A stretch of 62,418 nt of DNA from Candidatus Saganbacteria bacterium (lineage in GTDB: Bacteria > Margulisbacteria > WOR-1 > JAPLLA01): positions 56,715 to 119,132 of the forward strand of contig JAPLLA010000032.1 in the NCBI GenBank assembly GCA_026387795.1, written 5' to 3'. Positions 1 through 62,418 of this stretch are shown here, in pieces. The position numbers were made by a program, and so were the translations under genes. Positions within the stretch are counted from its first letter, which is position 1. Each line of letters starts with the position of its first letter. The notes under the pieces are model-generated. The model saw only the letters and a list, made by a program, of their open reading frames with translations. It ran no database searches and had not been told where the DNA came from.

Positions 1-62
1 GTGAAATTTTCGTTATAGCTCTCGATATATAGATGTCAGGGTTTTAACTATAGGGAAAAGCT

Positions 63-593
63 ATGAAAATTGTTGGACCAATAAAATTTTTAGGTGCCAA
101 TCTTATCCCTTTGTGTTTAAGGGGTAGGCAAGCGCAAAAAGCAAGGGTTTCAGTAGAACCTGCGATTGCTGAAGGAGCAGCGTGCACTCAGCCGCAAGGG
201 ATCCGTTTTAAAAGATGGCAATCCGACTGGGATCCGTCCGTTAGGCCGCACGTGGTAAAAAAAGTTTTAATAGTAAATGATGAGCCGCATAAGGTAAAAG
301 ACCAGGGGGATTTTTTTGTTTCACATAGTCCTGCAGCTGAAGTGGTTTATATGGGTGGTGGAGAAAGAGATTTTCTTGAAACAGCATTAAAAGCGGCCTT
401 TGACCTGATTTTAATGGACGGAGATTTAACTGTGGCTCAAGGGGTTTTGTTAATAAGGGAATTAAGGCAAAAAGGTTTCCAGGGTTTTATTGCTGCAGGC
501 TCTTCCAGTGAAAAGGAAAACAGGGCAATGAGAGATAATGGTGCGGATTTTACATTGGGTAGAGGCGTAGACCGTTTGGCGGAGTATTTTTAG
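63..593 (+). CDS. CheY-like receiver-domain protein, atypical
   Basis: 176-aa ORF. VLIVNDE / DLILMDGDL / FIAAGSSS fit the acidic pocket, phospho-acceptor Asp and Ser/Thr positions of a response-regulator receiver. There is no output domain and the conserved Lys is not evident. The stop abuts the next ATG. Confidence 0.5.
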   Translation: MKIVGPIKFLGANLIPLCLRGRQAQKARVSVEPAIAEGAACTQPQGIRFKRWQSDWDPSVRPHVVKKVLIVNDEPHKVKDQGDFFVSHSPAAEVVYMGGGERDFLETALKAAFDLILMDGDLTVAQGVLLIRELRQKGFQGFIAAGSSSEKENRAMRDNGADFTLGRGVDRLAEYF

Positions 594-1373
594 ATGTTAG
601 AAGGAAGTCTTTTATTCCACGATTTATGCGAACAAAACCCCAAACGTTTTAGTCCGGGGAAGCTGCTTAACCTGCATCAAGAAGTAGAAAGAGCCATGCG
701 GTTAAGATTGCGCCAAAAAGGCGGACCGGTTTTAAAACCTATTGATGCCCATGTTTTTCCCAAAGAGGAATACGCCAGAATTTTTGCTGCGCGTACTGGA
801 TGCAATCCCGCGGAAGTAGATCTTGACCGCTACGGAAGTTTTGCCTATACGGCAATGAAGGATAGAGTGCTTAGATGGCAGATTTTTCATAGTGCAGATG
901 CATTAAAAAAAGCCAACGAAGAAAAAGGGATTGCCGCAGGCAGGACTATGGTGCATGAGATTGGAGGCACTTTATATGGAGGGTTGGTTGAGTCTCATCT
1001 GCAAGGGGATGGGGTTGCCAATGATGACCAAGGAGTTAACCTTAACAGAATATCAGATTGGCAAGAAGAAATGATACTTGCGAATGAAGGATGGGCTTGT
1101 TTCTTGTCCCGGATGCCGTTTGATACTTTGGGTTTGTTTTCTATAGAAAGAAGGTTTTTAGAAGGAGATAGGCATCCTAGTGTAACGGCCGGAGTTGCAA
1201 ACCGCCACTTTTTTGTGGCATTGGCATTGGCAAAAACGGAAGTAGCATGGGGATTTGATGAAATGGCAAGGACCCTTATGCATACTCCTCCTGGTGAGCC
1301 GGGAGGTGGGCCGGTAAATGGAGTAATTTGGCCAGCCTTCGATCCCGTACGAAGCAATCAGCAGAGGTCGTAG
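594..1373 (+). CDS. hypothetical protein
   Basis: 259-aa ORF starting directly after the receiver ORF (TAG ATG). No motif I can assign; HEIGG is not a true HExxH. Confidence 0.5.
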   Translation: MLEGSLLFHDLCEQNPKRFSPGKLLNLHQEVERAMRLRLRQKGGPVLKPIDAHVFPKEEYARIFAARTGCNPAEVDLDRYGSFAYTAMKDRVLRWQIFHSADALKKANEEKGIAAGRTMVHEIGGTLYGGLVESHLQGDGVANDDQGVNLNRISDWQEEMILANEGWACFLSRMPFDTLGLFSIERRFLEGDRHPSVTAGVANRHFFVALALAKTEVAWGFDEMARTLMHTPPGEPGGGPVNGVIWPAFDPVRSNQQRS

Positions 1374-1391
1374 AGGGGCTGGATTTTTAGT

Positions 1392-3233
1392 TTAGATATC
1401 CAGTTCCAGTGCTTCTTCTTTTTCTTTTGTTACTTCTTCTTTATCTGCTTCTCTGCTTATAAATCCGTGTTCTTTTAAGTAGAAATACCACTTTATAAAC
1501 GAATCAATTACTATGATAGCTACCAAAACCAGCATGATCCCTGAAAGAAGCGCGTTTAAATTGCCGTGAAGGCTTCTTTGCGGCAGGTAGTTCTCAAAAA
1601 TATTTTCCAGGCTTGCAGTAACAGTTGTGGCCAGCATAAAAAGCATGGGGAGAAAGGTTATCAGCCCGTACCATTTGTTTTTATTACTTTTTAAGATGAT
1701 GGTTGTACCGATAACCAGAGCGGCGGTAGCAAGCAGTTGGTTAGCAACCCCAAACATTGGCCAGATAGTAGAAATTTCTCCATGGTAAAGCAGATACCCC
1801 CAGGCAAAAACTACCAGAGCGCTGGTTAAATTTATTCCGGGTATCCATTTCTGGTTCCCAATAGGTTTAAAAAACCGACCTAAGACATCTTGCATAATGT
1901 ATCTGGCAACCCTGGTCCCTGCATCAATTGTGGTTAGGATAAACAAGGCTTCAAACATGATTGCAAAGTGGTACCAGTAGCCCATCAAGTGTTTCATTCC
2001 TGGAATACCGGAGAAGATCTGTGCCATGCCTACTGCTAGAGATACTGCGCCTCCGGGCCTGCCAGTAATATTTTCCTGTACCATTTGAGAAAGTATGGGG
2101 AGGTTGGAGATTTGCATCCCAAGCTTGGCAAAAACCTCTGGTTTGCAGTTAATGGCAAAATAATCTCCAGGGATTAAAACTGTTGCTGCAATCAAAGCCA
2201 TAATTGCCACAAATCCTTCTACCAGCATTGCTCCATAACCGATCATCCGCATATCTTTTTCGTTGGAAATCATTTTTGGGGTAGTGCCTGAGGAGATCAA
2301 AGCGTGAAAACCAGAGATTGCACCGCAGGCAATGGTGATGCAGACAAAAGGCCAAACACGCCCTGGAATAATCGGTCCGCCGCCCATAATGAACGGCGTG
2401 ATCGCAGGCATTTTTAGTTCCGGATGTACAAAAAATATCCCGATTGCAAGAAGAGCAACTGTTCCAATCTTTAAATAGGAACTTAAGTAATCTCTGGGAG
2501 CTAAAAGAAGCCAAACCGGAAGCACAGAAGCAAAAAACCCGTAGATTGGCAGCATGATTGAGAGCTGTTGTTTGGAAAAAGTGAACGCTCCTGCTATTGG
2601 AGAACCCTGGATATAATATCCAAAAAAGACCCCGGCTAATAAGAGGATTGTTCCAATTATTGAAGCTTCGACTATTGCTCCTTTCCTGAGTACATACATA
2701 TATATACCGATGAAAATAGCAGCAGGAATGCTGACTCCAATGGCAAAAGTCCCCCAAGGACTTTCTGCTAAGGCGTTTACTACTACGATCGAAAGTCCGG
2801 CCAAAGCAGTGATAATTATGAAAAGTACTGCAATAGCAGTGGCAACCCCTGTGATTGGCCCAATGTAATCTCTGGCAATTTTATGCAGAGATAGTCCGTT
2901 GTGCCGCACTGAAGCAAAAAGGATGACGTAGTCATGCACTGCTCCTCCCAGCACCGCGCCGACAATAATCCAGATTGCGCCGGGAAGAAAGCCAAATTGT
3001 GCTGCGAGTACTGGTCCGATCAAAGGTCCAGCTCCTGCGATTGCAGCAAAGTGATGGCCAAAAAGGACCCATTTGTTGGTAGGGGAGTAATCATGGCCGT
3101 CATTTAGCTGGTTGGCTGGAGTGGTCCGATTGGGATCAAGCACCAAGACCTTGGTGGTTAGGAATACCGCATAGTAGCGATAAGCTAGAGCAAAAACACA
3201 TAGAGCAATAATTAAAAGTACTAATGCGTTCAT
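1392..3233 (-). CDS. cstA: carbon starvation protein A (CstA family transporter)
   Basis: 613-aa polytopic membrane ORF. The N-terminal region YRYYAVFL...[41 protein letters not shown] is the conserved CstA signature. Confidence 0.9.
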
Positions 3234-3289
3234 TTGGGGATTAATTTTAGCATAATTTTTATCTGTTTTTGCGTGTTATAATTAATAAT

Positions 3290-3799
3290 ATGTATAAGGC
3301 ACTCTTTTTGATTTTTATGACGATCGGGATCATTCTCTCTTCTTTTACTCCTTCTATGGCAGTACCAGTTGGCATAGGGATTAACCTCAATACAGAGACG
3401 TTGGCTTGGGGAGAAATTACACTGGGAGACGAAAAAAGGGTCTGTTTGGATTTTGTCTCATTTTCCAGTTCTACCCCAAATGAAACTGGATATTATTATC
3501 GTTTAAGCTATAAACAATTGATGGATGCTGTTCGTTACTGGGGAGTTGGCTATGGGGAAATCGGCGGGAGCGGAGGGTATGCAGCAATAAACCTTAGCCC
3601 GATTATTACTGCATATAGGGAAAAAAACATTACTGCTTTTTTGGGGATGGAAATTCCGATTGCGAGTAAAAGCTTTAGGTGGAACGTTGAGGGTGGGGCA
3701 GTGTATGCTTTTTCACAGGAATATGTTGGTTCAAACAAGAGGTCAAACAGTAGGATATTCTTAGCGACTGGATTAGGATGGTATGGTAATATTTTTTAA
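3290..3799 (+). CDS. small secreted beta-rich protein, possible outer-membrane protein
   Basis: The ORF track starts at 3269 (TTG); the ATG at 3290 gives MYKALFLIFMTIGIILSSFTPSMA, a signal-peptide-like start. The protein is Gly/Tyr/aromatic-rich and ends in GNIF, an OMP-like C-terminal Phe. Confidence 0.5.
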   Translation: MYKALFLIFMTIGIILSSFTPSMAVPVGIGINLNTETLAWGEITLGDEKRVCLDFVSFSSSTPNETGYYYRLSYKQLMDAVRYWGVGYGEIGGSGGYAAINLSPIITAYREKNITAFLGMEIPIASKSFRWNVEGGAVYAFSQEYVGSNKRSNSRIFLATGLGWYGNIF

Positions 3800-3820
3800 G
3801 GAATTTATGGTTGGCATATT

Positions 3821-4399
3821 ATGAGTAAAAAAATAATTCTAGCTTCTGCTTCGCCGCGCAGGAAAGAACTGCTTAGAAAAATAGTAAAAAAGTTTACTAT
3901 TATGGAAAGTATGGTGGACGAGTCAGCTATTTCTGCAAAAACCCCCGAACAATTTGCTGTTTCTACTGCCACAGCCAAAGCCAAGGATATAGCCGGGAAG
4001 GTTAAAAATGCATTGGTAATTGGAGGAGACACAATTGTGGTTTTGGATCATAAGATTTTGGGCAAACCAAAATCAAAAAAAGAAGCGATAAAAATGCTTA
4101 CTGCACTTTCCGGCAGGACCCACACAGTTATTACCGGGCTTGCGGTTGTAGATTCGGATACGCTTAAGGAAATCACTGATTCAGAAATTACAAAGGTAAC
4201 AATGAAGAAGCTGTCGGCTAAAGCGATTGTGGAATATGTGGAAAGCGGTGCTCCTATGGATAAAGCCGGATCTTACGGTATCCAGGAAATAGAGGCGCAA
4301 TTTATTGCCAGTGTAGATGGAGATTACGATAATGTAGTAGGGCTTCCTATAGAAAGGCTTTCTAGAATGCTTCATTCTTTTGGCGTTGACCGCCGCTAA
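3821..4399 (+). CDS. maf: Maf-like nucleoside triphosphate pyrophosphatase
   Basis: KIILASASPRRKELL ... GGDTIVVLDHKILGKP ... AGSYGIQE are typical Maf family motifs. Confidence 0.9.
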   Translation: MSKKIILASASPRRKELLRKIVKKFTIMESMVDESAISAKTPEQFAVSTATAKAKDIAGKVKNALVIGGDTIVVLDHKILGKPKSKKEAIKMLTALSGRTHTVITGLAVVDSDTLKEITDSEITKVTMKKLSAKAIVEYVESGAPMDKAGSYGIQEIEAQFIASVDGDYDNVVGLPIERLSRMLHSFGVDRR

Positions 4400-4460
4400 G
4401 CTCCTTTTTAGCAAAAATCTCCAAGACATTAAATAAAGGAAGTAGTATTATTAGCCCAAC

Positions 4461-5615
4461 ATGGTAATGTTTTTTAAACGAATACTTTTTGTCCTCTTAA
4501 TATTTTTATTTGCTTTTAGCCTTCCTTGTTTTGCCTACCAAAAAGTAGAATTAGATTTAGGGTTAATGACTCCTTGGCCTTCGTTTTCTACTTTAGCCAA
4601 TCGCAGATTAGCATACCAACAAGATAATTATTACCTTATACAACGTGAAATTGGTTCGCTTCTATATAATTCCAACGATAGCTGGCAGCTGGCATTGGCC
4701 TACGATACAAAAACAAAATGGAATGGCTTTGATTTCTATCCTGGCCTAGCTTTGTCCAGGTCTATCCCTACTCCGAGCATTGCCTTGTCACCAATGGTTT
4801 ACATTTCTAAGCCCGCGCTCTTTAATTTTTTTGGTGATTGGGACCTGCAGTCCGATGTATATGCTTTTTCCGATGGGGCAAGCGGCTGGTTTGCGTTAAA
4901 CAATAAGGTTAAGCTGTGGGGCTATGATTTTCGCTGGTCCCCTTTAGGTGGGTTTATTAATATGAAGTACCAAAACTTTAGTTTCTCTTATTGCTTAAAT
5001 TTTTCTGCAGGTATGACAGCAGGATGCTCTACTAATCCTTTCTTAAATAACCCGTTATTTTCTACGGACGAATCGTCAATAATGGTTTCTGCCCCTTTTT
5101 ACAATACTGCGGAAGCAACATGGCTAAGCAGTTTGTTTAGAAGTCCTATAGTTTCTCCTACTGGGAACATACATCTTGGTGTTGATATTAGAATGGTGAA
5201 TGGAGGGAGGGTCCGGGCAGTAGCAGCTGGGTTGGTTTCGTCTGTAACGGATGGGACAGATAGTGGAGGAGCAACTAAATTGGTTCACATTAAGCACAAT
5301 AAAAAATATACTACTTTATATACGTTTGAGCCGCTGCAAACACTATATGTGTCACAAGGAGACTATGTGCAAGCAGGACAACTTGTTGGGACGGTGGGGA
5401 TGCATGGGGCAGAGAATGGCGGGGTGCATTTTTCTGTAATTGCAAATGGAAGCATGGACAATTGCCCAATGATGTATTTTGATGCTGATGGAAGAAGAAT
5501 GTTTAGAGAGCTTTATAATTTACATCCTCAAACCGGACTGATTGACCCTTGTTATCAACATACTACCGCAGAAGGTTATTCTACAGGTTGCCCTTCTTTA
5601 TTTGGACAGCCGTAA
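4461..5615 (+). CDS. secreted two-domain protein with C-terminal LytM/M23-like domain (possibly non-catalytic)
   Basis: Signal peptide ending CFA|YQ and a beta-rich N-domain. The C-domain has HLGVD (HxxxD) and a VQAGQLVG core, but the HxH motif reads GVHFS (one His only). Confidence 0.7.
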   Translation: MVMFFKRILFVLLIFLFAFSLPCFAYQKVELDLGLMTPWPSFSTLANRRLAYQQDNYYLIQREIGSLLYNSNDSWQLALAYDTKTKWNGFDFYPGLALSRSIPTPSIALSPMVYISKPALFNFFGDWDLQSDVYAFSDGASGWFALNNKVKLWGYDFRWSPLGGFINMKYQNFSFSYCLNFSAGMTAGCSTNPFLNNPLFSTDESSIMVSAPFYNTAEATWLSSLFRSPIVSPTGNIHLGVDIRMVNGGRVRAVAAGLVSSVTDGTDSGGATKLVHIKHNKKYTTLYTFEPLQTLYVSQGDYVQAGQLVGTVGMHGAENGGVHFSVIANGSMDNCPMMYFDADGRRMFRELYNLHPQTGLIDPCYQHTTAEGYSTGCPSLFGQP

Positions 5616-5698
5616 TTTGGCGTTGACCGCCGCTAAAACCCTTTTTTAGGAAAAACTGCCAAGACATAGATAAAAAGAAGTAGTATTATTAGCCCAAC

Positions 5699-6268
5699 AT
5701 GGCAAGTTTTATTAAGCGAAAATTTCTTATCCCCTTGATGTTTTTGTTTGCTTTTAGTCTTCCCTGCTTTGCCTACCAGAAAGTAGAATTGGATTTAGGA
5801 TCAGCAACCCCTTGGCCCTCATATACATTTTTTGCTAATCACAGGTTAGCCTACCAACAGGATAATTATTATCTTATACAACGCGAAATTGGTTCGCTCA
5901 TATACAATTCTAACGATAGCTGGCAGTTGGCATTGGCTTATGATACAAAAACAAAATGGAATGGTTTTGATTTCTATCCAGGATTAGCCTTGTCCAGGTC
6001 TATTCCTACTCCAAGCATTGCCTTGTCCCCAATGGTTTACATTTCTAAACCAGCACTTTTTAATTTTTTTGGAGACTGGGATCTGCAGGCTGATGCATAT
6101 GCTTTTTCCGACGGAGCAAGCGGCTGGTTTGCGTTAAACAATAAGGTTAAGCTGTGGGGCTATGATTTTCGCTGGTCCCCTTTAGGTGGGTTTATTAATA
6201 TGAAGTACCAAAACTTTAGTTTCTCTTATTGCTTAAATTTTTCTGCAGGTATGACAATTTTAGGATAA
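5699..6268 (+). CDS. paralog of the N-terminal domain of 4461-5615, stand-alone secreted protein
   Basis: Collinear with residues 1-~185 of the upstream paralog. It is terminated by a TAA created within the 41-nt extra segment 6257-6297. Confidence 0.6.
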   Translation: MASFIKRKFLIPLMFLFAFSLPCFAYQKVELDLGSATPWPSYTFFANHRLAYQQDNYYLIQREIGSLIYNSNDSWQLALAYDTKTKWNGFDFYPGLALSRSIPTPSIALSPMVYISKPALFNFFGDWDLQADAYAFSDGASGWFALNNKVKLWGYDFRWSPLGGFINMKYQNFSFSYCLNFSAGMTILG

Positions 6269-6897
6269 TTTTTGTTTTAATAGTTGTTTTATTTATAGCG
6301 GGATGCTCTGCCAGCCCTTTTTTAAATAATCCCTTATTTACTACGGATGAGTCGTTAATAATGTTTTCCGCACCTTTTTACAGTACTGCAGAAGCAATAG
6401 AATTTGGTAGCTTATTCAGAAATCCTGGGGGATCTGCTGATGGGAGTCCGCATCTTGGCATTGATATCAGATTGGTGGTTGGGGGGAGAATCCGGGCAGC
6501 AGCAGCTGGGCTGGTTTCGTATGTAAAGGATGGTTCAGATAATGGAGGAGCAACAAAAATGGTTTACATTAGACACAATAAAAAATATACCACCATGTAT
6601 GTTTTTGAGCCGCTTCAAACACTCTATGTTGCGCAAGGAGACTATGTACAAGCGGGCCAGCTTATTGGCACAGCAGCATCAAGGCAGGGCCAGGCTATTG
6701 GGCAAGTTCATTTTACTGTAATGGCAAATGAAAGCATGGACAATTGCCCAATGATGTATTTGGATGCAGACGGAAGAAGGATGTTTAGAGAACTTTATAA
6801 TTTACACCCTCAAACCGGACTAATTGACCCTTGTTATCAACATACTACCGCAGAAGGTTATTCTACAGGTTGTCCTTCTTTGTTTGGACAGCCGTAA
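6229..6897 (+). CDS. paralog of the C-terminal LytM-like domain, predicted lipoprotein
   Basis: TTG start. The N-terminus ...RIIFVLIVVLFIAGCSAS is a positive-hydrophobic-lipobox (IAGC) pattern. The rest is collinear with the C-half of 4461-5615. Confidence 0.6.
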   Translation: MLKFFCRYDNFRIIFVLIVVLFIAGCSASPFLNNPLFTTDESLIMFSAPFYSTAEAIEFGSLFRNPGGSADGSPHLGIDIRLVVGGRIRAAAAGLVSYVKDGSDNGGATKMVYIRHNKKYTTMYVFEPLQTLYVAQGDYVQAGQLIGTAASRQGQAIGQVHFTVMANESMDNCPMMYLDADGRRMFRELYNLHPQTGLIDPCYQHTTAEGYSTGCPSLFGQP

Positions 6898-6950
6898 TGG
6901 AGTGGAAGTGGGAGAGGGTGCTATAATTACAGTAAGGAGTAAAGGTTTAT

Positions 6951-8231
6951 ATGCTTGATCCAAAACTGGTCCGCAATAATTACAAAGCACTGGAAGAAGC
7001 ACTTAAAGCCAGGGGGATGGACGTAACGCTGGCAAAGGCTTTTGTTGCGGCAGATGAGGAATGGAGAAAAATCCAGTCCGAAGCAGAAGATCTGCGCTCT
7101 AAGCAGAATAAATTAAGCGAGGAAGTAGCGGTACGCAAGAGAGAAAAACAAAATGCAGACGATCTGTTTGCGCAGCTTAAACAGATTTCTGCTCGAGTCA
7201 AAGAATTGCAGGAGAAAGCCAAAGAAGCAGAAGAAAAAGTAAAAAGCGTTGCAATGGTCCTTCCAAATATTCCTCACGTTTCTGTGCCTGTAGGAATTGA
7301 CAGCCGCGATAACCTGGAAGTTAGAAAATGGGGAGAACCAAAGCAGTTTGGTTTTAAGCCCAAAACCCACGATGAAATTGGAGTAGCACTTGGCATCCTT
7401 AATTTTGAACAAGGAGCCAAAGTCTCCGGTGCCCGTTTTGTTAATTTAGTGGGAATGGGTGCAAAACTTGAGCGAGCACTTATTAACTTCATGCTCGATG
7501 TTCACACCAAAGAACACGGTTACACGGAAGTAATGCCCCCGGCTTTGGTGAGTGGGGCAAGCATGACCGGTACAGGCCAGCTCCCTAAATTTGAAGAAGA
7601 ACTTTATAAATGCAAAGACGATGATTTATATCTTATTCCTACAGCAGAAGTTTGCGTTACAAACCTCCATCGCGAAGAAATTCTCCCGGGAGATATGCTT
7701 CCTATCAAATACGTGGCTTATACTCCCTGTTTTAGGAGAGAAGCCGGTTCTTACGGCAAGGATGTCAAAGGCTTGATCCGTTTGCATCAATTTAATAAGG
7801 TGGAAATGGTTAAGTTTACAGAGCCGGAAAATTCTTATCAGGAATTAGAAGCTTTAACAAATAATGCGGAAGCGATCCTCAAAAAGCTGGGCCTTCCATA
7901 CAGAGTGGTTGCTTTGTGTACGGGGGATTTGGGTTTTGGTTCCGCAAAAACATACGATATAGAAGTTTGGTTCCCTTCCGAAGGCCGCTACCGCGAAATT
8001 TCTTCCTGCAGCAACTTTGAAAGCTTTCAAGCACGCAGGGCCGAGATCCGCTTCAAAAAAGACGCGTCTTCCAAACCGGAATTTGTACATACTCTAAATG
8101 GTTCAGGGCTTGCTATTGGCCGCACTTTTGCTGCAATCCTGGAAAATTATCAAAATGAAGATGGCACGGTCAGAGTTCCGGATGTTTTAAAGCCGTATTT
8201 GGATAATTTGGATAAAATTACCGCAAATTAA
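6951..8231 (+). CDS. serS: seryl-tRNA synthetase
   Basis: 426 aa with an N-terminal coiled-coil arm and class II core motifs (TAEV...FRRE...GSGLA). Confidence 0.95.
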
Positions 8232-8297
8232 ATTCTTTTTTCCTCGCAAGTTTTGCTGCCCTTATGCCGATTATATAGATGGAAGGGAGGACTAGAG

Positions 8298-8525
8298 GTG
8301 TTTGGTATAGAGGGTGTTTCTGAAAATAGAATAGGAAATCTTTATGACAATTTTTCTTCTGTAGGACCGGATCCTTCGACAGAAAAGTTTATTGATATTT
8401 TGCAGTCACATTTTGACCAGGCGCTAAATAAACTAGAAGAAATTTCTCCTGGTGTTTATACCACTAAAACCAATCCTGTTTATGCTGCTTACCAGAACTA
8501 CGGTAACAACGGTACGATTGCTTGA
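8298..8525 (+). CDS. small hypothetical protein
   Basis: The ORF track begins at 8253. The GTG at 8298 is preceded by GGGAGG at a 7-nt spacing. No recognisable motif. Confidence 0.3.
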   Translation: MFGIEGVSENRIGNLYDNFSSVGPDPSTEKFIDILQSHFDQALNKLEEISPGVYTTKTNPVYAAYQNYGNNGTIA

Positions 8526-8553
8526 AACTTTGATCCATAGAAACTATAATTAG

Positions 8554-8575
8554 ACCTCCTTACGGAGGTTTTTTT
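8554..8575 (+). terminator. intrinsic-terminator-like hairpin (ACCTCC-TTAC-GGAGGT plus T7)
   Basis: Perfect 6-bp stem, 4-nt loop and a T-run directly after the stop of the small ORF. The 3' arm GGAGG is also the only SD for the TTG start at 8577. Confidence 0.5.
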
Positions 8576-8576
8576 A

Positions 8577-8810
8577 TTGCCTACTTACGATTATAAATGC
8601 GAAAAATGCGGCCATCTGTTTGAAATTGAACAGCGCATTACAGAAGATCCGCTCAAATATTGTCCAAAGTGCAAAGGGAGCATCCGCCGCTTAATTAACC
8701 CTGTAGGGATTGTTTTTAAGGGATCGGGCTTTCACATTAACGATTATTCGAAGGATAGGAAGAGTACAGCGCCGCCTGCCAAAACCCCTACAACCCCAAA
8801 GAAAAAATAA
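8577..8810 (+). CDS. FmdB-family zinc-ribbon protein
   Basis: MPTYDYKCEKCGHLFE ... CPKCKG is the canonical FmdB/CxxC-CxxC small regulatory protein start. TTG start. Confidence 0.8.
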   Translation: MPTYDYKCEKCGHLFEIEQRITEDPLKYCPKCKGSIRRLINPVGIVFKGSGFHINDYSKDRKSTAPPAKTPTTPKKK

Positions 8811-8896
8811 TCTCCGTATAGTGAAATTATTTTTCATCCTCTACGATAAAGTTGTATTACAGAGGTATTCATTTTTAACTAATAAGGGAGCAATTA

Positions 8897-9835
8897 ATGG
8901 CGGATCTTATTGCAAAAGTCACACTCGGGGTTAGAAGAATTGCAGCCTCGGCTTATCCTAACCGTTTCCAAGCTGCTGCAGAGGCAGTAGGAAATCGACG
9001 TGAGCTTAGGCGAACATTGGGCCTAGCAGGCGGACAAAACAGTGCGGCCAGCAGAGAAGTAACCTTAAAAGAGCTTTTGGATATGGCAAAAAGAGGAAGA
9101 TGTGAAGATGCAGATAAAATGCTTCTTGCATATAAGACTTGTCCGGGAGGGCTTCCGGATATTTCCACTCCTGTTACATTGAGAATTGATCCAGGCCAGA
9201 CCCCTGATCAAGCTGCAGCGGAAACATTAAAAGAACGCACAAACTTGAGAAGAAGTTTAGGGCTTTCAATGTTCCCTTGTTTTAGCAGGGGAGTAGAACT
9301 GGACTTAAGAACGCTTTTATTAATGGCAGAAGCTGGAGCTTCTCCGGATGCCAAAAGTGTGATAAAGAGAGACCGAGTAATTCCCCTAAATCTTTCTGAT
9401 TTTGGGCTTCCCTTGAGTTTAAGGGAAGGAATGGCAGTCCTTTTAAAGAAGACCCCGCTAGTTGAGGCATTAGGTATTGCAGAAGGGCTTTTATTTTGCG
9501 GAGCAAGTAAACATGGCGCTATAGAAAGAGTTTCTCAAGTGGGAATGAGAAGGGTGCCGCAGGCGTTTCAATCCAGGTTTGGCTACAGCTTTAGCCTTGC
9601 TTATCCTACAGAGGTGCAGGCAAAAGAACTTGCGGCAAGATATGGCGGGACTACTTCTGGCCAGGAGCCCGATACTATTGGAGGCCATGGAATCCGACGC
9701 TTCTTTTTGGCAGATTCAAGACCAGTTGCTGATCCCAGATTAATCACCATGTGGTCTTTAGATCGGGGGGCAGTACAACTTTCAACTAATAAGGCGGTAA
9801 AGCCTTATAATGGGGTCGTTCTAGTTAAAGCTTAA
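8897..9835 (+). CDS. hypothetical protein with internal ~71-aa duplication
   Basis: Good RBS (AAGGGAG). Residues 26-96 and 106-176 align: AAAE..LRR(T/S)LGL..(V/L)(T/D)L(K/R)(E/T)LL.MA..G...DA...L(T/S)LR. Confidence 0.6.
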
Positions 9836-10350
9836 GAAAATTATCCAGCAGCTTTTTGCCTGCCTCAGTTAATATCGATTCCGGATGGAACTGTACACCT
9901 TCAACTACAAATTCCTTGTGCCTAAGCCCCATGATTTCTCCATCTTCTGATTCTGCGGAGATTTCTAAGCATTCCGGTAGAGTTTCTCTCTTTACTACCA
10001 GCGAATGATACCTGGTAGCCGTAAATGGAAGTCTTGCCATGCATCAGGTTCTTGGCGCGTACAATCTCTCCTCCGAATGCTTCGCCAATAGATTGATGTC
10101 CCAGACAAACGCCAAGAATTGGAACTTTACCCGCAAAATGCTTGATAACCGCTACAGAGATCCCTGCATCTTTTGGGGTGCCTGGTCCTGGTGAGATCAC
10201 AATCCTTTCAGGTTTTATCTTTTCAATTTCAGCAATCGTAATTTGATCGTTCCTAAAGACTTTGGGATCTGCCCCAAGCTCTCCCAAGTACTGGACCAGG
10301 TTGTAGGTAAACGAGTCGTAATTGTCGATCATTAATAACATAATAAACAT
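9825..10350 (-). pseudogene. trpG: glutamine amidotransferase of anthranilate/aminodeoxychorismate synthase (trpG/pabA), internally deleted and frameshifted
   Basis: The N-part (9922-10350) runs through ...[21 protein letters not shown]. The C-part (9825-10040, other frame) resumes at [11 protein letters not shown]...GVQFHPES. About 12-14 codons normally lying between KTS and TRYHSL are missing. Confidence 0.8.
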
Positions 10351-10519
10351 ATTCTAACACAAATTCCTTAATCCCATGAACCCGGATCTATCACTGGATT
10401 ATGATTTTCACTGATATCTCAGGATATATTTTAATCTGCGAAATCCTGGGACAATCCAAAATCCAGGGATAAGATCTGCGAAGATGGGATTATGAAATTA
10501 TTAGTAGGTAAAGATAGTC

Positions 10520-11632
10520 ATGTTGAATCACCCTATTATCAGTGTTAAAATCGCACATACTATGCTCTGGAAATTGTATTCTGATAGCGACGCGCAGCGT
10601 TGGAATGACCTTATTACTGGTTTTCCCAATGCTTCAATCCTGGAGTCCTATGAATGGGGAGAATTGAAGAGGAGTTCTGGCTGGGAGCCGATCCGCTTGG
10701 TAGTAGAAGACGCAGGAGAGATCAAAGCTGCAATCTCTATCCTAAAACGTAAAACCCCGTATTTCAATAAATCGATATTTTATGCGCCCCGCGGTCCAGG
10801 GATGGCTGATTTTAAGGATGAAACAGTTTGGGAAGAGCTGCTTAAAGGAGTCAAAGAACAAGCGCAATTTCACCACGCCATGGCTTTAAAGATTGATCCT
10901 TTTGTCCAAGAAAAGGACGTAGGCGCAACCATTGTACTAAAAAAGCATGGCTTCCATTTTGTCAGGAGCCAAATCCAGCCTCGCGCAACTTTTATTTTGG
11001 ATTTGAGCAAAGACTTAGATGCGCTTTTAGCAAGCTTCGAAGAAAAGACCCGCTACAATATCCGCTTAGCCGAGCGTAAAGGGGTGGAAGTCAGGGAAAA
11101 CCCTTCAGAAGAAGGGGTTAAGATCTTTTATAACATCTACGAAGAGACTGCAAAGCGCGATAAATTCACGGTTCATCCTCTTTCTTATTATCAAAGAATC
11201 AGAGAGCTGATCATAGAAAAAGGGATGGGTGGGATTTTCATTGCTTATTACCAAGGAGAACCCATAGCCGGAGTTTATATCTTTTGTTTTGGAGATACGG
11301 TTTGGTACATGTACGGTGCTTCTTCTGCAAAATACCGCAACATTATGCCAAACCATGCTCTGCATTGGCAGGTGATCCAGTGGGCCAAAGAACGCGGCTA
11401 TAAAAAATATGATCTATGGGGAATTCCTGCACATCCGCATGAAGGACATCCTTTGTGGGGGGTTTATCGTTTCAAAAAAGGGTTCAATGGTGAGGAAGTC
11501 AGATTGATTGGTATGTGCGATCTTCCTTTTAATACTTTTTGGTACAATTTAATTGATAAAGGAATTGCTTCTTACCGCGCAATGCACAGCTTGATTACCA
11601 AAGGGAAGATTTCCGATTCTTTGGGAGAGTAA
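10520..11632 (+). CDS. FemAB-family peptidoglycan interpeptide-bridge peptidyltransferase
   Basis: The length, the SILESYEWGELK start region and the ...YMYGAS...NHALHW...G...YDLWG pattern are typical of FemX/FemAB (lipid II aminoacyl transferases). An alternative ATG lies at 10562. Confidence 0.75.
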   Translation: MLNHPIISVKIAHTMLWKLYSDSDAQRWNDLITGFPNASILESYEWGELKRSSGWEPIRLVVEDAGEIKAAISILKRKTPYFNKSIFYAPRGPGMADFKDETVWEELLKGVKEQAQFHHAMALKIDPFVQEKDVGATIVLKKHGFHFVRSQIQPRATFILDLSKDLDALLASFEEKTRYNIRLAERKGVEVRENPSEEGVKIFYNIYEETAKRDKFTVHPLSYYQRIRELIIEKGMGGIFIAYYQGEPIAGVYIFCFGDTVWYMYGASSAKYRNIMPNHALHWQVIQWAKERGYKKYDLWGIPAHPHEGHPLWGVYRFKKGFNGEEVRLIGMCDLPFNTFWYNLIDKGIASYRAMHSLITKGKISDSLGE

Positions 11633-11633
11633 A

Positions 11634-13046
11634 ATGGAAATTGAAGGAGTAGAAATAAAAGGGATCACTTATGATTCCAGGCAAATAAAGCCAGGGGACC
11701 TTTTTGTGGCGATCCGCGGAGAGAAATTTGACGGGTATCAGTTTATCCAGGAAGCGATCAAAAAAGGTGCCGTGGCAATTGTTTCGGAAATGGATTTTGA
11801 TTCTCCTCCTGAGGTAAAAAAGATCCTTGTTCCTGACTCGCGCATTGCTTTAGCGCAGTTCTCCGCTCAATTCTACGATTACCCATCCAGAAAGCTTACG
11901 TTAATAGGGATTACAGGGACCAAAGGAAAGACAACTACTACTTATCTCATTGATTCCATACTTAGGACTGCAGGATACAAGACTGGTTTTGTAACTACTA
12001 TTGATTGCAAGGTCGGAGATCGTACGGAAGGCTCCAAGCTTACCACTCCCGAAGCAAGCGATCTCCAGTCACTGCTTAGCCAAATGGTCAAAGAGGGTGT
12101 TACACACGCAATTTTGGAGGTCTCTTCCCATTCTCTGGTCAAACAAAGGGTTTTGGGGTGTGAATTTGACGGTGCCATCTTTATGAACCTTTCCCATGAC
12201 CACCTGGATTTTCACCGGGACTTTCAATCATATTTTGGGGCAAAAAAACTTTTGTTTGATATGCTGGAAGAGAGCCCCAAAAAAAGAAAGTGTGCAATTT
12301 TAAACCGGGATGACGACTATGGTGCGCTTTTGTATAAGATTATTAAAGTTGAGAAACACAGCTTTGCGCTTAAAAGCGAAGCAGACCTGCGGGCAAAAGA
12401 GATTGAGTTTGATGCGGACGAGATGCGCCTAAAAATCGACGGTACTGCCGTAAAAAGTTGTTTTGTAGGGGAGATGAATGCCTACAATATCCTGGCTGCG
12501 TGGCAGGTTGGACTTTGTTTGGGCATAGACAAAGAAAAGATCAAACAAGGGATAGAAGCGCTAAAGCATATCCCTGGCAGAATGGAAAAAATAAATGCAG
12601 GCCAGCCTTTTAGCGTAATCGTTGATTTTGCGCATTCTCCGGCAAGCTTAGAAGCACTGCTTATGACAGTTAGGAGATGGAAGAAAGGGAGATTGATCCT
12701 GGTTTTTGGTTGTCCTGGGGAGCGGGATCGTGAAAAGCGGCCGATGATGGGTGCTCTGGCTGCGCATTTGGCAGATTATACTGTGCTTACTACTGACGAC
12801 CCTTATTTTGATGATCCGATTGGGATTATTTCTGAGATTGAGCAAGGATTTAAAAATACTGCGGCAAAAAGAGACATTATCCCGAGCCGTTTAGATGCGA
12901 TTGCCCATGCACTTAAAATGGCAAAGCCTGATGACGTAGTTGTCATAGCTGGAAGAGGGCATGAAAAATATCAACCGATTAAGGATAAGAAGATAGAGTT
13001 TGACGATCGGGTGATTACAAGAGAAATCCTAAGCACTAATATCTAA
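11634..13046 (+). CDS. murE: UDP-N-acetylmuramoyl-L-alanyl-D-glutamate--2,6-diaminopimelate (or L-Lys) ligase
   Basis: ITGTKGKTTT P-loop, and DSR...GDLFVA plus C-terminal DDPY/GRGHE motifs of MurE. RBS GGGAGAG. Confidence 0.9.
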   Translation: MEIEGVEIKGITYDSRQIKPGDLFVAIRGEKFDGYQFIQEAIKKGAVAIVSEMDFDSPPEVKKILVPDSRIALAQFSAQFYDYPSRKLTLIGITGTKGKTTTTYLIDSILRTAGYKTGFVTTIDCKVGDRTEGSKLTTPEASDLQSLLSQMVKEGVTHAILEVSSHSLVKQRVLGCEFDGAIFMNLSHDHLDFHRDFQSYFGAKKLLFDMLEESPKKRKCAILNRDDDYGALLYKIIKVEKHSFALKSEADLRAKEIEFDADEMRLKIDGTAVKSCFVGEMNAYNILAAWQVGLCLGIDKEKIKQGIEALKHIPGRMEKINAGQPFSVIVDFAHSPASLEALLMTVRRWKKGRLILVFGCPGERDREKRPMMGALAAHLADYTVLTTDDPYFDDPIGIISEIEQGFKNTAAKRDIIPSRLDAIAHALKMAKPDDVVVIAGRGHEKYQPIKDKKIEFDDRVITREILSTNI

Positions 13047-13153
13047 ATTCTAAACAAATGCAAAATTATAATTATCAAAACTCAAAACAGGTTTGGAATA
13101 TTTGAATTTTGATATTTGATATTGTTTAGAGTTTCGAATTTAGGATTTAGAGT
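13047..13153. repeat. AT-rich imperfect long inverted repeat built of patterned 7-8-nt words, between convergent murE and pyrD
   Basis: AAATTCTAAACA... on the left pairs imperfectly with ...TGTTTAGAGTTTCGAATTT on the right. The right arm (TTTGAATTTTGA..TTTAGAGTTT..GGATTTAG) recurs inside murF at 45950-46005. Confidence 0.5.
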
Positions 13154-14017
13154 TTACTTGTAGTAATTTTCTAGGCCTTCAATGACTTGTATCACCGAGT
13201 CCGGATTGATTAAATTTGCAGTTCCAACTTGAACCGCCTTTGCTCCTGCCAGCATAAATTCAGCAGCATCTTCCCAAGTTGTGATCCCGCCAATGCCGAT
13301 TACTGGAACCTTAACTACTTGTGCAACCTGCCAAACCATCCTGACTGCAACGGGCTTGATCGCAGGTCCTGATAGTCCTCCGACAGTCATCGAAAGCTTG
13401 GGCTTCTTAGTGTTAATATCAATTGCCATACCCAGGATAGTGTTGATCAAAGATACTGCATCTGCACCCCCAGCCACGGCCGCTTCTGCCATGATCACAA
13501 TGTCAGTCACGTTTGGCGTCAGTTTAACTATCAATGGCAAATGAGTAGCTTTGCGTACTTTTTTTACCAGCTCTTCCGTAATAGTTGGATTTACACCAAA
13601 AGCAACGCCGCCTTTTTTTACATTTGGACAAGAGATGTTGAGCTCCAAACCCTTAACTACTGCTTCTCTGGTCAATATTTTTGCTACTTCTACATATTCA
13701 TCCATGGTTTCCCCTGCAATGTTTGCGATCAAAGGAGTATTAAGCTTTGCAAAAAACGGAAGTACTTCCTGGATAAAGTTTTTGACCCCTTTGTTCTGCA
13801 GGCCAATGGTATTTAGCATCCCGGAAGGTGTTTCGCAGATTCTAGGCGGTGGGTTTCCTTCTCTAGGGTTCAATGTGATGGTTTTTGTAATGATGGCTCC
13901 GAGTTTATTAAGATCCAGAAATGGTTCAAATTCTTTGCCGTAGCCAAAGGTGCCGGAAGCAACCATGACCGGGTTTTTCATTTTGATGCCAGCGATTTCA
14001 ACTGCTAGTTTTCCCAT
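13154..14017 (-). CDS. pyrD: dihydroorotate dehydrogenase, class 1B catalytic subunit
   Basis: NPVMVASGTFGYG...NISCPNVK...GGI..GGL.G motifs; 287 aa. Confidence 0.9.
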   Translation of the reverse strand: MGKLAVEIAGIKMKNPVMVASGTFGYGKEFEPFLDLNKLGAIITKTITLNPREGNPPPRICETPSGMLNTIGLQNKGVKNFIQEVLPFFAKLNTPLIANIAGETMDEYVEVAKILTREAVVKGLELNISCPNVKKGGVAFGVNPTITEELVKKVRKATHLPLIVKLTPNVTDIVIMAEAAVAGGADAVSLINTILGMAIDINTKKPKLSMTVGGLSGPAIKPVAVRMVWQVAQVVKVPVIGIGGITTWEDAAEFMLAGAKAVQVGTANLINPDSVIQVIEGLENYYK

Positions 14018-14055
14018 TAGTTGGCTTTAATTATAATATAAGGGCATCCTTTTTA

Positions 14056-14835
14056 CTATACAGTATCAATTACTCTTCCTGCTGCAATCCCGCAATAAAC
14101 TACTCCTTGGCGAGATGGATCAATCTTCATGGGCCCCCCAATATTTAATTCCGCTGCTATTATATCTAAATAAGTATAGTGGCCTTGCTTGCCGAAAAAA
14201 GCACCGTACGCGCGGCTTTCAAGGAGTGCCATCCTTGTTTCTCGTGTTTTCAGAACCTTTTCTGCAACAGTATCTGGTAAGGTTGTAAGGTCGATCCCAT
14301 AAAACATGGCAACAGCATCAAGCAGTCCTTCGGCCTGAAAAACGCTTGTGGAATGGATGAAGCCAGCCTCGTTTGTCCCTCCTATTCTCCCACAAATATG
14401 TAAGGGATCCCTTTTTAACCCAAAGACTACTTCCCATAATTGTCTGCCTACTGATACGCGGCGTACGTTACCCAACAGTTCCAAAGGAAAGCTTGGTTTT
14501 TCTCCTTGCGGCAATAGGGACGTTGCTCTCCTTATCCGTTCTTTCCTAAAATCAAATGGTCCTGCTTCTGGATGCGTACGTTCTGGAGCCACAAAATTAG
14601 CGGGATCAACAACCTGTATCATAAAAGCCTGGTCAAACTCGGCTACTTTCATGGCTTTTACAGCATCGCTACGACGGAAAAGATCAGAGGCGCGCATATG
14701 TGGCTGAGGCTTATTTGGCCGATCAATCGAGCGCCAACGGTTAGCAGGATTTCTCTCCCGCCTTTCCGCAATAGTTAGGGGTAGGCCGTACCTTTTTTCT
14801 TGGGGTATATCTAGGCGTGCTTGTCTTGTATCCAT
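14056..14835 (-). CDS. hypothetical protein inserted between pyrK and pyrD
   Basis: 259-aa ORF co-oriented with the pyr genes. No recognisable motif. Confidence 0.55.
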   Translation of the reverse strand: MDTRQARLDIPQEKRYGLPLTIAERRERNPANRWRSIDRPNKPQPHMRASDLFRRSDAVKAMKVAEFDQAFMIQVVDPANFVAPERTHPEAGPFDFRKERIRRATSLLPQGEKPSFPLELLGNVRRVSVGRQLWEVVFGLKRDPLHICGRIGGTNEAGFIHSTSVFQAEGLLDAVAMFYGIDLTTLPDTVAEKVLKTRETRMALLESRAYGAFFGKQGHYTYLDIIAAELNIGGPMKIDPSRQGVVYCGIAAGRVIDTV

Positions 14836-14880
14836 ATTACCTTGTTATCGTTATATAAAAATGAAAATTTCAGTTATTTT

Positions 14881-15669
14881 TTACCAGAGGAGATCATTTG
14901 CATTAAAAACTGGTCCGTCATCGCAGACTTTTTTGTGTCCGGATTTGGTCTTAACCACGCAGCCCATGCAAGCCCCAATTCCGCATGCCATTTTTTCTTC
15001 CAAAGAGACCTGGCATTCGATCTTTTTCTGGAAAGCGATCTCTGCTACGACTTTAAGCATCTCTTTGGGGCCGCAGGCAAAGATGGTGCTGGTGTTAAAA
15101 TCCGATTCTCTCATTTCATTTAGAAACTCATTTAATAGTTCGGAGACAAAACCTTTTCTTCCGTTTGAACCATCATCCGTAATTGACCTGCAATCGATCC
15201 CTTGAACTTTAACTGCTTCTTCGCAAAGCAGGGTTTCTTTATTTCTTGCGCCAAGGAGAACCATAGTTTTCTTGTTCTGCTTCTTGAGTTCTCCGATCAA
15301 AGCACACATTGGAGCAACGCCCATTCCTCCGGCAACTACTATGGCAAAAGGCTTTTCTTTTTTAATGGTAAAACCTGTTCCAAGCGGTCCCACAATATCA
15401 AGTAACTCATTAACCTCTGTTTTAGAAAGGATTTCTGTCCCTTTGCCTTTTACTTCATAAAGGAGCTCAATGATGTGTTCATCTTTTCTGATCCCGTTGA
15501 TTCCAAGGGGCCTCCTAAGCAGAGGATCGAGCTCATTACTTACGCGTACCATGACAAACTGGCCGGGTTGGGCGTGGGTTGAGATGTAAAGCGAGGAGAT
15601 AACCAGTTTAAAGCGCTTGGGGGCTACTTCTATGTGTTCTAGGATTCTGGCTTTTTCGTGGATAGGCAT
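14881..15669 (-). CDS. pyrK: dihydroorotate dehydrogenase electron-transfer subunit
   Basis: The ORF track extends to 15798; the likely start is MPIHEKARIL at 15669. FAD/NAD-binding pattern (RRPL, GGMGVAP) and a C-terminal 2Fe-2S motif CGIGACMGC. Confidence 0.85.
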   Translation of the reverse strand: MPIHEKARILEHIEVAPKRFKLVISSLYISTHAQPGQFVMVRVSNELDPLLRRPLGINGIRKDEHIIELLYEVKGKGTEILSKTEVNELLDIVGPLGTGFTIKKEKPFAIVVAGGMGVAPMCALIGELKKQNKKTMVLLGARNKETLLCEEAVKVQGIDCRSITDDGSNGRKGFVSELLNEFLNEMRESDFNTSTIFACGPKEMLKVVAEIAFQKKIECQVSLEEKMACGIGACMGCVVKTKSGHKKVCDDGPVFNANDLLW

Positions 15670-15837
15670 CTTAGGGTGAATTATAACAAAAAAGAGCCTA
15701 TTTGTAGTCTGCAATTTTGGCTCATTTTGATCGATATATATTAGTAGGGAGAACATATGTGGGTACGAGGCGTTAGCGCCAAAGAGCGACAAGTCCAAAG
15801 TATCTCAAGACAATACCCTCCTTTGGGTTGCAATGTT

Positions 15838-17139
15838 ATGCAAGATAAGCCCAATGCCAGGGTAGTGGTTTCCAAAGGTGCAGGCCAGATCCTTTGCGGT
15901 GCTCCGCCTGAAGTGATCAAGCATTTTAGGAGGGGTGGAGGGGACATGCCTGAGGTAGTGGTCCTCGCCTCCGAATTCTATAAACGCGGCCAAGTCCAAA
16001 ACGAAGTCAGCTTTATTGTAGCAAGCAACTTTTTTATGGGAGGCCACAAAAAAACCGCGATCATAGGTACGGCAGAGCAAATCGCGCGTGCCAGGATCAT
16101 CCTCGAAGAAGAATTTTTCGGCCCCAAAGAAAATGTCCCGGAACAAACCAGGCGCGAGATGGAGCATTTCAGATTTTATGCAAAGCTGAACAAATATTTA
16201 ACTCTTGATGATATGGTGGAATTTGTTGTTCTTTCGGAAGGCAGAGAAATCAATTTTAAGGGATGTACGATTAAAAGTTTTGGTAATGGCCAATATCGTT
16301 TTGTGGAAGGGAAAATGCTTGGAGAGGTAGATACGCAGGCACTTGCTTCTCCTATTCTTTGTCCACCGACGTTTCATGAGTTTAATTTTAGGCTGCCTCG
16401 TTTTGGCCTTACCTTTTTTGGCACCAGCAGCGGGTTTGATGCTTTAAACCGCACTACCAGTTTAATGCTTTGGGTTGATGGTCAGGGATTGTTTATTGAC
16501 CCATTGGATATGCCGCAAATTGAAATGGTAAAACTTGGAATAGATCCCAATAAAGTTAAGACTGTATTTTTAACGCATTGTCATGCTGACCACGATGTAG
16601 GTGTTTTGGATATGGTTTTAAACCAGGGGGCAACATTAATTACTTCATCTTTGGTTTATCAAAGCTTTTTAACTAGGGCAGTAGCTTATACTGGAGAGGG
16701 GATAGACTCTTTGCGTTCTCGGATCCACTTTATTCCTGCTGAACCCGGTATGGAGATAGATTTTAATGGTGCAAAGCTGGAAATTTCCAGTGCTTTTCAT
16801 GCTGTTCCTACCATAAGGTTTGTAGCAAGGTATGCAGGTAAAACTATTGCGTATTCTGGCGATACCCTGTTTGACCCGGCACAATTTGAGGTGCTTCAAT
16901 CCACGGGAGTTTTAACCATGGATCGTCGCAGGGAATTGGAGGGATTTGTTTATAATTCTAAAGCAAATTTATTTGCACACGAAGCATATATTGTGCCATT
17001 GCATACCTCTGACCTGGTATTGCAAGCCCTTCCTTACGAGATCAGAAAGAATATGAGAATTGTGCATACTGGTACAAGATCTCCAGGAGTAACTATTCCT
17101 CTGGCTAGGGCTGGGGAAACGTTCCGCTTGGCTGCGTAA
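15838..17139 (+). CDS. metallo-beta-lactamase-fold hydrolase with ~200-aa N-terminal domain
   Basis: THCHADHDVG (HxHxDH) and later His/Asp positions. The start is uncertain; the track ORF opens at 15757. Confidence 0.7.
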   Translation: MQDKPNARVVVSKGAGQILCGAPPEVIKHFRRGGGDMPEVVVLASEFYKRGQVQNEVSFIVASNFFMGGHKKTAIIGTAEQIARARIILEEEFFGPKENVPEQTRREMEHFRFYAKLNKYLTLDDMVEFVVLSEGREINFKGCTIKSFGNGQYRFVEGKMLGEVDTQALASPILCPPTFHEFNFRLPRFGLTFFGTSSGFDALNRTTSLMLWVDGQGLFIDPLDMPQIEMVKLGIDPNKVKTVFLTHCHADHDVGVLDMVLNQGATLITSSLVYQSFLTRAVAYTGEGIDSLRSRIHFIPAEPGMEIDFNGAKLEISSAFHAVPTIRFVARYAGKTIAYSGDTLFDPAQFEVLQSTGVLTMDRRRELEGFVYNSKANLFAHEAYIVPLHTSDLVLQALPYEIRKNMRIVHTGTRSPGVTIPLARAGETFRLAA

Positions 17140-17142
17140 TTT

Positions 17143-17164
17143 GGAGGTGTGGGGCGGATTTTTT
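17143..17164. repeat. tRNA-Cys 3'-end-like fragment A
   Basis: GGAGGTGTGGGGCGGATTTTTT. Its reverse complement reads ...AATCCGCC-CCACACC-TCC, i.e. T-stem, acceptor 3' strand and discriminator plus CC(A). About 17/23 identical to the 3' end of the intact tRNA-Cys at 18884. Confidence 0.55.
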
Positions 17165-17185
17165 AGAATGAGAGGATAAAATAAA

Positions 17186-17824
17186 GTGTTAGAAAAAGTT
17201 TTTTCGACTGCTTTATATTGCAGGGCGAAAATTAAATTGCTAGATTTGCAAGCAAAGGCCCAAAGAATTGGGATGAGATTGGGTTGGGGAGCAGGGAATT
17301 ATGCGCAAGAACCTTCCCCAACTAAAGAAATTCTTCCTGTTTTGGATGAAAAAGGGGACCGTATTGGTCAGGCTACGCGGAAAGTCGTGCATGAGCAAGG
17401 ATTATGGCATCCGTCGGTTAGATTATTGATTTTTGATGTAGACGGGCGCGTACTGGTGCAAAAAAGATCCCTGGCCAAAGATTCAGGTGGGGGTAAATTG
17501 GCCCAGTCAATTGGGGCGCATGTTCCTGTTGGAGCTTCAAATGAGGCTACTATTGTGGATGAAGCAAGAGAAGAGCTGGGAATTGACAATCCCTTCTCTG
17601 TTTCAGAGGTGAGTATTTTTCCCCATGTTTCGAGGGAAGGGACAAACAAGGAAATGGCTCATTTATTTATCGGGACTTACGATGGACCATTCCGGCCCAA
17701 TCCATTTGAAGTAAATTGGGTGGGGTGGTTTAGGTTGGAAGGGATTAAGAAATTGGCTCAGCAAAGTCCCCATTTATTTTCCCCAAGTTTTCTGGCGGAT
17801 TTAGAACATTTAAATAAGGCTTAA
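17186..17824 (+). CDS. NUDIX-family hydrolase (IDI-like)
   Basis: GLWHPSVRLLIF...VLVQKRS...G..EATIVDEAREELGI resembles a Nudix box and fold. GTG start. Confidence 0.65.
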   Translation: MLEKVFSTALYCRAKIKLLDLQAKAQRIGMRLGWGAGNYAQEPSPTKEILPVLDEKGDRIGQATRKVVHEQGLWHPSVRLLIFDVDGRVLVQKRSLAKDSGGGKLAQSIGAHVPVGASNEATIVDEAREELGIDNPFSVSEVSIFPHVSREGTNKEMAHLFIGTYDGPFRPNPFEVNWVGWFRLEGIKKLAQQSPHLFSPSFLADLEHLNKA

Positions 17825-17828
17825 AAAA

Positions 17829-17846
17829 GGTGCGGGGCGGATTTGA
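17829..17846. repeat. tRNA-Cys 3'-end-like fragment B
   Basis: GGTGCGGGGCGGATTTGA. Its reverse complement TCAAAT-CCGCC-CCGCACC is T-loop, T-stem and acceptor strand, 16/18 identical to the intact tRNA-Cys. It shares the CCGCC T-stem variant with fragment A. Confidence 0.55.
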
Positions 17847-17848
17847 GT

Positions 17849-18256
17849 TTATAAGTGCAATTTCTTTTTTGCTTTTTTAAACACTTCTTGTACAAAGGCC
17901 AAGTATTCCTTACTGTCTTTATCGCTTATTTCAGCTCCCCCGCTATAAAGATCAAGGTTTCGGGCTTGCCGCATTTTGTCCCCAAATATTTCAACATCCT
18001 CATCTTCAAGCAGTTGGCTTAATTTTTGCAAGATTTTTATATGATGCCCCATTTTGCTGCGGACCTTCATCCCCTTTTGGGCGACGAGAGTAATTCCAAT
18101 TTTTATCAGGGCATCATAGCTAAACTTAAAAACTACTTCTGGGATATCGGAATTTCCGGCAATTTTAAGGTCCTTATTGGCAGATTTAATAAACCCCTCA
18201 ATGTCGCTGGAATTAAAAAATGTTTTTTGAAAATATTCGTTTTCAAAGGTTGTCAT
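17849..18256 (-). CDS. HEPN-domain protein (toxin of a HEPN/MNT pair)
   Basis: 135-aa helical protein with an Rx4H motif (RSKMGH). It overlaps the upstream nucleotidyltransferase gene by 4 nt. Confidence 0.65.
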   Translation of the reverse strand: MTTFENEYFQKTFFNSSDIEGFIKSANKDLKIAGNSDIPEVVFKFSYDALIKIGITLVAQKGMKVRSKMGHHIKILQKLSQLLEDEDVEIFGDKMRQARNLDLYSGGAEISDKDSKEYLAFVQEVFKKAKKKLHL

Positions 18257-18831
18257 AGTAGTTTAATCGGCTTTGATTTAAAAATATTGGTGACAAGAGA
18301 ATCTTTTTTCTTTTTTCTCTTCCTTAACTCTTCCGGACCCATATTTATCAGATTTATCTCTCGGCCAATCTCTTTTTGTAGTCGTGAAATTGACCGTTGC
18401 AGTTCCAATGCCGAATGCTCCCCTACCACTAAAAGATCGATGTCGCTGGAGGCGTCCATTTTTTGCTTTGCATAAGAGCCAAAAACATAGGCTTCTTTGA
18501 CACCTTCGGAATTTTTAACCATTTCTCTTAATTTATGTTCTATCCCACAGGTTTTTAAAAATATTTGGCGGTAGTGGTTTAGTAGGGGGAAGGTCTTATT
18601 TAGGTAAAAATATCGTTCTTTGCCTTGAAACTCACTTTTAAGTAGTCCTTCTTTTTCCAGCTCTTTTAATTTTCGGTCCAGATTTTTTGGGTCTAATTCC
18701 AGAAGCTTTGCTAGTTCATTAATATAGTGCCTACTATCCGGATTAAGGAAGTAATAGTCTAGAATTTTAATGGTTATTTTTGATTTAAAAGAGATCATAT
18801 GGATACCATGGTTATGGTATATTTTTACCAT
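18253..18831 (-). CDS. minimal nucleotidyltransferase (MNT) with N-terminal winged-helix domain
   Basis: VFGSYAKQKMDASSDIDLLVV is the GSx(n)DxD Pol-beta-type nucleotidyltransferase motif. The N-terminus is wHTH-like. Confidence 0.7.
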   Translation of the reverse strand: MVKIYHNHGIHMISFKSKITIKILDYYFLNPDSRHYINELAKLLELDPKNLDRKLKELEKEGLLKSEFQGKERYFYLNKTFPLLNHYRQIFLKTCGIEHKLREMVKNSEGVKEAYVFGSYAKQKMDASSDIDLLVVGEHSALELQRSISRLQKEIGREINLINMGPEELRKRKKKKDSLVTNIFKSKPIKLL

Positions 18832-18883
18832 GATAACATTGAGAAGCCAAATCTGTCAACAAAAAGGCATGGGGTGGAGTTGA

Positions 18884-18958
18884 TGGAGGTGCGGGGGAGA
18901 TTTGAACTCCCGAATAACAGTTTTGCAGACTGCTCCCTTGCCACTTGGGTACCGCACC
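18884..18958 (-). tRNA. tRNA-Cys (GCA)
   Basis: Cloverleaf folded by hand: acceptor GGTGCGG/CCGCACC, anticodon loop CTGCAAA, T-arm GGGAG-TTCAAAT-CTCCC, discriminator T, encoded CCA. Confidence 0.9.
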
Positions 18959-18970
18959 ATGAGAACCGAT

Positions 18971-19000
18971 ATTATATCAAAATTCCCTATCAGATTCCAA
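18971..19000 (-). promoter_or_regulatory. sigma70-type promoter with extended -10, reading into tRNA-Cys
   Basis: On the minus strand: TTGGAA, 18 nt ending in TGa, then TATAAT, 12 nt upstream of tRNA position 1. It lies entirely in element DNA. Confidence 0.5.
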
Positions 19001-19083
19001 AATTTAATATGTTTTGCCTCTTCTCTGAAAAAGCCATATTTTGTTAGGAAAGAGGTTTATTTGAGTTGATTTGAGTTGGTTTT

Positions 19084-19100
19084 GTTAGACAATCGTTAGA
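19084..19100. repeat. GTTAGA-N5-GTTAGA direct repeat near the left end of the element
   Basis: GTTAGACAATCGTTAGA. The same 11-bp-spaced pair occurs at 26071-26087 near the other end, so these are candidate integrase arm-type sites. Confidence 0.4.
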
Positions 19101-19173
19101 AAGAAAAGGCCCATAAAGTTAAATTGTTTTTAAAAAGTTGAGGAGTATAATTAACAGGCAAAAGGGGGCAAAA

Positions 19174-19569
19174 ATGCAGATAACGATAAATAGGAAGAAT
19201 GTTTCTATTATTACGGTTGTTGTGGTTGCTCTTTTTACATATTTACCTACTATTGCAGAAATTCTTTTTCCAAGACATGTAACTCTTTTCCATTTCTTTA
19301 TTCCTTTTTTTGAATTTCCTAATTTCGGTGCAAATGGTGGTTTTTCTCCGATAGTTTATATTCTTGCGGTTCCCTTTGCCTTGCTTAAAGGATGTGTTTG
19401 GGGATTAGTTATGTATTTATTAGGTTTTTTGGGAACGAAGTACATCAAAAATAGGACAGCTCGTCTTTGGACTATAGCATTAGTTTTTATTCTAGTATTT
19501 ATTAAATTTGAGGCAATCGGTGCGGTTTTAATAACTTTTATGTTCTTAGCTGCAATGGCGGGGTTTTAA
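19174..19569 (+). CDS. small integral membrane protein
   Basis: Four hydrophobic segments. The ATG at 19174 lies within the track ORF 19138-19569. Confidence 0.45.
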   Translation: MQITINRKNVSIITVVVVALFTYLPTIAEILFPRHVTLFHFFIPFFEFPNFGANGGFSPIVYILAVPFALLKGCVWGLVMYLLGFLGTKYIKNRTARLWTIALVFILVFIKFEAIGAVLITFMFLAAMAGF

Positions 19570-19754
19570 AAGTTAAACAGTTCCTTTAAAGTTACCTCCA
19601 GCCCATCTGCAATTCTTTCCAACGTAGACAGCTTTGGGTCAATTGCTCCTTTTTCTATCTCACTGAGGTTCCCTTTTGCGAGGTCGTTTTCATAGGCGAG
19701 CTTTTCGATGGTTAGACCTTTTTGGCGTCTTAAAGAGGCTATTCTTTGACCCAT
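19566..19754 (-). CDS. XRE-family HTH transcriptional regulator
   Basis: MGQRIASLRRQKGLTIEKLAYENDL...LSTLERIADGLEV is a Cro/CI-type HTH. The track ORF extends to 19859. Confidence 0.7.
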   Translation of the reverse strand: MGQRIASLRRQKGLTIEKLAYENDLAKGNLSEIEKGAIDPKLSTLERIADGLEVTLKELFNF

Positions 19755-19857
19755 TTTCTTCCTGATGTCCACCTTGGTTCCCTCCAGGTTCCTTTTAGTA
19801 TAGGTATTTTTTGTGGTACAATGGTTCCCTGTGGGGAACCAAAAGGAGGGAGTGAAC

Positions 19858-20970
19858 ATGCTAAAGTGTGTATTTTGTGGTAAAGAGCTTCCTGTTTATG
19901 GTAAAGAACTTCCTGATCGTACGATGACTTGTCCGCATTGTGGTAAAAGTGTTTATCTTGGTTTGGGCATTGTTTTTCTTCTTTTTGCAACAATCATTGC
20001 TTTTATTACTGGCGTTATTGGGATGGCCATTGTTTTATTACTCATACTGGTTTTGATGATAATCACTGTTGTAGTAAAACCAAAAGATAAAATGGTTGGG
20101 CTAATATTAGCTATAAAAGGAATATGGCTGATGCTAAGGAAGCAGAGCTTGGGCAGTTGCAAGAAATGCGGTAAGGAGTTTTCGTTTATTGAGTTTATAG
20201 CCGACAGAGTATTATGCAAAAAGTGTAATGAGCAATTACTTGTTGAATTAGCTCAAGCAGAAGAAACAATTAAGACAACAAAATGCATAACCGAAGAACA
20301 AATAGCCACATTAAAAAAACTAAGCAAGAATGCGTTACTTAAACTGTATAAACATGTCTATAGCGATTTTGAGTCAGATAAAGAATTAGAAAGCTGCGAG
20401 CTAGCAACATTAAACAAAATGCAAGAGGCTTTTGATTTGACAAATGAAGAAGCCGATCTTGATAACAAGATAAAACCATATATTTATATAAATAGCATTA
20501 GAGACAAAAACTGTCTTCCTGTAGCGGATGTCAAAATAGAATATGGGGGGCAATTAATTTTAAAAAAGGACGAGGTCATTCATTTTGCTGACAATGCTGT
20601 TTTGAAGGAAATCAAGGCGATCAGTCTTGGTTATAGAGGCGGCTCACAGGGAATAAGTATCCCAATTGCAAAAGGGATCCGCTACAGAGTCGGTGTTTCT
20701 AGGGGTAATTTTGTTAAAGAAAATCGCTTACTCCAGACCTCATCAGGAGCTCTGATAGTTACTAATCAGCGGCTGTTCTTACAGCCATATCCTGGATGCA
20801 AACCGGCGAGTATCCCACTAAACAAGATATTGTCTCATTGTTGTTTTGGTAATGGCATAGAAGTCTTTATAGAAGGCAGAGAAAAAAGCTATTTCTTTGA
20901 AATCCATAAAACCGGTTCTATAGAAATATTCGAAATGTGCCTTAACTATTTATTAGGGCAAGTAGAATAA
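19858..20970 (+). CDS. membrane protein with two zinc ribbons and a C-terminal soluble domain
   Basis: Strong RBS AAGGAGGG. CVFCGK...CPHCGK, then 3 TM segments, then CKKCGK...CKKCNE, then a ~170-aa C-domain (GALIVTNQRLFL, bPH/GRAM-like pattern). Confidence 0.6.
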   Translation: MLKCVFCGKELPVYGKELPDRTMTCPHCGKSVYLGLGIVFLLFATIIAFITGVIGMAIVLLLILVLMIITVVVKPKDKMVGLILAIKGIWLMLRKQSLGSCKKCGKEFSFIEFIADRVLCKKCNEQLLVELAQAEETIKTTKCITEEQIATLKKLSKNALLKLYKHVYSDFESDKELESCELATLNKMQEAFDLTNEEADLDNKIKPYIYINSIRDKNCLPVADVKIEYGGQLILKKDEVIHFADNAVLKEIKAISLGYRGGSQGISIPIAKGIRYRVGVSRGNFVKENRLLQTSSGALIVTNQRLFLQPYPGCKPASIPLNKILSHCCFGNGIEVFIEGREKSYFFEIHKTGSIEIFEMCLNYLLGQVE

Positions 20971-21137
20971 TAGAGAAACTGGTTCGAGTCAAATTGTTTA
21001 GGGCTAAAGATAATCGACGGCTTAGAAATTTCTCCTGCTGAGTTTTTTAAGGGGCTTTAGATTTGTTTTAAGTGCTTCTTCTTCTGTTGGATGTGTTCTG
21101 CCTACCTCTTCTAAGGTCTTTACGTTAAAACTTTTAG

Positions 21138-21830
21138 ATGTATAATTCTGTTGTAACAAGCGGTGAAAATCGGGTAGAAAATGGTGAAAATGTGGCAAAA
21201 AAAGAGAAAACGCTGGTCAATGATAAATTTAAAGCCAAAGCGAATCGATTGGTTAATAATGATAAGTTTAAAGATGAACTTAAAAAATTACGAGAGCAAT
21301 TTAAAATTCCTATTAATGGGATGACGTATGAGGAAGAAAGGATTTGGTATAAAGATAAATGGGGCAAGGGTATTCAGGAGATAAAGAATTTCCACTTTGC
21401 ATTGTCAAAATTTAGGGGAAAATTTAAACTTTATTCAAATTGGGGGATTTTTTTACTCCATTACATCTTATCTAATAAATTAGACTATCGCCATTTTCCA
21501 CAACATTCTTTCGATTTACGCTGGCATTACAATGAAGACACTTATGAAAATGAATTACATATAATTATTTTTCCAAACACAACGATTGATGACATAAAAA
21601 ATGATTGGGCAGAAATTAAAAAGAGACAAAAGAGACTTTATTCTTATAAGGAAAAAAGCCCAAGAGATAAATGGTGCATTGAAAGAGATTCATGGTTTTA
21701 TGAACTGTGGAAAAGGGGCCTCACCTGTGAAGAAATTGCAGATATCAGATATACGGAATTCCCTAAAGAAAAACCAGTCCCAGATGCAGACCTCGTTAGA
21801 AAAGCTATCAATCGCCTCAAAAACGTATGA
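21138..21830 (+). CDS. hypothetical protein (C-terminal HTH-like segment)
   Basis: 230-aa Lys/Asn-rich ORF; the C-terminal LTCEEIADI... is HTH-like. Confidence 0.45.
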   Translation: MYNSVVTSGENRVENGENVAKKEKTLVNDKFKAKANRLVNNDKFKDELKKLREQFKIPINGMTYEEERIWYKDKWGKGIQEIKNFHFALSKFRGKFKLYSNWGIFLLHYILSNKLDYRHFPQHSFDLRWHYNEDTYENELHIIIFPNTTIDDIKNDWAEIKKRQKRLYSYKEKSPRDKWCIERDSWFYELWKRGLTCEEIADIRYTEFPKEKPVPDADLVRKAINRLKNV

Positions 21831-21970
21831 TTTTTGTCGGTATTATAGCGATTTTTGCGTGACAATAAATCCTCTAAAGTAACTTCATCGACACAACCAT
21901 CTATGCTTGATATAAGTGTATTACCAGTAAGATGCTGGAATTTAGGCGTGCTTAGTATCAAAGAAAGGTA

Positions 21971-22168
21971 GTGGTTAAAATTAAATCCATAACTCCATTA
22001 AAGGCGATCCGAGCAAAATGTCTTGATTGTTCAGGCAGAAGCAAGCAGGAAATTAAATTATGCCAAATTCCCGATTGCCCATTATTCACATATCGTTTTG
22101 GTAAGAATCCAAATAGAAAAGGCATTGGTGGTAATGGATGGGCTAGCAAGCCTAAAAGTATAACTTGA
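21971..22168 (+). CDS. small Cys-rich (zinc-finger-like) phage-type protein
   Basis: AIRAKCLDCSG...KLCQIPDCPLF is a four-Cys pattern. GTG start. Confidence 0.45.
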   Translation: MVKIKSITPLKAIRAKCLDCSGRSKQEIKLCQIPDCPLFTYRFGKNPNRKGIGGNGWASKPKSIT

Positions 22169-22201
22169 GTTCGATAAATAAGTAGAAAAGAGGTGTTTAA
22201 A

Positions 22202-22510
22202 ATGAGGGAAGAGATACGTTTATCAGAAATACAGATTTTACCTGTTAAACCCCAAAATGGACTAGTTGCATTTGCTTCATTTTGCTTAAATGAGCAGTTC
22301 TATGTTGGGAATATAGCTATTTATACTACACCTGATGGTTATGGTTACCGCCTTGTATATCCAGACAAAATGCTCCCGAATGGGAAAAGAGTTAGCTTGT
22401 TCCACCCGATTATTAAAGAAGCAGGGGAAGCGATTAACCTGGTGATAACAGAAAAATACAAAGAGCTAATTATGGACTTGGAAATTAAGAAGGATATTTT
22501 TGAAAACTAA
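22202..22510 (+). CDS. SpoVG-like protein
   Basis: IQILPVKPQNGLVAFASFCLNEQFYVGNIAIYT...R.VYP......R.S.FHPI..E resembles the SpoVG fold signature often carried on mobile elements. Confidence 0.55.
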   Translation: MREEIRLSEIQILPVKPQNGLVAFASFCLNEQFYVGNIAIYTTPDGYGYRLVYPDKMLPNGKRVSLFHPIIKEAGEAINLVITEKYKELIMDLEIKKDIFEN

Positions 22511-22531
22511 AAAGTAGAGAAAGGATTGAAG

Positions 22532-22864
22532 ATGACTAGGAAGAAGAGTGGAGCACCACCGTTTGTAATGTTAAGGAAGGATTTGCTGAAAGACCCTGAA
22601 TGGCAAAGATTATCAAGTTCCGCCAAGATTATTTATATCTATTTACGGGCAAAATTTAATTGTAAAACCTATAGTGAGGTTTCTTTGTCTTACTCAGAGG
22701 TTAAAGACATGATGAGCACAAAAACAATAAGTCGAGCGTTTAAGGAATTGCAGGAAAAAGGCTTTATAGAGAAAGTGAAGCAGGGCGGGTTATTCGGGGG
22801 TATCTGCTCGTATAAGTTTATCGGTCCCTACAAAGATTTCTTTTATAAAGGCTACCGTGTTTAG
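22532..22864 (+). CDS. winged-helix DNA-binding protein (replication/regulatory)
   Basis: ...ISRAFKELQEKGFIE is a wHTH-like pattern; small basic protein. Confidence 0.45.
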   Translation: MTRKKSGAPPFVMLRKDLLKDPEWQRLSSSAKIIYIYLRAKFNCKTYSEVSLSYSEVKDMMSTKTISRAFKELQEKGFIEKVKQGGLFGGICSYKFIGPYKDFFYKGYRV

Positions 22865-23052
22865 CCATAGAGGCTGGCATATATCTATATCTTTGTAGAA
22901 AGGAAAGAACTGTTTTAAATGATTTTGAGAGGGAGATGTGGAAAAAGGAAAGAACCAATTGGTCAAAACAGCATTCAATATGGAAAAAGTAAAGCGATGA
23001 TATGGAAAAAATAAAGCTGCCTTTTGATTGATGTGTTTAGGGAGGAATATAT

Positions 23053-23448
23053 ATGTCCGAATTACAAAATACTACAGATTTTGACGAATTAGACGGAATT
23101 GACAGGGCAATCATTCTGGAATCCCAGGCTAATCCAGCTATAACGCAGCAGGAGCTTGCTAACCAATTGGGGATAAGTCGGCAAGTGGTAAACGCCAGGT
23201 TTAACTCCGCTAAGGTTCAGGTGGCATTGAGAGGGGTTTTCAAGGATGCTGTAGCGATCCTCAAAGACAATCAGGCTGAAGCCGCAAAGGTAATGGCTGG
23301 GTTGTTGGGATCTGATAATGAGAATGTCAGGTTCAGAGCAGCAGAATTTATTTTAAAAGACCTAATACTTCCAGAGTCAGAAGATGATGTCTTTTCATGC
23401 AAAAAACTAGCGGAAACGTGGAAGAAGGCGTTGGGAGTGTCAATATAG
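23053..23448 (+). CDS. HTH-domain protein
   Basis: ITQQELANQLGISRQVVNARF is a classical HTH. Confidence 0.5.
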   Translation: MSELQNTTDFDELDGIDRAIILESQANPAITQQELANQLGISRQVVNARFNSAKVQVALRGVFKDAVAILKDNQAEAAKVMAGLLGSDNENVRFRAAEFILKDLILPESEDDVFSCKKLAETWKKALGVSI

Positions 23449-23449
23449 T

Positions 23450-23668
23450 ATGGAAGCCAATGGGCAGAATATGGAAGAAATCTTTGATAAGGAAGGCTTA
23501 GCTGCTTTGCTTAAGGTGGAGCCTAAAACCGTTAATTACTTGGTTTATACAGGGCAGGTTCCACGTTTTAAATGTGGGAGGGAATATAGATTTCTTAAGT
23601 CGGAAATATTGAAGTGGATTCACCGTAGAATGAAAGAAAATAGGGGTAGTTTGTTAGAGGATTGTTAG
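23450..23668 (+). CDS. xis: excisionase-family DNA-binding protein
   Basis: LLKVEPKTVNYLVYTGQVPRFKCGREYRFLKSEILKWI matches the MerR/Xis-type helix-turn-helix_17 pattern. It lies upstream of the integrase. Confidence 0.65.
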   Translation: MEANGQNMEEIFDKEGLAALLKVEPKTVNYLVYTGQVPRFKCGREYRFLKSEILKWIHRRMKENRGSLLEDC

Positions 23669-23804
23669 AAGGTTTTAAGCATATGAGAGGGTTTTTTGCC
23701 TGTTTATTAATAAAACTTGATGGTAGGGGTGCAGTTAGGTTAACTGATTGCCTGAGAATCTTACATAAAGGGGTTTAAAGAAGGGTGGTTTGTTTGCGGA
23801 ATAT

Positions 23805-23999
23805 TTACTTAATGAGGGAGTCAATGGAAACTTGGAGAACCTTTGCAATGCTGGTTAAAGTGGAAAGGGAGGGATTGCTGTGAGTCCCTTGTTCGAGTTT
23901 TTGAAGGACAGCCAAAGATATCTGGGCTTTCTCTGCGAGCTTTTGTTGAGAAAGACCTCTCTTTGTGCGAAGGCTTTTAATTTGTTTGCCTATTGCCAT
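23805..23999 (-). CDS. XRE-family HTH regulator (repressor-like)
   Basis: IGKQIKSLRTKRGLSQQKLAEKAQIS...LSTLTSIAKVLQVS. Divergent from the integrase gene. Confidence 0.75.
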   Translation of the reverse strand: MAIGKQIKSLRTKRGLSQQKLAEKAQISLAVLQKLEQGTHSNPSLSTLTSIAKVLQVSIDSLIK

Positions 24000-24018
24000 A
24001 ACGACTAGATGATATCAC

Positions 24019-24048
24019 TTGACTGGGTTTTATGGTAGTAGTAATATA
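24019..24048 (+). promoter_or_regulatory. candidate sigma70 promoter for the integrase gene
   Basis: TTGACT, 18 nt, TAATAT, in the 86-nt divergent interval between the XRE gene and int. Confidence 0.35.
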
Positions 24049-24085
24049 ATACTAGTAAAAAAAGAGTATAAAGGGGAGGTGGAAT

Positions 24086-25204
24086 ATGGACGATTACTCA
24101 AAAATCTGGCAGACAGAGAAAAACGGTGTTATTTATGCCATTTTTAGGCTAAATGGTAAGGTGAAGTGGGAGAAGATAGGGGAGGCCAGGTTTTTATCCA
24201 AGAATGTTATAGATAGGAAGAAAAAAGAGATCATGGAAAGGCTTGCTCGTGGCGAATACATTGAAAAGAAGGTTTTGTTTGAGAATATGGTTGAGGAGTT
24301 TCTTAAATATTCTAAGAAGACCAAAACCCCAGGGACATTTAGGACGGCTTCTGGACACTGTAAGTCACTGCTCCGTTACTTTAAAGGGTATCTCCTTACA
24401 AAACTTACACCCTATATAATAGAGGGCTATATAGACTACAGGAGAGAGCAAAATCCCGACATATCCAACAAAACCATTATAAATGAGTTGTTTACTTTAT
24501 CTGCCATTATTAGAGAATCCATAAAAAGGGGATACCTTAAAGAAAACCCTGTTAAAAGGATAGAAAGGCTCAATTATACTCGCCCAGAAATGAAATTCTT
24601 TACCAAGCAGGAAATAGACCTTATTTTGGCTAATTGTAGTAGGTATTTAAGAAGTATCCTTTTAGTAGGGCTAACCACTGGTTTAAGAAAATCCGAAATA
24701 TGCCACATGAAATGGGAAAACATTAACTTTGAAGAGGGGATTATTGTTATCAAGTGTGATGAAACCTTTCAGACTAAGAATAAAAGGAACCGCATAGCTG
24801 TTCTCGTGCCCCAATTAAAGGAGGAATTGCTGTTTTTAAAGGATCACTGGATTGATCCTGTAACCAACGAGGTTAAGCAGCGGGAATCGTGGCAGACGCA
24901 GTATGTGTTTTGCCATCAAGACGGGCACCCCATCAATAACTTTGCCAATGCCTTCTATAAGCTAATGAGAAAGTTGGGCATCAAGAAGGCTTCTCCCCAT
25001 ACTATGAGGCATACCTTTGTTACTTACCATATGAACTATGGAGACCCCTTCCTAACCCAAAGGATGGTAGGGCACAGTGACCCAAGGGTTACGCAAGGGT
25101 ATTATCATTTGCAGGTTGAGAGGATGAGGGATAGCATGGGGCCGATTGAGGCTTTGATTGGAACCCGTTTGCCTAGTAAAACAGCGATTTCTATTAATAA
25201 TTAG
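24086..25204 (+). CDS. int: tyrosine recombinase / phage-type integrase
   Basis: SAM-like N-domain. Catalytic pattern GLRKSEI (Arg), HTMRHTF (HxxR) and GHSDPRVTQGYYH (His, Tyr). Confidence 0.9.
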   Translation: MDDYSKIWQTEKNGVIYAIFRLNGKVKWEKIGEARFLSKNVIDRKKKEIMERLARGEYIEKKVLFENMVEEFLKYSKKTKTPGTFRTASGHCKSLLRYFKGYLLTKLTPYIIEGYIDYRREQNPDISNKTIINELFTLSAIIRESIKRGYLKENPVKRIERLNYTRPEMKFFTKQEIDLILANCSRYLRSILLVGLTTGLRKSEICHMKWENINFEEGIIVIKCDETFQTKNKRNRIAVLVPQLKEELLFLKDHWIDPVTNEVKQRESWQTQYVFCHQDGHPINNFANAFYKLMRKLGIKKASPHTMRHTFVTYHMNYGDPFLTQRMVGHSDPRVTQGYYHLQVERMRDSMGPIEALIGTRLPSKTAISINN

Positions 25205-25208
25205 AGGA

Positions 25209-25751
25209 TTATAGGATTTTTAGTTCTCTCATGCGTAATTCATAGGGTTTTAAATCAAATTTCATAGCTCTTGTTTCTTTTTCTTCATCCGTTTTAGTTA
25301 AAAAGTCGAATCCATTTTTTTTGTAAAATGCTAGAACCCCAGGCCTATTATAGGCATCCGCTAATAAGAACCTGCAACCAGTTTTATTCTTATAGACAAA
25401 TAAATATTTAATAAAACCTAGTATTTCGCTGCCAAAACCAGCCCTATGATATTTTTTGTTAATAGCTAACCGTCCGAGCTTTACTGCGGGAATTTTCCTG
25501 TGTCTTTTTTCATTAGGAATCTTTCTATTTAATTTGTTGTTTGTTTCGATGCTGTCGTTTAAAACGCTGAAATAGGCGACAATGTCTTTGTTTTGTATGT
25601 GATGGAAAAGATAGGTGACAGTAAGGAGTTGTTCTTGGGATAAGAAAGCATCCTGATAGAAAAAATCGTTTAAATCTGCATCTCCACAATCAAAAGATGC
25701 ATTATTAGGAGGAGAGGATAGCCTTTCAAAGGATAAGTGCTTAGATAGCAT
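25209..25751 (-). CDS. GNAT-family acetyltransferase (TacT/KacT-like toxin candidate)
   Basis: FDCGDADLNDFF start region and ...RLAINKKYHRAGFGSEIL (acetyl-CoA motif A). It overlaps a small upstream ORF by 11 nt. Confidence 0.65.
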   Translation of the reverse strand: MLSKHLSFERLSSPPNNASFDCGDADLNDFFYQDAFLSQEQLLTVTYLFHHIQNKDIVAYFSVLNDSIETNNKLNRKIPNEKRHRKIPAVKLGRLAINKKYHRAGFGSEILGFIKYLFVYKNKTGCRFLLADAYNRPGVLAFYKKNGFDFLTKTDEEKETRAMKFDLKPYELRMRELKIL

Positions 25752-25923
25752 GTTCGACCAGAGGTTCTTTCTTTGTAACAGATTCGAAAATTTTCCTAGT
25801 GCGGATAACTTCTTCCTTAGATACCATTTTCATATTAGGCATATCAATTTCTTTTAAAAATTGTTCAGCTTCTTTATCTTTTAGTATAGGGGTGGGCGTA
25901 ATCGGTTTTGCCATTTTAATCAT
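25741..25923 (-). CDS. small protein, putative antitoxin of the GNAT toxin
   Basis: 60-aa ORF translationally coupled to the GNAT gene. No motif recognised. Confidence 0.4.
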   Translation of the reverse strand: MIKMAKPITPTPILKDKEAEQFLKEIDMPNMKMVSKEEVIRTRKIFESVTKKEPLVEHAI

Positions 25924-26070
25924 CTCCTATTAGTATATCGGAGGGGAAATGGAATAATTTCACTTTTTAAAGTTATTGTTTGTGAACCTTCTTTATGGCT
26001 CTTATTTTATAATATATATCGTATTAAAGCAATAATAACTTGCATTCGGAAGATGCATAAAAATTTTACT

Positions 26071-26087
26071 GTTAGAAACCCGTTAGA
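26071..26087. repeat. GTTAGA-N5-GTTAGA direct repeat near the right end of the element
   Basis: GTTAGAAACCCGTTAGA; counterpart of 19084-19100. Confidence 0.4.
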
Positions 26088-26169
26088 AACGCATCCCAGA
26101 GTAGCAGTTTAAGCCTTAGAATTAGTTGTTCTGATAATAAAAAATAGAGTTAGTGGAAAATTGCCGAAG

Positions 26170-26208
26170 GTTTTGCAGACTGCTCCCTTGCCACTTGGGT
26201 ACCGCACC
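26170..26208 (-). repeat. second copy of tRNA-Cys nucleotides 1-39 (att-site repeat)
   Basis: 39/39 identical to 18920-18958; the flanking bases differ on both sides. Confidence 0.9.
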
Positions 26209-26301
26209 GCTCGCTTCGCTCGCGGAAATCCAAAATCCTAAATCCGAAATCCTAATGAATGAATAATGATAAATTTAGAGAGTTATTATAACAAAAAACC
26301 C

Positions 26302-26736
26302 CTACAAAAGAACCTCTTCTTTAGGCGCAAAATTGGTTGCCATGGTCCAGGTTACGGCTTTTCCGCCAGATAAGCGGTATACTTTAAAGGTGTTGTAAAA
26401 ATCTTTTAACGGTCCGGATTCTCTCCAGGGTTTAAGGAATTGCCGCGATGGATGTGCATACATTTCATCTTTTAGGACTTTATCTTCCAGAATTTCTAGC
26501 TTTCCCGATACCCTAACCTGAACCCCATTTTTAAAATCATTAAAGCAGAGCTCAACTTTGGGGTTACTTTCTATTTGATGATGGACTGCTTTCATGGAAC
26601 CGCTGTGAAAAATAATCCCATTTTCATCTGCTTTATACAAAAACATCCCCCTGCAGTGCGGCTGATCTCCTTCAACTGTTGCCAGATGAAACGCAGGATT
26701 GGCATTTATCATCTCAAGTATTTCTTTTTTGTTCAT
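26302..26736 (-). CDS. pyridoxamine 5'-phosphate oxidase-family FMN-binding protein
   Basis: 144 aa; the PAFHLATV..G.PH.R.M......G.IFH....K......NPKVE pattern of the split-barrel flavoprotein family. RBS GGAGGGG. Confidence 0.8.
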   Translation of the reverse strand: MNKKEILEMINANPAFHLATVEGDQPHCRGMFLYKADENGIIFHSGSMKAVHHQIESNPKVELCFNDFKNGVQVRVSGKLEILEDKVLKDEMYAHPSRQFLKPWRESGPLKDFYNTFKVYRLSGGKAVTWTMATNFAPKEEVLL

Positions 26737-26849
26737 ACAATTCCCCTCCTTTTAAAATCCTATCATATGGCTAATTTTAATCAATCCCCAAGTGAAATTT
26801 ACCAAACATTGCTACGATAGATTGATGGAAGGGAAAACAGGGTGCAAAA

Positions 26850-27932
26850 ATGCTATCCACAAGGGAACTTGGAAGGGCAACCAGAGATGGGAGGGTCTTG
26901 CTAAAAGACCCTGGAGAAAAGCGTACGGTTTTACTCTCCAATACGGAACAATTGGAACAACTACGGCGTCGCGCTAGGCTGCAATTGGATGGAACTACAC
27001 AAACCGATCATTATGTTTTTTCCGATTTTACAGATCGTCTAACCGGCAGAAGGCTGCATGCGGTTGCCCCATTATTTGGCAGAGAAGACTTCCAAAGGGA
27101 CACCTTTTGGCAGCAGCGGACAGAATTGCTAATGCACATGAATGCCTTGGGTATGCAGTTAGGCGGTTCCCAAGTGGTAAAAATGGCAATGGCTTCTTGT
27201 GTACAGGTAAACGGATGGGACAAAGGAGTTTCTGGTTACTACGATACACTATTGGGAATTGCGCAAAATGATTTTACGGAAATGGCTGATCGCTACGCTG
27301 CTGGAGAGAGATATGACCCTGCCCAAAATGTGTTGGGTTCGCCACAATATAGCCATACCAAACTCTTTGCCTGGATCTATTATGTGGAAAGTCTGGAGAT
27401 TGCTTCTGTTGCACAGGAAAAGGGAGAGGGGATAAGGGTGGTTGAATTGGGAAGTGCTTTTGGCAGCCCCATTTTCACCAAAAGGGATCTTTTACCCGAT
27501 CAAGACGTTACTTTTTACGGCGTAGACATAAGAGACGATCTTTTATCCGCATCCAGAAGATTTGTGGCTAGTCGGCAGATGCAGGGCGTGCATTTTGCCC
27601 ATGCAGACGTTACCAAAAAAGGTTGGCATGCAAGGATGATGCATATAGTTTCTGGCCATCCGGCTGATGTAGTGGTTTCTAGCCATTTGCTTGAACATCT
27701 CCCTGGTGACCCCAAACAAATTATTGGAAACTGGCTGCGGCTTACAAAAAAAGCACTGGTTGTTTCTGTTCCGCATACCATAGAAGAAGTTAACATGTCC
27801 GACCATGAGCACAATTTAGGAGTTGAAGGATTGTCTGGGTTGGCAGATTACTTTGAATCTGAATATCATGGACGCATACAAGTAAAACGGGACCAGATAG
27901 ATGCAGGTATCCTTATTTTAATAAAAGTATAG
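26850..27932 (+). CDS. class I SAM-dependent methyltransferase with ~190-aa unknown N-terminal region
   Basis: Motif I VVELGSAFG, then YGVDI, HADV and VVSSHLLEHLP (post-I/II/III pattern). Confidence 0.75.
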   Translation: MLSTRELGRATRDGRVLLKDPGEKRTVLLSNTEQLEQLRRRARLQLDGTTQTDHYVFSDFTDRLTGRRLHAVAPLFGREDFQRDTFWQQRTELLMHMNALGMQLGGSQVVKMAMASCVQVNGWDKGVSGYYDTLLGIAQNDFTEMADRYAAGERYDPAQNVLGSPQYSHTKLFAWIYYVESLEIASVAQEKGEGIRVVELGSAFGSPIFTKRDLLPDQDVTFYGVDIRDDLLSASRRFVASRQMQGVHFAHADVTKKGWHARMMHIVSGHPADVVVSSHLLEHLPGDPKQIIGNWLRLTKKALVVSVPHTIEEVNMSDHEHNLGVEGLSGLADYFESEYHGRIQVKRDQIDAGILILIKV

Positions 27933-27960
27933 AAAAAATCTGCAAGGAGAGAAAAATAAA

Positions 27961-30309
27961 ATGGCGGAACTGTTTGCTAAAAGAGTAGGGTTGGGGCTGC
28001 CAAGCCCGGTAACCTGCATAAAGTTACAAAATCATGCTACTGCAGCATACGAAGAGCTAAGTGCTGTAAATAGGGCAAAATATAGGCATGCTTTTGGTAA
28101 TCGGCTCATCCAGGATTTTATGTCCAGTCCGCAAATGGCAATTGACATGGTAAGCGAAGCTTTTGGCTGCGAAAATCAACAAGTAGCCAGGGTGTTTACT
28201 GCTTTGATCCGGGAACTATTGATCCAGCCTATGGCAAGTTCATGGGCAATTCTAAAGAACATGGAAACAAAATATGGGATGGCCATTACTGTGCCTGAAC
28301 TTCAGCAGTATTATCAGGTTTTGCAGAGCAGCAAAATTGTGCAAGACATGATTCGCTACAATAGTTCCGCAACCAAAGTCATTGCAGTTGCGCGCGGGGT
28401 CTTATCTACAACTTTGGGAACAACCTATTATTTGGATGTGCAGACTACAGATGCTTGTCCGAGCAGGTGTACAAAATGCTGGAGGTTTTATGAGGATGAG
28501 GCTGGAGTGGCTAGGCTGGTAAGAAGAATAAGGCCGGCTGGGTCTAAAATGCCCGATTTTGACGATTTCAAAGCAGTGGTCAAGCAAGTTATTGATTTGG
28601 GAGTAGAACAGTTGTCCAGTACCGGGGGAGGAGAGCCAATGATGAACCCTCGTCTTCCGGAATTATTCCAATTTGCAAAAGCATATGCACGCAGCCTGGG
28701 CCGGGAGCTGCGGACCTTTGTTCCAAGCTGTGGATTGGGAGTGGTTTTCCAAAACGAAGACGCATTAAGAAGAACAGTGAATTCTTTGGATAATTTAAGG
28801 TTTAGCGTTGATAGTTTTGATCCTGATTTTGTCTGTAGGCTGCATGGCTTAACCCGGGCTAAATATGATGAACTTATAGATAATATCAGACGGACAGTAG
28901 CAATGAAAAGACAAGAAGGATCCAATATGCAAATAGAAATATTGATCCTTATGTATGAAGGAAGCTACCAAACTATGGAACAGACGATCGAAACTGCCAG
29001 ACAATTAGGAGCAACCAGGGTTTTGATTAATAGCACAGTAGACAAGCCTGAATTAAGGTCCGGAGGAGTGGAACAAGAAGCCGCAATAAGAAGAGTAGCA
29101 GAAAGAGTAGCCAGAGGTGACTATGGGGACCTGGTGGTTGAAATCGATCCTGCACTTGAAACCTCTATTCTTGCAGTAGCGCAGCCAGTTGATTTACAGC
29201 AGTTTGAGCCGGCAATAGGAAAATTTGGTGGCTGCATGAAAAACATTGTTGGCTTGACGCCGGTTATTACGGCGGACGGCACTTTTCATGTTTGTTTCCC
29301 GTGTTCGCAGCCCCCGGTAGCAAATAAAGGGGGCATTTTTAAAATTGGCCATATTTTACAAGAGCCATTTTTAGCTCTCATGGAAAGGATGAAAGGTGAA
29401 TACCGCGGGATTGATATTGAAAGGGATTGTTCTCCAGATTGCCGCGATATTTTATATTTTAACGCCATCATTAGAAAAGTTATTGAAGATTGGATACTCG
29501 GGATTCCCCTGGCAGCGCAGCCGTTTTTTGATCGCACTACTGCAGTTGGGACTATGCGCAATCCTATGCATCAAGAGGGTTATCGCGTACAAACTGGAGC
29601 GCAAGACAGGATTGCAAAAGCAGCAGAATCTGTTTATCTGGATAAAGTAAGCGATTTTAACCACGTTACTACTTATTTACAAGAAATAGGGGTGGGGAAT
29701 GTAGCGGTAAAATTAGAAGCCGGAGTTCCGGTTGTTTTGCTGGATAAGTATGAAATTCCAAACTTATTTGAAATGAGCTTGGTCATAGAAGGAGAGAGTG
29801 TCTATGCATATTCTTATGAACTGGGGCTGGTATATTCTGTAGCAACCGGAAAGACTACAAAATTCGGCGAAGAAATAGAAGGAGCAGGGGAACAAATTAG
29901 AGAAATGTTTCAAGAATTTAACGCTCTTAAAACAAGCGGATTGGCATATTCTCCGCATGCGGCACCAAGCGGACTAGAAGAAGTGGGGAGACTAAAACAA
30001 TCGATTAGAGAAAAAATGTTATTAGCTAAATATGCCGAATGGCCGGAGCCGCTCGTAACAGCTGCATATGCATATTATAAAAGGGCAATAGCAGGGGAAG
30101 TCAGAGCAGAAAATCCGGATGATGCAAATAATGGGATTGTTTTGATGACACTTTTTGAGCAAGAAGCAGCAAAGTCTTTGGCAAGAAAGCAGGAGATGCT
30201 AAAGCGGCTGCATGCCTATCTATTGCAATTGGCGTCAGTCAGGGAATTTTGCCGGGATTTTGTCAATATCTATAAGCGGCTTACTGAAAACGGTTATTTT
30301 CAAAGCTAG
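27961..30309 (+). CDS. radical SAM protein with SPASM/twitch-like Cys cluster and long unknown N- and C-terminal regions
   Basis: CPSRCTKC (CxxxCxxC), GGGEPMMNP, and later GGC-x15-G-x4-C-x2-C and CSPDC. 782 aa. RBS AAGGAGAG. Confidence 0.8.
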   Translation: MAELFAKRVGLGLPSPVTCIKLQNHATAAYEELSAVNRAKYRHAFGNRLIQDFMSSPQMAIDMVSEAFGCENQQVARVFTALIRELLIQPMASSWAILKNMETKYGMAITVPELQQYYQVLQSSKIVQDMIRYNSSATKVIAVARGVLSTTLGTTYYLDVQTTDACPSRCTKCWRFYEDEAGVARLVRRIRPAGSKMPDFDDFKAVVKQVIDLGVEQLSSTGGGEPMMNPRLPELFQFAKAYARSLGRELRTFVPSCGLGVVFQNEDALRRTVNSLDNLRFSVDSFDPDFVCRLHGLTRAKYDELIDNIRRTVAMKRQEGSNMQIEILILMYEGSYQTMEQTIETARQLGATRVLINSTVDKPELRSGGVEQEAAIRRVAERVARGDYGDLVVEIDPALETSILAVAQPVDLQQFEPAIGKFGGCMKNIVGLTPVITADGTFHVCFPCSQPPVANKGGIFKIGHILQEPFLALMERMKGEYRGIDIERDCSPDCRDILYFNAIIRKVIEDWILGIPLAAQPFFDRTTAVGTMRNPMHQEGYRVQTGAQDRIAKAAESVYLDKVSDFNHVTTYLQEIGVGNVAVKLEAGVPVVLLDKYEIPNLFEMSLVIEGESVYAYSYELGLVYSVATGKTTKFGEEIEGAGEQIREMFQEFNALKTSGLAYSPHAAPSGLEEVGRLKQSIREKMLLAKYAEWPEPLVTAAYAYYKRAIAGEVRAENPDDANNGIVLMTLFEQEAAKSLARKQEMLKRLHAYLLQLASVREFCRDFVNIYKRLTENGYFQS

Positions 30310-30400
30310 ATCAAAAAGTTTAATCATAAAAATTAAATTCATTTTAGATATATGCGATAACGTTAATAGTAAAAGTCGCGCACAAAAACGGAGCGAATAA

Positions 30401-32170
30401 ATGCTTCCTTTGACCAATTTTGATTATGCTGAATTAGCAATAAAACATCCAGCCTTGAAACTGGCAACGGCATCTGCTGCCGGGCGCATAGATTATCGCT
30501 TTAAAAGTGTACTTGATCTGAATGTTTTTAGCTCAGGAAACTCGGGTGGATCTTATGCCAGAGCCGGACTTGGAAGTGACCCAAGAAGAAGGGCCCGGAC
30601 TTTACTGGAAAGAATGAGGGATGTCCCAAACGATGCTCTAAACAGGCATATTCTTGGTGATGAGATTTGCAGATCCCTTAGGGACAGGTCATTGTCTCAA
30701 GATGCTTTGGCTGCGGAAGTGGGAAGGGTTTTTCGCGGAAGGATCCGCTCTCTTTATATAGATAATATGGGAGAAGTGCATCTTGTTTTTCCCAATACCA
30801 CCGAGCCTTCCCAGGAACAGCGTAAAAGAGGCAGCCTAAAAGAAGAATGGGACCGCATTTTTGCTTTAAACCGTGAACAACATGTCCCAGTAGGAGAACT
30901 CCCCGTTTCCTTGCCTGTCCCAGATTTTCTTAGAAGGGCAGTTGCCCAGTATCCGGTTTTTGCGCCGCTAAAAACAAGAGGGGCGCTTGGCGCTTTACTT
31001 GGCTTGGGCAGGAGCAGGGATTTGGATTTGGGGACTTCTTTAAGGAGTTGTTCTCCTCGCGAGACGGTCCGCAATTTGTCCGCATTGGGTTTTGTAGAAA
31101 ATGCTGACGCAATTCCTTCTCATGAAACTTTTGCAGTAGCACAACACAGGGATTTAAGCGCGGTTGTCTCTTTGGATGCCCATCATTACAGCCTGAGAGG
31201 AAGGACTTCCAGTTCAGGCAAGGGAACAAACCTATATAATGCAATGGCCTCTCTTTTGCAGGAGAGGGTAGAGCGCATGTCTGCATTTGCCGGCTGCACT
31301 GCTAATTGGCCGGCTGGATATGTTGAAGATAAAAAGCTGATCAAGGCAGCTTATTCCGACATGGTTTCCGCAGGCTTAAATGTTCTGGATCCTCATACGC
31401 TTAACTTGGGAGAGCCATACCAAAACGAACCGATTTACTGGACCCTGGCGCACCTGTATGTAAATGGTGCGTGGGTAGACGGGTTTGCTCCTGCACAACT
31501 GGTTTGGACCAACACCAATTTTGACGAAAGAGAAATTTATCCGGCTTCTGCCAATGGCTTGGCAGCAGGAAACACCTACGAAGAAGCAATGCTGCATGGA
31601 TTAACCGAAGTAATTGAAAGGGACGGATTGGCAAATACTTGGTATGAACCTTCGCGTTGCTTTCACTTACAAGCAAGGGGAGGACAGATCGGAAGTATTG
31701 TGGAAGCATATCAGGCTGACGGCGGACTTTCTTTAATGGATATTACTACAGATGTCGGGATCCCGTCTTTTCAGGCATTTGCCTGGCTAAACCAGCAGCT
31801 TCTTTGCGGCAGCGGCGCACATCCGGATGCCAGGATTGCAGCCATGCGCGCTATTTGTGAGTTGTCTGCTACAGTTGGAGCATATAATATTATTTTTGGT
31901 CCCAGCAGGGTTATTCCCACTCCAAAAGCAACATTTGCAACAAGAGAATATAAAGACCTTCCAAATTATTCTTCAGGAAATGTGGGGAAAGATCTAGAGT
32001 GGATCCTTAATCGTCTCTCGTCAATGGGAGTCATTCCTGTGGTAGTTAATTTGACCAGAAGTGACTTCAAAGTTCCTGTAGTCAGAGTGATTGTGCCGGG
32101 CTTAGACCAGCCTGAAGGAGTAAGTGTCAGGCAATTAGTGCATTTACAAAGGGCGCAAGCACAGGTCTAG
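30401..32170 (+). CDS. YcaO-domain protein with ~260-aa unknown N-terminal region
   Basis: SSSGKGTN...A.ASLLQERVER, GLAAGNTYEEAMLHGLTEVIERD, DITTDVGIPSF and GSGAHPDARIAAMRAICE are YcaO superfamily hallmarks. Confidence 0.8.
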   Translation: MLPLTNFDYAELAIKHPALKLATASAAGRIDYRFKSVLDLNVFSSGNSGGSYARAGLGSDPRRRARTLLERMRDVPNDALNRHILGDEICRSLRDRSLSQDALAAEVGRVFRGRIRSLYIDNMGEVHLVFPNTTEPSQEQRKRGSLKEEWDRIFALNREQHVPVGELPVSLPVPDFLRRAVAQYPVFAPLKTRGALGALLGLGRSRDLDLGTSLRSCSPRETVRNLSALGFVENADAIPSHETFAVAQHRDLSAVVSLDAHHYSLRGRTSSSGKGTNLYNAMASLLQERVERMSAFAGCTANWPAGYVEDKKLIKAAYSDMVSAGLNVLDPHTLNLGEPYQNEPIYWTLAHLYVNGAWVDGFAPAQLVWTNTNFDEREIYPASANGLAAGNTYEEAMLHGLTEVIERDGLANTWYEPSRCFHLQARGGQIGSIVEAYQADGGLSLMDITTDVGIPSFQAFAWLNQQLLCGSGAHPDARIAAMRAICELSATVGAYNIIFGPSRVIPTPKATFATREYKDLPNYSSGNVGKDLEWILNRLSSMGVIPVVVNLTRSDFKVPVVRVIVPGLDQPEGVSVRQLVHLQRAQAQV

Positions 32171-32172
32171 AC

Positions 32173-32244
32173 TGGGCGGTAGTGGAATCGAACCACTGCT
32201 CTTCTCGGTGTCAACGAGATGTTTTACCATTAAACTAACCGCCC
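32173..32244 (-). tRNA. tRNA-Val (GAC)
   Basis: Acceptor GGGCGGT/ACCGCCC, anticodon arm TCTCG-TTGACAC-CGAGA, T-arm CAGTG-GTTCGATT-CCACT, discriminator A, no encoded CCA. Confidence 0.9.
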
Positions 32245-32387
32245 CTAAAATAACTAACAACACGCTCGCCCTCGCTTTGCTCGGGCTCGCTACAACAAAC
32301 AACTTACAACTAATTATTATATAATAAATTCCTTCGGTTGTGAGGTCCGACGTTTGTCGGACCGTGTTGTTAGTCGTTAGTTGTTAG

Positions 32388-32744
32388 TTATTTTTTCAGC
32401 GTCTTGCGAAGGCCGGAAAGCTGTTTAACAATGCCTTCAGCCTGAGCAAGCATTATATCGTAAACCTTACTGCTGATAAACCCATTTTCTTTAGAAATAT
32501 CCAATATTGCTACGGTTTCATTCAATGAACCTATGGATAAATCAACAAAATGCCGAAATTCGTTATCTGATCCTCGATCCGATCCTTCCGCCAGGTTTAG
32601 CGCTATTGATACGGCGGCTCTTCTTAATTGGGAGGTTAAACCAAATTGTTCTTCCCTGGGGAATTTTGAGGAAATAGTATAAACATTCTTAATGAATTTC
32701 TTTGCTTCTTTATAAACCGGAAACTCCAAAAACCTAAAAGACAT
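32388..32744 (-). CDS. four-helix-bundle protein (23S rRNA intervening-sequence protein family)
   Basis: F.FPVYK.A......VY.....FP.EE.FGLTSQLRRAAVSI..NLAEG is the TIGR02436/PF05635-type signature. RBS AGGAGG. Confidence 0.85.
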   Translation of the reverse strand: MSFRFLEFPVYKEAKKFIKNVYTISSKFPREEQFGLTSQLRRAAVSIALNLAEGSDRGSDNEFRHFVDLSIGSLNETVAILDISKENGFISSKVYDIMLAQAEGIVKQLSGLRKTLKK

Positions 32745-32813
32745 GCCAATATCCTCCTAATTATAATATTTTTCCTTTGGTTGTTAGTTGTTAGTCGTAA
32801 GTTGTTAGTTAAC

Positions 32814-32889
32814 TGGAGCGGGAGACGGGTCTCGAACCCGCGACCTTCTGCTTGGGAAGCAGATGCTCTACCAACTGAGCTACTCCCGC
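32814..32889 (-). tRNA. tRNA-Gly (CCC)
   Basis: GCGGGAG acceptor, anticodon arm TCTGC-TTCCCAA-GCAGA, T-arm GCGGG-TTCGAGA-CCCGT, discriminator T, encoded CCA. Confidence 0.9.
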
Positions 32890-32891
32890 GC

Positions 32892-33521
32892 CTAGTTTAC
32901 TGTTCCTTCTTCGGCTTCTTCCCCTTCTTCGCTAGATGGCCGCATTACGAGGGCTTTTTTGATTTTAGCCGTGGCTTCTTTGCAGATCCTAGAGACCTGC
33001 GATTCCGAAAGCCCAATTTCTTTACCGATTTCTTTAAAGGTTTTATCTTCCCGATAATATTTTTTTACTACCAACTGTTCTTTGTCCGGGAGGCTCTTTA
33101 CTGCGGAATCAATGTGCATGATTTCGTCTACTTTTTCGTGGTGTACGCTCTCTTTGTTAAAAGCCAAATAAACATTTGCAGCAGAAGTGATCCATTCGTA
33201 AAGCCCGGCTACCGGGTCTGTCCCTCTTTTTCTTAAATAGTCCTGCATGGAACCCTTTAAACGGACGCTTACATAGGACCAGAGTTCTCCACGTCTTGGG
33301 TCCCAGGTTTTTAAAGCGTCGATAAAAGCGATCTTTGCTTCTGAAGTTAAGTCGTCTGCTTCGGAAGAGGCAATGTGCCGGGGCAGGGTGCGGATGTACC
33401 ATTTGACCAGTGATTGGATCTGGTCCTTGTATTTTTCTGCTACTTCGTCCGTGTATTTTAAAAAATATTCCCGCATTACACTAACAATGCGGTCTTCTAC
33501 GTCTTGCTTGGAGGGAGCCAT
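32892..33521 (-). CDS. fliA: sigma-70-family sigma factor, FliA/sigma-28 type
   Basis: Region 2 pattern (DL.SEAKIAFIDALKTWDP..G..WSYV..R..G...DYLR) and region 4 HTH (KTFKEIGKEIGLSESQVSRI). It is the last gene of the flagellar operon. Confidence 0.75.
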   Translation of the reverse strand: MAPSKQDVEDRIVSVMREYFLKYTDEVAEKYKDQIQSLVKWYIRTLPRHIASSEADDLTSEAKIAFIDALKTWDPRRGELWSYVSVRLKGSMQDYLRKRGTDPVAGLYEWITSAANVYLAFNKESVHHEKVDEIMHIDSAVKSLPDKEQLVVKKYYREDKTFKEIGKEIGLSESQVSRICKEATAKIKKALVMRPSSEEGEEAEEGTVN

Positions 33522-33530
33522 CCTGTTTTT

Positions 33531-33752
33531 CTACCCCCTTCGGTCCTTCTCAAATTCCTTGCGTACAACTTTTAAAAAATCTTCTTCATGGGCTTTTAAA
33601 AGGTTTTTGCTGAATTGCTGGGCAGTTTGCCGGGCAAATTTCCAGAAGCGGGCTAAGATTGGGGATATGCCAACAGGAACAGGCGCGCCAATATTCTGGA
33701 GTTTACCGTCAATGCTTACTTTTTTAGGGGTGACCCTTTGGGTTTGAATCAA
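33531..33752 (-). CDS. hypothetical small protein in flagellar operon
   Basis: 73-aa ORF between flhA and fliA; no motif recognised. Confidence 0.4.
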   Translation of the reverse strand: MIQTQRVTPKKVSIDGKLQNIGAPVPVGISPILARFWKFARQTAQQFSKNLLKAHEEDFLKVVRKEFEKDRRG

Positions 33753-33770
33753 ACGCTTGTCCAGCCTTTC

Positions 33771-34172
33771 TTATTGTTTGATTGTTTCCCTGGGGCCAAG
33801 CTTGCGGGATATATAAATACTGGCAATTGCTAGAGCCTGGCGCCTTAGCTCAGGGTTAGTTACTATCGTTTCAGCGATAGTGTCAACCATTCTAGCAAAA
33901 CCGGGAGTCATTGTAAAGGAGGGGCCGAATTCTACTTCCAGCGCGGTACGGACGATTTTTCCGATCAATTCTTTGGCGGAAAGGGTAGGTTCCAAAACTT
34001 CTTCCAGCCGCGCTTCAAATTGGCTGGTTTTGTTTTTTTGGAACGGGGTTTTCTTTATTTTAGTTTGCTGCTTTTTCTCAAAAGAAGAAAAATTGAATAC
34101 TGCACCAAAAAAATCATCCTTTTTTGGGCTCTTGTTGATTTCTCTGTGCTGCAAAAATGGATCATCTAGCAT
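33771..34172 (-). CDS. hypothetical protein in flagellar operon
   Basis: 133-aa ORF downstream of flhA; no motif recognised. Confidence 0.45.
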   Translation of the reverse strand: MLDDPFLQHREINKSPKKDDFFGAVFNFSSFEKKQQTKIKKTPFQKNKTSQFEARLEEVLEPTLSAKELIGKIVRTALEVEFGPSFTMTPGFARMVDTIAETIVTNPELRRQALAIASIYISRKLGPRETIKQ

Positions 34173-34267
34173 TTTGTTAACTCCCTACTACGCATTCTTC
34201 TTCCTCTTTATCGGAGGAAGTAAAAAAAAATTTCACTGGGAAGCAAGTTATTTTTAATTAATTTTTA

Positions 34268-36352
34268 TTAATCTAAAGAGATCATGCCGATCGATTGCAC
34301 TTTTACTTGAGGGACGATTTCGTTATAAGATAAAACCGCTACGGAAGGGAAGCTTCTTTCTATGAACCGTTTAAAGTGGGGGCGGAGTCTTGGAGAGCAA
34401 AGCACTACGGGTTGGATTTTCATTTTCCGGAAATTATAGATGTGGTTCGAAATCTGGACTAAAATCTTTTCTCCTACATTTGGGTCTACCGCTAGAAAAG
34501 AGCCGTATTCCGACTGATGGATAGCCCCGATCAATGTTTCTTCCAAAGAAGGGTCAATAGTGATAACAGTAACCACATTTTCCTTATCTGTATAGGTTTC
34601 GCAAATTTGCCTGGCCAGGGACTGCCTTACATATTCGGTTAAAACATTGATGTCCCTGGAAAGATGGGCGTAGTCAGCCAGCCTTTCTAAAATAGTGGAA
34701 AGGTCGCGGATCGAAACCCTTTCCCTTACCAGCAGTTGTAGCACCTTGTGGACTTGTCCCAAAGAGAGCATGTCAGGGATTAATTCCCTGACAATTGCAG
34801 CATTGTTGTTTTTTACCAGTTCAATTAAAGATTGTACGTTTTGTCTGGTCATAATTTCGTCCGCGTAGCGCTTAATGATTTCCGTGAAATGATTGGAAAT
34901 TACTTCTACCGGTTCCTGTGCTGTAAACTCGTATTTTTGGACTTTTGGCATTTCTTCGTCCGGCACCCAGGTTGCCAAATCATTGGTTACCGGGTCTTTT
35001 GTTTCTATCCCTACAATCCCTTTGGCTTTTAACTCTGCAGCAGATTTATCTACGCGGTGGTGCCCAAGATGCGCTTCTCCTTCTGAAACTTTGGTCCCTC
35101 TGATTTCTATTGCATATTCATTGGGAGGAAGTCCCAAGTCATCCATAACCCTTACTCCCGGAATAACAAAACCGAGCTCTTGGCCAATGTGGTAGCGAAT
35201 TAAGGTAATTCTTTCCAGTAAGGGGCCTTTTTGTGCAGGATCAATTAATGGGATCAGGTTCCTGCCGGTTTTTAAACTAAGGGGATCCAGTCCAAGCGTG
35301 CTCAAAATACTTTCCGGTTTTTTGAGAACATCTTTTGCGGAAACCTCTTCTGTTACCATTGCAGACTCTTGTTGTTTAGATTGGGTTTGGACCAGTACCA
35401 GTGCAATAATTCCAGACAGAAAAGCAAGTATTAGAAAAGGGATGGTGGGAAGTCCAGGGATAATCGCAAAACCGGCTAAGATTAGGCATACAAACGCAAA
35501 TGCACGCGGCTGCGCAAAAAGTTGTGCAGCTACGTCTGTGCCTAAGCTGAGTTCAGAAGCGGATTTGGTAATAACCAAGCCTGTGCCGATAGATACTAAA
35601 AGTGCGGTAACTTGGCTGATCAGCCCGTTTCCTATGGTGAGCAAGGTGTAGGTGGTTAAGGCATCCATAATTCCCATGCCGCGTTGTAGCCAGCCGATCA
35701 AGATTCCGCCAAGGATATTTATAAGAACGATAATAATTCCGGCAATAGAGTCTCCTCTTACAAACTTATTGGCACCGTCCATGGAACCAAAGAAAGAGGC
35801 TTCCTGTTCAATTTTACGCCTGCGGCCTCGGGCTTCTTGCGCATCGATCAGGCCGGCATTCAAGTCCGCATCGATACTCATCTGTTTTCCGGGCATAGCG
35901 TCCAAGGTAAAACGTGCGGCTACTTCTGCGACACGTTCCGAACCTTTGGTAATAACAAGAAATTGCACCATGGTGATAATCGCAAATATGATGATGCCTA
36001 CGATATAGTTTCCGGAGACTACAAAGTTTCCAAAAGCGGTAATTACGTCTCCCGCGAATCCTTGAAGCAGGATCAACCTGGAAGCAGCAATATTTAGTGC
36101 CAAGCGGTAAATAGTGACCACCAAAAGTACAGAAGGAAAAGCGGCAAATTCCAAGGGTTCTTTGAGATACAGTGCAGCCAGCAAGATAATAAGTGAAAAA
36201 GCCAGGTTTAAAGTAAGCAATAAGTCTAAAAAGAATGGGGGGAGAGGTATGATGATAAGTGCAATGATCCCGACTAACAGCGCCCCTACAAACGCATCGC
36301 TTGTAGTGAACAGGTTTAGTATCTCTTTTAAGTTTATAGCTGGAGCTGCCAC
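34268..36352 (-). CDS. flhA: flagellar export apparatus protein FlhA
   Basis: 694 aa. FHIPEP-family membrane domain (FPS.LL..T..RL.LN.A..R.IL) plus a cytoplasmic domain. Confidence 0.95.
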   Translation of the reverse strand: MAAPAINLKEILNLFTTSDAFVGALLVGIIALIIIPLPPFFLDLLLTLNLAFSLIILLAALYLKEPLEFAAFPSVLLVVTIYRLALNIAASRLILLQGFAGDVITAFGNFVVSGNYIVGIIIFAIITMVQFLVITKGSERVAEVAARFTLDAMPGKQMSIDADLNAGLIDAQEARGRRRKIEQEASFFGSMDGANKFVRGDSIAGIIIVLINILGGILIGWLQRGMGIMDALTTYTLLTIGNGLISQVTALLVSIGTGLVITKSASELSLGTDVAAQLFAQPRAFAFVCLILAGFAIIPGLPTIPFLILAFLSGIIALVLVQTQSKQQESAMVTEEVSAKDVLKKPESILSTLGLDPLSLKTGRNLIPLIDPAQKGPLLERITLIRYHIGQELGFVIPGVRVMDDLGLPPNEYAIEIRGTKVSEGEAHLGHHRVDKSAAELKAKGIVGIETKDPVTNDLATWVPDEEMPKVQKYEFTAQEPVEVISNHFTEIIKRYADEIMTRQNVQSLIELVKNNNAAIVRELIPDMLSLGQVHKVLQLLVRERVSIRDLSTILERLADYAHLSRDINVLTEYVRQSLARQICETYTDKENVVTVITIDPSLEETLIGAIHQSEYGSFLAVDPNVGEKILVQISNHIYNFRKMKIQPVVLCSPRLRPHFKRFIERSFPSVAVLSYNEIVPQVKVQSIGMISLD

Positions 36353-36367
36353 GTTTTAATTATACCT

Positions 36368-37468
36368 CTAGCGTTTCTGAGGGGCAAGGAGAGCCTTGCG
36401 CGCCATTTTTTCTCTTTTGATCTTATATACATATGCCAGGACTTCTGCAATAGCCTGGTAAAGTTCTGGCGGGACTGCTTCTCCTACACTGGTAGTGCGG
36501 TAAATAGACCTTGCCAGCGGTTCGTTTTCTACAATCGGGATGTTTGCTGCTTCTGCAATTTTGCGGATCTCTTCCGCGATTTTTCTTTGGCCTTTTGCCA
36601 AAAGCTGCGGAGCCTTCATCTTAGGGGCCGCATATTTTAAGGCAACGGCAATATGGGTAGGGTTGGTAACAACTACGTCTGCTTGCGGTACTGCACCCAT
36701 CATCCGCTGATATGCGGCTTGCCTTTGCAGGTCGCGCATCCTTTGCTTGACCATGGGATCCCCTTCTAATCGTTTATATTCTTCTTTTACTTCCTGGCGG
36801 GACATTTTTAAGCCGCGCATATATTCCCAGCGGCGGTATAGGTAATCTAAAATAGCAATTACAATGTAAAAAATGCCGACACGCATTGCAATGGTATAAG
36901 CGATCCCTCCGGCGACCAGGATTGCATCCCAAATTTGTTTGTCTAGCAGAACAATAACATTTTGGATTTCACTTCTTACTACGCTCAAGGCAATGTAGAA
37001 CACAATGATAATTTTTAAGATGGACTTAATGAGCTCTACAAATCCCTGCATCGAAAACATTTTTTTGAGTCCTTCCAAAGGATTTAACTTTTCCAGTTTT
37101 GGGGATAGGGGATCCATGGAAAAAACAAAGCCGGTTTGCAAGCTCTCGGCAATTAGCGCAGCTAAAAATACCGCTCCCAGGACAGGAGCAACGCAAAAAG
37201 CAAATGCACGCAGCCCAATCATAAGGATTCCTGCAATAAAGCCCCAAGAAAACTCATAGGCAGAGGGGATGAGGTTGTAAATTGAAATCATCATACTGGC
37301 TAATTGTTCCCACATGAAAGGGCCCGCATACCCTAATACCCAAAAAGACAAGAGAAGCAGTACGGCGGTGGTAATTTCGCGGCTTTTGGCTATTTGGCCT
37401 TTTTCCCTGGCCTCCCGAAGCCTATGGGGAGTAGGTTCTTCTGTTTTGTCCCCGCCTTGTTCACCCAT
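36368..37468 (-). CDS. flhB: flagellar export apparatus protein FlhB
   Basis: EEPTPHRLREAREKGQIAKSRE start and the NPTH autocleavage site (VVVTNPTHIAVALKY). Confidence 0.95.
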   Translation of the reverse strand: MGEQGGDKTEEPTPHRLREAREKGQIAKSREITTAVLLLLSFWVLGYAGPFMWEQLASMMISIYNLIPSAYEFSWGFIAGILMIGLRAFAFCVAPVLGAVFLAALIAESLQTGFVFSMDPLSPKLEKLNPLEGLKKMFSMQGFVELIKSILKIIIVFYIALSVVRSEIQNVIVLLDKQIWDAILVAGGIAYTIAMRVGIFYIVIAILDYLYRRWEYMRGLKMSRQEVKEEYKRLEGDPMVKQRMRDLQRQAAYQRMMGAVPQADVVVTNPTHIAVALKYAAPKMKAPQLLAKGQRKIAEEIRKIAEAANIPIVENEPLARSIYRTTSVGEAVPPELYQAIAEVLAYVYKIKREKMARKALLAPQKR

Positions 37469-37480
37469 TTTTTGTTACTC

Positions 37481-38254
37481 CTATTTCAAAATTATAATCA
37501 GTTGCAACAACTGTTCTCCGGTAATGGACAAGAGGTTTGCGATATGTTTTACAATGAGCGGTAGGCAGAGCAATATGGCCAGCATCCCCAAAGAGGGCTT
37601 TACCTGGAAACCAAGCATGAATACGTTTACCTGCGGGGCAACCCTGGAAACAATCCCAAAACAAAAATCCGAAATAAAAATAAAAAGCACGGCAGGGATA
37701 GCAAGCATAAAAGTAGTGTGCCAAAAATGCCGAGCAATCTCTATGAACTGAGATTGGAGTGCAGGGTTAAAAATATTAATCGGCTGGCCTACAGGGATAG
37801 TGGAAAAACTTTGGTGCAAGGCAGCAAAAAGCAGGTGGTGGCCGTTTAAGATCAGGAAAATAATCAGGGCAGTATTAAAAAAAAGCCGGCCGATTATGGA
37901 AATAGTGCTCCCAAAAACCGGGTCCAGTGCAGTTGCCACACTAAGGCCCATTTGCATGTCCACAATTTCTCCCGCGGACTGAATAGCCAGAATTAACAGG
38001 TTGCAAATGAATCCGATCAAAAAACCGAGACAGACTTCAGAAACCAAAGCCATTACAAAAAGCACAGTAGTACTTGGCAGAACCGGAGAAACAGGGACCG
38101 TAAACCAAAGCACAAAAGTAATCCAAATGGCAAGAGGAGTTTTAAGTGCAAAGGGTATTGCCTTGGAGCTAATGATTGGGGCTTGAATAAAAAGTCCGGC
38201 GATTCTTGCCAGGATCAGCAGAAAAACAATAAGTTGGCCTGAACTTAGGATCAT
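37481..38254 (-). CDS. fliR: flagellar export apparatus protein FliR
   Basis: 257-aa polytopic protein in the conserved fliPQR order; typical LILARI.G.F..API start region. Confidence 0.9.
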   Translation of the reverse strand: MILSSGQLIVFLLILARIAGLFIQAPIISSKAIPFALKTPLAIWITFVLWFTVPVSPVLPSTTVLFVMALVSEVCLGFLIGFICNLLILAIQSAGEIVDMQMGLSVATALDPVFGSTISIIGRLFFNTALIIFLILNGHHLLFAALHQSFSTIPVGQPINIFNPALQSQFIEIARHFWHTTFMLAIPAVLFIFISDFCFGIVSRVAPQVNVFMLGFQVKPSLGMLAILLCLPLIVKHIANLLSITGEQLLQLIIILK

Positions 38255-38255
38255 G

Positions 38256-38525
38256 TTACCTTGCCATAGCTGGGATGTTTGCCCAGAGAGAAGATGTAAA
38301 ACTCATTAAGATTGAAAACATCCAAGGTGCAGTTACTACTATCATTAAAAGTACGGCTATCAGTTTAGGGACAAAAGTCAGTGTTTGTTCTTGGATTTGG
38401 GTTACAGCTTGGAAAAGACTGATGATAAAACCAACAATCAGTCCCACTCCAATAATAGGTAAAGACATCATAAGAGTAGTCATGACCCCGTTGTAAAGCA
38501 CCTGCGTAACAAAATCTTCACCCAT
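38256..38525 (-). CDS. fliQ: flagellar export apparatus protein FliQ
   Basis: 89 aa, two TM segments, ...AVTQIQEQTL.FVPKL pattern. Confidence 0.9.
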   Translation of the reverse strand: MGEDFVTQVLYNGVMTTLMMSLPIIGVGLIVGFIISLFQAVTQIQEQTLTFVPKLIAVLLMIVVTAPWMFSILMSFTSSLWANIPAMAR

Positions 38526-38538
38526 TTTTCACCTCTTT

Positions 38539-39279
38539 TTACCTAAAACTGATCATGAGCCCTCGGATAATTAGTCCCCAGCCGTCTACCAATACAAAAA
38601 GCAGTATTTTAAAAGGTAGAGAAACCATTACAGGAGAAAGCATAAACATGCCAAGTGAAAGCAGAATATTTGAGACAACCAAATCAACAATAATAAACGG
38701 GATTAGGATTAAAAACCCGATCTGGAAAGAGGTTTTTAATTCGCTGATCATAAAAGCAGGGATCAAAACGTAAGTCGGTATTTCTTCCATGCTTTTAGGG
38801 CGAGGAATCTTTGAAAATTCCACAAAAAGCGCCAGGTCTTTTTCACGGGTTTGCTTAAACATGAATTTACGCAAGGGCTGCATGCCGATCTCTATGGCTT
38901 TGGCTTGGCTAAGTTTGCCTTCGTTATAAGGAGTAAAAGCGGTAGCGTTGACTTCCTGCCAGACCGGAGACATGACAAAAACAGTCATAAAAAGCGATAA
39001 GGCTACGATTACGGAAGAAGGGGGGACTTGCTGTGTACCAATTCCGGTCCGAACCAATGAAAGCACAATGATAAAGCGTAGGAAAGATGTGACCGAGATC
39101 AAAAAAAACGGAACCAGAGAAATAGCAGACAAAGAAATAAGCAATTGGAGGCTGTTGCTGAATTGAGGGGAACTCACCAAGGAATTAAAGTTTATATTCG
39201 CATTTAGGGGGGTAGCTGCAAATGCAGCTTGAGAAAGAAAGATAAGCAATGCCCCGGACCAAAGGCTTATTTTTCTCAT
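38539..39279 (-). CDS. fliP: flagellar export apparatus protein FliP
   Basis: ...LVPFFLI.VTSF.R..IVLS..R...G.QQ.PP and a C-terminal ...PFK.LLFVLVDGW pattern. Confidence 0.95.
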   Translation of the reverse strand: MRKISLWSGALLIFLSQAAFAATPLNANINFNSLVSSPQFSNSLQLLISLSAISLVPFFLISVTSFLRFIIVLSLVRTGIGTQQVPPSSVIVALSLFMTVFVMSPVWQEVNATAFTPYNEGKLSQAKAIEIGMQPLRKFMFKQTREKDLALFVEFSKIPRPKSMEEIPTYVLIPAFMISELKTSFQIGFLILIPFIIVDLVVSNILLSLGMFMLSPVMVSLPFKILLFVLVDGWGLIIRGLMISFR

Positions 39280-39659
39280 AATGCGGAAAGATCCTCTTCT
39301 ATCTTATCGATTTTGGTGACTTGTTTGTTGCTCACCACGACCAACCAGGAAGAGCGCTTGATCCGTAAGATATAAGCCGTGACTTGTGGTTCCAAGCCAA
39401 CCCTTTCTATGACCTCTACTACTTTTCCCTGGGTTTTAACCTGCAATTTTGGAAGCAGATATTTGCTTACGACATAGATTAAGCCGATTACAATTAATAA
39501 GGAAAAGACCAGCTGTAAGAAATAGCTAAAAGTAACAATGGGAGAAGATTTGGCAGTATAGCTTTCCCAAGAAGCAAAGTTTTCCGAAGCAGCAAAAGAG
39601 GGGAGAGCAAATGCAACCAGTAATAACAAACAGATCACAAAAAATGTTAATCTTTTCAT
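39276..39659 (-). CDS. fliO: flagellar biosynthesis protein FliO-like
   Basis: 127 aa with a signal-like start plus a single TM; sits between fliN and fliP; overlaps fliP by 4 nt. Confidence 0.6.
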   Translation of the reverse strand: MKRLTFFVICLLLLVAFALPSFAASENFASWESYTAKSSPIVTFSYFLQLVFSLLIVIGLIYVVSKYLLPKLQVKTQGKVVEVIERVGLEPQVTAYILRIKRSSWLVVVSNKQVTKIDKIEEDLSAL

Positions 39660-39692
39660 CTAGTTCCCTTTCTAGGGCAGCTTAGTCTGGGG

Positions 39693-39983
39693 TTATTTTA
39701 ATAAAACGTTAGTAATCCTTAGTCCGTAGGAATCGTCGATTGCTACTACTTCTCCCTGGGCAATAAGCTGGCCCCCTACTTTAAGATCCAAAGGTTCTCC
39801 GGCCAACCGGTCGAGTTCTATGATTCCGCCTTCAGCGAGGTCCAAAACATCTCTTAATGTCATTTGTGTTCTTCCGAGCTCTACGGTTACTTGCACGGGG
39901 ATATCTCCCAATGCTTTTTGGTTGATCTTTTGGCCGGTTTCCCCTTCGCTTAAATCAGGAAATAAAACCTTTTTTATTTCCAT
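39693..39983 (-). CDS. fliN: flagellar motor switch protein FliN
   Basis: 96 aa; the SpoA-type domain ...V.VELGRT.MTLRD.L.L..G.IIELD.L.GEPLD..V.G.LIA.GEVV. Confidence 0.85.
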   Translation of the reverse strand: MEIKKVLFPDLSEGETGQKINQKALGDIPVQVTVELGRTQMTLRDVLDLAEGGIIELDRLAGEPLDLKVGGQLIAQGEVVAIDDSYGLRITNVLLK

Positions 39984-40006
39984 AAGGCCCCCCTTTTGTC
40001 TTTATT

Positions 40007-41281
<1,275 letters not shown>

Positions 41282-41306
41282 CTTTAATTTATTTTACCAC
41301 GTAATT

Positions 41307-42152
41307 TTAACTTAACCTATTAATAAAGTTAGAGATAATATCACTTGCCATTCTTACCATGCTTAAATTACCGCTCATGGCGCGCTGGTATTCCAAAGCC
41401 TTAATAGTTTCTCCCAAATAAAAAACGTTTGAAGCTTCCAGGTTTCTTGCGGAAACATTCCCTGTGCTGTTTTGTCCTGGCAGTGACGCTTCGGAAGGGG
41501 AGCCAGAAGCAGCTGTTTCTTTAAAGTTTGATCCGGAAGCTTGTTCCAGGCCATTGGGGTTGTTAAATCTGGTTAGGGCAATCCTAAATCCGGTATCTGC
41601 TTTAACGGTAGAGTAGGTATTATCCGTGTATTCATAAAGATACCCATTGTTGTCAAAACTCAAATTATTAATGGTATATTTGTCGCTGGTAAGACCGGTA
41701 ATCGGCATAAGGATTGAGCTCGATCCGTAAAAACCGTATACAGGGTAACCGGTACTGGTGATCAGGTTTCCGCTGGAATCAACGTCAAAATTACCGGCGC
41801 GGGTATATTGGAAGGTAGATCCGCCATCCGCTGAAACCACAAAAAGCCCTTGCCCGTTAACTGCCAGGTCTAAATGTCCTCCACTGGCAATATCTCCTTG
41901 CGCAAAATCAGTGTAAGTTTCTGCAATTGCCATGCTGCCGCCGATTTGGTAAGGGTTAGTCCCACCCAAATTATTAAAATCCGCAGAAGCTGTTCCGCGG
42001 TGCAGGAAACGTTCAAAAACAGTTTGAAAAGAAACCCCCATTTTTTTGTAACCAGTGACAGACATATTGGCAATGTTGGCAGACGTTAAAGACAGCGCAG
42101 AGTTATATGCTTGAATAGCGTTTGATGCCTGACTCATGATATCTAACATCAT
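41307..42152 (-). CDS. flgE: flagellar hook/rod-family protein (short FlgE-like)
   Basis: N-terminal ANIANMSVTGYKK and C-terminal LEASNV...QRA motifs of the FlgE/F/G family. Its position after flgD suggests the hook protein, but 281 aa is short. Confidence 0.7.
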   Translation of the reverse strand: MMLDIMSQASNAIQAYNSALSLTSANIANMSVTGYKKMGVSFQTVFERFLHRGTASADFNNLGGTNPYQIGGSMAIAETYTDFAQGDIASGGHLDLAVNGQGLFVVSADGGSTFQYTRAGNFDVDSSGNLITSTGYPVYGFYGSSSILMPITGLTSDKYTINNLSFDNNGYLYEYTDNTYSTVKADTGFRIALTRFNNPNGLEQASGSNFKETAASGSPSEASLPGQNSTGNVSARNLEASNVFYLGETIKALEYQRAMSGNLSMVRMASDIISNFINRLS

Positions 42153-42188
42153 AAATTTATTCCCCCTTTTCCCTCGACAGGCTCGGGA

Positions 42189-42680
42189 TTATTCCGAAAC
42201 CGAAAGCAAGTTTTCCGACGGAACTTTTATGATTGTTCCGTTTACATTAAGGTTAAAGAGCAAGGTCCCGTTAGTTACAGAAATGCTTTCTACTTTTCCT
42301 TCGATCTTGCTCTTGGTTGAAGGATTAATTGCAGAAACGGTTTTTCCGATTAAATTGCTTCTGGCGATCATTTCAATTTGTGGGGCTAGGCTGTTGTCAA
42401 AGGAGTTTTGACCAGTGAGGTCAGAGAAGGGGTCCGAAGCGCTAGAGGTGTTTCCTCCCAAGGCAGAGCCGCTGCCAAAAACGGAATTACTTCTTGTCTC
42501 TTCGTCGCCAAAAAGGATGTCAAGGGCGTCTGTATTCATAGCTTTTTTTAATTCATAGATAAAAAGATTTGGATCAGTGGAGTAAGCGGAGCCAGTGCGG
42601 GAAAACTTGGACGGATCGGTTGTACCGATGTTCCCGTCTTTCCCAAAAGTTACAGTCGGGGGGATGGATATATTCGCCAT
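42189..42680 (-). CDS. flgD: flagellar hook capping/assembly protein FlgD-like
   Basis: 163 aa; C-terminal beta domain (IGKTVSA....I.G.V.S..V.NG...). Position between fliK and the hook gene. Confidence 0.6.
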   Translation of the reverse strand: MANISIPPTVTFGKDGNIGTTDPSKFSRTGSAYSTDPNLFIYELKKAMNTDALDILFGDEETRSNSVFGSGSALGGNTSSASDPFSDLTGQNSFDNSLAPQIEMIARSNLIGKTVSAINPSTKSKIEGKVESISVTNGTLLFNLNVNGTIIKVPSENLLSVSE

Positions 42681-42686
42681 GTTTAA

Positions 42687-43577
42687 TTAAGCCTCCCAAT
42701 CAATGAGATGCCGGTCTCCTAAAGTCCTCCTTGGAGCCCCTTGGGTTCCTGTAAAGTTTAGCATGTTTGTCGGTTCTTTTTCCACTAAATAGTCGGAAAA
42801 AATATTGGGAATGTCGGAAAAGAGATTTGGATGGTTCCCAGAACTTCCAAAGTTGCCAATATCTACGGATAAATTTCCAATATTAAGATGAGCATCTGCC
42901 AATGAGTTTTTAAGTTGTTCTAAGCTTTGGTCTAAGGATTTTTTTGTCTCCTCATTAGCTAGAATTTGGATTGAGAGCATGCCGTTTTGGTTGGTTATTT
43001 TAAGCAGCATTTCTCCAAGCTGTTCCGGCTTTAATCCCAAAAGCAGTTCGGTCTGTTTTTGGTTTTTTACAATCGTGGCTTGTTTGGTGATTTCATCAAT
43101 TACCTGCTGCAGATCAACTTTGGTTATAAAATCAAATTTTTCCGTAGTACCCATAAAAGCGGGAGCAATATTGAATGCTCCCAAAGACCGGCTTAAAATA
43201 TCCTGAAAAACCTTTGGGTCCAATTTATAGATTTTTTGCGGCAGGGGAGGGGTGGGAAGTTCTGTTTTTACGGTTTCTGGTTTTTGCTCTTCGGTTGGCT
43301 TAATCGGAGCTTGGGGGGGGGTGGGTTCTTTACGCGTATCAAATTCGTTTTCTATTTTTGACAAAGTTAAAGAATCGTCATAGTTAGAAGAAAGTGCTGC
43401 CATTAGTGTTTGGATGCTGCTCCAGGGAGAAAAAAACAAACTTTTGGTTTTTAGTTTTTCTTCTTCTGTTTTTAGGTTTTCTTCAAAACTAGTTTCGGAA
43501 TTTTTTGGGCCAGAGGAGTTCCCATACAGGCTGGTGGAGCTATCGGAGGCGGCAACCGGACTGATTATTTCTGGCAT
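42687..43577 (-). CDS. fliK: flagellar hook-length control protein FliK-like
   Basis: Pro/Glu-rich centre. The C-terminal L.L.PE.LGE..L.I....G.L.I.I.A...ET...L...L..L...L pattern is typical of the FliK C-domain. Confidence 0.7.
   Translation of the reverse strand: MPEIISPVAASDSSTSLYGNSSGPKNSETSFEENLKTEEEKLKTKSLFFSPWSSIQTLMAALSSNYDDSLTLSKIENEFDTRKEPTPPQAPIKPTEEQKPETVKTELPTPPLPQKIYKLDPKVFQDILSRSLGAFNIAPAFMGTTEKFDFITKVDLQQVIDEITKQATIVKNQKQTELLLGLKPEQLGEMLLKITNQNGMLSIQILANEETKKSLDQSLEQLKNSLADAHLNIGNLSVDIGNFGSSGNHPNLFSDIPNIFSDYLVEKEPTNMLNFTGTQGAPRRTLGDRHLIDWEA
43313..43321 (-). repeat. C9 homopolymer (G9 on plus strand) inside fliK
   Basis: ACC CCC CCC CAA encodes T-P-P-Q; nine identical bases. 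Confidence 0.95.
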
Positions 43578-43639
43578 GCTTCTCCCGTCCTTTATTTATA
43601 TCGGGTCCTACTCTGGAAAACTTGCATCTTTAAGAGAAA

Positions 43640-43714
43640 TGCCTGAGGGGAGAGTCGAACTCCCACGGTGTTACCCACCCCGGTTCTAACCGGGGCGTGT
43701 CTGCCGTTCCTCAG
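43640..43714 (-). pseudogene. tRNA-Leu-like remnant (UAG-like anticodon region), defective 5' acceptor and D arm
   Basis: Its 3' 38 nt are identical to the adjacent tRNA-Leu. The anticodon arm CCCCGG-TTAGAA-CCGGGG has a 6-nt loop. There is no 5' strand able to pair with CTCAGGC and no GTG D-stem. Confidence 0.45.
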
Positions 43715-43749
43715 ATTTCAAGTTTCTATTTGGCATTGTATTAAATAAA

Positions 43750-43831
43750 TGCCTGAGGGGAGAGTCGAACTCCCACGGTGTTACCCATACGCACCTCAAG
43801 CGTACGTGTCTGCCAGTTCCACCACCCAGGC
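43750..43831 (-). tRNA. tRNA-Leu (GAG)
   Basis: Class II tRNA: acceptor GCCTGGG/CTCAGGC, anticodon arm TACGC-TTGAGGT-GCGTA, long variable arm, T-arm GGGAG-TTCGACT-CTCCC, discriminator A. Confidence 0.9.
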
Positions 43832-43917
43832 ATATTCTCAAATATCTCATATTTATTTTACTCTGAAAGTGGGAAAAAGTGAAGAAAAATACGATATATA
43901 TAAGGAGGTTTTTAATA

Positions 43918-44916
43918 GTGCAAGATTATAGTTTGCAGGGCTTGATTGCTAACCTGCCAAAGTACGATCTTTTGCGTTTGAGAAACGTAAAAAGAGAAGC
44001 AACTCCCGAACAGGCAAAACAAGCGGTAGCGAGAGATTTCAAAAGGATGAAATCTTCTCCGGAAGAATTTTGCTGTACTCTTAAAAAGTGGGAAGAAGAG
44101 CTTGGTACTACCCATGCGGTATTGGGTGGACTTTTGGTGGTGGGTTCTATGGTAGAAGGACCGTGGAACGACGGAGTTTCTTTTGTCCGATCACTGGAGG
44201 GATTTGAATTATTTGAACAAATATGCCAGAGATTAGATCCATTGTTAAACGTAGAAGGGGTTTCGGATTTAGAAAGGTTATACGCAAAAATTAAGGATGG
44301 TTTAATTTTTCGGGGAGCCAGTACAAATGTTTATTTGGGATTGCAAAGTTTTTTGGCAAATCTGGATGGAGGCAAAGAGCGGGTTGGCAACTGTATAGTA
44401 ATTGCAGCTCTTTTTAGCTTACTGGTTTTACGCGGTGGTGGAATGGCGGGTGAGGGGAGAGGACTGGGGACTACCCATTCCCATGCTTATTTTCAAAAAC
44501 AAAAATTTCTTTATGATTTGGCCGAAGGCTTGCATCGTCCGAATCTTGTTCCTCTTCGTCCGGATACGGGAATAATACTAAGCGGAGCATTTTCTTTTGT
44601 AGCTACATTACTATGTTTTAGGACTGCCATGACCCTTGAGCTGGGAAACTTGAGGCATCTTTCTAATATTCCTAAATCCCAATTAAATAAATTCCTCTGT
44701 CTCCTTGATTTTGTTGAAGCGCTTAATCCCTATTGTTCCGGTATCTATGAGCTTAGAAGCAGAATTTATATGCGATTGGGAAAAACTGGGCAAGAAGCAG
44801 ATAATACGGAAATTGCCAATGCAATGGGGCAGTATGACACTTTAAAAATTCACGGGGACTTTTTACCTGCAAGCTATAATCGTTATACGCACTCGCTTTT
44901 GGCAGAAAGCACTTAA
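43918..44916 (+). CDS. hypothetical protein (possible transglutaminase/papain-like Cys-His core)
   Basis: The GTG at 43918 follows AAGGAGG by 9 nt (track ORF opens at 43879). [21 protein letters not shown]...GTTHSHAYF resembles the Cys...His core of transglutaminase-like proteases. Weak. Confidence 0.5.
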
Positions 44917-46205
44917 GCAATTAGTTGATCGACAACTTCTTCCATTTTTGTCCCGCGCGATCCTTTGATCAATATTGTATCTCCTGCAGTAACCATTGAT
45001 TTTAGCTTTTTAGTTAATTTTTCTTTGGTCGGATAAGAGCTTTTCCATCCTTTCCCAAATGTAAGCACGGCGTCGATTTTTAGTTTTTTTGTCAGCGCCA
45101 ATATTTTATTATGTGCAGGCTTGGCTGCTTTTCCTAACTCCAGCATTTCTCCAAGCACCGCAATTTTACGTCCCCTTTGTTCTCCCAATAGTTCCAGTGC
45201 TGCTTTCATCGAGGAGGGATTAGCATTGTAACAGTCGTTAATGATGCGGATCCCGTTGGGCAGGTCGATAATTTGCGACCGCTTACTGGACGGCTTGAAT
45301 TTTTCCAGCCCATTTTTTATCTGTTTTTTTGTTAATCCTAGTATCTTAGCTACAGCAATCGCAGCCAGCGCATTGTAAATGTTATGTTTTCCCGGAACCG
45401 GCAGCTTAATCCCTTTCAAATTCTTTAAAGACACATCCGCCTTCCTATTTATTCTAAATGTTATTATACGTAACCTGTGACTCGTAACCCGTAACCCGTA
45501 GGTTTTGAGGAAATTGAAATATTCATCGTCTGCATTAAGTACGGCATATTTAGCGCCTTGAAGTATTTCTGCCTTGGCTTTGGCGATATTCTTTTGGGTT
45601 TTGAGCTGCAGCAGATGTGCTTCGCCGATGTTTGTTACTATTGCAATGGTTGGATGTGCGATGTTTACCAGCTCTGCGATTTCTCCGTGGCCCTGCATGG
45701 CCATCTCGATTACCGCAGCCTTATGCTTTTTGTTTAGCTTTAAGAGAGTCAACGGTACGCCGATCTCGTTATTAAAATTCTCTTCATTTTTGAGGGTAGG
45801 GTACGCTTCCGATAGGATTGATGCGAGCATATCTTTTGTAGTTGTTTTCCCTGAACTTCCGGTGATGCCGATGACTGGAATCTTAAACCTGTTCCGATGA
45901 TACTTCGCTAACTGCTGCAGCGCCTTTAATGTGTATTTTACTTTGATGATTTGAACTTTTGAATTTTGAATTTGTTTAGAGTTTAGGATTTCGGATTTAG
46001 AAATTATTGCTCCTGCTGCTCCTTTTTTAATCGCCTCAGCCACAAACCCATGTCCATCAAACTTTTCTCCCACTAGTGCTATGAACAAATCCCCAGGCCG
46101 AATCGTCCTCGTATCTGTAGATATCCCTTTGAATACTGGTGTACTGGTGCACTGGTGAACTGGTGTCCCTTTAGTTGCCTTTAGTATTTCTTCTAACGTA
46201 AACAT
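44913..46205 (-). CDS. murF: UDP-N-acetylmuramoyl-tripeptide--D-alanyl-D-alanine ligase
   Basis: ISTDTR..RPGDLFIAL.GEKFDGH, the GITGSSGKTTTK P-loop, NNEIGVPLT, and DCYNANP...LGEMLELG. Confidence 0.9.
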   Translation of the reverse strand: MFTLEEILKATKGTPVHQCTSTPVFKGISTDTRTIRPGDLFIALVGEKFDGHGFVAEAIKKGAAGAIISKSEILNSKQIQNSKVQIIKVKYTLKALQQLAKYHRNRFKIPVIGITGSSGKTTTKDMLASILSEAYPTLKNEENFNNEIGVPLTLLKLNKKHKAAVIEMAMQGHGEIAELVNIAHPTIAIVTNIGEAHLLQLKTQKNIAKAKAEILQGAKYAVLNADDEYFNFLKTYGLRVTSHRLRIITFRINRKADVSLKNLKGIKLPVPGKHNIYNALAAIAVAKILGLTKKQIKNGLEKFKPSSKRSQIIDLPNGIRIINDCYNANPSSMKAALELLGEQRGRKIAVLGEMLELGKAAKPAHNKILALTKKLKIDAVLTFGKGWKSSYPTKEKLTKKLKSMVTAGDTILIKGSRGTKMEEVVDQLIA

Positions 46206-46350
46206 ACCAGGATTATAACATGCCCTATGCAGGAAGTTTCCGGGGAAGCTGCAGAAAATCTTATTGGATCTTGAAATCCCCGCAAACTTCTTGCGATAAA
46301 TTTATGGTTACAAGCTTTTTAATTTGTTTGGACAAAAAGGGATTTTAATA

Positions 46351-46998
46351 ATGGAATTTTATCTTAGTCCATCTGATCCAACTGTAAGAAGATTGTTTAA
46401 AGGGCTTGAAAGGGTACTTGCAAAGCCAAGGATCCCTATTGCCGAGCGTGCTGCCAAGGTGAAAGCGGAACAAAAAATCCAGCCGGAAGACGCAGCTATC
46501 TTTCATCGGCAGAGCACTTTTGTGATTGGTTCAAACCAGTTCTTGGCCTACGGAGGCGCAGGGATTTCCGGAGAAGTCTTTGGGCATTTTATCGCTGATT
46601 TTGGTTCTCTTTTTGAACAAGCCCATTTTTCTGTTTTTGTTAATCGTGAAGGCAATAACCAAATGATCTCCATGTTAGTAAGTGCAGTGCCAAGAAAAAA
46701 AGGAGATCCGTTCCTCCCTTTAACTGGTCTTCCGCAGCATCCTATTTTAGCCCTAACTTTAGCTATAACAGAAGACAAAATAGTCCTTCACAGGATTAAA
46801 TCACATAGGAAGGGGGGAGGAGGCAAAGCTTTAGCTACACTATTTAATTTTGCAGGTGAAACGGGCAAGCCCAAAATTATCTATTCTGTTTTTCCCTGCT
46901 ATAATGGCGCACGAAGATTTTATTATCACATTGATTTTGGCCGGCCAATTGACAAGAAATGGCGCAAGTGGGAGGTCGACGTTCCCTTGGCAGCCTAA
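46351..46998 (+). CDS. hypothetical protein with GNAT-like C-terminal segment
   Basis: IKSHRKGGGGKALATLF...GARRFYYHIDFG resembles acetyl-CoA-binding motif A of GNAT enzymes. The start is uncertain (track 46324). Confidence 0.45.
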   Translation: MEFYLSPSDPTVRRLFKGLERVLAKPRIPIAERAAKVKAEQKIQPEDAAIFHRQSTFVIGSNQFLAYGGAGISGEVFGHFIADFGSLFEQAHFSVFVNREGNNQMISMLVSAVPRKKGDPFLPLTGLPQHPILALTLAITEDKIVLHRIKSHRKGGGGKALATLFNFAGETGKPKIIYSVFPCYNGARRFYYHIDFGRPIDKKWRKWEVDVPLAA

Positions 46999-48371
46999 CT
47001 AAATTTTTGGCACTTTCTTCAACGCCTCTTTAACTTTTTCTGCCGGGTATTCGTAATCTTCCAGTTTGCCGGACAAATAAGAATCGTATGCCGACAAGTC
47101 AAAATGGCCGTGGCCGCTTAGATTGAAAATAATTACTTCTCCCTCTTTTGCATGCTTGGCTTCTTCTATGGCAGCGTGGATTGCATGCGAACTTTCCGGT
47201 GCAGGCAGGATCCCTTCTGTTTTTGCAAATAATATTGCAGAAGCAAAACAAGCATTCTGGTGATACGCGCGTGCTTCCACAAATTTATCTTTTACCAGAT
47301 TGCTGACCAGCGGCGCCATTCCGTGGTAACGCAATCCGCCTGCGTGGATTCCAGGAGGCATGAAGTCATGGCCTAAAGTGTACATTAATACCAGCGGAGT
47401 CATTCCTGCACTATCTCCAAAATCGTATTCAAAAAGCCCTTTGGTAAGAGTGGGGCAGGACATTGGTTCTACTGCAATGAACCTGGTATTGGATTTTCCT
47501 TTAAGCTTGTCTTTAAGGAAAGGGAAAGCGAGGCCGGCAAAGTTGCTTCCTCCTCCTACGCAGCCAATGACCACATCCGGAGTTTTTTCTCCGATCGATT
47601 TTAACTGTTCAATTGCTTCCAAGCCGATTATGGTTTGGTGTAGCAATACGTGGTTTAATACAGACCCCAAAGAATATTTGGTGTCTTCTCTTCCTACGGC
47701 ATCTTCTACTGCTTCGGAAATTGCCATTCCAAGGCTCCCGTTACTTTTTGGATCTTGGGCTAGTACTGCTTTCCCATATTTAGTTTTGTTGCTTGGAGAA
47801 GCATCAATATTTCCACCCCAGGCTTGCATTAGAAACTTTCGATATGGTTTTTGGTCGTAGCTTACTCTTACCATATATAGTAGCTTACTCTTACCATATA
47901 TATTTGGCATTCCATTTTAAAAAGTGCGCAGGCAAAAGCAAGTGCAGATCCCCATTGCCCAGCCCCGGTTTCTGTGGCAATCCTTTTTACCCCTTCTTGT
48001 TTGTTGTAATAAACCTGTGCTACAGAAGTATTGGGCTTGTGTGAACCAGCAGGAGAGACACTCTCATTTTTGTAATAGATCCTGGCTTTGGTTCCAATTG
48101 CTTTTTCCAGGCTTAAGGCACGGACTAGCGGGGTGGGCCTCCAAAGTTTTAAGATTTGCAATACTTCGTCCGGGATTTCAATCCATGGATCCGGACACAT
48201 TTCTTGTTGGATTAAAGCCATTGGGAAAAGAGGGGCAAGGTCTGCAGGTCCCAAAGGCTGGTGTGTAGCTGGGTGGAGTGGTGGAGACAAAGGTGTTTTT
48301 AAGTCAGAAGCAATGTTGTACCATTTTTGCGGAATATCCTTTTCGCTGAGCAGTATCTTTCTATCAGTCAT
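46999..48371 (-). pseudogene. trpB: tryptophan synthase beta-like (TrpB2-type), frameshifted by a 23-bp tandem duplication
   Basis: N-part 47868-48371 (…SHKPNT…[13 protein letters not shown]…[10 protein letters not shown]) and C-part 46999-47910 ([14 protein letters not shown]…GGGSNFAG…). The unit TATATATGGTAAGAGTAAGCTAC occurs twice in tandem (47857-47879 and 47880-47902). Confidence 0.85.
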
Positions 48372-48439
48372 ATTTGCAGCCTCCTATCAAAAAGTGGCTC
48401 TATTTTAGCAGAGAGGATGGAGAGGCTCAACCGATGTTT

Positions 48440-48856
48440 TTAGACGATTTCTTTGCCAGTTGACGTTAAAACCACTTTGCCGTGCTTGACACCGCGGGTA
48501 GAGATCAGCTTTTCTCCCAATTCCTGCACCTTTTTTGCGGTCCCTTTTACTACAATTACCTCTAAACAATTATGATGGTCAAGATGAATATGGGTGCTTG
48601 CGACGATTTGTTTATGGTGGTCGTGTTCAATGTCATTTAGTTTGTCTGCGAGTTCTCTGGTGTGATGATCAAAAACAATAGAGATGACACCTACTACTTC
48701 TTTATCTTCTTCAATCGATTGCTCCACAATATTATCGCGGATCAAATCCCTGATTGCTTCGGACCTGCTGGGATAGCCTTTTTTGGCAATGATCCGGTCA
48801 AACTTTTCGATTAAGTCTTTTGGTATGGAGACCCCGAATCTTTCTGTGTTTGTCAT
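48440..48856 (-). CDS. nikR: NikR-type nickel-responsive regulator (CopG/RHH plus ACT-like metal-binding domain)
   Basis: RFGVSIPKDLIEKFD...GY.SRSEAIRDLIR followed by a His-rich C-domain (H.H.D.HHC). Confidence 0.85.
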   Translation of the reverse strand: MTNTERFGVSIPKDLIEKFDRIIAKKGYPSRSEAIRDLIRDNIVEQSIEEDKEVVGVISIVFDHHTRELADKLNDIEHDHHKQIVASTHIHLDHHNCLEVIVVKGTAKKVQELGEKLISTRGVKHGKVVLTSTGKEIV

Positions 48857-48857
48857 A

Positions 48858-50015
48858 TTAAACCATCACAATCTTTGCGGGAGGGAAGCCGTTAAAAGCA
48901 GGGACTGCACTTGCAGAAGAATATGCGCCAATGTTTTTAACGTAAACCACATCGCCTACATACATTTCTGGGATCTCTTCGTTTACTGATAGCGTATCAA
49001 ACGAATCACAAGTGGGGCCAGCCAAAGTGCTTAAGAATTTTTGTCCTCTTCTTAAGGTCTTAAATTCATATTTACAATGATCAAATACCATCCCCGAGAA
49101 ATCAGCATACAGACCATCATTGAGATAGTAATAGTTTTTATTGTTACGGAACGCCCTGCCGATTACTTGTGTAACCAATATTCCCGCTGGACCAGAAAAA
49201 AACCTTCCGGGTTCTGCAATAAACTGGACTTTGCGCGTATCAAACAAGGTATGCATCTGTTTTCTGATCTGCTGTGCCATTCTTTCAAAGTTGATGCCGA
49301 TTTCGTTGTCAAAATGGGGGATAGGGAACCCTCCGCCAAGATCTACCATTTTTAAGGGGAGGTCGTTTTCTTCCGCTTCATTGAAAATTGATGCGGTCAG
49401 TTCTAAGGCTTGCAGATAATTTTCCACATTTGCGGATTGGGAGCCAACATGAAAGCTGACCCCTTTGGGAACCAGGCCGAGCGCCTTTGCTTTTCTAAGT
49501 AAAAGATATGCTTGTTCAGGATCAGCCCCAAATTTTAATGAGAGTTCTACTTGGCTTCCTTTGTTTGCAACCTTGATCCTGACCAGCACGTGCGCTTTTG
49601 GATAATGCTTGGCAATTTTATAAAGCTCAGGTTCATTATCAAAAGTCATAAGTCTGACTCTCCGTCTTTTTGCAAACTCCAGGTCTTCCGGAGATTTGAT
49701 GGTGTGGGCAAAAATTACCCGGTTTGGGGAGGCCCCAAGTTTAAGTACTTTTTGCATCTCGACACCGCTTGCAACATCAAAAGATGATCCAAGCTCCACA
49801 AAGGTTTTAATGATTTCCGGATGCGGGTGGGATTTAATGGCATAAAACGGGGTAACTTCCGGTAATGCCTTGGTAAAACGCTCATACTGCTTTTCCAGCA
49901 TACTTCTCCGGATAATCATAAACGGAGTAGCGTGTTTTTTCATGAGCGTACGGATAAGGGCTTCTATATTTGTGGTTTCTAGTTTAGCCTTTTCTTGTTT
50001 TTCGCCGTTTGGCAT
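48858..50015 (-). CDS. Orn/DAP/Arg decarboxylase family 2 enzyme, ornithine decarboxylase-like
   Basis: PFYAIKSHPHP (PLP-Lys region), GSSFDVASG.E, DLGGGFP, EPGRF and CDS.D motifs. Confidence 0.85.
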   Translation of the reverse strand: MPNGEKQEKAKLETTNIEALIRTLMKKHATPFMIIRRSMLEKQYERFTKALPEVTPFYAIKSHPHPEIIKTFVELGSSFDVASGVEMQKVLKLGASPNRVIFAHTIKSPEDLEFAKRRRVRLMTFDNEPELYKIAKHYPKAHVLVRIKVANKGSQVELSLKFGADPEQAYLLLRKAKALGLVPKGVSFHVGSQSANVENYLQALELTASIFNEAEENDLPLKMVDLGGGFPIPHFDNEIGINFERMAQQIRKQMHTLFDTRKVQFIAEPGRFFSGPAGILVTQVIGRAFRNNKNYYYLNDGLYADFSGMVFDHCKYEFKTLRRGQKFLSTLAGPTCDSFDTLSVNEEIPEMYVGDVVYVKNIGAYSSASAVPAFNGFPPAKIVMV

Positions 50016-51501
50016 TTTTATTGTAAACCCTCATCCTTTCAGAGTGGTCAACCAGGAAGTTTATGAATTGCCAGGCATCTTCTTTTTTGGGTTCCGGCAT
50101 ATCAAATTTTGTAAATTTGAGGTTCATGTTTTTAAGAGGAGTCCAGTCTACCGGCTGCGATACAAACGGTTTTATGTAAGGGAGCGCAACTTTTAAGATT
50201 GCTTCGTGGTCAAGGTCGTCCGGAAGCAAGAACCCGCGTTTTGGGTTTTTGATCATCCAGATCGAAGCAGACACGCAGGAGATTGCAACTTGCAGGGTGG
50301 TTGCCTGCTGATGTGGGACGAGCTTTCTGGCAGTATGAATATCTAGTAAGCTTCCACACCACCAGGAATTAAAGTCGTGTCCCATAAGAAGAACTCCAAG
50401 CTCGTCTCTGCCGTCAATAATCTCGTCGCTCATAATGCGCATTTTTTCCTGCATGTGGAACTGTCTCATTTCCAATTCATGCAAAGAATTAATGGCAACG
50501 TCTGAAGGGCAATATGCGTAGTGAACAGTTGGACGATAAATTGCTTTACCTTTTTCCCAAACCGTTAATCTATCGGAGATGCTAAACGCTTCACCGTGGC
50601 GGATGACCATTCCCGTGATTTCTCCGCAAGGGACCCAGGAGCGTACCCAGGTTTTCATTCCTAAAGAACGTAGGCAGATTTGGTTCTTAGGTCCAGTCTT
50701 ATGCTGGAATGCATTTTGAGGTAAATACTTTTCGTGGGTTCCCCAACCAAGCTCTGCAGGAGCAACCCCTTCTTCGTAAAAACCTTCGATGCTCCAGGTG
50801 TTTACAAATTCGTTTACTTGTTTTGGCTGGTTTGTGATCTGGGTGTCTCTTTCAGAGATGTGGATTACTTTTACGCCTGTCAGCATTGCTAATCTTGCGA
50901 AGTCTTTTTTCTCTAGCGCTGTTTCCAGTTTTTTCTTTCTCTTGTCGTTTGGTTTTTCTTTTAAGATCTTGTTTGCAATGTCGATCAACGCATGTTTGGT
51001 GAAGTGGGAGACTAGTCCCGGGTTTGCACCGTGGTCTACAATTGAGGTGGCCCCGTTGTTATCCCCCCATTTTTTTAGCATTTCACGCAGAACCATGTGT
51101 CTGTTGTAGAGGGTATATTTAGTAGGATCGTTTCTTTCCTCATCTCTGTAAGGATCCCAGTCTTCTACAGAAGTGTTTACATAGAGCACATTATTTGCGC
51201 GGCACCACTCCAGCATTGCCTTGCCTTCAATGTTCCACGCCAGATCTATAATTAAATCTCCGGAGCCAACGTATTCTTTTAATTTTGTGGTGTAATTTTC
51301 TTTGGTTATTCTATCTATAACGTATTTTGCGCCCTGATCTAAAGAGGATTGCACTCTTGCACGGTTATCCACGAAATCCATGATCGTGACATTTTGAGGA
51401 GGGAGATCGATCAATTCTAAAACCAGAGGGATGGCGCACTGGGAAACGGACCCGCAGCCAATGATCAAAATCTTACCGTCGAACTTTACCTGCTTTGCCA
51501 T
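49984..51501 (-). CDS. hss: homospermidine synthase
   Basis: Collinear with bacterial HSS as I recall it: ILIIGCGSV, HGANPGLVSHF, IHISERDTQ, NTWS.EGF.EG..PAELGWGT, YRPT.HYAY.P, DELGVLL and DWTPL. The ATG at 51501 has RBS AAGGGGGA (track ORF extends to 51639). Confidence 0.9.
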   Translation of the reverse strand: MAKQVKFDGKILIIGCGSVSQCAIPLVLELIDLPPQNVTIMDFVDNRARVQSSLDQGAKYVIDRITKENYTTKLKEYVGSGDLIIDLAWNIEGKAMLEWCRANNVLYVNTSVEDWDPYRDEERNDPTKYTLYNRHMVLREMLKKWGDNNGATSIVDHGANPGLVSHFTKHALIDIANKILKEKPNDKRKKKLETALEKKDFARLAMLTGVKVIHISERDTQITNQPKQVNEFVNTWSIEGFYEEGVAPAELGWGTHEKYLPQNAFQHKTGPKNQICLRSLGMKTWVRSWVPCGEITGMVIRHGEAFSISDRLTVWEKGKAIYRPTVHYAYCPSDVAINSLHELEMRQFHMQEKMRIMSDEIIDGRDELGVLLMGHDFNSWWCGSLLDIHTARKLVPHQQATTLQVAISCVSASIWMIKNPKRGFLLPDDLDHEAILKVALPYIKPFVSQPVDWTPLKNMNLKFTKFDMPEPKKEDAWQFINFLVDHSERMRVYNKNAKRRKTRKG

Positions 51502-51613
51502 TCTATAACAATCCCCCTTTTTCTTTTTCATTGTAACAAAAATAGGAATAATTTCAAAGTAAATAATGAAATTTTCCGGATTATTGCACGAAAACTTAAG
51601 GTAGGAGGGAAAA

Positions 51614-52717
51614 ATGGCCTCTTTGATTGGTTTAACCAAACCGTTTCTGGAAGCGGTTTATAAAAAAGAGAATGGGGATCCTTTGAAGTGGAGATATAAA
51701 TGCGCTTTTAAGATCCTGCATGTTTTGGGCTTGAACGACAACGAGATCAAGCGGATGTTTGGCGTGCTACATGCTTTTGCTATTAGCAACCTAAGGCCGT
51801 GGGAAAAAGTGAGGGGGCTGGCGCGAGAATTTATTAGAGCACAGGAAACTTTGGTTGAAATGGAAAAGATCCAAGTGGCAATGGATTATATTCAAAGACG
51901 CATTGGGAAGCGCAAGCCGGAGATTGTTTTAACTTTAGGATCTGGCTTAGGCGGCTTGGCAGATCAAATCGAAGATGCAGTAATCATCCCTTACGATGAA
52001 ATTCCTTGTTTTCCAAGAGTGCATGATCACGTAAAAGGACATAAAGGAAACCTAGTAGTAGGAACATTAGAGGGAAAAACAGTAGCAGCCATGCAAGGAA
52101 GATTCCATTTGTTCCAAGGAGTTACTGCAATGGAGGCAGTGAGGCCGCTAAGAACATTGGCGGTCCTAGGTGCAACCCAGTTTTTTGTTACCAACGCTGC
52201 AGGCGCAATCAAGCCGGAGAAGTTTAAAGTGGGAGATTTAATGTTGATCAGTGATTCTTATAATATGACCGGCCAGAATCCTTTGGTAGGACCGAATTTG
52301 TCTCTTGGGACGCGTTTCCCAGCTATGAGCAAAGCATTTTCTCCTGGATTGCATATGGAAATTAAGCTCCTGGCTGCTAAGGAATTACGGATTGATTTAC
52401 AAGAAGGGACCTATGTTCAGGTTCTTGGTCCCAACTATGAATGGGACATGGAAGTAGAAGATATGAAAAGAAGAGGCATAATTGATGCAGTAGGGATGTC
52501 TACTGCAATTGAAGTATTAGCTGCCATACATGCTGGAATGCAGGTTATAGGCGTAACCTTGATTACCAATGTTGCGGCTGGGCTTTCTGATGTTACCCCA
52601 GAACACGGAGAAGTGGAAGATGTAGCAATAAAAAACGCTCCTAGATTTCAGTCCTTAATGAGGCTCTTGGTTTGTCGTGCGCATGAATTAAAATCCGGCA
52701 TAATCTCAATGGCTTAA
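51614..52717 (+). CDS. purine nucleoside phosphorylase (PunA/MTAP-type trimeric family) with ~82-aa N-terminal extension
   Basis: LGSGLGGLAD...HKGNLVVG.LEGK.V..MQGRFH..QG...MSTA.EV motifs. Strong RBS TAGGAGGG 4 nt before the ATG at 51614. Confidence 0.85.
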   Translation: MASLIGLTKPFLEAVYKKENGDPLKWRYKCAFKILHVLGLNDNEIKRMFGVLHAFAISNLRPWEKVRGLAREFIRAQETLVEMEKIQVAMDYIQRRIGKRKPEIVLTLGSGLGGLADQIEDAVIIPYDEIPCFPRVHDHVKGHKGNLVVGTLEGKTVAAMQGRFHLFQGVTAMEAVRPLRTLAVLGATQFFVTNAAGAIKPEKFKVGDLMLISDSYNMTGQNPLVGPNLSLGTRFPAMSKAFSPGLHMEIKLLAAKELRIDLQEGTYVQVLGPNYEWDMEVEDMKRRGIIDAVGMSTAIEVLAAIHAGMQVIGVTLITNVAAGLSDVTPEHGEVEDVAIKNAPRFQSLMRLLVCRAHELKSGIISMA

Positions 52718-52733
52718 TAAGGAGTAAATATAA

Positions 52734-53606
52734 ATGTCCAATATAACCATTAATCCGTATTGTTCCTCTAAATGGGGAGGGAATATTTGGGAAATTACAG
52801 ATGAAGAAGCAGGCCTTAAAGCTACGGTTACAGAAACCGGTGGCAGGCTGATTAGCCTGGAAGTAGATGGACAAGAACTGGTTTATTCTAAAGCGGAACT
52901 TTTTTCTAAAATACCGGATGTTCTGCAATTGGATAGAAAAGATGTTAAGTGGGATCAAATTCTTTTGGGTGGAGAAAAAACCTGGATTGCACCGCAGGAT
53001 TTGTTTGGAGGTAAGGTCCCATTCCTGATTCCAGACTTGGGACATTATACGATTGAGCCGATTGCGGATGGGCTTAAGTTGACCAGTGAGGTTTGTCCGG
53101 AAACTGGGTTGCAAGTTGTCAGACAAATCTGTTTTGGGACAGATGGCCCTGGGACATTTCGGATTACTGCACAACTGGTTAATCATTCTGAGCAAAATAA
53201 ATTGGTTGCTCCATGGAGCGTTTTTCAGCTCCTTGCTCCGGCAAATGTAACAGTTGGTCCGTTGCTTAAAGGACCGGAAGAATTTGAAGGCTACACCATT
53301 CCTTCAGGAGTCTTTATAGATTCTACCAGACAAGGATATTACGAGATGGTTTTAGGGGCAACTGGCCAGAGTTTTAAGGTAGGGTTTTATTTTAGCGGAG
53401 AACAAGGTGGTTTTAACGTTTCATTCCCATCGGGGCATATGCTGATGGAGTCTTTTGCTGTGCCGAAAGGGGCATATCCGCATAAAGGCAGAGCAGAGCT
53501 TTATTTTGGGACAGGTTATTTTGAAACCGAGGTTTTGGGCCCGCTGGAAATCGTGAAACAAGGGAAAGCTACTCAGCCACTGGTAGTTGATTATAGGATG
53601 CTTTGA
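52734..53606 (+). CDS. hypothetical protein (possibly mutarotase-like beta-sandwich)
   Basis: 290-aa ORF 16 nt after the PNP gene. The N-terminal pattern (L.A.V.E.GGRLISLEVDG.ELV) is reminiscent of aldose-epimerase-like proteins. Weak. Confidence 0.5.
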   Translation: MSNITINPYCSSKWGGNIWEITDEEAGLKATVTETGGRLISLEVDGQELVYSKAELFSKIPDVLQLDRKDVKWDQILLGGEKTWIAPQDLFGGKVPFLIPDLGHYTIEPIADGLKLTSEVCPETGLQVVRQICFGTDGPGTFRITAQLVNHSEQNKLVAPWSVFQLLAPANVTVGPLLKGPEEFEGYTIPSGVFIDSTRQGYYEMVLGATGQSFKVGFYFSGEQGGFNVSFPSGHMLMESFAVPKGAYPHKGRAELYFGTGYFETEVLGPLEIVKQGKATQPLVVDYRML

Positions 53607-53683
53607 TTGACTGGGGAAAAGAAAAACCTCAAAAAACTTTTTTAATAAATGAAATATTTCGGTTCTGCCCTCGATAATAAGCC

Positions 53684-54709
53684 ATGACTGAAACAACAAG
53701 AGCAGTAGCATATGATGGTTGGAGTGTCAGATACCGCAATGTAAAGGCTTTTAGCGAAATTCCAAGGGTTGTAACCCTGTGTGGATTTGCTTCAATGAGG
53801 GATATTGCCCTAAAGCTTTTGCCAAAAAATCCTGCCGAGGGAACGATTTTAGGTTTGTTAGCTAAACTGCCCTTGCTTGGGATATCGGCAACTTCTCTTG
53901 ATGTTAAACTATTGCGTAGGGCACTTAGGCAGGGACTGCTCCCAGAGATCTTGCTAAGAAACGAGGAACAAAGAAACTCGGATTCTATGGCCCAAGCAAT
54001 TATAGGAAGGCTTACTGACCGCAGGCAATTAACTCAAACTCCGGAATTTAGGAAACTTGCAGGGGAAGTCCGGGCAAACAAGTTTTCTGGATTTTTGTTA
54101 TTGCTTCAGCCAGGCTTGGAACAAAGAGCAACGAGAGATAGGCCTTCTATGGGAGGGGCTTCGAGGGAGCTTCTCGATTTTTCCGTAAACGGATGCCCAA
54201 GTTTTGGCATCAATAATTTGGTAGCTGCGTTTTCCGATTTAATCCGTGCCGCTTTTCCGAACCAAGAGAAAACGTTGAGCGAAAGGCTTTCGGATCCTGA
54301 TAAAATGATCCGATGCGGTGCGTTTGCAATTTGCGAACTGGAACACTTTTTGTGGGCCGTTTTTCCTCGAGGGATGAATAAGTCTCTTGGTATGGAATTT
54401 GTAGGGAAATTGGTGGCCAATTTGACGCTGCCCAGGGAAAAGCAGTTTTGGTTGATGGATGCGGTTTTGCGCATGGAATTGACATTAACTTTTAATGCGA
54501 TAAACCAGGCAACCAATCCCACTACCATTGCTCGCGAAAAGCAAAAGGCTCAAACAGATTACGAACTAGAAAAAATTGGTCTTGCAAGAGGATTTGGAGC
54601 TTCTGAAAATGAAATATTTGATCAAGTGATAAATCCTGTGATGGCTCTTCGCGACGGATTGATGGTCGCATTCTTTGGCGATGAAAGTCCCGGAACTCCC
54701 GATGCGTGA
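53684..54709 (+). CDS. hypothetical protein
   Basis: 341-aa ORF with no motif recognised. The stop lies 2 nt from the 3' end of the convergent tRNA-Gln. Confidence 0.5.
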   Translation: MTETTRAVAYDGWSVRYRNVKAFSEIPRVVTLCGFASMRDIALKLLPKNPAEGTILGLLAKLPLLGISATSLDVKLLRRALRQGLLPEILLRNEEQRNSDSMAQAIIGRLTDRRQLTQTPEFRKLAGEVRANKFSGFLLLLQPGLEQRATRDRPSMGGASRELLDFSVNGCPSFGINNLVAAFSDLIRAAFPNQEKTLSERLSDPDKMIRCGAFAICELEHFLWAVFPRGMNKSLGMEFVGKLVANLTLPREKQFWLMDAVLRMELTLTFNAINQATNPTTIAREKQKAQTDYELEKIGLARGFGASENEIFDQVINPVMALRDGLMVAFFGDESPGTPDA

Positions 54710-54711
54710 AA

Positions 54712-54782
54712 CTGGGGGACAGGGATTCGAACCCCGATTCTCGCCTCCAAAGGGCGGTGTCCTACCATTAGACGATCCCCCA
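54712..54782 (-). tRNA. tRNA-Gln (TTG)
   Basis: Acceptor TGGGGGA/TCCCCCA (U1-A72 as in bacterial tRNA-Gln), anticodon loop CTTTGGA, T-arm CGGGG-TTCGAAT-CCCTG, discriminator G. Confidence 0.9.
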
Positions 54783-54893
54783 ATAAACAACTAAAAAATG
54801 ATACCATAATTTCCCATTAAAAGCCCAAAATTTTTAGCCTGTTTACCTGCAATTCCGGCTTAAAAGTGACGATATATATCAAGAGGGTTAAAA

Positions 54894-57800
54894 ATGTTAT
54901 CTGCAAACTTAACCGTTCCTTCTCAAGTAGAAGGAAGACCACTTAGAACCAGGGCTGCTAACTGGATGATTGTGCATGTGGTCAATCAATTACCTGGGCT
55001 TAACTATTTGGCTAGGGGTCCATTCCTTTCTAACCTCCAGGCTGTTTACAATGCACTCCCTCTTTCTGCCCGTAAAGTTTTTGTTGATGTTATTCAAAAA
55101 CCAGAAACCGGGGTACTACAGGTTAAAGCCCACCCTGAACTTTTTGATCAAGTAGGCAATCTAGTGGATTTTACCTGGGTTAAAGAAAGGAATGTTTGTA
55201 AAGCAATTACACTTGAAACCTTGGAAGCCATTGTAGGGCAGTTTAAAGAAGTAGAAGGATATCGTTTGGCAATTAAGATCTCTAAAAGAGGAAAAACAGA
55301 GGAAGTAAGTTTGGAAGTTAAAGCACCTGCTCCAGCAGTGACTACGTCCCCAGCAGCGCGTCCGGAACCATCGGGATTAATGATTTTAAATCTTAGCTGG
55401 GAAGAGCTTAGAACAGATCAGGGGCAGAGAGAGCTTTTAAAGCAGGTATTTTTAAGAGCTAAAAAGCCTTTGCAAAAAGCGGAAGCTATTGGCAATGCCT
55501 TTGCTCTTATGCAGAGCGCAAATATAAAGGTCCCCGACAGCAAAAAAGGGAGACTGGCCAGAGAATTTAAGGAATCTTTGTACGCGATTCTTAATCAGTT
55601 TATTACTTCAGGGGAAATGGTTCGCACTTTTGACGGCAGGTATTTTTGGAGAGGCCAATTATCGGAAATGCTTATGAGCGGCAGGGTAAAAGAGTTATAT
55701 GTGGATAACGAAAACAGGGAATACATCAGTGCTGTGGCGCTTAGTGATTTTGAACTGGTTAATATTCGGGTAGGGGACAATATTTATTTGGCCCGGGCTA
55801 CCAACGTAGCATTGCTTGAACAAAAAGGTGAGGTAAGATTAGTTTGTGATGTGGAAGGTGGACAAGCAGTTTCTTGTTGTTACGATGTGCAGACAACTAC
55901 AGACCTTTTAGCCAAAGGGGAGGTGGTTTTGGGCCGGGCTGGGGATGGCAAGGAAGTGTATGTGGCGCGCCGGGCGCTTCCCAAATACTGGAAACATGTT
56001 TATAACTATCAGGCATCTTTTATTATAAAAGCCAGAGCAGCTTATCCTAAAACAAAACAGGAGGAGCTAGAAAGATTGGCAGTGGCTTTGGACAAGGCTT
56101 TTAGTTTTGCTATGCGTTTTGTAGGGCCAGAGGCATTTTCCCTTTTGGAGCGGTCTTTAAAAGTAGCAACCATAGGTGGGACAGACGAAGAAATACTGGC
56201 TTCTCTGCTGGCGCTGGCGCCGCGGGACAAGCTTTTGGAATTTCTTCCTTCCCTGGCCAAGGTTTTTCCGGAAAAATATGCCCTTTTGCCAAAGATTCTG
56301 GAATCCTTTTATGTTTTGCGGCAGATGGGTTTTGCGGTTGAAAGGAATCCGGCTACTTACCTGCAATGGTATACCCAGTTTTTCTTGTCTTATACCAATG
56401 GTTTGCCGGTATTAAAACTTCTGATGGCAGATGTTTTGCAGAGGCTGGAATCAGGAGTGGCCTATGATGCAAGCAAGATTAAACAGATTTATCTGCAGCT
56501 TTTGGACAAGACCGTAGAGATAAAAGCTGCAGCAGCATTAAAGAATGCTTTATTAAGAAGGGAAAACCCTGCTGCTTTGGCAATGGTGCGCAGCGGGATG
56601 TCGGAGCTTTATGCCCTTCCCTTTGAGGAATTGGGAGCAATGCTTGGCGTTATAGCTCTTTATGTTGAAAGTGATTTGCGTATTCAGTTGGTGGGGGGGA
56701 CATTTGGCAGGGAATTTAGTGAAATGGATTTTTTTGTGATTTCCCGAGTGAAAACAGAAGCTAGCGTATATGAGAAAGTCTTTGTGCGAAGGGAATATGC
56801 CAGCATAGAGGAGCTGTGGGATATTTTTGGCATGCAAATTGTGACCCCTTCTGCGGTTTTGGCAGGCAGAATGGCAGTTTATCTTGCCGGCAAATACGGC
56901 GTGGAGACTGGCGAAGATAAAAAAGCCAGGACCCCTGATCCGCTGCCTCCTGCAAAATGTACTCTGGAAAGCCTTTTGCGGGTGGGGGAAGTTAGAGGGC
57001 CTTTGGGACAGGGGATAGAATTTTATAAAATCCAATCCCTGTTTGTTGCTCAAGGTATACCACCGGCCAGATTGGAAATCCAAGTGCACGAAGAGCAGAT
57101 GTTTTGGCGCTACAAGAAGGGAATAGCCAGTACAGCGGTTTATGACCTGCAGAAAACTGTTACAGGCCTTGAATTTGAACCCGAACGTTTAATCGATCCT
57201 AAATTGCCTTTTGAAGAGCAAATCAGGCAAATGACCGGAGACATGCGGCTGGTACCTTGTGTTGTGGCAGGGGTAAATGTGCGGCATACAGATCTGGTGC
57301 GTGTTATAGAAGGAGAAAAAGCAGTAGCAGCAAGAGGGGTGTTGCCTGGGACCAAGGTGGCGGAGCTAGCAGTGGACCCAAGGTTTGCTTTGGGCGGCAA
57401 GGTAGTGGGAGTGGAGGTTTATCGTTACGGGGTTGACAATAATTGGGAACTTAAGCTGGTGCCAGCTTTGACTGATCGACAGGAGAAAAAAGTCGGCAGG
57501 GCCGTGGATGCAAAGGCTGATCTTGATTATGAGGTCCAACCTGGGGATGTGGTGTTTTTTGAGACGCTAGAACTGTCTCCGTCACAGGTTCGAAACTTTA
57601 ATGTTAGGATGGCAGAGTGTGCTTTAAATGCTTATGCAAAACTGCAATATACTAAAGCCATCCTTCCTCAGAAGGAATTTGTACAAGCGGTAGCAGATGG
57701 ACGCAGAATGATGCTGCCGTATTTGGCAGGTCCCAGACAGTGCGTAAGAACATTGGAAGGCATTTTTGCCAAATTAAAGTTTGTTAATCTGGAGGATTTT

Positions 57801-58373
57801 CTGGCTGCTATTGCTCTGGGTTTTCTAAATATGAAAGAAGTAGAGGCGGAAATTAAGAAACATAGCATTGGCTTTAAACTTGAAGAAGAGCCTGGGGGAG
57901 TTAAGACCTTGAGCGTTTTTTCTACGGATGTCTTTGGTTTAAATAAATATCTCTTTGATCATGTTATTGGAACTTCCAGTAGACTGGTAGGCGGGATGTC
58001 CTTAACTTATGTGGGGGAGGGAGAAGTCAGGGCAGAATTGGTTTTTTCTTTAAGGGGCAGGGTGGTGCTGGAGGAAGATGCCTATGATCGTTTGAATACT
58101 TTTCTCCATCGGCAAACAGATGTAAGGGCCTATGATGCAGGAACCCAGCTTTATACCCTTAACCTTAAGAAACAGGGGGAAGATTGGGATGGCTTTAGGA
58201 GGCTGATTGCTTTTCTTGAAGCAAACCAGATCAATATTCTTGAATATGATCTATCAGAAAAATCTGCCGGAGGTTATATTAAGATGGAAGTTCCGTCGGT
58301 ACTAGGAGGACAGGGCCTATTGGTTTTACTGGCTAAAGGGTTTGAAGTGGCTGAAGAAACAGTCGCGGTATAA
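54894..58373 (+). CDS. 1159-aa protein with central RelA/SpoT-like (RSH) synthetase-fold region and TGS-like segment; no HD domain seen
   Basis: SRVKTEASVYEKV...IEELWDIFGMQIV...YKIQSLF...LEIQVHEEQMFWRYKKGIASTAVY parallels GRxKxxxSIxxKM / DxxGxRII / QSxH / EIQIRTxxMxxxAxxGxAAHxxYK. Downstream, LPGTKV...GGKV.G...QPGDVVFFET is TGS-like. Confidence 0.6.
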   Translation: MLSANLTVPSQVEGRPLRTRAANWMIVHVVNQLPGLNYLARGPFLSNLQAVYNALPLSARKVFVDVIQKPETGVLQVKAHPELFDQVGNLVDFTWVKERNVCKAITLETLEAIVGQFKEVEGYRLAIKISKRGKTEEVSLEVKAPAPAVTTSPAARPEPSGLMILNLSWEELRTDQGQRELLKQVFLRAKKPLQKAEAIGNAFALMQSANIKVPDSKKGRLAREFKESLYAILNQFITSGEMVRTFDGRYFWRGQLSEMLMSGRVKELYVDNENREYISAVALSDFELVNIRVGDNIYLARATNVALLEQKGEVRLVCDVEGGQAVSCCYDVQTTTDLLAKGEVVLGRAGDGKEVYVARRALPKYWKHVYNYQASFIIKARAAYPKTKQEELERLAVALDKAFSFAMRFVGPEAFSLLERSLKVATIGGTDEEILASLLALAPRDKLLEFLPSLAKVFPEKYALLPKILESFYVLRQMGFAVERNPATYLQWYTQFFLSYTNGLPVLKLLMADVLQRLESGVAYDASKIKQIYLQLLDKTVEIKAAAALKNALLRRENPAALAMVRSGMSELYALPFEELGAMLGVIALYVESDLRIQLVGGTFGREFSEMDFFVISRVKTEASVYEKVFVRREYASIEELWDIFGMQIVTPSAVLAGRMAVYLAGKYGVETGEDKKARTPDPLPPAKCTLESLLRVGEVRGPLGQGIEFYKIQSLFVAQGIPPARLEIQVHEEQMFWRYKKGIASTAVYDLQKTVTGLEFEPERLIDPKLPFEEQIRQMTGDMRLVPCVVAGVNVRHTDLVRVIEGEKAVAARGVLPGTKVAELAVDPRFALGGKVVGVEVYRYGVDNNWELKLVPALTDRQEKKVGRAVDAKADLDYEVQPGDVVFFETLELSPSQVRNFNVRMAECALNAYAKLQYTKAILPQKEFVQAVADGRRMMLPYLAGPRQCVRTLEGIFAKLKFVNLEDFLAAIALGFLNMKEVEAEIKKHSIGFKLEEEPGGVKTLSVFSTDVFGLNKYLFDHVIGTSSRLVGGMSLTYVGEGEVRAELVFSLRGRVVLEEDAYDRLNTFLHRQTDVRAYDAGTQLYTLNLKKQGEDWDGFRRLIAFLEANQINILEYDLSEKSAGGYIKMEVPSVLGGQGLLVLLAKGFEVAEETVAV

Positions 58374-58384
58374 AATGGGAGCCC

Positions 58385-59614
58385 TTAATTTTGGGCTTGT
58401 TTTGCAATTACCCTAAAAAGTTTTTTTTCTGCTTCGTCAAAAATAATTTTCCTGCGTTCTGCGCAAATCCTGGCTACTTCAAAGGCTTTTTCTATGGTGT
58501 ATTCTTCATCTTTTCCCCAGCTGAATGGGGGAATATATTTAGGAGTAGGGGAAAGGTCAAAGATATTTGAAACTACATCTATGACAGATCCTGTGTTAAT
58601 CATGGTCCCAATCGCGGTTTTTACGTGATCGCCGATCAAGCATCCCAAAAACTGTTCTCCGCTTTCAATTATTTTTCCTTTGTTCCAGATTTTTACTCCG
58701 CTGTAAGTATTTTTAAGATTGCTGTTTGTGGTCCCGGCTCCCAAATTTACCCACTCTGCCAAATACGCGTGCCCTAAAAACCCATAATGTGCTTTGTTGC
58801 TGTAACCTAGAATAATAGAGACAGAAACTTCCCCCCCGATCTTACAATGTGGCCCAATAGAAGTCCCGCTTCTAATTTGCGCAGAAAGGATATGCGTCTC
58901 TTCCCCAATATATGCGGGGCCCTCAATTAAAGAGAGGGGCTTAATCAATGCATTTTTGCTAATATAAATTGGACCTTTTCTGGCATCCAGCACGCAAAGC
59001 GCTTCTACTTCTGCTCCCTCATCAATAAACACCTTTTCTTTGTTGTAAATAACGACAGAAGGATGGATTTTGCCTTTAATGGAGGGTTTTCTTAAGATCC
59101 TTTTAAAGTCTTTTTGGATCTCATCACTATTTAGTTTGATGAGTTCCCAGGGAAAGTTAAGGAGGGTTACGGAGACCTCTTTCTTTTCAATATTATCCTT
59201 AATTTCATCAAATAGGTTACAGAAGGTTACCTCTGCCAATTTTTGCCGCACCAGGTCCAAGTTCCCTTTGGAAACCCGGGCTGCCACGATCTCCCCATGC
59301 GCATCTATATATAATGTATCTTTACCGCTCAAAGGGATGAGCTTCGGCAGTTCCGCTCCCGCAAGTATCCTGCCATTGATGAATAGGGCTTGGCTTGTTC
59401 CGCTTAAGCTGTTTATTAGAATAGTTTTATGTTTTTTCTTTAAAGTAGGAACCAGATAACTGCGTACATGCAGAGAAGCTTTCTCCCCATAAGAATCTTC
59501 AATTTTCCTTAATAATGTGTTAATGCCTGAAAGGAGCTCGCAAACTGGACGGAACCTAGTTAAGGGGTAAAAATTTTCATAAGCCTGGTCTTCAAAAACC
59601 ACCAGTTTTGTCAT
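58385..59614 (-). CDS. sugar-phosphate nucleotidyltransferase plus left-handed beta-helix acyltransferase (alternative GlmU-like)
   Basis: Likely start MTKLVVFEDQAYENFYPLT..RPV.ELL.G at 59614 (track to 59695). The C-terminal half has hexapeptide repeats. Confidence 0.7.
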   Translation of the reverse strand: MTKLVVFEDQAYENFYPLTRFRPVCELLSGINTLLRKIEDSYGEKASLHVRSYLVPTLKKKHKTILINSLSGTSQALFINGRILAGAELPKLIPLSGKDTLYIDAHGEIVAARVSKGNLDLVRQKLAEVTFCNLFDEIKDNIEKKEVSVTLLNFPWELIKLNSDEIQKDFKRILRKPSIKGKIHPSVVIYNKEKVFIDEGAEVEALCVLDARKGPIYISKNALIKPLSLIEGPAYIGEETHILSAQIRSGTSIGPHCKIGGEVSVSIILGYSNKAHYGFLGHAYLAEWVNLGAGTTNSNLKNTYSGVKIWNKGKIIESGEQFLGCLIGDHVKTAIGTMINTGSVIDVVSNIFDLSPTPKYIPPFSWGKDEEYTIEKAFEVARICAERRKIIFDEAEKKLFRVIAKQAQN

Positions 59615-59615
59615 G

Positions 59616-60890
59616 CTATTTATCCTTTTTTCTTTGGTAGCCAGGATCTTCAAAGGAATAGATAAAGTTTTCCGGAAGATCGTATCTTCCTTCAAGTATG
59701 GCTACCACATCTTCAATAAAAACAGTCTCTTCGTCGGTAGGGATTACAATGACGTTGATTCTGGAGTCTTCTGTGGAAATGATGGTTTCCTTGTCCCTGC
59801 CAACCGCATTTTTGTTTTTTTCTTTATCAAACTTAATCCCTAAAATTTCCAAGTCTTCCAGAACCTTTTCCCGGAGTTTCCAGTTTAATTCCCCTGCGCC
59901 TGCAGTAAATACAATTGCATCCACCTTGCCCAAAGCCGCACAGTAGTTTCCAATATATTTTTTAAGACGATAGGTTTCAATGTCAAAAGCTAAAGCTGCT
60001 CTTTCATCTCCTGCATCCATAGCTTTTTCAATATCTCTGCGGTCCATGTATTTGCCGGTGATCCCAAGCAACCCGCTTTTTTTGTTCAGGATCGAATCGA
60101 TTTCCTCAACATAAAACCCCTCTTTTTCGATCATAAATAAAATAATGGCAGGATCAATGTCTCCGCTTCTGGTTCCCATGACCGCACCTTCAAGAGGGGT
60201 AAGCCCCATGCTGGTATCTATGGATTTGCCGTTTTTAATGGCAGCAATGCTAACGCCGTTGCCAATGTGCATGGTGATGGCATTTAATTCGGACGGCTTT
60301 TTACCTAATATCACGGCTGCTCTTCGGGATACGTAGAGATGGGAAGTGCCGTGGAATCCGTAGCGTCTTACCCCATACATTTTGTACCATTCATAAGGTA
60401 CTGGATAAATATAAGAGTGGGGGGGCATGGTTTGGTGGAAGGCAGTATCAAACACTGCAATATGCGGTGCAGTAGGCAGCACAGCTTGTGCGGCTTCTAT
60501 ACCGGAAATATTGGGCGGGTTGTGAAGCGGTGCCAGGTCCTTAACCTCTTTAATCGCTTCCAATACTTCGGAATTGATCCTTACCGAACTCTTGAATTTT
60601 TCGCCGCCATGCACTACGCGGTGTCCCACTGCCGCGATTTCATCTAAACTTTTGAGTACCCCTACTTCTTCGTTCACTAGTATTTTTAGGATCAGATTTA
60701 AAGCTTCGCCATGGGTTTTACATTCTTGTTCGAGCTTGTAGCAGGGTTTCCCGCTGCGTTCGTGTTCAATAAAGCCGCCAACAATGCCTACTCTTTCTAC
60801 GGATCCCTTGCAAAGTGTTTCTTTCTTTTTCCAGTGGTATAATTTGTATTTTACAGAGGAACTTCCGCAATTAAGTGCCAGGATAATCAT
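59616..60890 (-). CDS. ackA: acetate kinase
   Basis: ILALNCGSSSVKYKLY, GHRVVHGG, FDTAFH and RYGFHGTSH motifs. Confidence 0.95.
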   Translation of the reverse strand: MIILALNCGSSSVKYKLYHWKKKETLCKGSVERVGIVGGFIEHERSGKPCYKLEQECKTHGEALNLILKILVNEEVGVLKSLDEIAAVGHRVVHGGEKFKSSVRINSEVLEAIKEVKDLAPLHNPPNISGIEAAQAVLPTAPHIAVFDTAFHQTMPPHSYIYPVPYEWYKMYGVRRYGFHGTSHLYVSRRAAVILGKKPSELNAITMHIGNGVSIAAIKNGKSIDTSMGLTPLEGAVMGTRSGDIDPAIILFMIEKEGFYVEEIDSILNKKSGLLGITGKYMDRRDIEKAMDAGDERAALAFDIETYRLKKYIGNYCAALGKVDAIVFTAGAGELNWKLREKVLEDLEILGIKFDKEKNKNAVGRDKETIISTEDSRINVIVIPTDEETVFIEDVVAILEGRYDLPENFIYSFEDPGYQRKKDK

Positions 60891-61888
60891 TAATTTTCCT
60901 CTCTTTCAAAATTAAGCCCGGAAGATGTAATCAGGTTGCCGTCTGCTTTAACGATTAAGACTTTAACCCCGTTTAAAGAGCCGGCAAAGCGGAATCCTTC
61001 CCAAGGGCCCATAACAAATATAGCAGTAGAATATAAATCTGCAAGGGTTGCGTTGTTGCTTATTACAGTCACACTTTGGCATCCATTGGCTGGATATCCG
61101 CTTCTGGGGTCAATTAGGTGTGAAAAATACTTATTATTGATGGTGTATCCTTGTGCGTAATCCCCGCTGGTAGAAAGCGATTGCCCGCTTTCTAAAATAA
61201 TTGTTCCCAGTAATTTATAGGGGTTTCTGGGATGCTTTACTCCGATTTTCCACGGTTTCCCGTCCGGTTTTTTGCCTACGACTCCAATTGATGAGCCCAT
61301 GCTGATTAGTGCTCCTGCCGCACCTTTTTGTTTTAAGAGGTCCATGGCTTTTTGTACTGCAAATCCTTTGGCAATCCCGCCTAAATTTATAGCAGTTCCT
61401 TCTTTAGTGAGCTTAACTAGACGATTTTTTTGGCTAAGAGAAAGAAAATGGTCTGAAACCATTTTTTTTGCAGATTGGATTTGGGTAGGGGTTGGCAGGG
61501 TCCCGGTTTCTTTTGCTTTTTTCCAGAGATCAATCAGTGGTTCCGTGGTTACATCAAAGGCCCCTTTGGTTTGAATTGAACCTGCTTGGGCCATTTTTAA
61601 TAGTTCAAACAGGTCCGGGCTGGCAGTAACTCCGGCTTTGCCTGACAGGGAGTTGATTGCTCCAATATCCGTTTGATGATCAAACCAATTGAACTGGCTT
61701 GAAAGGTCCTCAATCAGGGCCTTGGCTGCATTTGTTTTTTCTTCTGCTCCTGGGCCATAAACAGTGATTTCTAAAGTGGTGTGCATGGCAGAGGTTTTGA
61801 TGTGTACTACCTGGTTGTGCCTAAAATAAAGGAAGACAAAAAGCGCAATAAGTAATAAAAAAATAATCCAGATTCGCTTGTTTTTCAT
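60890..61888 (-). CDS. apbE: FAD:protein FMN transferase (ApbE family), secreted/lipoprotein-like
   Basis: MHT...ITVYG, GGIAKG, LSTSGDYAQ and SHLIDPRSGYP motifs; N-terminal hydrophobic anchor. Confidence 0.85.
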   Translation of the reverse strand: MKNKRIWIIFLLLIALFVFLYFRHNQVVHIKTSAMHTTLEITVYGPGAEEKTNAAKALIEDLSSQFNWFDHQTDIGAINSLSGKAGVTASPDLFELLKMAQAGSIQTKGAFDVTTEPLIDLWKKAKETGTLPTPTQIQSAKKMVSDHFLSLSQKNRLVKLTKEGTAINLGGIAKGFAVQKAMDLLKQKGAAGALISMGSSIGVVGKKPDGKPWKIGVKHPRNPYKLLGTIILESGQSLSTSGDYAQGYTINNKYFSHLIDPRSGYPANGCQSVTVISNNATLADLYSTAIFVMGPWEGFRFAGSLNGVKVLIVKADGNLITSSGLNFEREEN

Positions 61889-62012
61889 GGGTAAAATTTT
61901 CCGTACCTTCTTGCGTCCCGCCGCAGTTTTTCTTATGGTATCTTGCGATAATTATTAGTGCGGGGTAAACCGAGGCATGATATAATATCCCAGCTTTAAA
62001 AGCAAACACTTT

Positions 62013-62418
62013 ATGGGGAAAGTAAAAGGATTAAAAAGTAAAGATTTATTAGGATTAAAAGATTTAAGTATTGAAGAGATGCAGTTGATTTTTGATACTG
62101 CAGATTCGATGAAGGAGATCTTTTTTAGGCCAGTTCCCAAAGTCCCGGCACTTCTTGGGAAATCGGTTTTAACCCTTTTTTATGAACCAAGCACCCGCAC
62201 CCGCACCTCTTTTGAGGTAGCAGCAAAAATGCTTTCCGCCTCAACTTCCAGTATTACCACTTCCACCAGCAGCGTTAAAAAAGGAGAGAGCTTGATTGAT
62301 ACTGCAAAAAATGTGGAAGTAATGGGAATGGATGCGATTATTATCCGTCATAGTTATTCCGGTGCTCCTCATCTCATTGCAAAGAACGTAAAAGCTTCGG
62401 TTATCAATGCAGGAGACG
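62013..62418 (+). CDS. pyrB: aspartate carbamoyltransferase catalytic subunit (5' partial, runs off window)
   Basis: Not in the ORF track because there is no stop. My translation from the ATG at 62013 reads [19 protein letters not shown]...[14 protein letters not shown]...[10 protein letters not shown]. Confidence 0.9.

Follow-up and report, generated by a model that had tools for sequence, protein, structure and literature searches.

Do the methyltransferase, radical SAM and YcaO genes that follow one another in this genome form one system, do they represent two modules, or are they an island? We address this question in the window, i.e., the whole stretch of 62,418 nucleotides that was analysed. 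The methyltransferase-radical SAM pair (MT-rSAM) and the YcaO protein are two new enzyme subfamilies juxtaposed only here, and the answer that we consider fairly probable is that two independently evolving modules, adjacent only in this genome, make up the locus.

Layout and boundaries of the block

A sequence-only reading had described three co-oriented genes and a divergent neighbour. All four open reading frames (ORFs) were found where it had placed them, its coordinates, gaps and ribosome-binding sites were reproduced, and its domain assignments all proved correct in Pfam (methyltransferase, PF04055, PF02624 and PF01243). The features are as follows.

26170..26208, no strand: tRNA-Cys integrative element, right-hand member of its exact 39-nt direct repeats; marks the left boundary of the block
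26302..26736, minus strand: divergent gene of a PNPOx-family flavoprotein (PF01243, E=6e-17)
26850..27932, plus strand: class I SAM methyltransferase (MT), 360 aa, Pfam matches over aa 185-306
27961..30309, plus strand: radical SAM enzyme (rSAM), 782 aa (PF04055, E=1e-9, aa 161-315)
28456..28479, plus strand: codons of the CX3CX2C motif (C166, C170, C173) of the radical SAM [4Fe-4S] cluster, from conservation
29233..29442, plus strand: codons of the Cys-rich stretch C425-x19-C445-x2-C448-x41-C490-x3-C494, where an auxiliary Fe-S cluster may bind
30401..32170, plus strand: YcaO gene, 589-aa product (PF02624, E=3e-52, aa 272-568)
30401..31015, plus strand: YcaO N-terminal extension, aa 1 to ~205, from conservation in the clade; free of Pfam and PDB matches
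31016..32170, plus strand: C-terminal ATP-dependent amide-activating domain of YcaO (PF02624; TIGR00702)
32173..32244, minus strand: tRNA-Val(GAC), from ARAGORN and Rfam; right-hand boundary of the block

The genes of MT, rSAM and YcaO are separated by gaps of 28 nt and 91 nt, the ribosome-binding sites AAGGAG and GGAG precede the start codons of rSAM and YcaO, and no terminator-like site was found in the 91-nt gap. Given this layout, the trio may be co-transcribed in this genome and its products may cooperate; the juxtaposition of MT-rSAM and YcaO may or may not be functional. The PNPOx gene is absent from every other MT-rSAM or YcaO-clade locus; it is a mere neighbour, and nothing ties it to either module. 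The genes of the window are free-standing and ordinary, in a housekeeping chromosomal region, and tRNAs, the integrative element and flagellar genes flank the block.

The position of the block had been read as island-like. The three genes have codon usage and GC3 values within the host background, and no tRNA-Val-derived repeat was found flanking the block; the tRNA-Val gene is convergent with the YcaO gene and lies 2 nt past its stop codon. The block has no integrase of its own; the integrase is that of the tRNA-Cys element, which is separate and whose repeat (family D2, 18920-18958 and 26170-26208, 100% identical) stops at 26208, upstream of the block. Host-like codon usage and the absence of flanking repeats thus leave the island reading unsupported.

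Distribution of the two modules

The three genes had also been taken for a single system. We searched the six-frame translations of six other rSAM loci and seven other YcaO-clade loci, all independent and from distant lineages, with the family HMMs. YcaO was found in none of the six, MT-rSAM in none of the seven, and MT accompanied rSAM in all six. Across these distant relatives, the one-system claim is thus unsupported for the trio, and linkage is conserved for its first two genes. MT is adjacent to rSAM in three loci (L007, L015 and L009, the last counted from a 36-aa C-terminal stub of MT at the contig start) and fused to it in three (L010, L012 and L014): it is the obligate partner of rSAM. 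The rSAM family is very rare: it numbers 9 members in 5.8 billion proteins and is present in 4 of ~185,000 species genomes. At E<1e-30, the clade of YcaO comprises 97 cluster representatives; its proteins have 550-650 aa and a conserved N-terminal extension, and no neighbour is common to its seven other loci.

[quoted passage not shown] First, there is the operon-like layout. Second, according to two papers, MCR is decorated by a separate YcaO, radical SAM methylases and a SAM methyltransferase (PMC7058361, PMC11796369). Third, the best NCBIfam match of the window YcaO is the family of McrA-glycine thioamidation, at 121 bits, and its best structural match is the Methanocaldococcus jannaschii YcaO. 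Fourth, members of the YcaO clade lie near other, non-homologous radical SAM genes: that of L022 comes immediately downstream, that of L027 at a distance of 2.4 kb. P0023 joins the YcaO-clade domain and an unrelated methyltransferase domain in one protein, and these cases could reflect a recurring theme of YcaO, radical SAM and methyltransferase. Fifth, the SPASM-like Cys block of rSAM is invariant; such a block is typical of peptide-modifying radical SAM enzymes, yet BtrN-type sugar enzymes share it. However, besides the absence of the trio from all other loci, MT-rSAM is self-sufficient without YcaO in Margulisiibacteriota, PVC-type, TGA-recoded and other bins, and the radical SAM enzymes near other members of the YcaO clade are unrelated to that of the window and to one another. 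Radical SAM genes are common in the genomes of anaerobes, and we judge some chance proximity of such genes to those of the YcaO clade plausible. Finally, the fold of rSAM is nearest to a sugar-nucleotide enzyme and no candidate substrate was found. We consider this pathway unlikely, even if it deserves more credit than the other alternatives discussed below, and retain the reading of two modules.

Proteins, contexts and proposed chemistry

The Pfam matches of MT are marginal, two of them above the cut-off (Methyltransf_31, 27.4 versus 27 bits; Methyltransf_11, 22.3 versus 21.2). The motif VVELGSAFG, noticed from the sequence alone, is present, and L200, G201, S202 and G205 are invariant across the family. 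The N-terminal domain of ~190 aa is family-specific and also conserved, with invariant residues from P74 on, and MT shares 46% identity over its full length with the gene upstream of rSAM in L007.

The rSAM protein has four parts: a helical N-terminal domain, the radical SAM core, the Cys-rich SPASM/twitch-like block and an extra C-terminal domain (~aa 545-782). Its relatives are 36-61% identical. The motif CPSRCTKC is as first reported, and its three cysteines are kept in all relatives that cover them (8/8). So are C425, C445, C448, C490 and C494 in every covering relative, and these five extra invariant cysteines probably bind an auxiliary Fe-S cluster. The Cys-rich block is thus real and conserved, while the proposed likeness to SPASM/twitch domains is only plausible: PF13186 gives weak matches in 6/9 family members (best E=5e-4) and none in the window rSAM even at E<=1. 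The spacing Cx19Cx2Cx41Cx3C differs from the canonical 7-Cys SPASM motif.

The AF2 model of rSAM, built on a 9-sequence alignment, has a pLDDT of 78.7. In Foldseek, DesII ranks first (E=1e-12, target TM 0.58-0.67, ~520 aligned columns). The RiPP maturases SkfB, CteB and PqqE, together with anSME, match at 1e-7 or weaker, and viperin, BlsE and BtrN, which act on sugars or nucleotides, are likewise among the matches. A profile search of the PDB with rSAM gave nothing at E<=0.1, and the likeness of the predicted fold to DesII is structural only. The suggestion of a peptide or protein backbone-modification system is thus unsupported for the rSAM part, its predicted fold being nearer to this sugar-nucleotide enzyme than to the RiPP maturases. 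Genes of carbohydrate metabolism accompany MT-rSAM in a few loci only: in L014, from a metagenome bin, the pair is inside an ORF of >7,275 aa with GH77, GT5 starch-synthase and GH13 domains; GH94 genes come after rSAM in L009; and a large GT1 gene flanks the pair in L010.

The YcaO assignment is confirmed. PF02624 covers 324/325 profile positions, and TIGR00702 scores 98.6 bits (cut-off 75.65). The hallmarks seen at the outset, SSSGKG...ERVER and GNTYEEA...EVIERD, are fully or nearly invariant across the clade and align with their equivalents in LynD, TruD and MusD; with ExxER and ExxERD conserved, the protein retains the ATP/Mg motifs. Its best Foldseek match, the M. jannaschii enzyme 6pe3 (E=1e-20, 24% identity, target TM 0.74), places it nearest to the thioamide-forming enzymes of methanogens (M. 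jannaschii and M. kandleri). The N-terminal extension is basic (pI 10), mostly helical and conserved in the clade (P76 invariant, D78 nearly so, a TGTSLR-like motif). It has no Pfam match in any of 22 clade members and is outside every PDB structural match in Foldseek, in agreement with the initial view that the extension regions are unassignable.

Could the block encode RiPP biosynthesis, with a precursor gene that escaped recognition or lies far off? YcaO, radical SAM/SPASM and methyltransferase are a typical set of RiPP tailoring enzymes, and an ORF of 62 aa (30212-30400) terminates exactly at the YcaO start codon. However, no precursor ORF was found at the block: the gaps of 28, 91 and 113 nt are too short for one, the small ORFs each overlap a longer gene in another frame, and no conserved small ORF was found beside any relative. 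The absence of canonical partners, also claimed before, stands among the ORFs scanned: no TfuA, E1/Ocin-ThiF, azoline dehydrogenase or nitroreductase-type gene was found among 28 window ORFs in Pfam, a scan that took in the immediate neighbourhood and, beyond it, ORFs of at least 250 aa. Neither Foldseek nor Pfam detected an RRE-like or E1-like domain in the extensions, and the block, flanked as described above, contains no protease or transporter gene. Azoline-forming YcaO proteins end in a proline-rich tail, which the window YcaO lacks. We regard a RiPP cluster as very improbable.

A role in defence is somewhat less improbable, and still doubtful. Either the whole block or a single module would then be an anti-phage or conflict system, e.g., with a viperin/DesII-like rSAM making a modified nucleotide or sugar and YcaO as a second effector. 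One member of the YcaO clade is encoded in a clear defence island (L022, with SLATT, TGT/DpdA-like, QueC, ThsB-TIR and SoFic/PDC-S04), Fic again follows YcaO in L024, and in L019-L021 YcaO adjoins a variable region with a primase and a serine recombinase. Viperins are among the structural neighbours of rSAM, and its core matches pVip weakly (23.7 bits in PADLOC; 22.8 bits in NCBIfam, cut-off 180). Two tRNA genes enclose the block, which adjoins an integrative element; in this element, a GNAT acetyltransferase gene (below the Pfam GNAT cut-off) and an overlapping 60-aa ORF are a candidate toxin-antitoxin pair. Yet the PADLOC matches of the trio are all weak (pVip and mad2, E 7e-6 to 5e-3), those to pVip are confined to the rSAM core, and YcaO matches no PADLOC model. 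The other contexts are mostly housekeeping (L007, L024, L026 and L029), codon usage is host-like, IMG/VR viral contigs contain neither family, and plasmids lack rSAM. The three proteins have no PHROG matches and none reaches an NCBIfam equivalog cut-off.

For the composite of two modules, we propose the following scheme. Module 1 would be a two-part enzyme, composed of a dedicated class I methyltransferase and a radical SAM enzyme of DesII-like three-domain layout. The latter would abstract a hydrogen atom from a substrate encoded elsewhere than the locus; a glycan or a small molecule that is sugar-like or linked to a nucleotide is likelier here than a peptide with a leader. The fused or adjacent MT would then methylate this substrate or its product. 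Module 2 would be a stand-alone YcaO whose N-terminal extension stands in for the RRE/E1-like partner. It would use ATP to O-phosphorylate a backbone amide, leading to thioamide- or amidine-type chemistry, in a protein or peptide encoded elsewhere, as for the partner-less YcaO of Escherichia coli. These substrates and this chemistry are what we infer, as would be any cooperation of the two modules in this organism.

Comparison with known systems

The closest structure to rSAM is DesII, the TDP-4-amino-4,6-dideoxy-D-glucose deaminase of desosamine biosynthesis (PDB 8HZV/8HZY), a pathway that also has a class I N-methyltransferase. The domain order is identical in the two enzymes: in DesII, an N-terminal helical domain precedes the radical SAM core with CX3CX2C, followed by a beta-hairpin and helices (PMC11434129). 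In contrast, identity in the structural alignment is 15-16%, with no detectable sequence relationship; the window rSAM is ~300 aa longer, with its extra C-terminal domain; and no NDP-sugar pathway genes are near it. A single [Fe4S4] cluster is described for DesII, with no mention of an auxiliary cluster or SPASM/twitch domain (PMC11434129), whereas the window family has its five further cysteines.

The SPASM/twitch enzymes (anSME, SkfB, PqqE, CteB; BtrN) are second-tier structural matches (1e-7 to 1e-4). They share with rSAM a Cys-rich block past the core, and rSAM weakly matches the NCBIfam families of tungsten-cofactor maturase, PqqE and ScmF, but all its equivalog scores are far under the cut-offs, and it has neither a SPASM match of its own nor an adjacent peptide substrate.

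Relatives of both modules are internal domains of giant multi-enzyme ORFs resembling the archaeovorins of Omnitrophota and PVC bacteria: MT-rSAM in L014, whose ORF also carries an HD domain, and YcaO in P0019 (annotated Omnitrophota), P0023 and P0025. The recurrent domains of archaeovorins include GT5, methyltransferase, Radical_SAM and HATPase_c, and YcaO is unmentioned in that preprint (bioRxiv 10.1101/2023.11.21.568195). Unlike these, the genes of the window are free-standing, and the two modules were not found together in one giant ORF (P0019, P0023 and P0025 have no MT-rSAM homologue inside).

For YcaO, the best NCBIfam match is the methanogen enzyme of McrA thioglycine (TIGR03266, E=5e-35; PDB 6PE3, 6CI7), whose substrate is a protein and not a RiPP precursor. 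The score of 121 bits falls well short of the equivalog cut-off (365), the window ORFs scanned include no TfuA gene, and the methanogen enzymes lack the N-terminal region of ~200 aa of the window YcaO. The fused E1-like/RRE-YcaO cyclodehydratases LynD, TruD and MusD align over the YcaO domain (E=1e-14 to 1e-16), share the ATP/Mg motifs and also have an N-terminal extension ahead of this domain. Theirs is ~400 aa long, however, and that of the window fails to superpose on their RRE/E1-like domains; TIGR03604 scores 111 bits (cut-off 219), and the window YcaO has neither their proline-rich C-terminus nor a precursor gene.

The E. coli YcaO is likewise partner-less, has no precursor gene and is of similar length (PDB chains up to 583 residues). 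It differs in pI (4.4, against 6.9 for the window YcaO) and family (NF040716, against which the window YcaO scores 21 bits, cut-off 700). The domain order is also reversed, the extra domain lying C-terminal of the YcaO domain in E. coli and N-terminal in the window protein. The extra domain of the E. coli enzyme is a TPR domain of 150 residues, and the enzyme thioamidates Met82 of ribosomal protein uL16, which is folded and encoded elsewhere (PMC13063428). This is a precedent for a YcaO that acts alone on a folded protein.

The block and its chromosomal setting

The three genes of the block, predicted to encode a methyltransferase (MT), a radical SAM enzyme (rSAM) and a YcaO protein, are co-oriented and separated by 28 nt and 91 nt, with AAGGAG and GGAG ribosome-binding sites ahead of the rSAM and YcaO genes, respectively; their divergent neighbour is a PNPOx gene. 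The ORF list and Pfam bear out the coordinates, the spacing and the four domain calls of the sequence-only reading, and the ribosome-binding sites of the second and third genes are confirmed too.

Genes of the block and of the adjacent tRNA-Cys element (window positions)
26302-26736, minus strand: PNPOx gene (ORF list; Pfam PNPOx)
26850-27932, plus strand: MT, 360 aa (ORF list; Pfam)
27961-30309, plus strand: rSAM, 782 aa (ORF list; Pfam)
30401-32170, plus strand: YcaO, 589 aa (ORF list; Pfam)
24086-25204: tyrosine integrase, tRNA-Cys element
25209-25751: GNAT acetyltransferase gene, tRNA-Cys element (Pfam match below cut-off)
25741-25923: 60-aa ORF overlapping the GNAT gene, tRNA-Cys element

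The YcaO stop codon is followed, after 2 nt, by a tRNA-Val on the opposite strand, which is the only Rfam element in the block; riboswitches and leaders are thus absent from it. Promoter and terminator scans of the block stayed at chance level and thus say little on operon structure. None of the three proteins reached the cut-off of an NCBIfam equivalog model, and since PADLOC returned nothing beyond weak pVip (rSAM core) and mad2 matches and PHROGs returned zero, neither library assigns the trio a family.

The position of the block had been read as island-like, and this view was not supported. First, a search for a tRNA-Val-derived repeat flanking the block found none. Second, the trio has host-like codon usage (KL 0.10-0.18 vs a background of 0.16 +/- 0.06) and GC3 (0.38-0.40 vs 0.40 +/- 0.03); the genes of the tRNA-Cys element, by contrast, deviate. 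Third, the integrase belongs to that separate tRNA-Cys(GCA) integrative element of ~7.25 kb (18884-26208), bounded by an exact 39-nt direct repeat (18920-18958 and 26170-26208), which has a lower GC content (0.34-0.41) and ends ahead of the PNPOx gene. The element also carries an HTH regulator and several unknown ORFs, and its GNAT gene and 60-aa ORF may be a candidate toxin-antitoxin pair. The remaining window is ordinary chromosome (CstA, SerRS, FemAB, Mur ligases, PyrD, flagellar export genes). Neither the rSAM nor the YcaO family was found on IMG/VR contigs, nor was the rSAM found on plasmids. When clustered at 90%, the MT and the two window housekeeping proteins looked up have no cluster mates, so the host lineage seems poorly sampled.

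Short-read assemblies of the block from other runs (L001-L006) start in the tRNA-Cys repeat (L001 at 26179) and end in the tRNA-Gly (32843), which occupies 32814-32889. The assembly L005, which comes from another run, shows 99.96% identity as far as 32889 and then passes into a different gene (dCMP-deaminase family), which indicates a strain-level rearrangement at tRNA-Gly. Between tRNA-Val and tRNA-Gly lies a free-standing 23S-rRNA-IVP/four-helix-bundle gene (32388-32744, minus strand), flanked by GTTGTTAGTT-like short repeats and their reverse complement (32245-32400, 32770-32812). Window ORFs lacking a Pfam match at E<=1e-5 include one of 1,159 aa (54894-58373, plus strand) and others of 259-345 aa (594-1373, 8897-9835, 14056-14835, 43879-44916).

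A rare and constantly linked methyltransferase and radical SAM enzyme

The relatives of the rSAM are just eight among 5.8 billion proteins (36-61% identity, from the alignment), and the enzyme occurs in 4 of the ~185,000 species-representative genomes scanned: a Margulisiibacteriota MAG, a 'Planctomycetales' bin, a contig of 3.9 kb assigned to Methanosarcinales by binning, and an unclassified bacterium. At every locus with upstream sequence present, the same MT is attached to it. The two genes adjoin in L007, where the MT is 46% identical to that of the window over its full length, and in L015; the contig of L009 starts with a 36-aa stub matching the MT C-terminus; and the MT is fused N-terminally to the rSAM in the proteins P0010 (L010) and P0014 (L012) and in that of L014. 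The linkage was seen again when family HMMs were run against six-frame translations of all fetched loci. MT and rSAM are one conserved unit. The fusion gene of L012 (194-3247; Logan SRR13131472, GC 25%) has 20 in-frame TGA under table 11, and its deposited translation has W at positions where the family has an invariant G, which together suggest that this genome is TGA-recoded (genetic code 25, with TGA read as Gly, would fit) and was translated with code 4.

The MT is placed by its sequence among class I SAM-dependent methyltransferases: the Pfam domain (aa 185-306) scores marginally above two cut-offs (Methyltransf_31, 27.4 vs 27; Methyltransf_11, 22.3 vs 21.2), and L200, G201, S202 and G205 of motif I (ELGSAFG) are invariant in the family, as is HLLEHL. 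The protein fits no specific subfamily (MftM, 28.6 bits vs a cut-off of 200), and the N-terminal 190 aa, otherwise unassignable, are conserved across the family. The rSAM likewise belongs to the radical SAM superfamily, given its PF04055 match (39.2 bits vs 29.5; aa 161-315), a CX3CX2C motif (C166, C170, C173) kept in every relative covering these positions and a GGE-type SAM motif (STGGGEP) kept in the family alignment. Its conservation includes the N-terminal region and peaks in a block containing five Cys, all invariant (C425-x19-C445-x2-C448-x41-C490-x3-C494). The earlier suggestion of a SPASM/twitch-like Cys stretch is plausible at most: the five Cys are invariant and 6 of 9 family members have weak PF13186 matches (best E=5e-4), but the window protein itself has no match at E<=1. 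Membership of the prokaryotic viperins was rejected (NF038283, 22.8 bits vs a cut-off of 180; PADLOC pVip, 23.7 bits, covering the core alone).

An AlphaFold2 model built on the family alignment (pLDDT 78.7, pTM 0.78) was judged usable. Its top match among solved structures is the TDP-aminosugar deaminase DesII (E=1e-12, target TM 0.58-0.67, ~520 aligned columns), with SkfB, anSME, CteB and PqqE trailing by five orders of magnitude and viperins, BlsE and BtrN also among the matches. DesII consists of an N-terminal six-helix domain, the radical SAM core and a beta-hairpin with two helices (PMC11434129). The predicted layout of the rSAM follows this order of helical N-domain, core and beta-hairpin/helices; unlike the DesII layout described, it continues into a further domain at ~aa 545-782. 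This resemblance is confined to structure, as a PDB-sequence profile search with the rSAM was empty at E<=0.1. There are no NDP-sugar pathway genes within the block and no TDP-sugar context, and we regard the enzyme as resembling DesII, not as a member of its family.

At a few other loci, carbohydrate genes or domains accompany the unit. GH94 genes lie 3' of it in L009, and a 1,202-aa GT1 gene adjoins it in L010. In L014 (CAYYRJ010000014.1, 'uncultured Planctomycetales' MAG, 1-21827), a single stop-free frame fills the whole 21.8-kb locus and runs off both ends, implying a protein of >7,275 aa. Besides MT-rSAM, this frame encodes GH77, GT5 starch-synthase, GH13, HD, DUF1152, CofD-like and glucosamine-6-phosphate-isomerase-like domains joined through 'NASAPVTGPP' linkers, and it is reminiscent of the giant proteins of Archaeovorin type reported from Omnitrophota. 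This context, though thin, points the same way as the sugar-enzyme-like fold. From the DesII-like fold and the carbohydrate neighbours, we infer that the substrate of the rSAM is more probably sugar-like, nucleotide-linked or a glycan than a leader-bearing peptide.

A stand-alone, N-extended YcaO

By domain, motifs and fold, the window YcaO is a member of its superfamily. PF02624 covers aa 272-568 and nearly the whole profile (1-324 of 325; 178 bits vs a cut-off of 25.7, E=3e-52), and TIGR00702 scores 98.6 vs 75.65. The motifs SSSGKG...QERVER and EEAMLHGLTEVIERD, noted in the sequence-only reading, align with their counterparts in LynD, TruD and MusD and are kept across the clade, with E291 and E403 invariant and E288, R292, E406, R407 and D408 at least 90% conserved. 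The aligned acidic residues (S-x-G-K-G...E-x-x-E-R; E-x-x-E-R-D), which we take to be ATP/Mg2+ binders, are thus retained in the window sequence, and the earlier concern that they might be lost appears unfounded. The AlphaFold2 model (pLDDT 80.2, pTM 0.85) matches 6pe3, 4v1v, 7u58, 6ci7 and 4q85 with E-values from 1e-20 to 1e-13, best the methanogen thioamide-forming YcaOs (6pe3: 24% identity, target TM 0.74), followed by LynD, MusD, TruD and the E. coli YcaO (EcYcaO). The lower-rmsd alignments span ~340-465 columns with a query-normalised TM-score <0.5, which leaves the N-terminal ~200 aa without a structural counterpart; as modelled, this region does not resemble the RRE/E1-like domains that LynD and TruD carry.

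The extension is conserved in the clade (P76 invariant, D78 nearly so, a TGTSLR-like motif), and Pfam finds no family in it in any of 22 clade members. Indexed protein searches with the YcaO, alone or as a clade profile, gave at best <=29% identity over the YcaO domain only; the clade became visible through an exhaustive HMMER search alone, which yielded 97 cluster representatives at E<1e-30. Its members are mostly of 540-660 aa, and the region they share begins at ~aa 146 (many) or aa 21 (some) and runs to the end. This family is distinct from, and larger than, that of the MT-rSAM.

Three characterised groups were tried, and the protein fell far below the cut-off of each: 1) the azoline-forming TOMM cyclodehydratases (SagD/TIGR03604; 111 bits vs 219); 2) the methanogen McrA thioamidation type (TIGR03266; 121 bits vs 365), with no tfuA among the scanned ORFs; and 3) the EcYcaO/uL16 group (NF040716; 21 bits vs 700), from which it also differs in pI (6.9 vs 4.4) and in having no TPR family, EcYcaO being described with a pI of 4.4 and a TPR dimerisation domain (PMC13063428). 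The earlier worry that it might fall into a known YcaO group was therefore not realised.

The partners reported as missing are indeed absent among the 28 window ORFs scanned, a set that takes in ORFs <250 aa only from the immediate neighbourhood: there is no TfuA, E1-like/Ocin-ThiF or nitroreductase-type (dehydrogenase) gene. No fused RRE was detected either when the extension, the one part of the protein beyond its YcaO domain, was compared with Pfam and PDB. No free-standing small precursor ORF occurs in or beside the block, and the C-terminus (...VHLQRAQAQV) is not proline-rich (no PxPxP). Beside these absences, a cryptic RiPP locus seems very improbable. The enzyme would probably activate a backbone amide in some protein or peptide whose gene lies outside this locus, for which EcYcaO acting on uL16 and YcaO acting on McrA are precedents (PMC13063428).

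Two probably separate modules side by side

The trio had been proposed as one system, and its distribution speaks against this: HMM searches of six-frame translations found a YcaO-clade ORF in 0/6 other rSAM loci and an MT or rSAM in 0/7 other YcaO-clade loci, and the juxtaposition was seen in this genome only. The PNPOx gene is absent from the other loci of both kinds, the window and the fetched loci have no housekeeping genes in common, and no neighbour is common to the 7 YcaO-clade loci. The 273-aa and 828-aa unknowns of L007 were compared with the YcaO and its extension and are unrelated. We accordingly lean towards a composite locus, in which a self-contained MT and DesII-like rSAM bi-enzyme, probably acting on a non-peptide substrate, stands beside a stand-alone N-extended YcaO. 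A real three-enzyme pathway is kept alive by the operon-like layout in the window and by clade YcaOs repeatedly found near rSAM or MT domains, though non-orthologous ones; we consider it unlikely, and the two readings mentioned next and above, a defence system and a cryptic RiPP, are less likely still.

The neighbourhoods of clade YcaOs are diverse. In L022 (4596-12716), a defence island with ThsB-like TIR, QueC, Ogg-HhH, TGT/DpdA-like and SLATT genes leads directly to a clade YcaO, an unrelated 338-aa rSAM, a membrane ORF of 71 aa and a Fic gene of the SoFic/PDC-S04 type, which may together make up a conflict module of YcaO, rSAM and Fic not yet characterised; in L019-L021 a clade YcaO sits at the border of a variable region. 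That the window block itself is a defence system nevertheless seems improbable to us: against the known anti-phage systems of PADLOC 2.0 its YcaO had no match, its MT and rSAM had weak generic matches and no system model was matched. In L026 (9185-15929), an Rrf2 regulator and a set of sulfur-mobilisation genes (ferredoxin, ThiI, cysteine synthase-like PALP, HcyBio, cysteine desulfurase, NifU, MnmA) come directly 3' of the YcaO, an arrangement that, at this one locus, would suit a thioamide-forming YcaO requiring a sulfur donor. The YcaO of L027 has alpha-glucan genes in its neighbourhood and, at a distance of 2.4 kb, a further unrelated rSAM. These rSAMs were compared with that of the window and with each other and are unrelated; the LPG_synthase_C and Fic neighbours are distantly alike and have no window homologue.

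Giant proteins hold three clade members as internal domains: P0019 (annotated as Omnitrophota; 2,131 aa), P0023 (L024/L025 8001-14996; 2,331 aa) and P0025 (L029 10001-25492; 5,163 aa). P0023 also has MTS-type methyltransferase and HATPase_c domains, with a Fic gene next downstream; in L024, this Fic 3' of the MT-YcaO-HATPase fusion has housekeeping surroundings. Comparison of these giants with that of L014 revealed no shared MT-rSAM or other segments. It is conceivable, if doubtful, that the window retains, in the form of three separate genes, a functional set of modules found elsewhere only apart or inside giant multi-enzyme proteins, where a DesII-like rSAM/SPASM, its dedicated MT and an N-extended YcaO would act on one macromolecular substrate (a protein or glycan-linked molecule), the novel N-domain of the YcaO docking the substrate or the rSAM. 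Such joint action, if true, would be a new YcaO-dependent modification pathway that lacks an RRE, a TfuA and a precursor peptide.

The analysis delimits two enzyme subfamilies not yet characterised, both clean targets for enzyme discovery. The MT-rSAM pair, extremely rare, strongly conserved and always linked, with Rosetta-stone fusions, a fold like that of a sugar enzyme and five extra invariant Cys, is a well-defined target for new radical SAM chemistry, and the N-extended, partner-less YcaO clade comprises ~100 sequence clusters without an assigned substrate. The relatives of both modules inside Archaeovorin-like giant ORFs offer a handle on the role of those giants. For genome mining, the lesson is that a textbook-looking 'YcaO + rSAM + MT cluster' is here not a conserved biosynthetic unit. 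That stand-alone YcaOs thioamidate folded proteins (uL16, McrA) is a recent insight, and further protein substrates are being sought. Because the trio is not a conserved orphan system, the outcome is less than the sequence-only reading had hoped for; set against known systems, both modules are new, uncharacterised variants inside well-known superfamilies.
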